This document shows, piece after piece, positions 1 through 64,000 of a stretch of DNA of 64,000 bases. This stretch comes from Yuukianura sp. NJ FZ-2021 (Eukaryota). The notes below the pieces were generated by a model. That model was not told the DNA's origin. It made no database searches and saw only the letters and a program-made list of their open reading frames with translations. Location: contig CM102285.1 of assembly GCA_046563655.1 (NCBI GenBank), positions 14,322,001 to 14,386,000 on the forward strand. Direction: 5' to 3'. Position numbers and translations under genes: made by a program. Positions within the stretch are counted from its first letter, which is position 1; the number at the start of each line of letters is the position of its first letter.

Positions 1-82
1 TTTCAAAATTTGAAACAAAATTTTCAAATTTTTAAACATTTGGAATTCTTTGGATCACAATTTACGATTTTTGAATTTCCAG

Positions 83-1924
83 TTGCCTTCACCTCCGGAA
101 GCTGTGGACGCATTGAAGTTAGAAACGAGTGATGACTTTGAAATTGTACGTGCCGGTGATTGCATTCCGCCGCCAGAAGGAAGTGCTGCGGAAGTATTTT
201 CCAAATTAGAACACGATTTGCGGGAACAGCTAAAAGTAGGTTTTAAAAACCGTACAAACTAAGTTTAGTTTTCACTTCTTTCCATTTTTTGTGGTTCTAA
301 AAAGTTATGTTCTTTACCACTTTTTGTATAGATGTGTATGACCCATCGGGAACATTTTAAGAACATGGGAGACGTCGCTTCTGGAAATCGATTTGAAAAA
401 ATGGCGGTAGAAACTAAAAAGGATTTAGACGCTTTGAGAGTTTGCATGAAACAAAATGGTGAACTGCCAAAGTACCATTACGAAAACCGGATTTTCAGCA
501 TCACAGAGTACGTTTCAATATTTTTGCAAGTGACAATGTCGTCAATGTCATTTTTGCTTGTGCCAATGTCGTAAACAACATTGATTTTGAAATGTTTTGA
601 CTTGTTTTTCCAGGTGTAACTCGGATTTAGCTGACGACGAAATAGAAATCAGTATTCTGAAAGGCATAAACTACAAAGTTCCAAATCCTACTGACGTTGA
701 CACATTTGTGAAGGCTGAACTCCCATATCCTTCTGTAAGTACAGAATCTATCACTGATGACATGGTCCACTAAATACTTGAAATTCGTTGATCCTCAACC
801 TGATGTACATTTTGACTGTGGTGATTAACGATTTAGTTTTGTCTGGTTCATGGACACAAAAATCAAACAAGTTAAATTTTCAAATAATAAGGATTTGAAT
901 GTTGGATTTGAAACGTTTTGTTGTTGGTTTTAGGCAGAAGAGGCCCAGATGAACAAGACTGGTGTGATTAGAGACACGAATAATCCAGATTACAACATGA
1001 CCTTCAAAATGAAGATCAACAGGACAGCTAGACCATTTCATCGATTTATCCATCGACATGGGGTCAAGTTAGAAGTTTGGTCAAAGGGGTAAGTAATGTG
1101 GATTCAAAAATTTCAAAATTCAAATTCATGACACCAGAATTTCTGTCCCGCTATTTCCTTCGTAATCGATTCATTTTGGCTCAAAGTCAAAATTGACTTC
1201 GTTTGACTTTCCCGATCAGTTTGACATTTGACTTTTTTGCATGACTTTCCTGATCAGTTTGACCTTTGACTTTTGCTTTTTGTCAAACCTTGTTAGAATT
1301 CTGGAGCATGAAACGCGTGTAGTTTTGTATTTGTTGTATTTTTGGTTTTGTGATTATGTCCCACCAGTGGGTTTTGGTACGGCTTCAAAAAACTGATTTT
1401 GTGTCGTAGCGGATTCCTTCGGTCAAGTACGCTCATTGGAACGGCCACAGTCAAACTACTGCCACTGGAGACGAAATGCACGATGCACGATGCCTTTGAC
1501 GTAAGTCATGCACTTTTCTGTTCAATGAGTTGAGCAATTGCTCTCTAGTTACTAAGTAGTTAATTAACTTTCTGGAATTTGGACTCCACTTGTGGGATTT
1601 TGAAAGGAAACTGGTTATTTCTGGATTTAAACTGCTCAACTTCGGACTCTGTGTCTTGAAGTTGTGTTTTGCAATGCCAGATTATAAATTGACTTGAGTT
1701 GCAACACAATTTATCACTTTTACTAACTGACAGGATACAGAAATAACACTTCTTGGAATAGATGAATACATGACCACTGTCACTGACACTTTTGTTACTT
1801 CCAGGTTCTGGAAGGGCGGAGGCCAGTGGGCAAGATAGAGGTCAAGGTGCGACTCCGTGAACCTGTTCTAACTAAGCAAATTACTCAAAGGAAAGAAAAG
1901 TGGCTAACAATCGATCGAGTATGA
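83..1924 (+). CDS. CC2D1: Coiled-coil and C2 domain-containing protein 1 (CC2D1A/B, lethal (2) giant discs-like), 3' part; gene starts before the window
   Basis: GT-AG exons 83-235, 332-507, 614-734, 934-1088, 1410(or 1368)-1500 and 1805-1924 join in frame: ...FSKLEHDLREQLKMCMTHREHFKNMGDVASGNRFEKMA...CNSDLADDEIEISILKGINY...DTFVKAELPYPS...VIRDTNNPDYN...GVKLEVWSKGGFLRSSTLIGTATVKLLPLETKCTMHDAFD...GKIEVKVRLREP...KEKWLTID. This is the Lgd/CC2D1 helical region plus C-terminal C2 domain. Confidence 0.9.
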
Positions 1925-2946
1925 TCAAAAACACTGTGCTAAATGGCGACTTAACTTAAAATTTTAAACTTAATTTCAAACTAACCATAATTTTGCGAAA
2001 AAGCTCAACGAAGTAGTGCTTTAAATTATAAATCGTCACTTGACAAAAATCTACTTAAGAAAATGCCTGCTGATTACTTCATTCCAAAAGTTTAACGGAA
2101 TCATGTAAAAGCCAAAGTTATTTGTAAATTATGTTAATCATTAATTGCGTTAATTGAGATAATTTAGCCACGGTTAGTAAGTTTGCTTTGTTTTTGTAAT
2201 TTATGTGATATGGCGCAGTGCGTGTAATAAAAAAATTGTTCTAAAAACCGAACTCGAGATGAGTGTTCAATGAAAAAGAAAAATCTTGAAACTGGAACAA
2301 GCATTCGACTTTTTTTTAGAACGTTTATTTTGAAAAAAGATTTATTTTGTAAAATATAATAATTAATTAGAGTATTGCAGTACAGTGTAAGACTCTCGTT
2401 AATTATTTGTAATATTGTTTATATCCCATTATAAATGCTTAAAATTTATTTCTTCACATGCGTTCATAAATAAAATCCCGTACATTTCCTTCCAAAAGAG
2501 CTTTTGCTTTTTCAAAATTTTGAAAAACACTTTTTAGCACTTTTCATGGCACTTCCTTGAGCCACACTTAATTAATTAAGTAATTGTAATTAAAATTGGA
2601 TACCACTTCTACAAAGAGGTACCCGGAAGACTAGGAGCATATAGTATGTATTTGACCTTTGACCTTGCCATTTTTGTACATTCGTTCAGTCAACCACCCC
2701 ATAATCATTTTGTTTTTGCTGTCTTAACAGGATATCCAACCCAGCGTTTCTAAATTTCGAAATTTCCAAACAAGAATTTAAAAAACAAAACAAGTAAACC
2801 AAGAATTTTGAAATTTCTGAAATTATAACTGTGAAGGCAACACAAAACTTAAAATAAAAACGCAAAACCCGCAAGAATTTTTGAAAATGTTTCCAAACGG
2901 AATCTAATAGCTGCGACTACTGCATTTTCCGAGCGTTTTCGAGAAA

Positions 2947-5900
2947 CTACTGCCGAACAGTAACGAGTGCCGGTTGTTCCTGCGGAGTTGCTGGAAAGTA
3001 GAACCGAAATGCTGGAGCAATTTGTGTTTCCTTGCCAACAACACTTTTCTTTTGGTCCTTGACGTGACGACGAGCATGTTTGGCCAAGTGATCAGACCTT
3101 AGAAAGCGTCTTCCACAGGAATTGCATGCAAAACGTTTTTCACCCGTGTGAGTCCGACGGTGACGTGACAACTCATCGGATCTGGAGAACTTTCGTCCAC
3201 AATTTTCCCAGATACAGGCAAATGGTTTCTCTCCTGCAAAACAACAATTAAGTTAAAGTTAGCTAAAATTAGTCAACTTGGTCATTAACTTTCGTTGAGC
3301 TTTTGGTTTTTATCACTGTCAAGCAGGATCTGGCGTAACGGAAATGTACAGGCGAAACTCAATTAGTAAAGTAATTAACGCTAAAAATGTTTCAAAAGCA
3401 AGGAAAAGTTGATTTTTATCGTCACGTTAACGTTTTAGATGTGCTTGCAATTGGTAAATTTAAAAAAGCTTACCAGTATGAGTGCGTTCATGTGCTTTCA
3501 AATGTGAAGATTTGTAGTAAGTTTTTCCACAGCCTTCACGGAGACATGCGTAGGTTCGACGTCGTTCTGGAACAACCTTGGTCGTCACTGGCACCATTTT
3601 GTGTTGCGGGAAAATCAAAGTTCCGTTTGTACCGAAATGCGGTGCGTTGCTAACTGTTTGTTGCGGGTTCTGGATTTGTGCTGGAAGGTTCATTCTGATT
3701 GGTTCTGGTCCTCCAAAGTTCATTTTGATTGGTTCCGGCCCTCCTGTTGACATGACTGACGATGGGATGCAAAGAAGTGGTCCAGGATTTTGCGTTCCGA
3801 CTGGAATGAGTGTCATGAGTGGTAGTAGCTTGGGTGCTATTGCTATGGGACGAATACTTGGATCTGCAAAAAACATAATCGCTGATTTAAAAATGGCTGA
3901 TTCACACAATCGCTGATTAAACCATTAATCGATTAACTTACTTTTGGCATGGGACATGAGATTCGTCTGTTCCTTGGTAAATACTGGGACGTGCGTAGAG
4001 GTAGCGATGTGGGAGCCCTTAGGGCCATCGCCACAGCTATCTACCACGTCCCCCCGCGAAGGAATATTTTTGTCTCTATGGCCACTCGTCATCTCCGTTC
4101 CGTCTGTCTTGCGACTCGGTAAGTCCTTCTGCGACGGCGTGTCTTTCATTGGTACATCAGCAAAAACACGTCGAGGGAGGTCAGGAGGCACGAAGTTCCC
4201 ATAGTCATATCCATGATTCCAGGGCATCGGTTTGACATTTCCATTGGTTTGTTCAAAAGTTCCATCCCGTTTGGCCAGCATAATGACAGACGCCCTCTGC
4301 TGGACCGGCGGAGTCCATGCTTTGACTGGTTCTTGAACAGGAGACTTTGGCATGACCAAATCCATTGGAACTAGGGTTTTGCTGTGCCATCCAGGAAATC
4401 TTTCGCGTTCTTCATCTGATTCCATGTCACAGTCTGACGATTGTGGGGTCAGCGGTCCACCGTTGCTTAATCCAGGAAGGTGTGATGAGCCATGTGACAT
4501 ATGCGGCGGATAGGCTGTGACCCCAGGCATATCTGCTGGACCACATGAAATCTTCTGAAATTGCAAAATCAAAAAATCTCCAATTAATATTCCATTTCAC
4601 ACGAGATATTTCGGTGTTGATCATTCTACGGTAGAATTTCTCCCAAAAAAAACTCATGTGAGTCAGTAGTGTCACATGATTTACAATTTAGTACTCGCAA
4701 GTAGTATTGCAAGAGGCAAATCTACGTGTCAATCACTCTAAAGGTAATGGATGACCCGTGTTAATAAGGTTGACCTTGAGACGTATTTTGAAAAGCGTAA
4801 AAGTCCAAAGTCGATGCATAATTGCACATAATTGGGAATGCCAAACTACTTCATATGTAGATTGCTATCTCTCCCAAAAATGAAGATCCCGTCTGTTACG
4901 TCATAGGATTTCTAAAAACTTTGTGGTACGTCATATTTTTTCTAAAATTTTGATCTCTCCCAAGTTTAGCTTTGTCTAAACGAAAGAATTTTTCCATCAT
5001 GACTCCAGGTCATGGACCATGCTGTGCATCTTCCAGCTCAAAAGTACTCAAAGCGTTACATAGTTCAAGAAAGTATTGGGAAATGTGTGCTGTTGCGTCG
5101 TGTGAATCCAGATGCCATTGCTTCATCCTCGTATCTCTTGAGATGGCTTCATCTTCTTGTCTTCTTCATCATCAATATCATCTCTGGGTGTGATGATCAT
5201 GATGGCATGCGATAGTAATAGTAGCCTCAAAGTAAGCCAAAGTCAAACATCATTTTTCTAAAACGCCGAAACATTCAATAAAGAAACTAAAAAAAAACTT
5301 TTTCATAAAAAAAATCAGCAACGTTGGAAATTCGTTTCAGAAATATCCTGTTTTATCCAGTGATACACTCGATAAAGTTCTCAAGTTGAGTCACTTAAGT
5401 GAAAAAATGGGATTGGCCGAGTTCTTAAGATGAGAGATGACTATGACTGTCATCTTTTTAGCATTGTGTCACTTGATAGCGGCTGAAGTGTGACACGGAC
5501 GAAGTCCGTCCCATAACATTCGTTTTAGTCAAGGAACGGATACATTGTAACCCGATCGTTGACCACGTGAAATGTCCGTGTAAGTTACTAAAAGTCGCAA
5601 TTAAAGCTGGACTTTCACCTTGGTTTTTAAGATGAAATTGACCCTACCCCCAGACAAACCACAAGATTAGGATGTCGTCGCAAGTCGTTTTGTTTCAAGA
5701 GTCAATGTCCAGTGAAGTCCATTCTCATTCTCTCAACATGATCTTGTCATGATCATGCACATTCAGGCACAGATCACTCCCAGGACACACCCATTTAAAA
5801 CAACCTTTGGCCACCAGTACTTCAAATACTCATCAGTCAATAAACTAGTCAACTTGCGTCACCCATTCAACTTAACAACTTTAAAGTACGGCTTGCCATT

Positions 5901-6478
5901 ACAATAAACATCCCCGTAAACTTTACAAAGTAAAGTACGCCTAGTGTTTGTAGTTTTTGTGCAAAAACTAATGTTGACCTTGACGAACAATGCAAGGGAA
6001 AGTGCTTTCCCCATCCATGCATAGCGTCAGTCCAGAGTCCAATATTCAGCAGCGCTCAATTTTTTGCTCTCAATTACTTTTGTCCTCTCGACTGCATCTT
6101 TGCATCAGACTCACAAACAATTGCAATAACAACAGCCTCTTGCCCACTTTTGGCATTCGCAAAATAACAATTTAACGGACTTAATGACATGCACGCACAA
6201 AGACAAACGTAATGTTCAATTGCTCATGTCCATTTCATTTTCGTTACTAGGCGACCTTTGAGACGATGGACAAGTGAGTCACAGATCCCGATAGCTCACA
6301 AATCACAATTTAGTTTAAACGTCAGAATCTACCCCAAAAACGTTTGTTAAACGTTGAATTAATCAGTTTGAATTACCTTGTAGTAACGGTAGTTGTGATA
6401 TGTCTGCTGATCCTCCGATTCGTCTCCACTAAGTGGCGGTGTGCAAGGTGGAGACAAGAGGGATAAGTTAAGTGCCAT
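2947..6478 (-). CDS. cbt: Kruppel-like factor, KLF10/11 (TIEG/cabut) type
   Basis: Exons 6478-6377 ([23 protein letters not shown]...), 4554-3942, 3863-3474 and 3233-2947 splice in frame. Three C-terminal KLF fingers ([26 protein letters not shown]...[20 protein letters not shown]...[12 protein letters not shown]). The SPPx[10 protein letters not shown] and ASVIM motifs resemble cabut/TIEG. Confidence 0.85.
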
Positions 6479-6568
6479 TATGACTTATTGTCCTTAAGTG
6501 TCCAAGATGATTCCAGAAGCACTTTAGTTGAGTAACTGAAGTTAGAGTTAACTGTTGTAGTTAATTAA

Positions 6569-6676
6569 GAGGGCGGGGGTGGTTTGTTTAGAGGGTGTGT
6601 GTCCTGTGACGAATGTGGACCAACTGACTGTATTGCGTCCATGAACACAAGGCTTTGTTGTGCCTCTGTCCACGTG
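6569..6676 (-). promoter_or_regulatory. GC box/CACCC box and E-box upstream of the KLF start codon, probably inside a 5'UTR intron (about 6536-6747)
   Basis: GAGGGCGGGGGTGG at 6569, GAGGGTGTG at 6591 and CACGTG at 6671. A minus-strand GTAAGT donor lies near 6747 and a CTAAC..TTCAG acceptor near 6536. Confidence 0.4.
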
Positions 6677-7886
6677 AGAGACGGCTGACAGGATCGTGCT
6701 TAGGCTGTGGCAGACCAAAGGCCCACGGATGCAAACAACCACTTACGCATTACTACTCTCTCATTCAATGATTCAATCCACTCTGTAGACATGTCGAAGA
6801 CCAAAACAAACTTATATTTTATTATAATTCATATATTATAATATATAAATATGTTTTAAGCACACATTTTATTATATATATATTATTAAAGGCATGTTTT
6901 GCTGGCAACATCGCCGCTTTTTCCCGGATGTTGCCAGCAATTTTTCTTTTGTTTTTAAAAGGTTAAAGTTTAAAAAATTCATGTTTAAAAAACAAGGATT
7001 TTCAAAAGCATGTATGCAAAGTGTCACGTAACTTCAATTAACAGAAAACAGTCGTTCAAAACCACAAATTAACGTATAATTGTATAAACTAGGGTATTGG
7101 TTTGTAATCAGTTCTATTATACATTTTTTTTGACGTTTTTTGAACGTAAACAATATTTTTTTAGGTTTTTTTTTTACATAGAAATTCAGGACTTCAGCAG
7201 CCCTTTCTGTGTTTTAACGCATGTAGAAAAACAAAAATTTAGTTTTAAATTGAATTTGAGGTTGGAAAATGTGTAAATATTTGGATTTGAATTTTTTCTT
7301 TTTTTGAAGAAAAGAGTTGCTTCGACAGGTAGGAGGGTGTGAGCAATGTTGTGATCATCCAGTAACCAGCCCATCCAAGTCCAAAGTGCACGCAACCCCA
7401 CCACCTCCACCGCCGCCACACCCCTTCCCCATCCTTATGCTATGCATCACCTTCAATGTGCATGAACTTGCAAAAAAATTGCAAAAAACATTGCGAAAAA
7501 ATTGCAAAACAATGTTTTAAGAGCAACTGGGTATTAAATTAAATTATGCGATGTGAAATTTCTTCTTGTCTTCTGTGGATTCTGGATAAGCTTAGACTTT
7601 AATTTAACCACCTTATAATTAGTTATTTCATGCACAACAATTATTTCTTCAATTAATTAACTAATTACTAGAAATTAGTTAACTTAACTTAACTAGTAAT
7701 TAAATAATTACTTGGGCCAAAAGTAACAAAACCCTACAACTTATTCATCTAAATAACATTCCTTCAACATCAAATCTTCCTAAAAAAAACTTTGGTTTAA
7801 AAAACACAGTTCTCACAAGTTGAAAAAAAAATGACAAGAATTTAGCAAAAACGTTTCAAAATCCAACCGTCTTTTTCTAAAACAGG

Positions 7887-7963
7887 GGGATACTTGCAGT
7901 ATAAATTAGGATGCTTGCAGTGGGATACTTGCAGTATAAATTGGGATGCTTGCAGTATAAATT
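7887..7963. repeat. Short tandem repeat (GGATRCTTGCAGT(ATAAATT), about 4 units) just downstream of the zinc-finger gene stop
   Basis: gggatacttgcagtataaatt aggatgcttgcagt gggatacttgcagtataaatt gggatgcttgcagtataaatt. Confidence 0.8.
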
Positions 7964-7989
7964 TGGGTCAGGTGACTTTAGTTCCTTTT

Positions 7990-10900
7990 TCAGTGATTAT
8001 TGGTTGAAGTTGGCGGGAGATTGAGATGCTGTCTGCTCGCTCCAAAGATTTGGGCAACTTGTGCTGGCGCATATACTGGCCCCACCGGTTGCAGTTGATC
8101 CCACGGCAGTTGTGGACCATCTCTTAAGTTGATTGTCGGCATCAACAGTGGAATTCCCATCTGACCCAGCGCTCTATCATTCCCTTGCAGTGGAATCATA
8201 GAACACACGCCCAGCTCCTCCAGTCGCTTCAACTTGCTCGCGTCCATTCTAGTCATATCCAGGAGCGGAATGAACAGAGATCGCTGGGATGCTGCCGAAC
8301 TACTGGACGGTCGCCCAACATTTGTCGTCCGAATACTTTGACCTTGACCTTGCTGCTGTGTTCTCAATGGTGGCGAAGGCAGAGTTTGACTTTGTCCCGG
8401 ACCAGTCACTGGCCGAAGTCCATGACGATGAATCTTGTGTTCCTCTAGATTCGCTAAAGAATTAAACAGGACTCCACATTGGTTGCAAGCTACTGCTGGA
8501 CGATTCGGCGCTCTTTGGTTGCTTGGCAACTGATTCCGCCTGTCCAAGTACCGTGACTGTTGAGCACCATACGCCGCGGCAGCATTGACTTCGTCCGAGG
8601 TCAAATCCACCGTTGGTGGACGATCTGGACGGTCCAGTGAAGACGACCTTGGAGCCGGATTCTGTGGCATCGCAAACTGATGATTCGAAGGTGGACTAGG
8701 AGTAGAACCGTGATGACTTCCATTCTGTATCACCGAAACCGAATTCGGGGGAGACCGGATCGGTGAAGTACGATCGGTAATCTGCATGCGATGAACCGGT
8801 ATGCCACCGTTATCGGTCAGACTTGTCGTAGGAGATGCCGGAGAGACCGTGACACCTCGAACGGCCAAGGCGCTTGTCACATTATTAGTTGTTGGTCCAA
8901 CAGGAGACTTCTGCGCCTGTCCAGAACCGATAGAACTTCGAAGTACGGACAAGTTTGGATTCTGAATGTCATTTCTGGAGTCTCCAGAACAGACACTGAG
9001 TGTGATCGAACTTCCAAGTCGCACGCCAGCATTGCCCAAAGTTGTCGCAAGTTGACCTTGACCTTGACCTGACACGTCTGTTCTGCTTATGGACAAACTC
9101 CCTTGCTGCTGTATTCTTCTGTCTCTATCGTCCATCCGAGGCTGTTTCTGGAGCGAACTTATGATTTCCTGCGTTGAAGGCCTTTTTCCCAAAATATTCT
9201 GCGATGATGCATTGCTGTATTGCTGTAAATGACTTTGCTGCGATCGGATTTGGCGCTGCTGCAGTTCCAAGTCCATCATTATTGCTTGTTGGCGCTGCAA
9301 GTCAGCTGACGCTTGAGCGTGTCGCTGCAAATCCATTGACGCTTGAGCCTGTCGCTGCTGCTCTTGCTGCTGTCTGGATCGCATTCTTTCCTGCTGCAGC
9401 ATCTGATACTGCAGTTGTTGCCTCTGGTGGTGAGCCATAGCCATCACGTGGTTTCTTTGCTGCTGAGCAGAGGGAGGAGCTTGTCTACTGTTGGACAACG
9501 ACATTCCGTCGACAATTCTGTTGCCATCCGGAATTCTGTTGCCATCGACAATTCTGTTGCCATCTTGGTCTCTTCCTCCAACGGGTAACGGCCTTTGAGC
9601 GCCCAGTTGAACGACAGAGTTGAGTGCATTATGTAGTGCATTTGGGTAGGTTTTGTTCGGAGGTGGGTCTCCACGTCCACTTTGCGTTGGTGGCTGCGGT
9701 GGCTGTTGACTCCCATACTGGAATGGAGCTGAATGTAGAAGTGATGCTGGAGGTCGCGAGGACAACGGCGGTGGGTTTCGGTTCAACTGTGCTTGGAGGT
9801 TGGCCAATGACCTTGAAATTGACACGTGACCTTCGGGGGGTGACCTCTGCGGCAAGGAATCTGCAAAAAAAAACAGTCGCTTTAATTTTAACTTTGAAAA
9901 ATCGAAGAATCACAAAATTGTAAAACCATGAAGATGAAATCATAAAATCGTTAAAATGTGAAATCGTAAAATTGTCAAATCTCAAATCACAGAATTTTCA
10001 AATCATGAAATCGTAAAATTCTAAACTTGTAAACTTTACCATAAGAAGGCGCTGGAGCAATATGCCTGGGAATAATGCTTCTCTCCGCAATTCCATTTCC
10101 CGACATGCTGGAATGTGCTGTCGATGCTGTTCTCATAATCAGCGACGACTGTGCTGCCAGTGGCGGTGCTGGAACAGCATCCGGTCTCATGAAAAACTGC
10201 GAATTAGTAAAATTTCCATTCGTGACTCGGAATTCCGTCAGACGCTCATCCGAAGTCCTTCTCTCACGACTTCCTTGCGGTGGGGGGAGATGCTGCGTTG
10301 GAAAATTGTGCAGTAGATTCTCAGAAGTTCTAAAAATGCTGCTACTGGAACTAGCATGTGCTGGCGGTGGCATTGGTCCGTCCACGTCTCCACTTCCCAC
10401 AAACGGACTTTCTGGTGGCTCCAGTATATTGTTAGCAATTCCACGGAAATGGGCTTCACTAAAATGTGTTTCCAGTTCATCATCTGAGGTGAACAGAGCA
10501 TTGCACACTTTGCAGCGAAAGTCATCAGCTTCTTCTGCTCCATCTCGCGGACTATCTTCGTCAATCACCAGCTCACTATTGGTCCGACTGTCGCCCAATC
10601 CGGAGTCGTCTACGTCAACCTCTTCACTCTGATTGGACTGCGCCGAGTCTCTTCTAGCCACTGACGTAATCGGCAGATGCTCAATTTCAATTCCGCAGGG
10701 GAGTGTAATATGGATCGGCATGGAGTTAGGAACTTCTGAAAACGAATTTCGCCCATCGTTGGCGATCTCAGATTCGGCTTCATTCGGGAAATGTTCTTTC
10801 GGAGAATCTTGCGGGATTGATTCTTGCGGTGGTCCAGTATCTGATGGTGACTCGTTGCCATCTCTAATATTGCCATCTCCAATGGCAACCTGGAGTTGCA

Positions 10901-11039
10901 TGTTGTCACTGTCGCTGGAGTTGTTGCCACTGTCTCTTTGGACATCAATGTCTTTGTTAAGTAGGCCGTTTCCATTGGGAATCTCTTCTGAAATCATTGC
11001 AGTTACTTGTTCTGACATTGGGCTTGAAAATGGAGACAT
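7990..11039 (-). CDS. Large low-complexity nuclear protein with two isolated C2H2 zinc fingers, a Q-rich region and a SUMO-interacting-like motif
   Basis: Exons about 11096-10040 (first ATG at 11039) and 9860-7990 join in phase 1. Fingers CKVCNALFTSDDELETHFSEAH and CNQCGVLFNSLANLEEHKIHRH; PPTVDLTSDE motif. A probable non-coding first exon has a donor near 11963. Confidence 0.75.
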
Positions 11040-13145
11040 ATTCAGAATACTGGGAGATTTTAGACTGTTGTGTTTGAGGTGTGGTTCCTTGTCAACCTGA
11101 AAGTAGTTACAAAACAACATAATTAGTTAAAAATGTTAAGGTAATAAAAAAAACTTGATTAGTAAGTTACATTTAAAAGTAAGTCTCTATTGTAAATCTA
11201 GCTCAACCAATTTCCAATTTCTTACTGAATCTCTCGTCTCTCGAAAAGTAAAAGCAGAATTTTTTGAAATCAAAAAGTTCATAAAACTTGTCAATTGACC
11301 TCAAATAATAACACGTAGACTAGTGTCAATCAAAAGAAATTAAAGCTTCACTAAACTTAATCGTATGCATTCAACGAACTCTTAAAACAATTGTGAAAAT
11401 TTTCAATTTCCAAAAACTGTCCATAAAATGCCAAAAATCGGGAGTATCGTCCTAAAAGAATTGAAAATTATTGAAAAACTCAAAAAATGCTTCTCTGCAT
11501 AAAATTTTAAGATTTTTTTTGCTGCAATTTCAACCCAAAAAAATTAGGTTCACCAAACTTCACAAACAATTAAAATTACAAAGTTAAATTTTCAATTATG
11601 TCTTCCTTTTCGAAATTTTGACACCGAAGAACTGCTAAAAGTGAAAAAAATATTGTCAAAACTGATAAAAAAAAAATTAATTTATAATTTGAAAATTTGA
11701 TTGCAAAGTTAATTAATTTAATTAATTAATTGTTACCAAAACATTATAGAGAATTAGAACTAATTCAGATTTGAAAATAAAGACTTTGAAAATTGGCAAA
11801 AAAAAAAAAAAAAATGAAAAACCAATTTGAAAATCCAAATTACGAAGGTAAAGGTGAATCCAACACTGAAATTAGTCTGTAAAGCCCAAATGAATTAAAA
11901 CCAAACTTTGATTTTTCGTTTTAACTTACAAATTCTCCGAATTTTGAAATTTTATGTGAATACCTGGAACTATTTTCTGAACTTTTTGTTGCGTCACAGA
12001 CATGTGGAAAACACAAGTGTTTCAGTTTAAAAACTAGCAATTGTTCTAAGAGTGGGGACACAACGGTTTGGGGGCGGTGGTGAACAATTCAATTACCATA
12101 AGAATCCCAATCCCAGATTTTTCTGCTCTTTTAAGTTATTCGAAATTGCAAATTTCCAATTTGCAAATCAAAACATCTTTTTTGCCACTTGTCGCCAAAA
12201 TCACCACTTTTTGCACCACCCAATTCCCAAACTTTTTTTCCTAAAGAAAAACTTCCCATTCCCTCTTCGCCTTCTAATTTTCTCCACTTAAAAACCTCCC
12301 CCATTCAGATGCAACTTTTTAAAAAGCAGAAAAAAAAAATTTTTTACGTCAATTTTCGTCACCAATCATCAATTACTGCGACGATTTTGACGTCGCAGCT
12401 TTTTTTTGTCGTCCCTAACTTTTGGTTGGAGTAAGGTTTAACGCTCGTCATTCTAGTCACGCGGTGTTGCCACTTTGTGGCTACACTCTGCGGCAACTTA
12501 TGTCGCCACTTTGGCCGGGGTGGCTACACGATGTGGCTACAATGACAGGCGATAATCCTTACCTCGCCCTAAATTTTAGCTAAAATTCAAGGCCATCAGC
12601 CCCGTGTTGGTCGTCACGTGAAAGCGCGTCAAAAGAATTCTATCCTGACGTGTTTTACAAAATATTTGCACAAATCCATACTTTTTCCGAAGATCGCAAA
12701 CTGATAACTTCCGCTTATTGCAAAACCGCAAACAATGATTTTCAAAATTAAATTGTCAAAAAATACTGATACTGCCTGATGATACTTTAAATTTTTTTTT
12801 TATACTTTGGTCCTTACGATTCACAAACTAAGTCACCGGGTTTCCTTATCTTTATCTTGTCCACGTGACCAGTATCCAGCATCTATTTCACAAGTATCCA
12901 GTATCTACTCGCGTCCGTCGCGCGTCGATTAGATTTTAGATACTATGCATGTTACAACAATGTCTAAAGTACTTCACTTTTTTACGCCTTTTCAGTACAT
13001 CTATTAATAAAAACTAGCTAGGTAATTGTGATTCGTAGAAAAATGTCAATGGGGTGACCAATTAATTAAAAAGTTAAATGTTAACGTAAACAATCAAATC
13101 AAATCAATTTTCAAGAATCACATTAACTAAAAAGCCCAACTTGAA

Positions 13146-15070
13146 TTAAAATGCCAAGGAAAGCGGAAATTTTTCATTTTTTTTCGAATTACTTACGCTG
13201 ATATTCAGTTCTTCCGTTAGCACTTCTCTCATAGCTTCCATAACTTTCCTAGTACTATTCTGTGGACCATTGCTGATGCTGGCAGTATTCGTCGCAGCAG
13301 TGAGTCTCTGAACGTTTTCTTCATCCGCTTCCGGTCCAATATGCAAAATGTCGTTTTGTATGATAACCATGTGGGCATTTCCGGTATTGGCCAGTGCTCT
13401 GTCACTCTCTGACGCACTACTGCCCAAGTACACGACAGTTCCACTCGTCGGTACTTTTGACACTGTTAGTTCAGTTCCATGCATTTCAGGAGATTGACTA
13501 ATCAGTGGTCTACTCACTACTTCTGGCTCACTGTTCTCCTTATCAGACAGCATGTTTATCTCCCCCGATGATGAAGAGCGGGATGACGATGTTGACACTG
13601 GGACAGCTGAAGTTAGTATGTTAGGTGATGCTGGATGTGCTGGATGCTGTTCAGTATTGACAGTACTGTCGTCACTACTTTTTGAGCTTGACAACCTGAT
13701 TCCAGGTAAGTCCATTTCAGTACTCGGAGGTGACGAAGGTTTCTTCACAACGTAACTTCCTTTGTCTCGACAAAATGTTAGTTTAAGTTGCTCTTGAATT
13801 ATTCCGCGCCCAGGAGTTCCATGTACTTTCTTGGCTGTTGTGATGATAGATCCCTCTCCACCTCTAGATTCATTGTTAATCGTTTGAACATCAACGTAGT
13901 TCATTTCTACACGCGGTTCCGGATTTTGTTTCAAAATGTGGTCATTTATAGCATGGGCTTTCCAGGCCGACTTAGTTCGATAAGCTGTCTTGCACAGGAC
14001 ACAATGTATTGGCAGTATCGCTGAAGACGTTGCAGCAGGTTCCTCCGAAACGACTTGGCGACGTTTTGAACGTAAATGGGGATGGCGGGATTTTCGCTTT
14101 TTAAGTATTTCACTTGCTGAATTTGAGGAATCTGAGTCTGACTTTTCAGCAGACTGCGTTTCTGGAGCAGGATTAGACGAAACTGGAGACAATTGGGTGG
14201 AAGTTCGCCGTTTTTTGGGTTTTGAGCCTCGTGCCTTTTGATTATTCATGGAGTGCACTTCCTGGACGTGCAAACCAAGGTCAACTGCATTTCCAAATTG
14301 AGCTGGACAGTCTTTGCAGATGACAGGCTTGATATCAGTAGTGTCGTCATGGTTACGACTGTTGAGAGCACGTGGAGATTCTGCATAGAAAGTAGTTTCA
14401 TGGCCGTTTGTGGGAAAAATCTTGGTATCTATTCGAAATCCTTTTTTAGCTCCACCTCCACCAACAGTAGTTGAATTTTGACAGGGCGCTGCTGATTCAA
14501 TTTCATTTGAAGTTTTAAGTAGTGCTGGAATTTCGGTGGCTGAAGAAGGTAGCCTGTCTGGCTCTAGAAAAAGAAAAAGACAGTTTAAATCAATTTTTTA
14601 GTCAAGGTAAGAATACATACACACGAAAGGCTTGCATTTTTTTTCTTTTTAGAAAAATTGAAATGGTATACTTTAGACTTAGACTATTACGATTGGAATG
14701 ATGAATTATCAATGCCTATTGACATCATACTTTCACTTAGCAATGATAATATGGAATACATAAAATTTCAACTTGATGATGAGACATTCCTGACTCTCAG
14801 AAGTATCTTAAATTTTAACTTGAGATACTGCTAAAATTCTCTGGATACCTAAAATTCATTTTTGATGAGACATTGCTAATTCTCAGGAATACCTCAAATT
14901 GATGAGGCACTGCTAATTCTCAGAAATACCTAAATTGATGTGACACTGTTAACTCTCTGAGCAAACTCATCCTCTTCAATCTTCAATTAATCAAACCAAC
15001 TAATTGATTAAAATCTTTCACTAGTTAAGCACTTACTACTCCTTGTTGGTAGACTGGTCATCTGTACCAT
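13146..15070 (-). CDS. Ser-rich protein with two isolated C2H2 zinc fingers and basic NLS-like stretches
   Basis: A short exon 15070-15037 (MVQMTSLPTRS, in-frame stop upstream) is spliced to the open exon 14563-13146. Fingers CKDCPAQFGNAVDLGLHVQEVH and CVLCKTAYRTKSAWKAHAINDH; KPKKRR and KKRKSR stretches. Confidence 0.65.
14775..14962. repeat. Degenerate minisatellite of about 38-43 bp (about 5 units) in an intron
   Basis: Recurring (T)GATGAGACAYTGCTAATTCTCAGRAATACCTAAATT-like units. Confidence 0.7.
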
Positions 15071-18000
15071 TTGGGCAGGTCAGTAGGCCAAACAATAGGA
15101 TTTGCTTCTAGCCTGGAAGTTCCAGGAACAATAGAGACGAATCAAAGCTTTCCTCCACTCCAAACTGAACTGAACTTAATCATTCGTGGACAAAAACAAA
15201 GTCCAAACGGAGTAACATTTCATATTTTCTGTTTCTTTCCAGTAAAGATGTGACTGGAAATAAATAAACGCCTATTATAGTTTTATGATTTTCAGAGATT
15301 CCATTACTAAGAAACCTGTCTGAAATAAGTCTAACCTGTCTGCATGTTGACTTCAGTTGGAGGGAGTTGTACGTGTTTCTGAATCGTGAACTTGGTTTCC
15401 CACCAAAATTACAAGCGGAGATCCTGTTGAGTTGTTTCTACTCCTCTCGTGTCTCTTGAATCCTCCAACGGGATCCTCACGATCTACGACCACCGAGCTG
15501 CAATGACCAAAAGAAAAGTTTAGCAAGAGATCCTATGCCTTTTGACAAGATCCTAGAGTAACATTGAGCATGTACAAAAAATAGAGATATCGGCTGGCTC
15601 CGGCTGCTCACCCTTTGTAGCTACATACAGCAGGATCCCGACTGGTAGGATAACATCAAGTTTTCAGCTATACTTTCCCTTACTTCCGGAATATACCTTT
15701 CCCTCGGGCTCGAATGTTGCAGTTACACCCAGAAGAGTCACACACGTTGACGTAGTTCGATTAATGTACTAAGTATCCGTGTATTCTGTCGTATCTCCCG
15801 GGGATTCAGCCGTTCCTTCACGTTCCAAGTTTGGGTAGTAAATAGCGAAGTATTGTATCCTGCAAAACATGACAAATGAAACAAAGAATGTTAATGTCGC
15901 TGCCTAAACACAACATTCCTTCTCAACTAATTTGCTGTCTACATTCTACACCAATATGAATACGCGATGATGGAATAAGTTGCTGTGATACTTTCCTGTG
16001 GTTAATAGCAGTGACACAACTAATCCACTTACGATTTTATGAAAATGTTTCTAAAATGATGTCAGCGTAGCGTAGGTGTTACCGATAGAATCCATGACAT
16101 AGTTGATCGTAAACAACTATTGCGCAATGCCCGGATCCGGAACAATTATCTAGGTTACTTCACCGTAATGTTGAGTTATCAGCTGACCCGGCTCATGTAT
16201 TAGGATGAGACCTTTACCGCGACTACAGTGGGTTGCGATAGCCCGACCTACTCATCACCGCATTCCAGGAAATTAGATATGGGCGAGTAAACTTATTTCA
16301 AAAATCAGTAAATAAGCTATTATAAAACGATTAACTGAAGGCCACCGTTACGTATTCGTTGAATAACTGGGAAATTGGTTGTAATTAGCAAAAGATAAAT
16401 ACTTAACTATACGCATTAACTTTCATAGATTTCAAGCATTTATGTTTACATTAATCAGCCCGTCATCCGTTCGTCATACCCATAGCTATAGTATATACCA
16501 TATATAGTTTATGGTATATATAATATGTAGAATATATCATATATAGTATCACATATAGCCCCCCCCCCATCTAGCCTCACCCACCCATATTAATTCTTAT
16601 TATAGTAATTCATATTCATATTTATTTACGTTTACTTTGTTTATATTTATATTTATTATTTATTTATTTATTATATATTTTATTATTTATATTTTATTTA
16701 CTCGTCAGCATATTGGTATACTCTATAGCACATACAGTGATATGCTTGGGCGTATATTCGTGTTTTTTGAGTATGAAATGGGTGGGGGCGTGGCTTTATA
16801 ACGGGATTTGAGTGATGTTGACTACGGATGGAGAGATAAAAGGTTTACAAATTGGGATTGTTTGGAATTGAGGACGGTGGCATAGGGAGAACAGCCACCG
16901 TCTGACTCACTCTCTCTGCCTAAATTCCATCTTTCCGCATCCACTTCTCCCTCTGCCACGCTCATTTCCACACTCAACAAAACCACTCAAAGTCATTTCC
17001 ACATCATTTACTTTTGACGTGGAAAGTTTCCAAGGGAAAACTTTCAACTTTCCCCCTTTTTCCCGACTGACCTTTGACCTCTTACCAAAGTCCTCATTCA
17101 ATTATTCATCTAACATCTCAAAGTTTATCGATTTTTAAATTGGTTTATGCTAACAGCGTCCTCACAAGTTTTGCATGATTTATACATTACATGGATACTT
17201 ATTGCCGAACCGAGACTTGCTTTTATCAGATAAATTTTAATGAATTTTTCGAAAAAAAAAATGAAAAACAGCGGGAATCGTCGAACTGGAAAAAAGTTTA
17301 AAAAACGAAATTCAACCTACCTTGTGCTTTTTCTTCCGTATTTGAACATTAATACGGTTTGTTGTCCCAGTAGAGAAATACTACGTGAATTAAATTTTGT
17401 GTCAGGAAATATGCACGAGCGAAAACAACAAAGATTTTATACACTTTTTTGCTAACATGCAATTTTTATGTACCACAACAGAAGCATCTCATTAACATAA
17501 CCTGTTGTTAACGAAATTCCTTGTTTTTATGGCCAAAAATGGAACAAAAAATAGTGAGGTAGTAAAAAAAAGTTACGACGCAAAAACCAAACGCGTAATT
17601 ACGTTGATAAACTTATAGGCGATGTAACCGCAAACCGACATAAAATAGACCACAAACCAAAAAATACTAGCTAAATACCAACAAGTTGCAAGTTTACATA
17701 ACTGATTACTTTTAGTTAATTATTTATGTTAATTAAACTTCCAGCTCCTAAGACTTAACATTGTAAAAAAAATTAATTAAAAATTGTTCCATACATTAAC
17801 AGGTATTCGCGGGACTATTTGCAGTAAACCCTGTGTAGTTTCACATGCTTGACTACATAGTATCTAAAAAATTCTGCTTTTATTTGTGTACTTTTTGCGA
17901 CATTGCAGTACATTTTGTATTAAATTTTAATTAATTTGCTATAATTAACTATAATTAATTAATTACTGTTTTGGGCAAAGGATCGGAATTGATGCCCAGC

Positions 18001-18473
18001 TACGAATCGGGTGAAAGAGGAAAATGCGAGTAGCTGCTTGTGCAACCTCCAGAAATGTATTCACATTTTTTATATTGTTTACTTTGCGTTTTAGTACACA
18101 AAAACAGCGTGTTGTTTTGTGTTTACTTTTTAATTGTTTACATTAAATCAAAGTGGAGTCTCTCCTCCACAAAACCAATTGCTAATTGATTGATGACTTT
18201 ACCGAGTTAAGGTCAAGGGTAAGACTGGAAACGGTTGGAAATCAATTAGTAGTTACTGATTACTTAATTAGTATGTAGCAATTTTGTTCCGAAACTACCT
18301 GGCATTTACCTTAACAGCACGGATTATAAGTGCAAGGATCGTTCAATACTTGGTGGTAAGTCGCTGTATTGATGTGAGTTTCTAATTGAATTTAGTATTT
18401 ATTATGCTTAACTTGATTTACTTTCAGGAATTCTGGAACATAACAACCTAAGCTCCTAAATAGTTGGAGAGTC

Positions 18474-21400
18474 ATGTCGCTACCGGTGAAGATTCGGCGT
18501 ACCACATCTTCCGGTGCCTCGTCCGCTGCTGACACAAAGGACTGGAAGTATCCACATCTCAAATCCAAGCTGAAGCAATTTTTCAAACATGACGACTTTC
18601 GTACAGATCTCCAGCGTAAAGCAGTCGAAGCTGTTGTACAATGTTAGTGAATTTCCGTCAATAACCTTAAAAACTTCTTAGTTAACTTTTGTATTTTTGT
18701 TTTCAGATGAGAAGGATGTCTTTGTGTCAATGCCGACAGGGTACAAGCCTAATTAAACTACAAATCTATGCATTCAATACTTTGTTTTGCAAAACTTAAC
18801 TTTTTTTTTTATAAAACCAGGTCTGGGAAGTCCCTTATCTACCAGTTTCCGGCTGTTCTGAAAGAACGTCAATTTGCCATCGTATTTTCTCCGCTCCTTG
18901 CATTGATTCAGGTCCGCTGAAAATGAAAACAAAACGTACCAGGTTCCACTCGTGTTGTGTTGAAGTTCTCTTTCTCATTTCAGGATCAAATCTATCATTT
19001 GGCTAAGCTCAAAATTGTTGCGGAGACGATCAACTCCAAAATTGGAACAAAGGATCGGAAACGAATACTGTTGGACCTTGCCACCACAAGTCCGGATACG
19101 AAACTTCTGTACATCACACCGGAACAAGCTGCCACTGAATTTTTTCAGGTAACAACGACTTTAGTTGTCGATAAGTTCCAAGGTTAACACTGACACTAGT
19201 CATCGTCGAGTTTTCATGTTTTTAGTCGCACCTTGACAAATACATCTCGGATGGAAAAATCTCGTATTTTGGTAACAAAGATATTCAAAGTTCTTTTATC
19301 TTTACATTTTTTTAGTGATGATAGGTAAAACGTATTTTTTTTAAAATGATGGATGGTTTTTGTTTGCACTAAAGTTGTTGACGAAGCGCATTGTGTCAGT
19401 GAGTGGGGTCATGACTTTCGTCCAGACTACTTAAAACTGGGTCAACTGCGAAGACGTTATGACAGAATACCATGGGTTGCTCTAACGGCTACTGCTAGTA
19501 AAAAGGTTAGCTAATACGACTCGACCACTGTACAAAACTGATAATTGACTATGATAATTTGATAGTTTACTTTATAATTTTGTAGGTCACTGAAGATATT
19601 CATTCGCAACTGGCCCTCAAGAACGTCGTCACGTTCAAAACACCGTGCTTTCGTTCAAATCTTTTCTATGACGTTGTTTTCCGTGACGTTCTGGACGAGC
19701 CTTATTCCCATTTGATGGACTTTTGCATCACTTCGCTTGGACCAGACTGGAGCGACATGAAGCCTGTAAGGTTTTTATTCAACTCCAAAATTTTGACACA
19801 TCCCATGCTCTAGACTTCGAAATTCTGACATTCCTCATTCTCAATTTTCTTTCTTGAATTTAGAACGAACGTGGATCTGGAATCATTTACTGCCGAACGC
19901 GAGAGATGACGATTGATGTTGCAGAGATGTTGCAGAAGAAGGGAATGCTTACAAAGGCATATCATGCTGGTGATTCAAATTGTTCAAGGTCATTAGGATA
20001 GTTAAAGAATTCGTGACCTTGACTTTTTTGGAAACTGTGAAATGACAGGACTTTCGGCTGATGAGAGACAACAAGTTCAAACGGACTGGATGCGAGGAAT
20101 CATACCAGTCATGACGGCAACTATCAGTTTCGGAATGGGTGTGGACAAGGCTTCAGTGAGGTACAGCAAAATAAAAGGATTTCAAAACTCCGAATTTTGA
20201 TTTTAATAAACCAATTTCCAAAAATCTCGAAGCTTTTCATAATTTTGAAAATGTGTTTTTCAGATTTGTTGCTCATTGGGGAATGCCACAAAGTGGGATT
20301 GCTGGGTACTACCAAGAGTCTGGTAGAGCTGGACGGGATGGAAAAATTTCTTACTGTCGAATCTACCACTGGAAACAAGTAACCAAAAAAATGCTTTCAT
20401 TTTTTGAGAAATTTTTGCTGAAACTGAATTGAAAATTCGAAAATTGCTAAATTGTTTGATTTGTTGTTTCTAGGAACGTGATACTTTGGGCTACCTTCTG
20501 AAGCAAGACATCGCTACAAAGAAGAAGAATGATTCACAAGCTAAAGCTATAATGGCCAACTATGAATCCATGGTCTACTTTATCGAGAAATCAACTTGCA
20601 GGCATTCGAATTTTGCCAAGTTTTTTGGCGATGAAAAGTTGGAAAATTGTGGAAAAATGTGTGATGTCTGCGAGAATCCGAAACAGGTAAGACGAAAATC
20701 GGTCAAATTGCACCAGAAATCTGGAATTGGCCAATTGCAATTTTTTTTGTGTTTCAGGTCACGGACAACATTGAGCGATTTCATTACCAGGATTTAGTAC
20801 GAGCACATTGCACAATTTCAAAACTGAATGTGGATGGTGCTGATGAGGATTTGTACGGTGGGGGAAGGAAAGGTCAAAGGGCAGAGGAAGCTGGTTATGC
20901 CGAAGGAGGTCAAAAATTTAAAATTACAATCTTAGTTATGTTTAAGTTTCAAAATTTTGAATTTGTAGATGGTGAGCCTCGGAGTTCTTCGAAGTTGAAA
21001 AACGAGATGAAGTCAATGATCGACAAGCAGTTTGCGATGCGGGGTGGTGGAAATCAGTCGACAGAATTTGCCAAAGCCTCTGCTCTGCTGGAAGCCGAAT
21101 TGGCCAAAAGTGCTCGCGTAAAATGTGCTGACTTGACTTCAAGAAAAATTTCTGGACTGACAATTGCAACTCGTGAGAGTTACTTGACCCACTTTTTAGA
21201 AGATCTTCGGAAAAACTCTAAATCAGTCGACGAAGATTCTTCTGGGAGCAAATTCAAGAGGAGTTTTGACGAGCTTGACTTGCTCGATTGTGCAATTAGT
21301 CTCGAGTATGAAATTTTTTCGAGCAACAAAGTTGTAACGATGTACCGCCGAGCTTGTGCTTTCAAGGTAAACTTTTTTTCATCATCCAAAACTATCGTTT

Positions 21401-22714
21401 CCAAAATTTAACTTTCATTTCACTTTGATAAAGCGCGGATATTTTTATAATTTTTTCTAGTCGGATGCTATCAAAAAAGAAACTGAAACGAAGAAACTGT
21501 CAGTCCATTTGGACCAGTACAATCCAACACCTCGGTTTCAAAAAGCATCAGAACTGAAAATTCCCGCGTCAGCTTCTCAGTCCAGCCCAAGAGATCCATT
21601 TGACGACTCGTTCAATGACAAGTTAATGGAATTCTACAAAGAACATGACCTTGGTCCAAAAGATGACAAAAAACAGGAACCGAAGTCTCAGGTTCTCACC
21701 GAACCGAAAAAGAAAAGAAAAGCACATTCAAAACCGGAATTCGGAGTTCGGCAGCAACGGATTTCCGAATTTTTCAAACCGCCGAAACCAACATGTTCTC
21801 CAGAAGAAACAAAAGGTTCAGACGAAACTTCACCGGAAGAGGGAGAACTAAGAGAGTCAGAAGATGAGGAAGTGATGATTGTTGATAACGAATCGAACCA
21901 ATCACCGAAAAGTCCGTCGATGTTGAAGATTGTCGAAGAAGATCAGGAACCGGATGCAATGGATCTCTTTTACGCATATGCAGAAGCCGCAGCTCCAAGT
22001 CTTCGTGGATCTCGAAAACGGAGAGGAAGCAGAGAACTTGGAAGGTCAAATTCTGTGTCAGAGGTTGATTTGACGTCAACGTCAACCGATGAAGCTGAAA
22101 GAAACGATGTAAAGAGATTTAAAAGTGAAAGTGGAGCGGATTTTCAAAATGTGCGTAGGAGTATGTCCGATTCTGGGAGAACTTCGGAGAGTCCTGAGAA
22201 AAAAGTGGCGAGTGACAGGTCACGTGGAAAGTTGTCGGAAAAAGACAAGTTGAAGCAAGGAAGTCGCGAGGTCAAACCAGTTTCGGGGTCAACGAGGTCA
22301 AAGTCGGGAGAGAAACGAGCACCACCGCCGCCAATGTTAAAGCAAAAACACGACCGTGAAAAAAGCGGTCAGCACGGTCACGGTCACGGTCAGCACACGG
22401 TGGTGGTTCCGGCGGATACGACTGCGGGAGAGGCCAATGAGAAGAGTCAAATGGCCAAACTGATGGTGACTACGCTAATGCCCTACTACAAGCACAAAAC
22501 GATTGGAACAAAGGAACTGTTCAAACAAACTGCGCGGGATTTGACTCACCAAGCCATTGAGAGTGGCCTCAAGTCGAAAGGTATACTTCTTTTGAAGAAT
22601 TTCGTAAAAAGGCTGAAATTTTTTGAAATTTTGAAATTTTTGATTCATAATTTTTTCTGTTTTTTAGACACGAAAGGTGTGGCAAGGTTTGTCGCCAGTA
22701 AATTCACGGACTGA
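18474..22714 (+). CDS. RecQ5: ATP-dependent DNA helicase RecQ5, long isoform with KIX-like and SRI domains
   Basis: Multi-exon. Motifs [99 protein letters not shown]; Zn motif CRH...CGKMCDVC; C-terminal [25 protein letters not shown] (SRI). Confidence 0.95.
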
Positions 22715-23230
22715 GGACTTGAGCCTTGAGATTCTGAGCTCAAAATCAAAATCGTATCTTCGTAAGGTTTAGATTTTTAAGGTTTTTAGATTTCCGAAAA
22801 GTTTTGTTCTAAACTTGATGTTTTTAAAAAAAACTCGTTCCTTCACTTGATTAACTATTAATTGACTAAATATCAATTTATTTACTAGAAACGTTGTAAA
22901 GTTGTGATAGAAAGTGCGTAATACGAGTAAAAGACGATTGTCGTTTTTGACAAAACGGTTGGATTTTGAAAAAAGTTGAAATTTTGAACGTATCGTCATG
23001 GCTACCAACATATTGTTTTCTCTATCCTAAAAAAAACGATGTTTTAACTTAGCCGAAAAAAAAAATTGACAAATAAATGGTAGGATTTCTTTTCGAAAAT
23101 TTACATTTACTTTACATTTTCCGCAACTATGCTTGCGGATTTCTCTTTGGTTTTCATAATTTTAGTTTTGATTAATTGAAGCTAGGATCAATCAGTCTGT
23201 TCACAATGAATTGAAAAAGTTAATTGAACA

Positions 23231-24388
23231 ATGGGTTTTGCTGGGGCACTTTTGTTATTTGGAGTCTGGGTCCTTGGCCAACCAGTTTTTGCTGCATTCG
23301 AAGCTCCTGCCTGTATAACCGCAAAAAACGGATCTCTGGTCAGTTTTTAAAAAATAAATGAAAAATTTTGTCGAAAATTTCTGGAAAAGTTTTTTAAAAT
23401 CATGTTTTAACATTCCTGAACAGGAGATGATAGAAGTGACTGAAGATAGACTCAAGTGGGCTCAAGAAGGGGTCGACGCTCACAACAAACTTCGCAAGAA
23501 ACATGGTTCAAAATAGTTTCAAAATTTAAAAAAAAAATCCGTAAAGTAAATAATCTGAAAATTTGAAGACGTTTGTGGTAAATTTTAGGCGTTCCTCCTC
23601 TGGTGCTCAACCCCGAGGTGGGTTTCTTCAGTTTGAGCAAAGCGACACATCAAATTCTTCACAACTTATTGAGTTACTTTGACTAAATTCGATTACTTTG
23701 ACTAAGAATCGATTACTTTAGTTGTGCAAGAGTGCTCGGTGGATAGCCAATCAGAACGCAGGAACCGGACAATTGTATCATACTCAACAAATCGATTGGG
23801 TTAAGATGGACTGTGGGGAAAATTTGTTCGCGACCGGTGAAGACAAGCTGATGCCAGCCAGTGAAGCTGTAAATGATTGGTACGCCGAAATCAAAGACTA
23901 CGACTATAGTAAACCAGTGTTTGGAATGAACACTGGTCACTTCACACAAGTCGTCTGGAAAGGTAATGTTGTTTCAAAAACTAACAAATTTTGAAAAAAA
24001 AAAGTTTAGAAAAGTTTAAACTTAATTGGAAAATTATTGTTTAGGATCCAAGGAAGTGTGCATGAGCTATGAATACTCAGAAAAGGGAACATATCACTAC
24101 TTTATTGCAGCTCAGTACTATCCCCCAGGTTGGTAACCAAACGTTTTTTTAAGATGTTGTATTTGGAAATGTTGTTCAATTTTGAAAATTGAATTTCCTT
24201 TTTGAATAGGAAACTATAAAGGTGAATTTGGAGAGAACGTATTGGGTTCAGCTAACGACGCAGACGTCAAACCTGGAACGGGTTCAGCTAACGACGCAGA
24301 CGTCAAACCTAGAACGGGTTCAGCTAACGACGTCCACTTCAAACCTGGAATCATTTGCATTTTGATTCTTTGTGTACATGTTTACTAA
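23231..24388 (+). CDS. Secreted CAP-superfamily (SCP/GAPR-1/antigen-5-like) protein with a repeated C-terminal stalk and hydrophobic tail
   Basis: Six exons: signal peptide MGFAGALLLFGVWVLGQPVFA; HNKLRKKHGVPPLVLNPELCKSA; LYH; CGENLF; AVNDWYAEIKDYDY; GHFTQVVWKGS; AAQYYPPGNYKGEFGENV; tail IICILILCVHVY*. Confidence 0.9.
24244..24350 (+). repeat. Coding 36-bp tandem repeat x3 (GSANDADVKPGT)
   Basis: gggttcagctaacgacgcagacgtcaaacct(g/a)gaac occurs twice, followed by a diverged third copy. Confidence 0.9.
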
Positions 24389-24932
24389 AAACCAATTTTC
24401 CAACATTTTTCTAAAAACATAATTTCAATTTACCACAAAGTATTCAAATATTTTTCATGCAATAAAATTCAAGAAAGATGATCCATGTTTAGACGTAAAA
24501 TGATTACGTTTTATGGAACGTTTTTTAACAAAGTTTTTTTTAAAGAAAGTTTTACTTTTTCAAACTTGAGTTTAAAAAAAAGTTAAGTTCCTTCACTTAA
24601 ACTACATTGACTAAATATCAATTTACTTACTAGAAACATTGTAAAGTTGTAAAGTAGTGTGTAAAGTAGTGTATCGGTAAGACTTCAATAATAATTATTT
24701 TTGAAAAAAAGGGTTGGAATTTGATTTTACGCGGAAAATTGAAATTCTGAACTTAGGGCCATGGCTACCAGCATAACTTTTTTCTGTATCGTAAAAAAAA
24801 ACGATTTCTAATAAAACTAAAGCCACCCAAAATCTAAAATTTTCGAAAAATGCCAGCTTTCTTCTTTTTCGAGAAATAAACTTATTTTGACTTTTTGGAT
24901 TGAAATTGACATTTTGTGAAGTTTTTTTCAGA

Positions 24933-27324
24933 ATGCTGGGGGATTTGACAGTACCGACGAAGAGAAAAGCTCGTACTTTCACCTTAGAAGATCGTTCAAC
25001 CCTTGTTGTGACTGATCCACCACCATTTGAACAGTATGCGGAGTATCCCGAAAAGAAAAAGACGATTGTCCGTCTGCCACTTCCGTACAAAAAGCATCGT
25101 CGTCTTATCGAAGCTGATCGAGAAGCACAAGCTGGACATGCCACGGACAAGCTCGTCCTGCCCAGTGTCACGCGAGATCGCAAACTGTTTGCAACTCCCG
25201 ACGGAATCTTCGGAATCCACATTCTGGAAATGGAGAATGTCGCCATTCGAGTCACAAGTGAGTATTAAAAAGTAAAATTTGAAATGTTACTGAAATTTTG
25301 ACTTTCTGTTTCAGATTTTGACAAAGGAGCTCCCATGTTCTTCTACTTGATCATGTCAATTGGGAAGAAACGAAAGATGACCAAAGTGGCCATGACGTAC
25401 ACAGCAGAGCGTGTTCGAGTCGATGCTTCTCTGTATTTTCCAATTGAAATTTCCAATGTTCGGGACAACTATCGCAACAAATTGAAATTTGAACTTTGGG
25501 CATTTCAAGAACCAACGACACATTTCATCATTGGGAGCAAAGAACTCCACATTTTCCCGCTAATTCAAAAAGTTCATTCTATTGAATCTATCAAAATGTG
25601 GGCCGATGGACTCCATGCGGCAACTATTTTTTATGAATATGGATTTGCTTATGGAGTCTTTGGATATGGACATTCCAATCAACTGAGGAACACAAAAAGA
25701 ACAATTTTTGAATCAATTCATCACTCGATGTTTCCCAGACTGAGATTGTCGGATGAGGACATTGTGGACAACAAGTTCAATGCTCGTGTGCCTCGGAAGA
25801 TCCAGATGATCGGAATGTCCAATTTTCTGCTGTATTCTCCAGAAGTTGCGACCAAAAAAGCACCGCAACTGGGAATGGATGACCCCGTCGAACCGATGTG
25901 CTTCTGCCTCCAGCATGTGGAGTTTGACCGAGGTCAACCTGTTTTTGCCAAGGTCAACATCAAAATTGAGCAAGAAGGTTAGTCATTCATGGTTTTGATT
26001 TTGACTTTGACTGGTTTTGATTTTGACTTTGACTGGTTTTGATTTTGACTTTGATTGTGTCTTGATCTTTGGTTTAATTTTGACGTTGGTTTTGACTTTG
26101 GTTTGACTGCGGTGTTGATTTTGACTTTGACTTTGGTTTTGATACTGATTTTGACTTGACTTTTGTTTTTTACTTTGACTTGACTGTGGTTTCTATTTTG
26201 ACTTGACTTTGGCTTTTATTTTGACTTTGACGACTTTAGTTTTAATTTTGACTTTGGTCTTAACTTTGACTTTGGATTTGATTTTCATTTTGACTTTGAC
26301 TTTGACTTCGGGTTTTGTTTTTGATTTTGGCTTTTATTTCGATTTTGCTTTGACTTTGGTTTTGATTTTGACTTGACTTGGATTTTGACTTTTGTTTTAA
26401 TTTTTTTTAATTTTTTCATGTTTTGTTTCTGTGTTTTTAGAATTTGAAGCCGATTTTAACGAAATCTATGGCGAGTATATTTGTATTTCAACTCGTCGAG
26501 AACGACTAGACTTTTTCCATGAACTTTTGTATGGACGACTGGAGGATATCCAGGAACGCGAAGTTGCAGCACTCTGGGAAGACTTGGATTTCGATACTGC
26601 CGAAGACGTGATACGGTCGGAAGACAATCCACAAATACTTGTTCATCCAAAATCCAAACCTTGTACAGAGTATCCGCAAGCATTTCTGGAACCAGGAGAT
26701 GAAGAATTCTTCGAAACTTTTCCAGTATTGTCCAGAAGTTCAGGCTACTTGGCTCGTCTGTTCGGTTTTGCTCCGATCGAAACTGATCCACACTATGGTT
26801 ATCCCACTTATCCCTACGAGTATGTTCGCGGGTACTCCAAGCATCGCTTGAGCAACTGGCAAGTGTGTAAGCAGGGACTGAAGTACGTCTGGGCCACAAT
26901 CACCTCAGCAATTGTCAGATTCATCACTTTCGTTTTCCCTGACTTTCACACCGAAATGGAAATTCCAGACATCTCTCTTACACTGCCGTCTCCAGAAGGA
27001 TCTGTAACTGATCTGTACGTGTCATGGGTGACAGATGACCGAGAACAGTATGACTATGCAACTATGACAAGACGAGTCAAAGATCCAGTACATGAAGCAT
27101 ATCAAGCCGTGAATAAGTTACTGTACGAAGAGTATGAAAAAGAAGTTAGCCTGCCGTCGGAGCTTATCGATGAAGCAACTGCCGGCGATCCGGCAGTAAA
27201 AGGTGCTGGTGAGTCCGGTACTAAAACGGAAGGTGAAGCCGGAACTAAACCGGAAAACGCTGATTCAGCTCGAAAATCGGATCCAAAAGTGAAAACGGAG
27301 AGAAAAGATGCTTTTGCATTGTAG
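24933..27324 (+). CDS. C2CD6: C2CD6/ALS2CR11 (CatSper targeting subunit tau)-like C2-domain protein
   Basis: Exons 24933-25257, 25315-25977 and 26441-27324. The stretch GIFGIHI...FYLIMSIG...LYFPIEISNVRDNYRNKLKFEL...IIGSKELHIFPLIQK...YEYGFAYGVFGYGHSNQL...HSMFPR follows the vertebrate C2CD6 signature as I recall it (GILAVHI...RNNILLEL...LGSVQIHLYEVIQK...EFMFSYGNFGYGFSHQL...PSMF). The true start is uncertain because an acceptor lies just upstream. Confidence 0.75.
25990..26400. repeat. Degenerate (TTTGAC/TTTGAT/TTTGGT)n simple repeat filling intron 2 of the C2CD6-like gene
   Basis: About 400 bp of ttttgactttgactggttttgattttgactttg... Confidence 0.9.
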
Positions 27325-27573
27325 TTGTTCAAAGTTTTCCAATTTAGACTCAAATCCAGGCAGGATATGCAATTCTACTGGAAAAAATGAAATAAAAATA
27401 AAAATTTACCTATTTTTTTTAACGTTTTCAACGTTTCCATGGATACCTGAGTTTTCATTGCATTTTGTCGTTCTTCTATCCTGGAAGTGCAAAAAAAACG
27501 AAACATTTGATAGCGAATGAGCTAAAAATTTCTGAATCTTGCCTGAAACTCATGCTGAAACTGACTTCTTATA

Positions 27574-28621
27574 ATGGTAAAAAATACATTTTTTTAGTGG
27601 AATACAAACTTCAAACTTGTTTTTGTTTTGGAAAAACTAAATTTTCAAAAACGATTTCTGATGTTCAAAATTTTTCTTTTGTGTTTCACAATTTAACTTT
27701 TGTCTTATTCATTCAGTTTTTTCTTAAACTTTTTTTGTCGCTGCGATTTCAGGGCTTCAATCAATCCAAAGTTTGGACCTCTGAAGAACTAGCGGAGTAT
27801 CGTTTTTTGACGAATCTTACAATCAAAGAAATTCTCATGTAAGAAAAACATCTAAAAAAGATATTTTTTTGAAAAATTTTGATTCAATTTTTTGATTTTG
27901 TAGAATTTATGACCAATTTCGGAACTTGGCTCCAGGATTGGTGGATGAGAATCGAACAGTTCGACTTCCGAGGGAACTGATCTACAATTTCCCTGGATTG
28001 AAGCTAAATCCAATGCGGGACAGAATTTGTCATGCTTTCAGGTTAACATAAAATTACATAAACATAAAACATAACATTACATAAATTGTAACATTAACAT
28101 AGCATAACCTTACATTAACATAAATTCTTTCAGTTCTGCACTACCGAACAATGGAGACATGAGTTTTGAAGATGTGTTGGACATGATGAGTGTTTTTCAT
28201 GAAAATGCTCCTTTGTCACTCAAGTGTCACTATGGATTCATTATCTTTGGTAAACCCCCATGACCTTTGACCTTCAAAAATTTTCCAAAATTTTGAAAAT
28301 TTTAAATTTTGGGTTTTAGATTTTGACCAGGATGGGTACATTGGATCTTATGATTTGAAACAAGTAATTCGGAGATGGTTGACTGAAAAGGAATTTTCAG
28401 AAGATCGACTGCAGTTGATGATCAAAGCAATCATGGCCCAAGCTGACATGGAAGAAGATGGACATCTCAGCTACTTTGAGTTTGAACACATCGCTGGTTT
28501 TGATATGAACTTTGAATTGTAAGACAAAATTCTTTCAAAATTTCAAATTCAAAATTTTGATTTTATATTTGATTTCTTAATTTGAGAAAATCTTGACAGC
28601 TTGTTTCGCCTTCAAGTATAA
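27574..28621 (+). CDS. CIB: Calcium- and integrin-binding (CIB) EF-hand protein, CIB1-like, predicted N-myristoylated
   Basis: The ATG is alone at the end of exon 1 (27574-27576), then GFNQSKVWTSEELAEYRFLTNLTIKEIL...LKLNPMRDRICHAFS...MSFEDVLDMMSVFHENAPLSLKCHYGFIIFDFDQDGYIGSYDL...ADMEEDGHLSYFEFEHI. The start MGxxxSK fits the myristoylation consensus. Confidence 0.88.
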
Positions 28622-28761
28622 GAAGATTCTATTGCTTCAAGAACATTAACTTTAACTTTCAATTTTACCAACCACATTTAAAATTTGGAATTCTTTTTTT
28701 GAAAAAGTTAAGTGTAAGAATTTGAATCTAAAAAAAATGGAGTAATTGAGCCGCTGAAAGA

Positions 28762-29562
28762 TTATTGGCGGTCACAGCGTCTGTGTACCAAATTGCAAAC
28801 GTTTCCTTGTGGACAACAGTGGATGTGATCTAGAGTTCAAATTCAATCAAAAGGTCAAGGTCACAACAATGAAAGGTCAAAAGGTCAAGGTCAGAGCAAT
28901 GAAAAGGTTACGGTGATTTGTAATTTTAAGTTACCTGAACAACATACTGCTCCAGTTTGTGGGCAGCATCCGTACGTTGAGTTGGAATCATCCATGGAAC
29001 AGCAAGTGTAGGAATCAGGACACTTCTGTTCTCCTCCTGGACAAGTTTGTTGTTCCCATTTAGATTGTACTGGAATTTCAAAAAAAGTGAATCAGAAATC
29101 GGTTTTTCAAAATTTTCAAAAACTTAAAAGAAAATTTCTTTTTGGTCAAAAACTTTTTATAAACGACAGCGGAGTCGGCGTTTGTTCAATTTCGGTCAAC
29201 GTGTCGTCTTCGGTTGCTTCTGGAAATGGATACGACACGCCCCAGGCTGAAAGGCACCTTGAATGTTCAACGTCGCAGGTCAAATCTAAAACAAAATTCA
29301 ATTCAATTCAAGAATTTTTTTTTTGAAAAACAAAAACTTCATTTCGAAAAAGATGCTGAATCAGTTTTTTACGGTTTGGACAGCAGTGCTGTCGATCCGA
29401 ACAGCAGTTGGCATTGATGAATGGGCAGCAGCCATATCCAGAAGCCGTTTTGCAACAAGTTGAAGTATCTGGACACCGATACCTTGGATCTTGACACTGC
29501 ATGGACATGGCAAGTCCAACTAACGTCAAAGTGACAGCACAAACAATTGCTACTTTCGCCAT
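28762..29562 (-). CDS. GRN: Short progranulin (signal peptide plus two granulin modules)
   Basis: Four exons: [74 protein letters not shown]...[32 protein letters not shown]. Each module has the 12-Cys granulin pattern. Confidence 0.9.
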
Positions 29563-30732
29563 TCTTCTAAAATGTTACTTTTCAAAACCAAAATTCAAAA
29601 ATTTTAAATTTTTTAGTCTGATCTTGTCCAATGCACTGTTTGATCTGAAGTTCTTGCTATGGAGTAACCAAAGACGTCAACTTCTTTATCTGTTGTGCAA
29701 GATACAAACCCAAAAGTCCTCAAATGGTTCCAAGTTCTACGAAAAACGCTGATTAGTCATGTTTACACACATTTGAAGTCAAGTTTTCATTGTGTCCAAA
29801 CTTCCATCTCAGCAGAATCTTCATCCCAGAGACAACCTAGCAACAGTCGCCTAATATGAACATGATTCATTTGACCTCTGGTGACCTCTCGTTATCACAC
29901 GAATCCCAAAGTAAACAGAATCATAGTCATCTCCAATGCTCTTGTGCTTATAACGAATTGAAATCAAATCATGAAACAACGGCACTAACACAAAAAACTA
30001 CTTTGCTTTGCCAAATTAGTGTTGAAATGGAAAGATGAAATGTAAAAAAAACTGATAAATTATAATTTTCTTTTGGAATTATGAAATTGTGTGCCATTGG
30101 AAAAAAAAATAGGCGAAGCTCTCCTCAAAAAGCGAAAATATTTTCCAGTTTCGCCGTCGAGTCATGCATCACTCTTTGACAAAAATGCAAAAATTGTGTA
30201 ATTTATTCTTTCAAAAATTATTATTTTTTTGAAATTTTGGGATTGATGTTGATTCTAGTTGGTTGTACGATGCAATCAATTAGCTTTGATTCAACAGAAA
30301 TGTGACGCCTACCACTTTTCTCTTTTTCGCCAAAATTCCAAAATTTAAAACATGTGTTGAATTTATTTGTAAGTGCAAAAATCTGCTGACGCTGCATTTG
30401 CCGATATTTTTAATCACTGGAAAAATCAAATTTTCAAATTTTTTTTTTGCTGAAACCTTGTGCAAATATTAAGCCTACTACACCCACACCTGAAACAATT
30501 TTAAAACTCTTATCCTAATTAGAAATGCTAATCCATACCTAAAAACATAATTTCCGTCATTCAATCTCAAGTGGATTATTGATAATTTTTAACACTTTAA
30601 AATCCAAAGTTATGATAACCTTCAATTACGCGCTGCTGATTGGAAATCAGCGATTATAATATAGAGACGCTTAATAAAATTTGCTCATTTCTAGACCAAA
30701 AAAAGTTATAACTTTTTGGCACTTATTCCAAA

Positions 30733-33038
30733 ATGGCTGCCATTAGAGTTTTTCTTTGTCTGCTCCTATTCTCATCCTTGACCTTTGCTAAGGTCTCTCA
30801 TGTCGAGGTCACTCAGCAGTTGGAGCCATTTAGGTAAAATCTAAACTACTTTGAAAATAATTTTTGTTGCAAAAATAGCAGCGTTTTTGAGAAAAACAAG
30901 TTTGGGTTTAAATAATTTTGTGATTTTGATGTTCTAAATTTCTGAAAATCGGTTTTGAAAACTTGCAGAGAGACAATTGAGACGTTTTTCTGGGCAAAGA
31001 TCATAGGTCAACCTACTCATGCGAACTTAGCACTTGACAATGACATGACATGTGCTGCATGTCACTTGGTAATTAACTTGGCATTTAGCTTCATGGAGCA
31101 AGGAACGCCAGAAGAAGTGATTGAAGCCGTCACGGCAATGTGTATCGAACTGGACTTTGTGGCAGTCGATATGTGTCAAGGAATCGTCAGTGGATTTGTG
31201 GTCAGTAGAACTTTAAATTGTTAATTAAAAGTGAATCTTAGTTAATTAACGATTAAACACAGAATTTATTGTTTTCATAGCCTCATATTCACCACATTTT
31301 CAACAATGCCCCAATTGAAGTGAGCGACGTCTGTGGCGTTTTGCTTCAAAATACTGGCTGCGCAACGGTGAACGAAACTTTTACCAACTGGCAAGTCATT
31401 GTCGACCAGAACAAGCCTGAACCAGTATCGAAAGTTGAACTGCCGGTAAAATTTGAAATTTTGAGAAAAAAAAGTCAACATTTTGAAATTTGGTGACACT
31501 TTGTAGGCAGGAATTCCAACAACCAAGGTTCTGCACTTGACCGACATCCATCCAGATCTTGACTACGCCGTTGGCTCGTTGACGGAATGTGGCAAGCCGA
31601 TGTGTTGTCGCCGCGGTGAGCACTGGGAAGAACCGTGGAACGCCACGGTGCAGGCTGGATTCTACGGTGACTACGCTTGCGACATTCCACAACATGCAAT
31701 GGTAGAGGCTTTTCAGAACGCAGCTAGCCGATACGACGTAAGTTTTCTAAAAAAAAACACTCAAAACACTGAAAATATGTTCAAAATACAAATTTTGAAA
31801 ATATTTTCAAAAATTTAGTACAAGTTTGTCATGTTGGGCGGCGACTACGTTCATCACGCCGTTTGGTTGACCACAAAAGAAGACATTATTCGTCACTACA
31901 CAGCTGTAGCTGACGGCGTGCTGGCAGCTTTTCCAGACACTCCAGTATATCCGGTCGTCGGAAACCACGAATCACATCCCACTAATGTTTTCCCGCCATC
32001 TTCTGCCTGGAGCAATCAGGAATTCAATATTTCCTGGGTATACAATACACTGGCTGACCTGTATGCTTCAAAGTTGACCCCGGAGGCACTCGTGACCTTC
32101 CGACGAGGCGGTTACTACTCGGTCAGCCCCGAACCAAAACTGAGAGTCATAGCATTGAACAACATGTTTTGCTACACTCTGAACTTTTGGATTCTGTATG
32201 ACCCGGCAGACCCTGAAGGTCAACTGCAATGGTTCTCTCAAGAAATGCAACGAGCTGAAGACGCTCAAGAGCAAGTTTTCATTCTCGGCCACATTCCTCC
32301 TGGTATTAAAAATTTTTTTGAAAATTTTTGGAAAATTTGGAGTTTTTTGAATGTTGAGTAATCGTTACCCGGTTTTTAGGTGTCGACGACTGCTGGTCAA
32401 TCTGGAACAATCACTACAGTGCTGTCATCGATCGTTACCAGAACATCATCATTGGTCAATTTTATGGTCACACGCATAACGACGACTTCAGAATTTTCTT
32501 TGACGAAGATCGACCAAGTTCAGCAGCCTTCGTCAGTCCAAGTATCACTGCCTACACGGACATCAATCCAGGGTACAAAGTGTTCCATTTTGACGGAGAA
32601 CGAGTTGAAAAAACTTGGGAAATGGTTGACTACGAAGTATTTACATACAACTTGACCGAGGCTAACCTTGGTGAACCACAGTGGTATCAGCTGTACAGTG
32701 CCAAGGACAGCTATGGTCTAACATCTCTGCGACCAGCTGACCTCTACGACTTCGTTCTACGCATGGCCGAAGACCAGACGCTCTTTGATCTGTTCTACCT
32801 GTAAGATTTAAAACAATTTGCATTGAGGTGAATGACCTCAGGTCAATATGTTTTTGGCTCGAAATTTTAAATTTTTGAAATTTTTAGCCATTACAACAAG
32901 AACTCCGACCAACCAGACGTATGTGACGACGCCGAGTGCATTCGAGACTTGCTTTGTGAACAACTGACGTCGAACGACAACGACAAGAGTCACTGCGCCG
33001 TTTTGGATGAGTTGTTGAGCCGTCGATTTCAAAAATAA
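30733..33038 (+). CDS. SMPD1: Acid sphingomyelinase (saposin-B plus metallophosphoesterase), copy 1
   Basis: Signal peptide; saposin CAACHL...MCIEL...MCQGIV...VCGVLL; LTDIHPD, CGKPMCCR, GDYACD, GGD..HH, GNHESHP, DPEGQLQW, GHIPP, FYGHTHND, NPGYK, YNLTEAN; C-terminal CDDAEC. Confidence 0.92.
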
Positions 33039-33553
33039 GAACAAAGAATTTCAAATTTCAAAAATTAATCAAGTTTAGAAGAAAAGACAATAATAAATCA
33101 AATCAAATCAAATTCGAAGTAAAAATTTTTATGCTTTAGCTTTAAGCTTTTAGTCTGTAGATTACACAGATCGAATCGATCTGCATAGACAGATCCAAAA
33201 TCGGTTCCATAGTTATCCTGGCCAGCGGACGGACATACAGGAGAGACTCGGTCAAAAACAGAAAGTAGAAAGTATTAGGAAACTGCTTTCTCTGCGTAAT
33301 AAATAGCGTAACCTACTGATACTAAGCCCATCATAAGAAATTGTTATTTTCCAGGAAGTACTTTGAGTCAACATTAAAAAGACGCTATCCGTTTCCGTAT
33401 CCTTACCGAGAAAAAAAGGAATTCAATTGAGGTTAATTGAGCTACAACTAACCTGCTTCAATCAAAGTCCTCTTAAACTGATTTAGTATCTTAAGGGTAT
33501 AAAATCCCATGACTGTTGAAACTTAAAAATCGTTGAAAAAGTAAACTGGAAAA

Positions 33554-34329
33554 ATGAAGTCGGCTTTGCTCGCACTTGTGACGGTTTCTCTCTGCTCAAG
33601 AACGTCCTCAATGGCAATCAAATCAGCGAACTGTAAGAAAATCAATTTTTGAACAATTTATTTATTTTTTCAAGAATTAAAAAAAATTTCTAGAAAGTTT
33701 TCCGTGTCCATGGATTCTAACCAAACATTTTTTGATGTCAAAAGGCACAGATATGAAAGTCTATGACCTGAGGGTTGAGGGGTGCACGGCTGAGCCATGT
33801 AAAATTGTGAAGAATACTACTGTGTACATAGAAGTGGACTTTGAATTTCAACAACCAAAAGTAGCAGCAGACTTTGCGTTTGCAGCAACGCTCAAGGGAT
33901 GGAAATGTCCTGACAAGGAGTATGAGAGGCAAATGAAAGATGTAAGAGATTTGACAAAGATTAGCGGATTATTCTTTGGATGGTCTTGTGCAAGTGGCTG
34001 CCAATCGGGAGGACTCAAAATTTCACAATGTCCGGCAAAATCAGGCGCAAAACATACGATCACAACGTCGGGAATTCAAATCTTCCCGAACATCAGGGAT
34101 GAAAAAACGAAAAGAGAAACGGTAATTCTTAGTTATTTTATTCAAATGCACATTGGATTGTGTGAATTACTTTTCACAGTCAGTAATAAATTACATAAGG
34201 AAGGGGGTTTTATTGCAGGGGGAAGCAGTAGCAGCACTTCGACTCATGACTACAGACATGAAAGCGAAACCCAAGCAAATATTTGCATCTTGTTCTTTCC
34301 CATTAGCTTTAGTAATTGTATCAGAATAA
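33554..34329 (+). CDS. NPC2/MD-2-related lipid-recognition (ML) protein, copy 1
   Basis: Exons 33554-33632, 33745-34121 and 34219-34329. Signal peptide, ANC, LRVEGCTAEPCKIVKNTTVYIEVDF, C...ISQCP..G, C-terminal ASCSFPL: the ML-domain Cys pattern. Confidence 0.82.
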
Positions 34330-35109
34330 ACGCTTTGATCATGAAATAGAAAGTTGTTGTCATTTCAACCGAAGGGTTTAGTTTTTTTTAAGTTTTTATT
34401 TCCTCGGATAGAAGACGCACTTGAAGTTAGGTTATATTAGAATTTTTCGATTGTTGCGTTCAGGAGCGTTCATTTGAATGATTTAAAAATCGAAGCATTC
34501 GACAGCATAAGATACTAATAGTAGTAACATAGCATAAGTACTTATACGGATCGGCCATTTGTAATATTTATGTCGAAAACCACTATACCGATTTCCATGC
34601 GGATTTTGTTAATTATTCTTTTATCTGACGTGATGGCTAAAAATTTGTTTTTGGATTGACCTCAAATATCTAATAGTGTCAAAGGTCAAGGTCATCGGTT
34701 TCTCTTGAATTCAGAAACGGAAAGACGGATTCAGAAGCGGTTGACGGGAATGAATCTTTGAGAACACGAGGACTTAGATCCCGACTGTTGTTTGATCTCA
34801 AGTGACCTCTAGCAATGGGTCAACAATATTATGCACGAGAATTCTCTATAATATTGATCTGACGATACTTACTTATAAGTTTTTATTCACACAATATGTT
34901 AATCCATGGATTACAACTAAACCTAATTCTCCGCAACTCATTTCAAGTGGAGTGATAATTATTTCAAAATTTCCAAACACTTTAGATCGAAATTATGATA
35001 ATCTTCAATTACATTCAGCTGATGATCAGAATTTGGCAATTATAATTAGGTGACCCTAAAAAAATCGGAGCATTTCCAGAAAAAACTTTTTGGCAAAGTT
35101 TTTTTCAAA

Positions 35110-37443
35110 ATGGCTGTCATTAGAGTTTTCTTGTGTCTTTTGCTGTTCTCATCCTTGACCTTTGGTAAGGTCTCTCATGTCGAGGTCACTCAGCAGTTTG
35201 AGCCGTTCAGGTAAAAACTATTCTCACCTTCAAAAAATTTCCAACATTTTTTGAAAAAGAAAATTGCCCAGGACTAGGCAATCGTGTGATTTCCACATTT
35301 TAAAAAATTCTTTTGTAAATTTTTAAAAATCCATTTTCAAAACTTACAGAGATGCTATTCGGACGCTTTTCTGGGATAAGGTGATGGGTCAACCTGCCTA
35401 TGTGAGCAGTATAACAGTTGACAATGGCATGTTATGCACCGCATGTCACTTGGCCGTCAATCTAGTTTTTAGCTTCGTAGAGCAGGGAACGCCAGAAGAA
35501 GTGGCGGAAGCCGCCATTGCAATGTGTATCGAATTGGACATTACGGCAGTCGATATCTGTGAAGGAAGCATTGGCGGATTTATTGTCAGTAAAACTAAAT
35601 CTTTAAACTAAAAAGTTAATCTAAGTTAATTAACAATTAAACACAGCATTTATTGATTTTACAGCCTCACATTCACTACATCATGAGCAACGCCCCAATC
35701 GAAGTCAGCGACGTCTGTGGCGTTTTGCTTCAAAACACGGGCTGCGCAACCGTCAATGAAAACATGACCAACTGGCAAGTCATTGTCGACCAGAACAAGC
35801 CCGAACCAGTATCGAGAGTTGAACTGCCGGTAAAATTTGAAATTTCGAGAAAAAAAAAGTCAAAATTTTGAAATTTGGTGACACTTTTTAGGCAGGAATT
35901 CCAACGACCAAGGTTCTGCACTTGACCGACATCCATCCAGATCTTGACTACGCCGAAGGATCGTTGACTGAATGTGGCAAGCCGACGTGTTGTCGCCGCG
36001 GTGAGCACTGGGAAGAACCGTGGAACGCCACGGTGCAGGCTGGACACTACGGTGACTACGCTTGCGACATGCCACAACATGCAATGGTAGAGGCTTTTCA
36101 GAACGCAGCTAGCCGATACGACGTAAGTTTTCTTAAAAAAAAACACTCCATACACGGAAAATATGTTCAAAATACAACTTTTGAAAATATTTTCCAAAAT
36201 TTAGTACAAGTTTGTCATGTTGGGCGGAGACTTCGTTCACCACGCCAATTGGTTGACCACAAAAGAAGACATTATTCGTCACTACACAGCTGTAGCTGAC
36301 GGCGTGCTGGCAGCTTTTCCAGACACTCCAGTGTATCCGGTCATCGGAAACCACGAATCACATCCGACTAATGTTTTCCCGCCATCTTCTGTCTGGGGCC
36401 ATCAGGAATTCAATATTTCCTGGATATACAACACAATGGCTGACCTCTACGCTACACAGTTGACCCCAGAAGCTCTCGTCACTTTCCGACGAGCTGGTTA
36501 TTACTCGATCAGTCCCGAGCAAGGCCTGAGAGTCGTTGTTTTAAATAACAATTTTTGCTACACCGCGAACTTTTGGATTCTGTATGACCCGGTGGATCCA
36601 GAAGGTCATCTTCAATGGTTCTCTCAAGAAATGCAACGAGCTGAAGACGCTGGAGAGCAAGTGATCATTCTGGGACATGTTCCGCCTGGTACCATTATTC
36701 AAACCATTTTTTAAGAAAAATTTTGAAAAAATAATTTAAAAAAAAAATGAAAATGTTCGGTAATCACTGTCTGCTTTTGTAGGCGTCAATGAATGTTGGT
36801 CAATTTGGAACAATCACTATAATGCTATCATCGATCGTTACCAGAATATCATCCTTGGACAATTTTATGGTCACACGCACAACGACGACTTTAAAGTTTT
36901 CTTTGACCAAGGTCGACCAAGTTCAGTGGCCTACATTAATCCAAGTCTAACTGCCCATGTAGACATCAATCCAGGATACAAAGTGATCCACTTTGACGGA
37001 GAACGAGCTGAGAAAACTTGGGAAATGGTGGACTACGAAGTATTTACGTACAACTTGACCGAGGCTAACCTTGGTGAACCACAGTGGTATCAGCTGTACA
37101 GTGCCAAGGACAGCTATGGTCTAACATCTCTAAGACCAGCTGACCTCTACGACTTCGTTCTACGCATGGCCGAAGACCAGTCGCTCTTTGATCTATTCTA
37201 CCTGTAAGATAAAGAAATTTTGCGTTGAGGTGAATGATCTCAGGTCAATGTAGTTTTTGGCTCGAAATTTAAAATTTTTCTTAATTTTTTAGTCATTACA
37301 ACAAGAATTCAGGTGTAGCCGAACCATGCGACGACGCCGAGTGCATTCGGGGCAAACTGTGTGAACTCCTCACGTCCAACCACAACGACGAGACTCACTG
37401 CGCCGCCTTGGATGAGCCGTTGAACCGTCGATTTCAAAATTGA
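35110..37443 (+). CDS. SMPD1: Acid sphingomyelinase, copy 2 (tandem paralogue)
   Basis: Same exon structure and catalytic motifs as copy 1 (LTDIHPD, GGDFVHH, GNHE, GHVPP, GHTHND). Confidence 0.92.
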
Positions 37444-37799
37444 ACAAAAAAAATTCGCTTAAAAATTGGAAAATAAATATACGTTTTTGAAAAAAAAATA
37501 TCCCAAAGACCACTCGAAATTGTTTAGCAACAACAAAAATGGTACAGAACGGTAATTGAAACTAGCTATTGCCGTAATTTTTGCAAATACGTCAACATTT
37601 TGGCCCAGTGGTAGAAAAACTTGTTTTATTTAGTAGGCAACTACTGTCCAATGTTTTTTCATTGTATTGTTTGTTGATATATTTTTTTAAGATTTTTCTT
37701 TTAAAGAAGTTACTTTCTTCCGCTAAGCACGCATGATTACGTACAAATAATAATAAGAAAACGAGAAAGCAATTTTAGCTACATCGTAGTCCAAAAGTT

Positions 37800-38237
37800 T
37801 AAAAAGTTCGAGCTATTCTCAAACCTGTTGAAGAAAAACCTTTTTGTTATTTACAAACCTTGCACACGATTAGTCGGTCCACAATCAATTAAGAAGTTAA
37901 TTGACGTCACGATTAGTCGGTCCCTGATCAATTGAAAAGTTAATTGAACAATGGATACTAAGAATTATCGTTCTCTATATCTCTGCGCGGAAGGCGCGTA
38001 TTAGGTTATTACTGTAAAATAGCAATAATTGTTAGGCTCTATTGGTTACAAAACTAACATTTTCATTCTATATGTGGAATTCACAGTATTAATTATAATT
38101 TTAATTAACAAATCTTACCAAAGAGGAGGTGAAGTCTGCAAAAAGCTCATTGCACATTCGGAATTGATTCCAAGAATTTGATGCAAAACGAATTTTTACC
38201 AAAACATTGCAGCTCCGTTTTGCCAAATTTGCTTCCA
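37800..38237 (+). promoter_or_regulatory. Conserved upstream block shared by CAP-derived genes A-D (also about 41915-42349, 45250-45686 and 53895-54239)
   Basis: Tandem GATTAGTCGGTCC-like units each followed by CAATT(A/G)A..GTTAATTGA, plus GTG(G/A)AATTCACAGT(G/A)TTAATTA, at matching distances from each ATG. Confidence 0.7.
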
Positions 38238-41200
38238 ATGGGGTTTGATAGTGTTGGGTTGTTTGTGGGAGTTTGGTTCATCAGTTTACTGATTCTTCCT
38301 TCATCAACATTCTCTGCTACACCTTGCGTCTACGCTAGAATGGATACAGGAGTGCCTGGACTTGGAGGAATTGAAAGAGCGGTATTCAAAAATAAAAACA
38401 GTGTGTTTAGAAAATTCAAGTATTCTTTGACATTTTTTGTACAGGAGGCGCCATTACCCGTAGATACCAACAGAATCGCATGGGGAAAGGAAGGGGTGGC
38501 AAAGCACAACGAATTCCGTAACGAGCTTGGCATTATTGGTGGGAAGCGTTTAAAACACACCCTTTTTTAGTGAGATTGTTTTTCAAATTATTGGAACATT
38601 TTTGTTCAATTTTAGGCGTTCCTGATATCGTATTCAACCGCGAGGTGAGTTTCTTTGAGTTTTAGTTGGAAGCTGGTAACCGTTTAGTAGTCTGATGTTT
38701 CAAAATGACGATAACTTAAGTAGCGAAAGCAGTCGATTTTTTTCAAACTAAAGTCGATTGCTTTATGGCTAAAAATCGATTTTTTCAGATGTGTGAAGGA
38801 GCTCAATGGGTAACAAATAAGCTTACACGTCCTGGAGAACCTTTCGTCCGCGCGGGTGAAATGGATTCCGTTGTCATGAGATGTTCAGATTTCATATGCC
38901 AGAGGCAAGCACAAAAACCCGCCTTGGCCAGTGAAATTTCAAATTGTTGGCTGAACAAAACGCAGGAAGTAATTGAAATCTTAACAGGTCAGTTTGAGCA
39001 AAAACAAACTTGTGCTCCGTCATTTAAAAAAAAATGGTTCAAAGATACCGCATTTCCTCGCTTATTATACGCCGCGTATTATCTGTGAAATTAAAAAAAA
39101 AAAATTGAACCAAAAAATATAGTTTTTTTCCCGCTGAAAACTGGAGTTTCGAAAGTTTGAACATAAGATATTGCTTCAGAATTACTATCACGTTCAAGTT
39201 TAGGTGTAGGTATTCTTGCTATTGAGGTACCGTAAATGCTCTAATGCAAGCGCGTATTCTAATATAAGCGCATACTCTAATGCAAGCGCGTTTTCAGCGG
39301 GGGCAAATTGCGATATAAGCGCGGTAGCTAACTTGAGTTTAAAGCAGAGCCTAGAGCAAAGTGACTTAATCTGTTTAACTTCTATGTTGCTAATTTGACT
39401 CAAATCAAAATGTAGCACTTAAATACAAGTTTTAAAAATGGTGTAACTAAAAGACGATTCTTTGATCTCAGTTATAAGTTAAAAGTGGTTCAGTACGCTT
39501 CTACTAATACCACGGATGGTACCGCAGCTCACTTAAGAATACACCGAAAACAAGTCTTCAGTTGGCTGAAGCAAAAGGATAAAATCGGTAAAAATTTAAC
39601 TAATTTTAGCTTTCGACTCGAGAAAACAACTTTCTAAAGAAGCAGACAAAATGGTTTACGATTGGATTTTAAATCAGCGCACCAACCAGCAAAGTGTCTC
39701 CTTCAAATCGATTCGTGTGAAAGCTATTAGGGAAGTCTACTCTGCAGTGCTTCAAACAAACGAATTTCAGGCCAGCAGTGGTTGGCTACAAAAATTTATG
39801 AAGCGCTATGACCTCAGTTTGAGAAAGAAAACGTCGTTGGCTCAAAAAGATACAAATTCGTTATTTGAGAAGCTTGTTGAGTTCGTCATGTACACTTCCA
39901 ACCTCGGTGTTAGGAATAAAATTTCCAACCCAAATATTATTGCCATGACTGGAATATTTTTTGACATCCAAGTATTACTACAGTGGGCACAGTTGGAGGA
40001 GGCTTGAAGAAAGCAACAGTGACACCAGCGACGAATGGGATCACTATTAATTCAATTTTGGCTCACTTAAAACTTATTAATTATTCCGGTAATAAATAGT
40101 GTTCTAATACAGGCGCGTCCGAAAGGTCGAAAATTCTTATAAGCGGCGCGCTTATATTAGAGCATTTACGGTATGTTTGGGAAATTCTTATTGAGTCTTA
40201 TACGCGAGTGCGTCTTAAAGGCGAGGAAATACTGTATGTTTTTTCTTTTTCAGCTGCGAGAGAAATGTGTATCACCTACAAACATAATGAAATGGGAGTG
40301 TATTACTATACTGTTCACTTCTTTCCACTACCACCACCACCAACACCACCACCACCACCAATAAGAACTCCACCTTGCGTATACGAAAACGGAAAACCTG
40401 TGGTCGGTTTCAAAAAATTATAAGAAAATTGAAGACTTGTGTTGGAAAATTCAAACATTTGTACTTTTTAACAGGAGGCACCATTTCCCAATGATGGTAC
40501 AGACAGGATCGCATGGGGGGAGGAAGCGGTTGCATCGCATAACGAAGTTCGCAAGGACCTAGGTCTTATTAGTTGTTTTAAAGAGACACAAATACAAGTT
40601 GGCTGGTTTTTAAATGAGTCGTTTTCAAATAATTGGAATATTTTTTGTTAAATTTCAGGCCTTCCTGATATCGTTTTTAACCCCAGGGTGAGTTAAATTG
40701 GAGGGTGTTAACCGCTAATCGTGTTTTAAAATGGCGATAGCTAAGGGCCCGATGAACTCGATTGTTTTAAGACTAAAATCGATTTTTTTTCAGATGTGCG
40801 GAGCTGCTCAATGGGTATCTAACAAGAATGCACGTCCTGGAAGTTTCACTCGCTACCGTGCAAGTCAAATGGATTCCGTTAGCATGCAATGCGCAGATGC
40901 TCAATGTATGACTGGCTCAAACCCACCCATAGTCACCAGGGCGAGTGACATTTTCAAAACTTGTTCGCTGGGCTCATTCCCAGAATCATATGAAATCTTA
41001 ACAAGTAAGTTGTAGCAAAAACAAATTCACGTTCCGTAATTTAAAAAAAATTCTTCCAAATGTCTTTGTTCTCTTTTTCAGCTGCGAGAGAAATGTGTAT
41101 GACCTACTCATTTGATGGAGAGAATACGTTTTACTATATTGCTCACTACTTTCCACCACCACCAAGTCCGTTTGTGACAAAAACGTGTTTTTTTAAATTC

Positions 41201-41408
41201 AAGCTCTTTTCTTGAAAAACGAAATTTATCATGTTGATTTTGATTTTAAACAGAGCCTCATGATTCTGGTTATGTTGCTCCAGAATTTGACATTGAGCAC
41301 TATCCAACACCAAATCCACATGATCCTACACGAAGGCCACGCGATCCAAAAATCCCTACTGCTCCACCTTGCATCTACGAAAATGGAAAACCTATTATAT
41401 GTACATAG
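38238..41408 (+). CDS. Divergent CAP-derived secreted protein A: two domains, Pro-rich linker and the stub of a third domain
   Basis: Signal peptide, then two rounds of the exons EAP..DRIAWG.E.V..HN..R | G.PDI.FN | MC..AQWV.NK...C....C...C...LT | AAREMC.TY...YY..H.FPPPP. Ends PPCIYENGKPIICT*. Intron 4 holds nested transposons. Confidence 0.75.
39048..40234. mobile_element. Outer non-autonomous TA-flanked DNA transposon (Tc1/mariner-pogo type) in CAP-A intron 4
   Basis: TA|CCGCATTTCCTCGC ... GCGAGGAAATACTG|TA inverted ends. The homologous intron in the paralogous domains lacks this insert. Confidence 0.75.
39230..40171 (+). mobile_element. Internally deleted pogo-family transposon nested in the outer element; transposase remnant (Brinker-like DBD plus CENP-B HTH, DDE domain missing)
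   Basis: TA|CCGTAAATGCTCTAATGCAAGCGCG ... CGCGCTTATATTAGAGCATTTACGG|TA; subterminal CTAATRYAAGCGC repeats; KRRFFDLSYKLKVVQYA...RKQVFSWLKQ and VYDWILNQR...FQASSGWLQKFMKRYDLSLRKKTSLAQK. Confidence 0.88.
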
Positions 41409-41632
41409 AACTGAACATTGTAAACAAATACGGAAGAAAACTAGTGTCAAGGGCTTTTAACCCTAATTTAATTAACCTGACCGGTTGACCAATTATAGAA
41501 TTAGGGAGGTCGATAAGTTAGAAAACTTAAGAGAGGCATGATACCTTCTAGTTATAATTTAAGTGGACACGGAAGAGACAAAAAGAGTGAAAAAAACAAC
41601 AACAGAATTTGCGACAATAGTTACGTGATTAT

Positions 41633-41828
41633 TAGACATGCCACAAGTATTTACTAAAAACCCTCGAAATATTTAAACATTAAATATTTTTCATCAAAAG
41701 CCTCAAAATATTTACTTAATTAACATTAAGGGATGGGAAAATCAATAAATATTTAGTAATAAAAATGCCCAAAATATTGATTTTGTTAACATTACAGGTG
41801 TGGGAACTAAATATTTTTGGCATGTCTA
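41633..41828. mobile_element. 196-bp MITE with TAG-starting TIRs and a 6-bp target duplication (hAT-like)
   Basis: gattat|TAGACATGCCACAAGTATTTA ... TAAATATTTTTGGCATGTCTA|gattat. Confidence 0.75.
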
Positions 41829-42349
41829 GATTATGAGATCATATCTCGATTTAGGCAAAAGACAACTCTGGAAATAAAAAAATAAAGGAATTTTTGCTAA
41901 ATCTTTAACAAAATTGAAAAAGCTCGAGTTATTGACAGACCTGTTGAAAAAAACTATTTTCTTTTTCACGAACCTTGGCCATGATTAGTCGGTCCGCAAT
42001 CAATTAAAAAATTAATTGACGCCACTATTAGTCGGTCCCAGATCAATTGAAAAGTTAATTATTGAACAATAGATGCTTACTAACTGTCGCTTGTTATATT
42101 TCCGAAGGTGAATATTAGGTTATTCGCATGAAATAATAATAATTGTTAGTCGCCATTGATTACCACAAAAATTCCCATTCTGAAAGTGAAATTCACAGTG
42201 TTAATTACAATCTTAATTAAACAATCTTACCAAAAGAGGAGGTGAGCCAGCCAAAAGCTGATTTCAGATTCGGAATCTACACCAAGAAATTGGTAAAAAA
42301 CGAATTTTTAATGTTAAAAAATCGCAACTCCGTTTTGTCAAAGTTTCCA

Positions 42350-44576
42350 ATGGGTTTTAGTAGTCGTGGGTGGTTGGTTGGCGTCTGGTTCATAAGTCAA
42401 CTGATTCTTCCTTCATCAACACTATCAGCTACACCTTGCGTATACGAAACCACAGAATCAAACCAGCTAGAGAGAACTTCAAGAGTGGTAATCAAAAATA
42501 AAAATTTGTGTTTAGAAAATTCAAACATTGACATTTTTTGTACAGGAGGCGCCATTACCCGTAGATACAGACAGAATCGCATGGGCAAAGGAAGGGGTAG
42601 CAAAGCATAACCAATTTCGCAAGGAGCTTGGCATTACTGGTTAGAAGTGTTTTAAAAAGAAACACAAAGTGCTAATGCGAATGTTTTTCAAATTGTTGCA
42701 ATATTTTTGTTCAATTTCAGGCGTTCCTGATATCCTATTCAATCCCGAGGTGAGTTTAAAGAGTTAGAGGGTGACAACCATGAACAGTCTGATGTTTCAA
42801 AATGGCGATGACTATAATTGTCCAAAGCACTCCATTGCTTCGAGACTAAAAATCGATTATTAAATCGGTTGATTTAATTATCCCATTGACTAAAAATCGA
42901 TTATTTGCAGATGTGCGGAGGTGCTCAATGGGTATCAAATAAGCTTACACGTCCTGGAGAACCTTTCGTCCGCGCGGCTCAAATGGATTCCGTTCTCATG
43001 AAATGTGCAGATTTTATATGCCAGAGACAAGCACAAATACCCGCCTCGGCCAGTGAAATTTCAAATTGTTGGCTGAACAAATCGCAGGAAGTAATTGAAG
43101 TCTTAACAGGTGAGTTTGAGCAAAAACAAACTTGTGCTCCGCAAAATGCTTCAAATGTAACTTTTTCACTTTTTTTTAGCTGCGAGAGAAATGTGTATCA
43201 CCTACAAACATAATGAAATGGGAGTGCATTACTATACTGTTCACTTCTTTCCACCACCATCACCACCACGTCGTGCTCCACATTGCATATACGAAAACGG
43301 AATACCTGTTGTAAGTTTCAAAAAAAGTACTCACGAGGAGAGGCTTTCAAACATTTCTCAAATTAAGTTATAGGACTAGTCGCCAAAAATTTCTTCTAAT
43401 TAAAGAAAACTTTTGACACTATTACTTTCGTTTCAAAACGCGAAAAAAGTGTCAGAATTTTTCTTTAATTATAAGAACTTTTTCACGACTGGTCCCATAA
43501 TTTATTTTGAGAGACGGTTGAAAGCCTCTCCTTGTCAGTACTCAGAAATGAAGACCTACGTTGTGAAAATTCAAACATTTTGTGGTATTTTTAACAGGAG
43601 GATCCATTACTCATGGATGGTACTATAGACAGAATCGAGTGGGCAAAAGAAGGGGTTGCAAAGCATAACGATTTTCGCAAGAAGCTTCTTAAAATTACTG
43701 GTTATAAAATACACAAAAACAACTTGTTAGGTTTTTAATCCTTTTCAAATTAATGAAATTTTTTTGTTCAATTTCAGGCGTTCCTGATATCGCGTTCAAC
43801 CCCAAGGTGAGTTGAAGGGTTGGACGGCTAAAAACGGCTAATCGTCTTATTATTGTTTCAAACTAGCGATAAATGTGCGAACCACTCGATTTGTTTTGAG
43901 TCTAAAAGTCGATTACTTTGTGACTTAAAATCGATTATTTTCAGATGTGTGGAGGTGCTCAATGGGTAACAAATAAGCTGGCACGTCTTGTAGAACCTCC
44001 CTTCGGTGCGAGTCAAATGGATACCTTAAGCATGCAATGTTCAGATCTTAATTGCTGGTTATCAAATACCACTGTAACCGTCTCGGCGAGTCACGTTTCA
44101 GATTGTTGGCTGGAGGGAACGCAAGAAGAAAGGGCCATCTTAACAGGTCAGTTTGAGCAAATACTCAGTTTGAGTGTTCCATAATTTTAAAAAAGGTTGT
44201 TCCAAACGTGTTTGTTCTTGTTGTTCAGCTGCGAGAGAAATGTGTATGACCTACACTGGTAATGGAAACGGAATCTTTTACTATACTGCTCACTTCTACC
44301 CGCCACCACCAAGTCCGTTTGTGATAAAACATTTTTAGTTTAAAACAAGTTCTTCTCTTCTTGAAAATCATAATTTTCCAAGATTGTTTTTAAACAGAGC
44401 CTCATGATCCTGGTGCTGTTAGTCCTCCAGTAGGTGGGCATTATGCAACACCAACTCCACGTCCACCACCAATTGCACGTCCACCACCAACTACTCCACG
44501 TCCATCGCCAACTACTCCACGTCCGCCACCACCGACGAAGCCTCCTCCTCCGCTAGATTTTGTGATTATTACTTAA
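42350..44576 (+). CDS. Divergent CAP-derived secreted protein B: two domains plus Pro/Thr/Arg-rich tail
   Basis: Ten exons with the same module; ends ...PTPRPPPIARPPPTTPRPSPTTPRPPPPTKPPPPLDFVIIT*. Confidence 0.78.
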
Positions 44577-45686
44577 GTTAGTTTATTGGTTACGTTTAGT
44601 TCGGTTGGGATGTAGCGAGATTAAGCGCGTGGAGATTTGAGATACGGTGTAGTGAGGAGAAATATTTTTAGGGCGTTTTAGTGTAAGTAATAGAGTGAAT
44701 TGGATATTTGTGTTAGAGAGAGTTAGGGCGATCAGAGACAAAAAGTTATGATTGATACTTATTAGCAGTTAGTATTCATATATTCATTAAATAATATTTA
44801 TCCATCGATGCTTCATCTGATTGCGTCTAAGAAAACGGAAATTCTTTTTTTTAGTTTTTCAACTGTTTTAAAAAAAACAAATGTACTATTCTGGGTAGCA
44901 TTGCTGATTGCCGCTGACCTCCAATTTGTTGTTAGCGGTTTGGCTTTGACAACACGAATAAGTTCAAGAACTCATAATAAAATCAGCAAAAAACCTTGTA
45001 ATGGAAACAATGAACATTATCAGTTGAAGGCACGATTAGACGGTGTACGATCAATTAAGAAATTAATTGCGCCCTTGATTCAAGGTTGGTCCCTGTAGTT
45101 AGGAAATAGTTTTCTTTGACAAGTTTTAGACAAGGGGTACGTTTTTCAAAAAATTCACAGCATGCATGAACTTCTCTGCTTCAATCTCGTTTAATAACAT
45201 ACAAATAATTGCTATAGACCGTGAAACCAATTGGCGTTTTTAACAAAATTTAAGAAGTGTCAGTTATTGCCAAACCGTTCGAGAAAAAAAAATCTCGTTG
45301 TTTGCGAACCTTGGCCACGATTAGTGCGCCCAAAATCAATTGAAAAATTATTTGACGTCACGATTAGTCGGTCACCAACTGAAAAATTAATTGAACAATG
45401 GATACTAAGAATTATCGTTCTTTGTATCTCTGCGTCGAAGACGCGTATTAGGTGATTAGTGTAAAATGGCAATAATTGTTGGTCGAAATTGATTACAAAA
45501 TAAAAAATTTCATTCTGTACGTGGAATTCACAGTGTTAATTACAATCTTGATTAACCAATCTTACGAAACAGTGGGTGAGTCCACCACAAGCAAATAAGT
45601 AGATTTGGATTATGAACCAAGAAATTGATACAAAAAGAATTTTTATTTCACAAAAATTGCAGTAACCTTTTGCCGATTTTTTCCCG

Positions 45687-48600
45687 ATGGGTTTTGGTGG
45701 TTGTGGTTTGTTGGTTGGCGTTTGTTTCATCAACCAGATGATTCTTCGTTCATCAACACTGTCTGCTACACCTTGCGTGTACGAATTTGGAATAGTTGCA
45801 GTCAGTTTTTTCAAAAATATATAAAAATTATTCCGAAATACGAATGTTTGGTAGAAAAATGAAACATTCTGAGACATTTTTTAACAGACGGCGCCATTTC
45901 CCTGGGACGGCGTAGACAGAACCGCATGGGGAATGGAAGGGCTCAAATATCAGAACGAATTTCGGGAAAGCCTTGGTCTTGGTTAGAAACGTTTTTAAAA
46001 CGACACAAAACACTTTGGTTTTGAATACGAAATTTTACCAAATTCTAGTCATATTTTTTGTTTAATTTTAGGACTTCCCCCTCTCGTATACAACTCCCAG
46101 GTGAGTTGATGACTGGGGACTGTAAATCGTATGCTGTTTCAAAATGCCCGGCGGGCTGCACTAAAAATCGATTACGTGGTGACTAAAATCGATTCCTGAG
46201 TGAATAAAATCGATTATTTTTAGATGTGTGGAGGCGTTCAATGGGTAGCAAATAGACTTGCACTTCCATGGACACCGTTCGGCTTTTCGTCCGAGTTCCT
46301 ATTCGTTCAATCTAAATGTGGTGAACTAATATGCAGGAGTGCCAGACTTGCCTCGGCGAGTGAAGCTGCAAAGCTTTGCGGACTGGACAAGCTCGATCCC
46401 AAACTGACAAAGGAACTCATGATCGGTAATTTTGAACATGAAATTATTATTCCGCAGTTTTTCAATATAGAAAGTCGCTCCAAATGTCTTGTTCTGTATT
46501 TTAGCTGCGAAAGAAGTGTGTATCAGCTACGCGTATAATGGATTTGGGACGTATTACTATGTTGCTCACTACTTTCCACCACCACAACGACCTACTCCTC
46601 CAATGTGCATATTCGAAAATGGAAAACCCGTGGTAAATTGCAAAAAACTATAAAAGTATTAAAAAATAAAGACATGTTAATAAAAAATATTCTGGGACAT
46701 TGGTAACAGACGGCGTCGGCGCCTGTTCCCAATGATTTAATAGACAGAGTCGCGTGGGGGAAGGAAGCGGTCAAATATCAAAACGAATTTCGCCAATCCC
46801 TTGGTTAGACATTTTTTTTTAAAAACGACAAAAAACACTTTTTTAATACCACGTTTTTCCAAACTTTTGGAATATTTAAGTACTTTTTCTGCACTAATTA
46901 CAGGACTTCCTCCTCTCGTGTACAACCCCCAAGTAAGTTGAAAGTCACAGCGTAAACACTAGGCTGTTTTGAAATGAATACTTAAAGTGCTCGACCCACT
47001 GCACTTAAATTCGATTACTTAGTGACTAAAATTCGATTATTTTCAGTTGTGCGGAGGCGTTCAATGGTTCACAAATAAGCTTGCAACTTTGGGAACACCG
47101 TTCGACTTTTCGTATAAACTTCCATCCGTGGAAACGAAATGTGCAGAACTAATATGCAGGAAAGGAACAGCCTTTACCTCGGAGCATTGGGTTGCAAAGG
47201 AGTGTGCGCTGGAACTGGCCAATGATAAACTCGGAAAGGAACTCATGACGGGTAATTTTGATTTTTGAACAAAAACTCATCATTCCGTAATTTTTCAAAA
47301 AAGAAACTCGCTCCAAATGTCTTGTTCTGTTTTTCAGCTGCGAAAGAAGTGTGTATCACCTACACACGTTATTTCTTCGGAGAGTTTTTCTATGCTGCTC
47401 ACTACTTTCCACAACCACAAAAACCACCACCACCAAGTCCTGCTACTTGTGTATACGAAAAAGGAAAACCAGTGGTCAGTTTCAAGAAATTCTAAGAAAG
47501 TACTCAAGAATGAGAATCTGTGATGGAAAATTCAAATATTCTTTCACATTTTATTTTGTACAGGAGGCGCCATTGCCCGTTGATGTAGACAGAATAGCAT
47601 GGGGAAAAGAAGGTGTTGCAAGGCATAACCAATTTCGCAAGGAGCTTGGCATTACTGGTTAGAAACGTTTAAAAAAAACTAAAGCAACATGCTTGGTTTT
47701 TAGTGCGACAGTTTTTCAAATTATGGGAATATTTTTGTTCAATACTAGGCGTTCCTGATATTGCGTTCAACCCCAAGGTGAGTTTAAAAGAGTTGGAGGC
47801 TGATGAAACCGTTACTCGTCTGATGTTTCAAAATGGCAATAACTAAGTCCGCGATGCACTTGACTGATTTGAAGACTAAAATTCGATTACTTTGCGACTA
47901 AAGAACGATTTCCTTGTAACTAAAAATCGAATACTTTGTGACTAAAAATCGATTTCTTTCAGATGTGTGGAGGAGCTCAATGGGTAACAAATAGGTTTAC
48001 ACGTCCAGGAGAGCCTTTCGTCCGTGCGGGTCAAATGGATTCCGTTAACATGAGATGTACAGATTTTATATGCCAGAGACAAGCACAAAAACCCGCCTCA
48101 GCCAGTGAAATTTCAAATTGTTGGCTGAACAAAACGCAGGAAGTAGTTGAAGTCTTAACAGGTCAGTTTGAATAAAACCAAAAAATCAATTCGTGTTATC
48201 GCGTTCCGCAATTTAAAAAAAAATGTTTCAAATGTCTTTGTTCTCTTTTTCAGCTGCGAGAGAAATGTGCATCACGTACTCACATAATGAAATGGGAACG
48301 TACTACTATACTGTTCACTTCTTTCCAACAAAATCACCGCCAACCTCACCACCACCAAAAACAACGCCACCACCAACAAAGCCACCAGCAACACCAGCAC
48401 CAACAACACCAAGGCCACCATCGAGAGGTCCTCCACCTTGTATATACAAAAACGGAAAACTTATGGTCAGTTTAAAAAATTTAACAAAGATACTGAAAAC
48501 TGAACAGAAGACCTGTACTGGAACATTTAAACTTTTTAAAAAACAAAACTTTTCAAACTTTTTTGTGTCATTTTTTACCAGAGTGACCCATTTCCCAATG

Positions 48601-49547
48601 ATGGTACAGACAGGATCGCATGGGCAAAGGAAGGGGTTCCAAGGCATAACGAACGTCGCAAGGAGCTTGGCATTACTGGTTAAAAGCTTTTTTTTTAAAA
48701 ACACAAAAGCAATTTGCAAATTTGCTGTTTTTAAAGAGAATGTCTTTCAATATTTTTGTTCAATTCTAGGCCTTCCTGATATCGCATTCAGCCCCGATGT
48801 GAGTTTAAGAGCCGCAGGCTGACAATAATTAATCGTCTCATGTTTCAGAATTAATGATAATGCCAGCAGCACACGATTCTTTTGAGACTAAATCGATTAC
48901 TTTGTGACTAAAAATCGATTATTTTCAGTTATGCGGATCGGCTCAATGGAGGACGAATAAATTTGCACGTCATGAAGAAAATGATTTGCGCGGGGACTCC
49001 ATTTACGAGGAATGTGCAGCTCTTGCATGCGTCTCTCTGCCGGCAGACAAACTCAACATTGCGAGTAACGTTTCTAATTGTATGATGACGCAAACTGACA
49101 TGAAAAAATTAGTTGATGTCTTAACAGGTCAGTTTGAGGAGAAACAAATTCGTGTTCCGTAATTTAAAAAAAAGTTGTTCGAAACGTCTTTGTTCTCTTT
49201 TTCAGCTGCGAGAGAAATGTGTATCACGTACGCACATGATGATCAGAAGGGAGTGTGGTACTATATTGCTCACTACTATCCACCACCACCAAGTCCGTTT
49301 ATTATGATCACACATTTTTTTTCAAATTCAATTTCGTTGGTTGAAAAACTTAATTTTTCGTTTTTTTTTAACAGAGGGTCATGATCCGGGTTCTAGTTAT
49401 CCAGAAGGTAGAGGTGTGTACTATCCAACACCAACTCCACGTGCACGAACAACTTTACAGGCACCACCTCCGGCGGCGCCTCCTCCACCTCCACCTCCTC
49501 CTACTCCTGCTCCTCCTCCAGCTCTAGGTTATACTTTTATTGTTTAG
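45687..49547 (+). CDS. Divergent CAP-derived secreted protein C: four domains with Pro-rich linkers and tail
   Basis: Signal peptide plus four rounds of the 4-exon module (large exons start about 46223, 47047, 47963 and 48929); ends ...PPPPPPPPTPAPPPALGYTFIV*. Confidence 0.78.
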
Positions 49548-49770
49548 GTTAGTGAATTGGTTGTTAGGCTAGGTTGAGATGTGGTGAGATGAGTGCTGGA
49601 GATTTGAGTTCATAGCGATGTGGTGAGGAGAGATAAACGGATACACCCAAGCTTATTAAAGGACGAGAGGAAAAAAACTTGAAAAAGAGATGAAAAGAGA
49701 CAAAAAATCTCCGTGTTTGGTCAGCCCCCTGCAATCAGCACCATTAGCAACCAACGCAATTTTTTGTTTG

Positions 49771-49911
49771 TGACGTCACCAGCTGAAAAAATACCGTAAT
49801 CGTGATATTTTAACCCGCAGGCATCTATGTAAACAAGATGCGGTTTGCGGGTTTCTATAGGACACCATCATTAATACGCAGAATTCCGGTATTTTTCAGC
49901 GGGTGACGTCA
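49771..49911. repeat. 141-bp imperfect hairpin bounded by TGACGTCA palindromes
   Basis: TGACGTCACCAGCTGAAAAAATACCG ... CGGTATTTTTCAGCGGGTGACGTCA, with an inner stem AACCCGCAGGCATCT...AGATGCGGTTTGCGGGTT. Confidence 0.75.
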
Positions 49912-49975
49912 TTTTTTTTTCCACATGGCAACCAAAGAAACTTTCTATCCGCACTACCTAGTAGTATTCTATTTA

Positions 49976-50381
49976 CTGTTCAGATCAAATAAGAAACCGC
50001 AAAAACACCTGCACGTCGCTATGTGCTTTTTTCCCATAAGAAAAAAGAAGCTACTCACTCCTGCCTTCTTTCCCTGAGAAAAGAGGGAAGATTCTTTTTT
50101 GACAGCGAAAAGGAAGAGAATTTCCAGTTGCGCGGCTTGCAGGTGTTACCGCCAATAAATGATTTTTTTCTAAAGGAAGAACTCACAAAAAAAAATAGTT
50201 TCTAGAGATAACACCTGCATGCCGCGCAATTTCTAATTCTCTTCTTTTTCGCTGTCAAAAAAGAATCTTCCCTCTTTTCTCAGGGAAAGAAGGCAGGAGT
50301 GAGTAGCTTCTTTTTTCTTATGGGAAAAAAGCACATAGCGACGTGCAGGTGTTTTTGCGGTTTCTTATTTGATCTGAACAG
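49976..50381. mobile_element. 406-bp foldback MITE with near-perfect arms of about 170 bp, TA-flanked
   Basis: TA|CTGTTCAGATCAAATAAGAAACCGCAAAAACACCTGCACG... mirrored by ...CGTGCAGGTGTTTTTGCGGTTTCTTATTTGATCTGAACAG|TA. Confidence 0.9.
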
Positions 50382-50950
50382 TACCTTCGTGTTTGGTGGG
50401 AATTTTTTTTTGATCTTTTTTAAATTTTCTTTAGTGTCTTTCTTTAGGAAGCCCCAGATAGCGGATTTTTGTGTATAGTTTATGTTATGCTTCCTTACGT
50501 ATACGCTTTGATTTATATTTTACTTGGATTTGGATTCTTGTTTTTAAGAAAAGATTTTTTTCAAATTCCGTTTTTCGTGCAAAATTAGAACTTATTAGAC
50601 TAACTTTGACGTTGATTTAATTCAATAGCGATTCATTTTTGAAATTTTTAAATATCTTGACCGTGAAACAACTGAACAGTATAATTAAATGCCGACTAGT
50701 TTACCTGACCATTCTCTAAGACGTTTTTATTTTCCAGGAAGCACTTTATCGGCCTTTCAATCAACATTAAACAGACGCTATGCATATTATATATGATGCG
50801 TATAGGGAACAAAAGAATTTAATTGAGGTTAATTGAGCTGAAATTAACCTGCTTCAATCAAAGTCCTGTTAAACAGATTTAATACCTTTTAGTGCTGATT
50901 TAGAATCCCATCAGTGTTGAATGTTAGAAATATTTGAAAAAACTACAAAA

Positions 50951-51704
50951 ATGAAGTTGGCGTTTCTCGCACTGGTGACCGTTTCTCTCTACTCAACAAC
51001 GTTCCCAATGGTAATCAGACCAGCGAAATGTAAGAAACGCAATTTTTTGAGTTCTTTTTTTTCAAGAATTAAAAAAAAACATCTGGAAAATTTTCGTTAT
51101 TCATTGTCCAAGCATTCTAACAACGAAAACATTTTGTTGTTTTTAATAAGGCAAAGAAATGAAAATCCACGACGTGAGGGTGGAAGGGTGCACGGCTGAG
51201 CCATGTAAAATTATGAAGGGTACAAACGTGCCCATTGAAGTGGACTTCGAATTTCAAAAACCAAAAGTAGCCTCCAGCATTTGGCTTTCAGTCACGGTCA
51301 GGGGATGGGCACTGAAAAGTTATAGGCAAGGCAGCGAAGGAATAGAAGTCTCGACTCAAGAAGACGACTGCAAAAGACTGAAAATTTCACAATGTCCGGC
51401 AACATCAGGCGTAAAACATACGCTAAAGTCAGCAATTCACATCGACCCGGACGCCAAGGATGCAAAAACGTCAAGCCAAGCGGTAATTCTTTGATATTTT
51501 AATTCTTTTTTGTTTTACTTTTTTTATATTTAAATTGTAATCTGTTAATTAATTCTCACCATCAGTAATAAGAACAACATAAAGAAGAAATTTTTATTTT
51601 AGGGGGAAGGAGAAGCAGCAGTTGAAGTCATCACTGTGGTGGACGACAATCAAATACCCTCATCTTGTTCTTTCCCATTGATGTTACAAATTGTATCAAA
51701 ATAA
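50951..51704 (+). CDS. NPC2/ML protein, copy 2 (inside the CAP array)
   Basis: Same 3-exon structure; VRVEGCTAEPCKIMKGTNVPIEVDF...DDCKRLKISQCP...SSCSFPL. Confidence 0.82.
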
Positions 51705-51846
51705 ACGGTTTAGTTTACGAACGAGGATTCGTAAAATGTTCATCTCCGCCTAACCTTGTTTTCACTCTACGTGTTTTAATTCCAAAGCGTTTCTTTTCTG
51801 ACTTTTAGCAACGGTGACTTCGTGCCCAATACTCTGAAAATATTTA

Positions 51847-52400
51847 CCGTAAATCTTCTAATGCAAGCGCGCACTCTAATAGAAGCGCAGACTCTAATGC
51901 AGGCGTGGTTCCGAAGAGTGAAAATGAGATATAAGCGAGGTATATATTTAAGTTAAATTTAGAAGTGAATTCTCCGATTCTAGATTAACATCCTGTCACT
52001 ACCTGTTGGTCTCTAAATCCAACAGTAAACAATACTAAGCTAAGATGAAGTTTTAAATGGGAAACTACAGTTTGTCTCTTCTTAGAAGGCACTTTTTGTT
52101 TTCGTCGTTGTTTCGCTTCCATTGCGACGCTTATGGAAAAACTCAGTTTTTCAAAAACACTTTCTCCGTTAAGGTTTCTACACAAAATTTCAAAATATTG
52201 ATAATTTCTATGTTAACGTTCCATAAGGCAACTGGAATTGTTTTCAAATTTGAAAAGTGCCTTTTAAAAAGAGACAGATCGTTTGAGCTTAGCTTTAAGT
52301 TACAAGTGATCGAATATTCTTCCACATGTACTAACGGACACTTTGGCATAGTACAACGGAAACACTTGAGCTGGGTTAAACAAACGATAAAGTATACGTA
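51847..52400 (+). mobile_element. Truncated second member of the pogo family seen at 39230
   Basis: Left TIR TA|CCGTAAATCTTCTAATGCAAGCGCG, subterminal repeats, and KRDRSFELSFKLQVIEYSS...RKHLSWVKQ homologous to the Brinker-like DBD at about 39450. Confidence 0.75.
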
Positions 52401-52863
52401 ACGGTCATCTCAAATTTAATTAATCATATGATTATTGAATCGGATATTTACTTTTTTTATCATCTTTGTCAAAACTGGTTGAGTTTATTAATGCACGAAG
52501 AAAATAACCTAAACAGTGAGCGGCATTAGTGAAAAGGTCAAACCATAGACACTTTTAAATGTTTTTAAACACTCGGGAAAATGTTTCTGAAATCCTAGGG
52601 AAAATCCAGAAAACCTTAGTTTTCTGGACGAACTGTACTGTTTTCGTCACCTACTTGTCCGATGTTTTGATTATCAGCGTGTGCTAATGCGAAAAGTTTT
52701 TTAAGCGCCTAACCAATCATACAGGAGATGCATCTGAAGATTGGGTCAAAGTTCCCGAAATTCTTGTTTACAATTTACTATGACGTCACTAAGAGTTGGG
52801 GTGACTTGAGAATTGAGTCTCAGAAGTGGCTCATCTACTTCGCCATCAAGGTTGGTAAACAAG

Positions 52864-53095
52864 CAGATTGTTGATTGCTACAAGAGGTTATTCATTAACT
52901 CGACGTTTTTTAATTTTGTTAAATAATTTGCAAAACTTGCTTCACCGTGCCTTACTATGGTAATGATTTGTATGTAATGTAACGGAATTGGTTCAAAATT
53001 TTGTTCAAAAATTTTGTTTTTGTTCAAAAAAAGTTGTTTTCACGCAATTTTTAAACCTCGGAGGTATTGAATAACCTCTTGTAGCAATTCAATCG
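52864..53095. repeat. Inverted repeat element (MITE-like) with arms of about 50 bp
   Basis: ATTGCTACAAGAGGTTATTCA at 52874 and TGAATAACCTCTTGTAGCAAT at 53068, with weaker extension on both sides. Confidence 0.7.
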
Positions 53096-53715
53096 GTTGC
53101 TATAGCATACCTATCTATAAATATGTATGCTATCGCCATACATATTTAGAAAAACCCGCGAAGGAGCCTCAAATTTGAAATCCAACGCAGTGATTCGCGA
53201 GTTAGCATGAGTTGTGCAAAATTTCAATCGTAAAGAATCCACCCGTCCGGGTTTTACCAAGGCAACTAAACAAAAAGACACACGCGCTTCAGTCGCCATC
53301 CAACCCATTTCCGATTTCGCAAAACCCATGAGTCAACAAGTGGAGCAGTTCATGAGGAGATCTGCTGGAAATTGACCGAAGTTAGCATTGAAGAAAGGAC
53401 TGAAGAATCAAATTGAATAACAAAGTTTAACTTACCAAGATGTTAACAAGATGACATGGGTCACCAACCAGCCATTTCTATCAATCGGCCTTGGTGGGGC
53501 AACCGCCTTATTTGGGTGGCTCGGATATAAGACTTGTGATTACAACAATAAAGGACTTCCAATAACTTTTAACGGAAATGGTGAAAATAATGGAAATAAT
53601 ATTATGAAGTGTTTCAAAATGTAATGTCTAGTGGACGAATTGAATAATGTAAAGATATTCTTATTCTTATTTTATTTATAATTTTTGTAATTATTTTTGG
53701 GCGGAACATTCACTT

Positions 53716-53878
53716 GCGCGCAATCTCTAATCTTCGTCTCTTTTTTGAAAAGAGAGCTGTCAAAAAAGAACTTCCCTCCTTTTGCGGGAGAGGAATGGAG
53801 AAGTGAGTAGCTTTTTTTTTCTTATGGGAAAAAAGCACATGGCGACGTGCAGGTGTTTTTGCGGTTTCTTATTTGATC
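53716..53878. mobile_element. Solo, more diverged right arm of the foldback MITE at 49976
   Basis: ...GTGAGTAGCTTTTTTTTTCTTATGGGAAAAAAGCACATGGCGACGTGCAGGTGTTTTTGCGGTTTCTTATTTGATCT. Confidence 0.85.
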
Positions 53879-54239
53879 TTTGGTTTTCTAACATTGGCCT
53901 TGAATCATGGCCCATGATTTGTCGGCGCACGATCAATTGAAGAATTAATTGAACAATGGATACTTATGAGTTGTTGATTGTTACATCTCTGAGCCGAAAG
54001 CGCGGGGTTCGTTATTACTGTAGAATAGCATTTATTCTTAGTCGCTATTGGTTACAAAATAAAAATTCTCATTCTTTGAGTGGAATTCACAGTGTTAATT
54101 ACTATCTTAATTAACAAATCTTACCACGGCGTGGGCGTGACTGCCAAAAGCAAATTTCAGATTCTCACGTTACGCCAAGAAATTCAGATATATTTTTAAT
54201 ACCGAAAATCGCAGCGCCGCTTGGTCGAATTTGTTCCCA

Positions 54240-55377
54240 ATGGGCTTCACTTATAGTGTTATGTTGGTGGGAACATGTTTCATCAATATACTTCTTTTTG
54301 TTTCACCAACAGTATCTGCTCCACCTTGCATATACCGAAATGGACAAGCTATGGTTAGTTTTGAAAAACTATAGGAAATGTTACTAAAAAGATATAGACC
54401 TGTGTTAGAAAATTCAAAAATTGTGTGACATTTTTTATCAGGAGGCGCCATTTCCTAATGATGGTACAGATAGAATCGCGTGGGGAATGGAAGCGATTGC
54501 AAGGCATAAGGAGTTACGCACAAAGCATAACATTACTGGTTAGAAAAAAACACAAAAATAACTTGTTTTTTAATAAGACCATTTCAAATTATTGCAATAT
54601 TTCTGTAACATTTAAGGCCTTCCTGATATCGTGTTCAATGCCTCGGTGAGTTTAAGAATTGAAGGCTGATCCCGGTTAATCGTGTTATGTCTCAAAATGA
54701 CGATACCTAAGTGGCCGAAGCTAAGGCGTTTTTTTTTAGACTAAAAGTCGATAGTTTTGAGACTAAGAATCGATTATTTTCAGATGTGCGGAGCTGCTCA
54801 ATGGGTATCAGATAAGTATGCACGTCCAGGAGAACTGGACGCCCGTGCGACTGAAATAGGTTCTACTAGCATGCAATGTACAAATTTTGTATGCAAGAAA
54901 TCACCAACACGAAAAATCGAATCCGCGAGTAAAATCACGTACTGTTTTCTGGGCAAACTGGTCAAAACACAAGAAGTAATAGCCGTCTTAACAGGTCAGC
55001 TTGTCAGTTTGAGAAATTTGTGTTATCTGTTCCGTAATGTCAAGAAGAATTGTTTGAAATATCTTTGTTATCTTTTCTAGCTGCGAGGGAAATGTGTATC
55101 ACCTACACATTTAATGGATCGAAAACCGTTTACTATAGTGTTCTCTACTTTCCACCACCACCAAGTCCGTTGTGGAAAAAATGTTTTTGTTTGAAAACCT
55201 TAATCCTTATATCGTTTTTAAGTAGGGCCTCATGATCCTGGTGCTGTTAATCCAGAAGGTGATGATGGGGACTATCCGACACCAACTCCTCGTTCACGCG
55301 CAACTGCATCTCCACCACCAAGTGAACATCGACAACAACCTTCGGTACCTGTTCTAGGTTATTCTTTTATTGTTTAG
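54240..55377 (+). CDS. Divergent CAP-derived secreted protein D: single domain plus tail
   Basis: Six exons: MGFTYSVMLVGTCFINILLFVSPTVSAPPCIYRNGQAM|EAPFPNDGTDRIAWG...|GLPDIVFNAS|MCGAAQWV...|AAREMCITY...|...VLGYSFIV*. Confidence 0.78.
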
Positions 55378-55979
55378 GCTAGTGTACTGGCTATGTTGTG
55401 TTAGGTTGATATGATGCGGGGGAATTGGGATACGGTACGGTGAGGAAGCGTAATTTAATTTTAAATTGAAAGTTTTTAAAAATTTCAAAAGCCAATCTTT
55501 CAGTTGAAATTTAAATAACAATTTCCACTTTTGCGGTCTTATGCTGCACAATTTCCACTTTTGTGTTTTTGATATAATTTTACATCGAAAATATTTAATT
55601 TGGGACACATTCTAGGCCAACTAAATGTCACTTTGCAAAGCCACCTACTTCTGGAATTTTTACAACTAATTCTAGACATACCAATCGATTTTATGGCAAA
55701 ATTTCATAAGTAGGTGCCTTTGCAAACATGAGATATTCCCGGGCCAAAATCACCCAAAAACCCGAAAATAGCCTTTGTTGCCCGGAGAAAGAACCTAATA
55801 AATTTAAAAACAAACAAATAAAATTTTGATTCCGTTCCTATTTTGAACAGAACGTTCCTGTTTATGTTTGTTTGTGCGTGCATCCATCAGTTTTTACCGC
55901 CGTTTTGTAGCTTTTGCAACCCACTTTTACTTGTTTGTAGAAATTATAATCTATTACCATCGTTCCAAGTAAGTAGAGA

Positions 55980-58900
55980 ATGACTACAACCGTACCGCCG
56001 GTAGATGAGCCAGTACAATTCCAGTTTCAATTGGATCAGGATGACGTTTGTAACATTTATGCCCAATGGAAAAGCTCCTCTGGACAGTTCCTTATCTCAG
56101 GCTACGAAGGCATTCCGCAGAATTTGGTTCTCAACATCATCTTTGCATTGGTAAACTAGTTCTCAAATTCACAATTAAATTAACTAATTAAAGGTGAAGT
56201 TAAATTTTGCAAAACGTTTTTGCAGGCGGTAGTTTTTGGATTTTGTTTTGCTCGTCGACTTCTCTGGAACTACGGTCGAATCGCTATAGTTGAAAGGAAC
56301 TTACCAAAGTATGAATTTGATCTTGTTCTGTTTTGGAATTTTCGAAATTCAAGTACACAATTTTAAATTTTGACTTTTTCCAGAAGAGCGAAAGTTTCTT
56401 TGTCAGAAGAGTATCTTCTTCCAGAAGAAGACGACGCCTGTGACGCCTCGAGTTGCAAAGAACACGAATTTGAGGAAGAACCGACAACCAAAATCGAAGA
56501 CGATCCGCGATATGACGACAAGAAAATTGGCGATACTGGGCTCTTCAGTTGGATTCGAATTACTTTTACGTTGAAGTAAGTTTTGGCGCCAAATTCTGGA
56601 CAACATTGTCAAAATTTCCAAATTTCATTGTTGATTTCAGTGAAGACTTCATCTACGCGAAGTGTGGAGCCGACGCAGTGCTGTACTTGCGGTATCAGCG
56701 TCATCTCATCTTCCTCTGCAGTATCATCTGCTTCTGCTCTCTGTCCATTGTTCTGCCAATCCACGTCTATGGCGGTCAGTTGCGCTATCAAAACTCGCTG
56801 AATCCGAATAACATCACGTATCAAACTTACACCTTCGCTGAAACGACGCTGGCAAATCTTTCTCCAAAGTAAAAACCTTATACACGTTTTTGAATTCAAA
56901 ATTTTGAAAAACATGAACTTAACCTTTACCTCAAAATGTTTTTGTATATTTTTAGTTCTCTGCTCGTCTGGGTCCATATAATCTTGGCCTTTGTGTACTT
57001 CTACATAAGCGTCATCGTGATGAATCACTTCAAGCGTTCCTTACGACCAGAGTCGAGTGAAGATGAATTGTCGCATCGTACGGTCATGATCGTCGGAATT
57101 CAGCGTCGGATGTGTCACACGGAAAAAATCCTGGCACATATCAAGTAAATACGGAAATTATCAAAAAAATCAAATTTCTGTACTCAAAATTTGAAAAAAA
57201 GTTGTTACTGACCTTTGACCTTTTCCATTTCAAGTGAAATTTATCCCAATTGTTACGTGAGAGAATGCACTTTTGCCTATGAAACATCAACGCTGGAAAA
57301 TCTGGAATATTACAAGTAAGTTATCTGTAAACATATTTCAATTTTTGTTAAAAAAAATACAATTTTTTGAAAAGGTCAAAGGTCAAACTGTCAAAGTTCA
57401 ACTGTGTTTCAGGGAAAGCATGATCAGGACAATGAGAAACTTAGAAGAAATTTACGCTGGGACAAGAAGAAATCGTCAGATTTGTGGAAAGTCCAGACTC
57501 GTCATGGCATTTTGTTGGTGGCTCTTTTTCACCAAAAAAGTAACACGTTGACCTTTGAGCTTAGCGTTTGACCTTTGACTTAATACCACCAGTATTTGAA
57601 ATATTTTGTATTAGGTTGATGCATTGGATTACTACATCGGAGAAGTTCGGAACTGTAAAAAACTTACCGACTACGAACGAGCGAGGACACTCGGGCGCCC
57701 TCTTGGGATTTGCTTCGTGACATTCCAAACTGCCTACTCAGCTGAGCGCATGATCAAAGACTACAGTTTTATTAGACGTTTGATTGACCGCCTCATTACC
57801 ACTCTGAGTCCATTTGTGCTGGATCGAACTCCGCAGTCACGATATGGTCGCAAGATGAGAGCCAGTGAGTGGTCAGTGTTCCATGCTCCGTCGGTCACGA
57901 ACATCAACTGGGCCAACTACGGTCTCAGCCTGTTTCCATGGTATCTCAAAGCAATCATGGTCAACTTCACAGTGATTCTCCTCGCTCTGTTCTTCTCTAC
58001 TCCGATTATCCTAATCAAAACAATCAATTACTACATACAAATCAAGGAATCAGGCAATCAAGCAACTACTGCTGACAAGAATACTAAACATGCTGGATTT
58101 GTAAGTTTAATGCAAACAGCATTTCCAGCATTTTCAAAACAAGTCCAGCATTTGCAATATTTCTTTGTTGTAATTCAAGTCTATCGGAGCAGTGTTGTAT
58201 GAACTTGTGCCGACGTTGCTGATTTGGGTAGCAGCGACGACGTTGCCCTCTCTCGTGTCCGTGTCAGATCGTCTCGTTGGATTCTGGACAAAAACTGCCG
58301 AAAATCGGTCACGGTTGATCAAAACTTATTCGTTTCTGGTCACCATGGTCGTCATTCTTCCCTCCCTCGGCCTATCAAGGTAAAGCAATTGTAATGATTT
58401 TTTCGGTTGGGTAAATCTAGGTATTTGGATGCATTTGTATTCAAATCTAGTATTTGGATTAGGATACAAATGCAACGGTGGTGGTTACAACGGATGCACC
58501 TTAAGGTTACGTTAACCATGTTTAAAACAAAACGTTCTTTTTTGACAGTATTTTGTACTTTGTTGGAACCAACCGTGTGAAGTGGGAGTGCATCTACTCG
58601 TCTTCCAATGCCGCCTTCTACCTCAACTACATCACGACATCCTGTTTCCTTGGCACGACCACCGAACTGTGGCGCTTTCCAGAACTTTTTTACATCTTGT
58701 GCAAGCACCTATGCAAAAAATCTTCTTACGAGAATCCCGGAATCCGAACAGACACAATATGGGAGTTCCAGATTGGATCCGAGTATGCCTGGATGCTGCT
58801 AGTTTTTACTTTATCTTCCGTCTTCAGTCTCATTTCGCCCCTGATTACTCCCATGGGAGTCATCTACATGATCATCAAGTACTACGTGGACAAGTACAAC

Positions 58901-59734
58901 ATCTTCTTTGCCTATGCCAAATGCAAAGTAGATAACTCCGTTCATACCACCGCAGTCAACATTGTCATCTTCTCCATGTTTCTCCTTGTGGTCATCATGT
59001 TCGTGTTTACCAACATTGCTTCAGTAGATCCAGCCTCTGGACATGGCATTAAGACCGTCGGGATCCAGTCATTTGCTTCTAAAATTCTAGTGGTGGCTCT
59101 TGTTATCATCATGTTTGGAATGTACGTTGACCTGGAAGGAACCCTGGGCACGGTCATCTTTGAGCCCAAGGAAGACTTACCGTCACATCGGTCCAGAGAT
59201 GCTGAAGAGGCTGCTTCGTCGTCACCCGGCCCAAGAGAGCACCGCTACTCCAAAAAATACAAGAGTAAGAAGGGGATCAAGGCCGAATTTGACGAAAAGT
59301 TTTACTACAGAGCAGTGCCAAGAATTCCGATCTTACCGCAGCATCGCTACTTTGCTCCACTCCTGCGTCAAGACTTTCCGTTTGTCCAGCGACCACTGCC
59401 GTCCCGATCACTTCCAGGAACGACACAAGAACTGCTGCATTACGCTGAACTGTCGCTGCATCACAAACCGCTGTTTGATTTTCTTATTCATGCAATTGAA
59501 GAGAGAAAGCTTCTGAAACAAGCTGAGGAGGCTGAAACGCAAGAACCTCAACCAACATTACGGAGATCGGTCAAACAACAACGGTCTGAGAAAAAAGTGA
59601 CGTTCAATCGGGTGGTCCAATCACGGCGTCTCCCGCCTCTCAGTCCACGGCGAGATACAAATGCTGGACAAGCTCAAGCTGGAACGTCAAAAACTTGGGC
59701 CGACAAGTTAGGTTTGACGAAAAAGGCAAAGTAA
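55980..59734 (+). CDS. TMEM63: TMEM63/OSCA/CSC1-family mechanosensitive cation channel
   Basis: GYEGIPQNLVLN...RRLLWNYGRIA; FSWI...KCGADAVLYLRYQRHLI; IVLPIH; TFAETTLANL; RPLGICFVTF; WSVFHAPSVTNINWAN; LFFSTP; VVILPSLGL; AFYLNYITTS; FQIGSEYAWMLLVF; PLITPMGVIYMIIKYYVDKYN. Confidence 0.92.
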
Positions 59735-60219
59735 AAAAAATTCAGTATAGATAACTTAAACTTACTAGGATCTTACTACTATGTAGATTTTTACGTTAAG
59801 TATTTCATAAAATATTTTTCGAAAAAAAAATTTAAAACGTTTTCGAAAAAAATTGTTCGTTGATTTAACTGGTTTTACGTCCAACTGTACATACATCTAA
59901 ATGAGTTCAACACACTCGAATTGGTGTAATAAGTAATAACAAACTTACTTTTCTCTGCTTACTTAAGTAGCGTAAAGCTAATATTTAAGGCCCCATCGTG
60001 TATAAGAAATTCATATTTTCCAGGAAGTTCTTCCAATTAATAAAAATGGCTTTCGCTTTCATGCGTCATTCGATATGCCGCTTATTGAGAACAAAAGGAA
60101 TTTAATTGAGGGTTAATTGAGCTGAAATTAACCTTCAGTCAAATTAATTTAGTATCATGAGGGTATAAAATCCCATGACTGTTCAAACTTAAAATGATTG
60201 AAAAAGAAAACCTGCAAAA

Positions 60220-60964
60220 ATGAAGTCGGCGTTGCTCGCACTGGTGACGGTTTCTCTCTGGTCAAGAACATCCTCACTGGCAATCAAATCAGAATCAGCG
60301 AATTGTAAGAACAGCAAGTTTCTAAAGAATTCATTTTTTGCAAGAATAAAAAAAATGCTAGAAAATATTCCAAGTGCTTGAATTCTAAGTTAGAATCTAA
60401 ATTAGAATTTCTAACAAAGAAAGCATTTGTTGTTGTCAAAAGGCACAGACATGAAAATCCATGACATGAGGGTTGACGGGTGCACGGCTGAGCCATGTAA
60501 AATTGTGAAGAGTAAACTTGTGTCCATTGCAGTGGACTTCGAATTTCACAAACCAAAAGTAGGCCCGGCCATTGCATTTTTTTCAAAGCTCAAGGAATGG
60601 GAACATGCTGATGGTTCTACAGGCCCAGATGGATTATTATTAGACTCCTGGTATGGATCTGACTGCGAAGTGTTGCGTATTTCACCATGTCCGGCAACAT
60701 CAGGCGTTAAACTTACGCTAAAGTCGTTCATTATGCTCGACTATCAAACCTGGAATAAAAAACTGAGACGCGAAACGGTAATTTGATATTTCAACTGCAC
60801 ATGGGATTGTGTTTCTTAGTTTTCACAGTCAGTGATAACATGATGAATGAGTTTTATTTCAGGGGGAAGCAGAATTAGAAATTGAAATCATGACTTTGGA
60901 GACGGACAGCAAGAAAGTACTCTCATCTTGTTCTTTCTCATTAGTCGTATTTGTATTAGGTTAA
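60220..60964 (+). CDS. NPC2/ML protein, copy 3
   Basis: Same 3-exon structure; MRVDGCTAEPCKIVKSKLVSIAVDF...SDCEVLRISPCP...SSCSFSL. Confidence 0.82.
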
Positions 60965-61165
60965 CACTAAAACGCATTTGATCAGGAAAAAAAGTGCCTT
61001 CATTTCTAAAAAAAGAAAAGAGGTTTACTATTTCTTACGTTTTTATTTGCTCGCCGCAATGGACAGTACTGAAATGGCCTCATGTTATTTCCCATTAGTC
61101 GTATTTTTATCAGAATAAACGCTTTGATCATGAAAAAAATTGTTAGTTGATTTAATTGGTTACGT

Positions 61166-62588
61166 TCAAATGTACATCTCAATGAGTTCGTCACAGACTG
61201 CAATGGGAGTTAGAAGTCCTCTCTGTCGGTGACCAAAAGTGTGAGGTACTTCGGAGGAGTGTAATCGACTCTGACCTTGCCGTCATTACCAAACTAAAAT
61301 TTCAAAAAATGATCATTTCAAAATTTTAATTTCGAAAATTTTGAAGTTTTGAATAGCTACTGGACTTACGCGAAATTCACTAGGAATGTCACTTTGGTTG
61401 AGAGGATAGAGAAGAGAGAATTTGAAACTTTCAGCAAAAACGTACATGGGTTTGTTCATTTCCTTTGCACAAATTGCGAGACTCAAAGTTCCCACTTTGT
61501 TGATAATCCCGCCATTTTTTACCACTGCTTCTGCGCCGACCAGAACCAAGTCAATAGTTTCCATGATGGATGCTGCTTCAGAGTCGTAGATCAGTTCGCA
61601 CTTTATGTTCTGGTTTTCAGATAAAAGTTCCCTAAATTCAAAATTTTGAAGTTGGAATTATGACTCATAATTTATGGGATTTGGTGTAAGATTGACGAAT
61701 CCTGGAGGACGACTTACTTGCACTCCTGAGCACGAGCGATTCCATCTGGATCTGAACTGGTTATGAAAACTTGGAACTGGATGTTCTCTGGAACCGCTTT
61801 TAATACTGCCAGCACCACTCGAGAGTCAGCATGGACAAGTAATTTCTGTAAAAACACATAAAAGCATAAGTGTGAAGCATTTGAAAAATTCGAGTTGTGA
61901 TTATGAGAAAGTGTTTACCGCTCCGTCGAAGATAAACGGAGTTCCTCTCCTTGTGATCTTGCCAATTGAAGTCTCACATCGTTTTAGATACTTGCCACCT
62001 TCCAGTTCGATTCTCTTTTTACAAGTTGCCATATCCTGAATCAAACAAAATGTGAATTTAACATTGTAGATTGAAGACTGAGAATTACACATGAGATTGT
62101 AAATGAATAAAGAAAACCTCGGACTCGATCGTTGCGAGATTCAAAGTGGCGAATCTAATGAATTGGTCTGACGCAGATACGACTGCAAGCTTGCACTTTC
62201 CGGCACCCTTCCTCAAAATATCTACGGTTTCTTTCAGTTCCTGTGCCAGATAGTTGACAGTTGATCCTGAGCAAAATTTAAAAGTAACTCACAATTTATG
62301 CAATTGGACATCCGAAACAGAAATCGGTAAGGAAACTCTACCTTCTGAAATTCCAATAAAATATATTAGGGTTCTGATGGCGGAAATTGCTGGAGACTGA
62401 GTTTTGTACTGGTTTTTGAATTCTTCGAATTTCTTCAACACGACTTCAACCCGTTCATCTAAATCAAGAAAATACAATGCACAATGAAGCAAATAGCCAA
62501 TGTTCGTATATTAGTTTTACAGTCGAGCAGTAGTTTGGTATTCGTTAGCAAATACAATCCATGAAAACCACTTACCGGTGCCACCCAT
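61166..62588 (-). CDS. eIF2B1: Translation initiation factor eIF2B subunit alpha
   Basis: SPAISAIRTL; FIRFATL; ILVHADSRVV; DLVLVGAEAVVKNGGIINKVGT...[58 protein letters not shown]. Confidence 0.93.
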
Positions 62589-63461
62589 TGCTACTAAAGC
62601 TGTGACAGATTAATCAATTAACGACTGTTGGAGTTGCTTGTTATGAATCAATTAATCTGAAATCGGTTAATTAGAAGTTAAGTGGCACTCCACACTCCAG
62701 TGTTTTGAAATTTCAACAAAACTAAAAAAAAATATTACGTTGGAGTAAGGTAGAACGGACGTCATTGTAACCTCATAATGTAACCACTTTGCGGATACAA
62801 AAAATTGCTTCGCCAATTGGCTACTTATGCTGCCATTTCTGGAGAGATTTGGTGATCTTAGAACGGCTGCAATTGTTGCCACCAAATTGTGGGTGCCTAT
62901 TGTAGCCACATACGATGACCGAAGTGGCTACATTTTCGAATACAATAACTTTACTTAAACCTTACGTCAACCAAATCTAAAAATGTCAAAAACATAATTT
63001 GAAATTTAAAACTGCCAATCCCGCTCCCGCCCGTTCAAAAAATTTGCCACTGTGAGACAACTCTTTAGCGAATTGTGTAACAGTAAGTAAAAATAAAATA
63101 TTAAATAGATATTTTATTTTTTTACTTTAATTGGAGTAATTAATCACAAATAAAACGAAGTAACTAATTAAACAATTACATTGTTTTATTTATCAAAGCC
63201 ATACGAATAAACAAAATGTTCAGAAGATTTGCAAAACTTAGCAACTATAATTTACAGTGTGCATGAAAATGGAAAGTCTCACTGGAATTTAAACTGGTAA
63301 TTGTGTTGTTGTGATGAATGTTGAGAAAGACAATTAATTGTGGAAGATTTCCTTAATTCCTTTGAACAGTCTTCTGGATGCTTTTGTGCTTGTGGCAATT
63401 GTTATAATATTGGCAGATCGAACTCTACGAATGGTTGACATTCGGTAGTCAGTTGGAAAAA

Positions 63462-64000
63462 TCATTTGATCTTAGACTGGAGCCACTCTTCCGTCAGTTC
63501 CTCCAGTTCCCGGATTTCGTAGACCCTGGTAAAATTTAGTTCACGTTGCAGATGAAGTTTACTTCCAGCGTACATCATTTGTAGTTCCGGATTGCTGTCT
63601 CTTGGTGTAATGTAAATGAAGCATAAGGGATACGAAATACGTCCATCCGGATGGTTCATCCGATAAGACAGAACGAGAAACCGAGGCTGATGATCCGGAA
63701 GTTCTTCCAATAGTTCGGGAATCGTCGTATCCTGCAAAACCCAAAAATTAGAGAGTTTGAGTTTATGCAATGACTAGTCAATTTCTTAATTTCAGTAATT
63801 AAGAATGTGCTGTTGTGGTGGGTCATAAAAGTTCTCGTACATCCAACGTCTGGTCGATGACTATCGTCTGTTTCTCACGGTCCACCTTCACTACAAACAT
63901 ATAATTACACAAACGTTTATCATTTTGTTAAAAAATCATTCATAATTTTAATCTTTGCTTTGGAAATTACTTATAATGGCCGAATTTCCTGTCAAGTCTT
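63462..64000 (-). CDS. GMF: Glia maturation factor (ADF-H domain), 3' part; gene starts beyond the window
   Basis: NSAII.KVDREKQ; ELPDHQPRFLVLSYRMNHPDGRISYPLCFIYITPRDSNPELQMMYAGSK...VYEIRELEELTEEWL. Confidence 0.93.

What the first reader, a model, noticed from the sequence alone, without database searches (positions are those of the whole stretch)
38238..55377. Modular family of secreted multi-domain proteins built from a degenerate CAP domain that has lost its cavity residues
Seen: four genes (2, 2, 4 and 1 domains) use one 4-exon module whose intron positions and phases match the canonical CAP gene at 23231. Against that gene, CGENLFATG becomes CSDFICQRQ, PASEAVNDWYAE becomes LASEISNCWLNK, the loop IKDYDYSKPVFGMNTG is largely deleted, and GHFTQVVWKG becomes TQEVIEILTA. 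Known: the His/Glu/Glu/His tetrad and the GHFTQ motif define the CAP central cavity. Inference: all nine domains have lost the cavity and gained a new Cys pair, leaving a repurposed disulfide scaffold with variable surface loops strung on Pro-rich, extensin/mucin-like spacers. It could act as a diversified multivalent binding system (immune, glandular, adhesive or reproductive secretion). Standard CAP signatures may miss it.
Basis: partly seen in the sequence, partly recalled or inferred. Interest (0 to 1): 0.85.

Follow-up and report, generated by a model that had tools for sequence, protein, structure and literature searches.

The report
Secreted tandem arrays of degenerate CAP domains
Four neighbouring animal genes encode secreted chains of one to four domains that descend from an ordinary CAP (sperm-coating/PR-1 type) gene next door but have lost its metal site and its sterol-binding loop, a moderately interesting, fast-evolving offshoot of a well-known protein family.

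Summary
Gene models built from GT-AG introns give four intact genes with 2, 2, 4 and 1 domains at 38238-55377. All nine domains use the same four-exon module, including a 29-nt micro-exon, with the same intron phases as the canonical GLIPR2/GAPR-1-like CAP gene at 23231-24388.

Homology to that gene is solid: 76.6 bits against at most 5.9 for 2000 shuffles. Generic CAP profiles barely see the domains.

- **Lost:** both zinc histidines and the second glutamate are absent in 9 of 9 domains. The 16-residue caveolin-binding-motif loop is cut to 2-4 residues in 9 of 9.
- **Gained:** two new invariant cysteines.
- **Control:** none of 393 foreign GLIPR2-like domains has a loop under 10 residues.

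Reading frames are kept under selection, yet overall omega is about 1.1 and 1.5 in the former cavity segment.

I found no relatives, no RNA data and no way to fold a spliced domain here. Function as a multivalent binding scaffold is inference. Multi-domain and tetrad-less CAP proteins are already known, so this is a new variant of a known kind.

The parts
23231..24388 (+). Canonical CAP gene (CAP0). Six exons, 240 aa, GLIPR2/GAPR-1-like. It has the full His/Glu/Glu/His tetrad, a caveolin-binding-motif loop and a hydrophobic C-terminus.
   Evidence: Model. Pfam CAP on exon 4: E 1.5e-4, 23 bits against a cut-off of 21.1. PDB hits Pry1 and GAPR-1 at E 6e-10 and 1.6e-9. 137 bits to a foreign CAP profile. 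C-terminal hydropathy 2.18.
38238..41408 (+). Gene g1. Signal exon, domains D1 (38445-40402) and D2 (40475-41165), then a Pro-rich tail exon (41254-41408) that ends in an orphan copy of the inter-domain Cys motif.
38988..40253 (+). Long intron (1266 nt) inside D1 that carries a fragment of a pogo/Tc5-type transposase.
   Evidence: Pfam HTH_Tnp_Tc5 at E 5e-13 and BrkDBD at E 4e-7 on ORFs 39600-40007 and 39416-39637. Intron length.
42350..44576 (+). Gene g2. Signal exon, domains D3 (42546-43310) and D4 (43598-44312), then a Pro-rich tail exon (44398-44576).
45687..49547 (+). Gene g3. Signal exon, domains D5 (45888-46632), D6 (46710-47474), D7 (47564-48465, with a Pro/Thr linker of about 40 aa) and D8 (48582-49292), then a tail exon (49375-49547).
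54240..55377 (+). Gene g4. Signal exon, single domain D9 (54442-55164), then a tail exon (55226-55377).
42721..42749 (+). Example of the 29-nt micro-exon (phase 1 to 0). It is present at exactly 29 nt in all ten modules, CAP0 included.
42911..43109 (+). Example of exon B (D3). This is the remodelled former cavity segment: tetrad residues replaced, loop excised, two new Cys.
   Evidence: Omega is 1.53 in this segment across the nine domains.
42850..42910 (+). Example of the conserved intronic element: tandem units of about 22 nt with an ATCGAT core, ending at the acceptor of exon B. It is found in all ten modules.
   Evidence: 31 pattern matches against 2.5 expected. Alignment with 19 invariant columns.

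Best explanation
**Shown**
- The region is a tandem cluster of four protein-coding genes. They arose by duplication of the neighbouring GLIPR2/GAPR-1-like CAP gene and by internal duplication of its four-exon domain module.
- Each mature protein has an N-terminal hydrophobic signal-like segment and no other hydrophobic stretch.
- Each carries one to four CAP-derived domains with six Cys apiece, joined by proline-rich (in one case Pro/Thr-rich) linkers and ending in a proline-rich tail.
- The domains keep counterparts of all helices and strands of the CAP sequence. They have lost three of the four metal-site residues and the 16-residue caveolin-binding-motif loop that CAP proteins use for sterols.
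- They carry two new invariant Cys, one next to each former Glu position.
- Reading frames, splice sites and Cys are kept by selection, while the rest changes about as fast as silent sites. Change is fastest in the former cavity segment.

**Inferred**
- The CAP sandwich survives as an inert scaffold stapled by three disulfides.
- The remodelled former cavity face is the new contact surface for protein or glycan partners.
- Stringing two to four different domains on stiff linkers gives multivalent extracellular binding. The role would be in recognition (immune, reproductive or adhesive) rather than in metal or sterol handling.
For: **Gene structure.** 45 of 45 modelled introns are GT-AG (by design of the junction search). 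Phases 0,1,0,1 and a 29-nt micro-exon occur in 10 of 10 modules.

**Homology.** The family profile scores 76.6 bits on CAP0, against at most 5.9 in 2000 shuffles. BLASTP gives E 9e-13 to 6e-23 over about 130-140 residues for 9 of 9 domains. HHalign against 230 foreign CAP domains gives 95% probability and E 2e-8, but only over the first 49 columns.

**Losses and gains.** His1 0 of 9; Glu1 2 of 9 (Asp in 5 of 9); Glu2 0 of 9; His2 0 of 9; loop cut from 16 to 2-4 residues in 9 of 9; new Cys pair in 9 of 9.

**Comparison set.** Of 393 foreign GLIPR2-like domains, 390 have a 16-residue loop and the shortest is 10. 303 have the full tetrad and 327 have the motif pattern.

**Cysteines.** Six Cys per domain; extras lie only in the signal segments and the g1 tail.

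**Hydropathy.** N-terminal peaks are 1.5-2.7. Nothing elsewhere exceeds 1.35 in g1-g4.

**Selection**
- About 30 nonsense changes would be expected on the tree and none is seen (rough P 1e-13).
- D1/D3/D7 pairs have dN/dS 0.26-0.49.
- Omega is 1.09 overall, 0.69 for exon A plus micro-exon and about 1.18 for exon B.
- Omega is 1.53 in the former cavity segment, with 2dlnL 3.99 against omega = 1.

**Site roles from the literature.** Tetrad and zinc histidines: passages of PMC4921858 and PMC6900432. Caveolin-binding-motif loop and sterols: passages of PMC10189770.
Against: - There is no transcript evidence and no fold prediction for a spliced domain.
- There are no orthologues, so all selection estimates come from paralogues in one genome. 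Gene conversion and alignment error in the variable segment can distort them.
- Omega near 1 in the remaining columns (0.95) also fits relaxed constraint.
- The test for omega above 1 is marginal: 2dlnL 3.99 with one degree of freedom, kappa fixed.
- An acidic residue remains at the first Glu position in 7 of 9 domains.
- The most conserved part is helix 1, which in other CAP proteins lines a fatty-acid pocket. A small-ligand role is therefore not excluded.
- Pairing of the two new Cys with each other is assumed, not shown.
Confidence: 0.5

Rival explanations
1. The genes are young duplicates drifting under relaxed constraint, on the way to becoming pseudogenes. The divergent 'new' features have no function.
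For: Omega is 1.09 over the whole domain and 0.95 outside the cavity segment. No relatives were found in any library. There are no expression data.
Against: There is no stop or frameshift in 9 domains, although about 30 nonsense changes would be expected. All 40 introns of the four genes keep GT-AG and their phase. Six Cys are invariant in 9 of 9 domains. dN/dS is 0.26-0.49 among D1, D3 and D7. The 5' flanks are conserved in all four genes.
Confidence: 0.15
2. The domains are still lipid carriers. They would use the helix-lined fatty-acid pocket known from tablysin-15 and proposed for SmVAL4, instead of the lost loop and metal site.
For: The helix-1 exon is the best conserved part (omega 0.69). 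The HNxxR motif is kept in 6 of 9 domains. It is the only part that a foreign CAP profile aligns. SmVAL4 binds cholesterol without the tetrad (abstract and passages of PMC4118828). Lipid-handling genes lie nearby: two sphingomyelinase-like and two ML-domain genes.
Against: In SmVAL4 and Pry1 sterol binding is tied to the caveolin-binding-motif loop, which is deleted here in 9 of 9 domains. The pocket residues could not be mapped without a structure. Gene neighbourhood in an animal genome is weak evidence.
Confidence: 0.15
3. They are structural or adhesive matrix proteins (cuticle, egg coat, cement or mucus). The proline-rich segments would do the work and the CAP-derived knobs would serve as cross-linking or spacing units.
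For: Pro content is 10-12%. One linker is a Pro/Thr stretch of about 40 aa. The tails are conserved, proline-rich and contain Tyr, with a shared C-terminal hydrophobic motif in three of four genes.
Against: Linkers between most domains are short, about 10-17 residues. The domains rather than the linkers make up most of the protein and hold the invariant residues. No matrix-protein family was matched by the tails or linkers (0 of 5 pieces).
Confidence: 0.15

Closest known systems
GLIPR2 / GAPR-1-like CAP proteins, including the multi-domain forms annotated in fishes, amphibians and some invertebrates
   Same: The neighbouring parent gene is of this type: its exon B hits 559 proteins, most named GLIPR2 or GAPR-1. 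In that set, 112 of 118 proteins hold 2-7 CAP domains, so tandem arrays are common. The C-terminal strands lack the usual Cys of secreted CRISPs, as in GAPR-1.
   Different: In those arrays 303 of 393 domains keep the full tetrad and 390 of 393 keep the 16-residue loop. Here 0 of 9 keep either. The window's family also has signal segments, a third Cys pair and proline-rich linkers.
SmVAL4 (Schistosoma mansoni) and tablysin-15: CAP proteins without the zinc histidines
   Same: Both lack the prototypical CAP motifs and tetrad histidines while keeping the sandwich fold (abstract and passages of PMC4118828).
   Different: They are single-domain proteins. SmVAL4 keeps a central cavity, binds cholesterol and has a caveolin-binding-motif loop. 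The window's domains have that loop deleted and occur in arrays.
Na-ASP-1 and other tandem-CAP proteins of nematodes; the eight-domain protein of Raphidocelis
   Same: Covalently linked CAP domains in one secreted chain (passages of PMC10189770 and PMC4921858).
   Different: Those domains are recognisable CAP domains with cavities joined in a cleft. No sequence relationship to them beyond the superfamily was found here.

Membership tests
CAP / SCP / PR-1 superfamily (Pfam PF00188) | Full-length sequence homology to a bona fide CAP domain | tested here: met
   Profile of D1-D9 against CAP0: 76.6 bits, best of 2000 shuffles 5.9. BLASTP E 9e-13 to 6e-23 for 9 of 9 domains. CAP0 is itself bona fide.
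CAP / SCP / PR-1 superfamily (Pfam PF00188) | Score above the curated Pfam threshold | tested here: not met
   Exon B alone: 0 of 9 domains hit CAP at E up to 10, while the canonical exon B scores 23 bits against a cut-off of 21.1. Whole spliced domains could not be given to the Pfam tool. A stand-in profile of 230 foreign domains gives 6.2-15.7 bits, all nine above the best shuffle of 4.5.
CAP / SCP / PR-1 superfamily (Pfam PF00188) | Alpha-beta-alpha sandwich fold | not testable with these tools
   The structure tools take only unspliced window sequence or database proteins, and no database relative exists.
CAP / SCP / PR-1 superfamily (Pfam PF00188) | Cavity tetrad His/Glu/Glu/His | tested here: not met
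   His1 0 of 9, Glu1 2 of 9, Glu2 0 of 9, His2 0 of 9. Positions were mapped through CAP0 onto GAPR-1 chain positions 54, 65, 86 and 103 by counting along the alignment.
CAP / SCP / PR-1 superfamily (Pfam PF00188) | Signature motifs CAP1-CAP4 (consensus for CAP3 and CAP4 taken from PMC4118828) | tested here: not met
   CAP3 (HNxxR) is kept in 6 of 9 domains. CAP4 (G-E/Q-N-I/L/V) is kept in 0 of 9. The CAP1 His-containing motif is kept in 0 of 9. CAP2 was not scored.
CAP / SCP / PR-1 superfamily (Pfam PF00188) | Shared gene structure with a CAP paralogue | tested here: met
   Same four intron positions and phases, and a 29-nt micro-exon, in 10 of 10 modules.
Sterol-binding CAP proteins (Pry1 / SmVAL4 type) | Caveolin-binding motif (aromatic at positions 1, 3 and 8) in the flexible loop before the CAP1 strand | tested here: not met
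   The loop is 16 residues with the motif in CAP0 and 2-4 residues in 9 of 9 domains. Pattern matches elsewhere in 7 of 9 domains lie in the aromatic C-terminal strand, not in a loop.
Tandem multi-CAP proteins | Two or more CAP-derived domains in one chain | tested here: met
   2, 2 and 4 domains in g1-g3 by open spliced models. There is no transcript confirmation.

The most novel reading that the evidence does not exclude
The cluster is a lineage-specific repertoire of variable recognition proteins. The CAP sandwich would have been turned into a disulfide-stapled display scaffold, and its former ligand face is under diversifying selection. Combinations of unlike domains on stiff linkers would give multivalent binding to changing targets such as pathogens or gametes. 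That would be an invertebrate binding repertoire built on a fold not known to be used in this way.
Probability: 0.15. Interest if true: 0.7.

Novelty: new variant of a known kind. Interest (0 to 1): 0.4.

Why it matters
The CAP domain still lacks an agreed function. Its two best-documented activities are divalent-cation binding by the tetrad and sterol binding by the caveolin-binding-motif loop. Here a family sits beside its intact parent gene with both sites removed, a third disulfide added and the reading frames still maintained. That makes it a natural experiment on what the bare scaffold can do. It also shows how a domain can slip below family-profile detection within a single gene cluster.

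If the fast-changing former cavity face proves to be a binding surface, the family would be another case of a secreted enzyme-like fold reused for recognition. If not, it is one more lineage-specific expansion in a superfamily known for them.

Tried and rejected
**Searches for relatives, all blank or spurious**
- Word-indexed search of 5.8 billion proteins with D3 exon B, longer proteins only: 4 candidates, none at E <= 0.01.
- Exhaustive HMMER search of 1.84 billion representatives with the nine-sequence exon B profile: 1 hit at E 2.6e-4. It is a 275-aa internally repetitive protein matched in 5 stretches, rejected as a composition match.
- PDB profile search: 4 hits at E 0.17-0.48, none a CAP protein.
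- ESM Atlas: best score 0.81, below the level that counts as a lead.
- Metagenome contig scan: 1 locus with a 15-residue match in a contig whose ORF translations look like those of a G+C-rich bacterium, rejected.

The source species or a close relative also seems absent from the protein library: the best identity to CAP0 exon B is 71% over 44% of the query, among the 120 hits listed out of 559. The best identity to a neighbouring sphingomyelinase exon is 63%. The blanks are therefore weak evidence of restriction to one lineage.

**RNA.** No RNA holder was listed for 38200-48199, so no reads could be laid.

**Genome and earlier notes.** No whole genome is held for this window. Earlier findings of the scan returned nothing in three look-ups.

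**Pfam on short pieces.** Tails, one linker and exon A pieces gave 0 of 8 matches. CAP0's own exon A also gave none, so that test has no power.

**Structure.** Prediction and fold comparison were not done, because a domain spans four exons.

**Other attempts**
The same junction search was then run from coordinates.
- A read-through from the orphan motif at the end of g1 into g2 was considered. No GT lies at the homologous phase-0 position. It stays open without RNA.
- One paper (PMC3995466) is not held, and one literature search was mis-typed.


Full report
**What is there.** The window is intron-bearing, animal-like DNA of about 37-40% G+C. I translated all frames. I then searched, between fixed in-frame anchor points, for GT-AG introns that keep the frame open. 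This gave five gene models.
- CAP0: 23231-24388, 6 exons, 240 aa.
- g1: 38238-41408, 393 aa, two domains.
- g2: 42350-44576, 395 aa, two domains.
- g3: 45687-49547, 716 aa, four domains.
- g4: 54240-55377, 228 aa, one domain.

The limits of the finding are the ATG of g1 and the stop of g4.

**The domain module.** Each of the nine domains (D1-D9) is built from four exons: 88-103 nt, exactly 29 nt, 199-211 nt, and 84 nt or more.
- Intron phases are 0,1,0,1. CAP0 has the same four introns, the same phases and the same 29-nt micro-exon.
- Introns are 58-287 nt, except one of 1266 nt in D1 that holds a pogo/Tc5 transposase fragment.
- In internal domains the last module exon runs on through the linker into the short Cys-containing N-terminal piece of the next domain. 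In CAP0 and in the first domains that piece lies in the signal exon.
- A tBLASTn of all exon peptides against both strands of the window found no further copies.
- Three junctions have near-equal alternatives. None of the models has transcript support.

**Descent from the CAP gene.** CAP0 is an ordinary CAP protein of the GLIPR2/GAPR-1 kind.
- Its exon 4 passes the Pfam CAP threshold.
- It matches Pry1 and GAPR-1 structures at E 6e-10 and 1.6e-9.
- It hits 559 database proteins, mostly named GLIPR2 or GAPR-1.
- The whole protein scores 137 bits on a profile I built from 230 foreign domains.

The nine degenerate domains are 23-34% identical to CAP0 and 34-85% identical to each other.
- Their profile scores 76.6 bits on CAP0, against a best of 5.9 bits in 2000 shuffles of CAP0.
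- BLASTP aligns 9 of 9 domains to CAP0 over 130-141 columns at E 9e-13 to 6e-23.
- Together with the shared exon plan, this makes common descent secure.

Away from CAP0 the signal nearly vanishes.
- Pfam CAP finds 0 of 9 exon B pieces.
- The foreign CAP profile gives 6.2-15.7 bits. All nine are above the best of 2000 shuffles (4.5 bits) but below Pfam's 21.1-bit cut-off for its own model.
- HHalign against the foreign profile reports 95% probability, but only for the first 49 columns: helix 1, the micro-exon strand and the start of helix 2.

**What changed.** The alignment of CAP0 to GAPR-1 places its His, Glu, Glu and His at chain positions 54, 65, 86 and 103. His54 and His103 are the zinc ligands of GAPR-1 (passages of PMC6900432). 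The four residues form the CAP tetrad that binds zinc or magnesium (passages of PMC4921858). Across D1-D9:
- The first His is Arg, Gly or Phe (His in 0 of 9).
- The first Glu is Glu in 2, Asp in 5, and Ala or Asn in 2.
- The second Glu is absent or replaced in 9 of 9.
- The second His is Gln, Lys or Pro (His in 0 of 9).

The 16 residues between the second Glu and the second His in CAP0 contain a perfect caveolin-binding motif, with aromatic residues at positions 1, 3 and 8. That loop is the one linked to sterol binding in CAP proteins (passages of PMC10189770). It is reduced to 2-4 residues in 9 of 9 domains.

Two Cys absent from CAP0 are invariant in the nine domains. One lies three residues after the first Glu position and one four residues before the second. 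With the four Cys shared with CAP0, each domain has six. The only extra Cys are in the signal segments and in the g1 tail. That the two new Cys pair with each other is inference.

**How unusual this is.** As a control I extracted 393 CAP domains from 118 foreign GLIPR2-like proteins.
- 112 of the 118 proteins have 2-7 domains, so tandem arrays are commonplace.
- 303 domains have the full tetrad, 57 have Asn at both His positions, and 18 have at most one tetrad residue.
- The loop is 16 residues in 390 domains and never shorter than 10. 327 carry the motif.

That set was retrieved by similarity to CAP0 exon B and is therefore biased towards canonical domains. In print, SmVAL4 and tablysin-15 lack the zinc histidines, and SmVAL4 still binds cholesterol. 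Tandem CAP domains are known from Na-ASP-1, and up to eight occur in an algal protein. The distinctive points here are the excision of the loop, the third Cys pair and the proline-rich stringing of unlike domains.

**Architecture.**
- All four proteins start with a hydrophobic segment (Kyte-Doolittle 15-residue peaks of 1.5-2.7) and have no other segment above 1.35. This fits secreted soluble proteins. No signal-peptide predictor was available.
- CAP0 instead ends in a hydrophobic stretch (2.18), which the derived genes replaced by proline-rich tails.
- Pro content is 10-12%, against 5% in CAP0.
- Linkers are about 10-17 residues, except a Pro/Thr stretch of about 40 residues between D7 and D8.
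- The tails share motifs, and three of the four end in a similar short hydrophobic motif.
- The 60 nt upstream of the four ATGs are alike.
- A protein tree groups D1, D3 and D7 (support 81/94) and D5 with D6 (98/100). D2, D4, D8 and D9 are unresolved. This fits repeated duplication of a two-domain unit.

**Selection.**
- Pairwise dN/dS is 0.26-0.49 among D1, D3 and D7, and mostly 0.65-1.37 between other domains. dS is 0.13-0.75, so the domains are not saturated against each other.
- Maximum-likelihood omega over the nine domains is 1.09. It is 0.69 for exon A plus micro-exon, about 1.18 for exon B and above 2 for the short exon C.
- For the segment from the Cys before the first Glu to the end of exon B, chosen because it lined the former cavity, omega is 1.53. 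The test against omega = 1 gives 2dlnL = 3.99, which is marginal. For the rest omega is 0.95.
- Given the tree length of 5.37 changes per codon and a 4.2% chance that a random change makes a stop, about 30 nonsense changes would be expected. None is present (rough P 1e-13).
- 31 of 157 codon columns are constant.

The picture is a conserved scaffold with freely or adaptively changing surfaces, not decay. All of this rests on paralogues of one genome.

**Relatives and expression.** No relative of the degenerate exon B was found.
- Word-indexed protein search: none.
- Exhaustive profile search of 1.84 billion representatives: one repetitive, spurious hit.
- PDB: no CAP hit.
- ESM Atlas: no lead.
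- Metagenome contigs: one spurious bacterial match.

The library does hold many animal proteomes, but apparently not this species or a close relative. No RNA run was listed and no genome is held.

**Reading.** What is shown is a tandem family of intact, signal-bearing, multi-domain CAP derivatives that have shed the metal site and the sterol loop and gained a Cys pair. They evolve fast but under frame-preserving selection.

What is inferred is that the sandwich persists as an inert, three-disulfide scaffold. The remodelled face would be a new contact surface used multivalently outside the cell. Three rivals remain open and are scored in the report:
- drift towards pseudogenes;
- lipid carriage through the helix pocket;
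- a structural or adhesive matrix role.

**Verdict.** This is a new variant of a known kind, and the interest is moderate.

Noticed in passing
window 23632-23721 and the equivalent 90 nt before exon B of D1-D9 (e.g. 42821-42910, 48839-48928): The intron before exon B ends, in all ten modules, in one to three tandem units of about 22 nt with an ATCGAT core and an ACTAA-like stretch about 20 nt from the acceptor. The 9-nt pattern occurs 31 times in the window against 2.5 expected. 19 columns are invariant, although CAP0 and the family have dS of about 1-2. It may be a branch-point or splicing-control element for the micro-exon and exon B pair.
   Followed up: partly
window 39416-40007: A fragment of a pogo/Tc5-type transposase (HTH_Tnp_Tc5 at E 5e-13; Brinker-type DNA-binding domain at E 4e-7) sits in the only long intron (1266 nt) of the family, inside D1.
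   Followed up: partly
window 49974-50383 and 53762-53879: A foldback element: two 196-nt arms, 93% complementary and 18 nt apart. A third copy of one arm (87%) lies 3.5 kb downstream. The copies bracket the ML-domain gene that interrupts the cluster between g3 and g4.
   Followed up: partly
window 30712-33050 and 35050-37450; 33681-34350 and 50921-51500: Two paralogous acid-sphingomyelinase-like genes (saposin-like exon plus metallophosphoesterase exons) and two ML/NPC2-like genes lie around the CAP cluster. Several secreted or lysosomal lipid-handling genes are thus duplicated in one 30-kb stretch.
   Followed up: partly
window 24210-24388: The last exon of the canonical CAP gene encodes three tandem copies of a 12-residue unit followed by a hydrophobic end. 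This looks like a membrane-anchor or GPI-type signal, and the derived genes lack it.
   Followed up: no
window 41360-41408: The tail of g1 ends in an extra copy of the Cys-containing motif that normally precedes a domain. No domain follows it and no GT lies at the homologous donor position. It may be the relic of a lost third domain.
   Followed up: partly
window 21461-22714, 25302-25982, 28271-28522, 28891-29574 (minus strand): Other neighbours: a long open exon with an SRI (Set2-Rpb1 interacting) domain, an exon matching the CatSper targeting subunit tau family, an EF-hand pair, and a granulin gene on the minus strand.
   Followed up: no
window 25979-26450: A low-complexity stretch reads as Lys/Ser/Gln or Phe/Asp/Leu repeats in several frames on both strands. 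It is probably a simple-sequence repeat.
   Followed up: no
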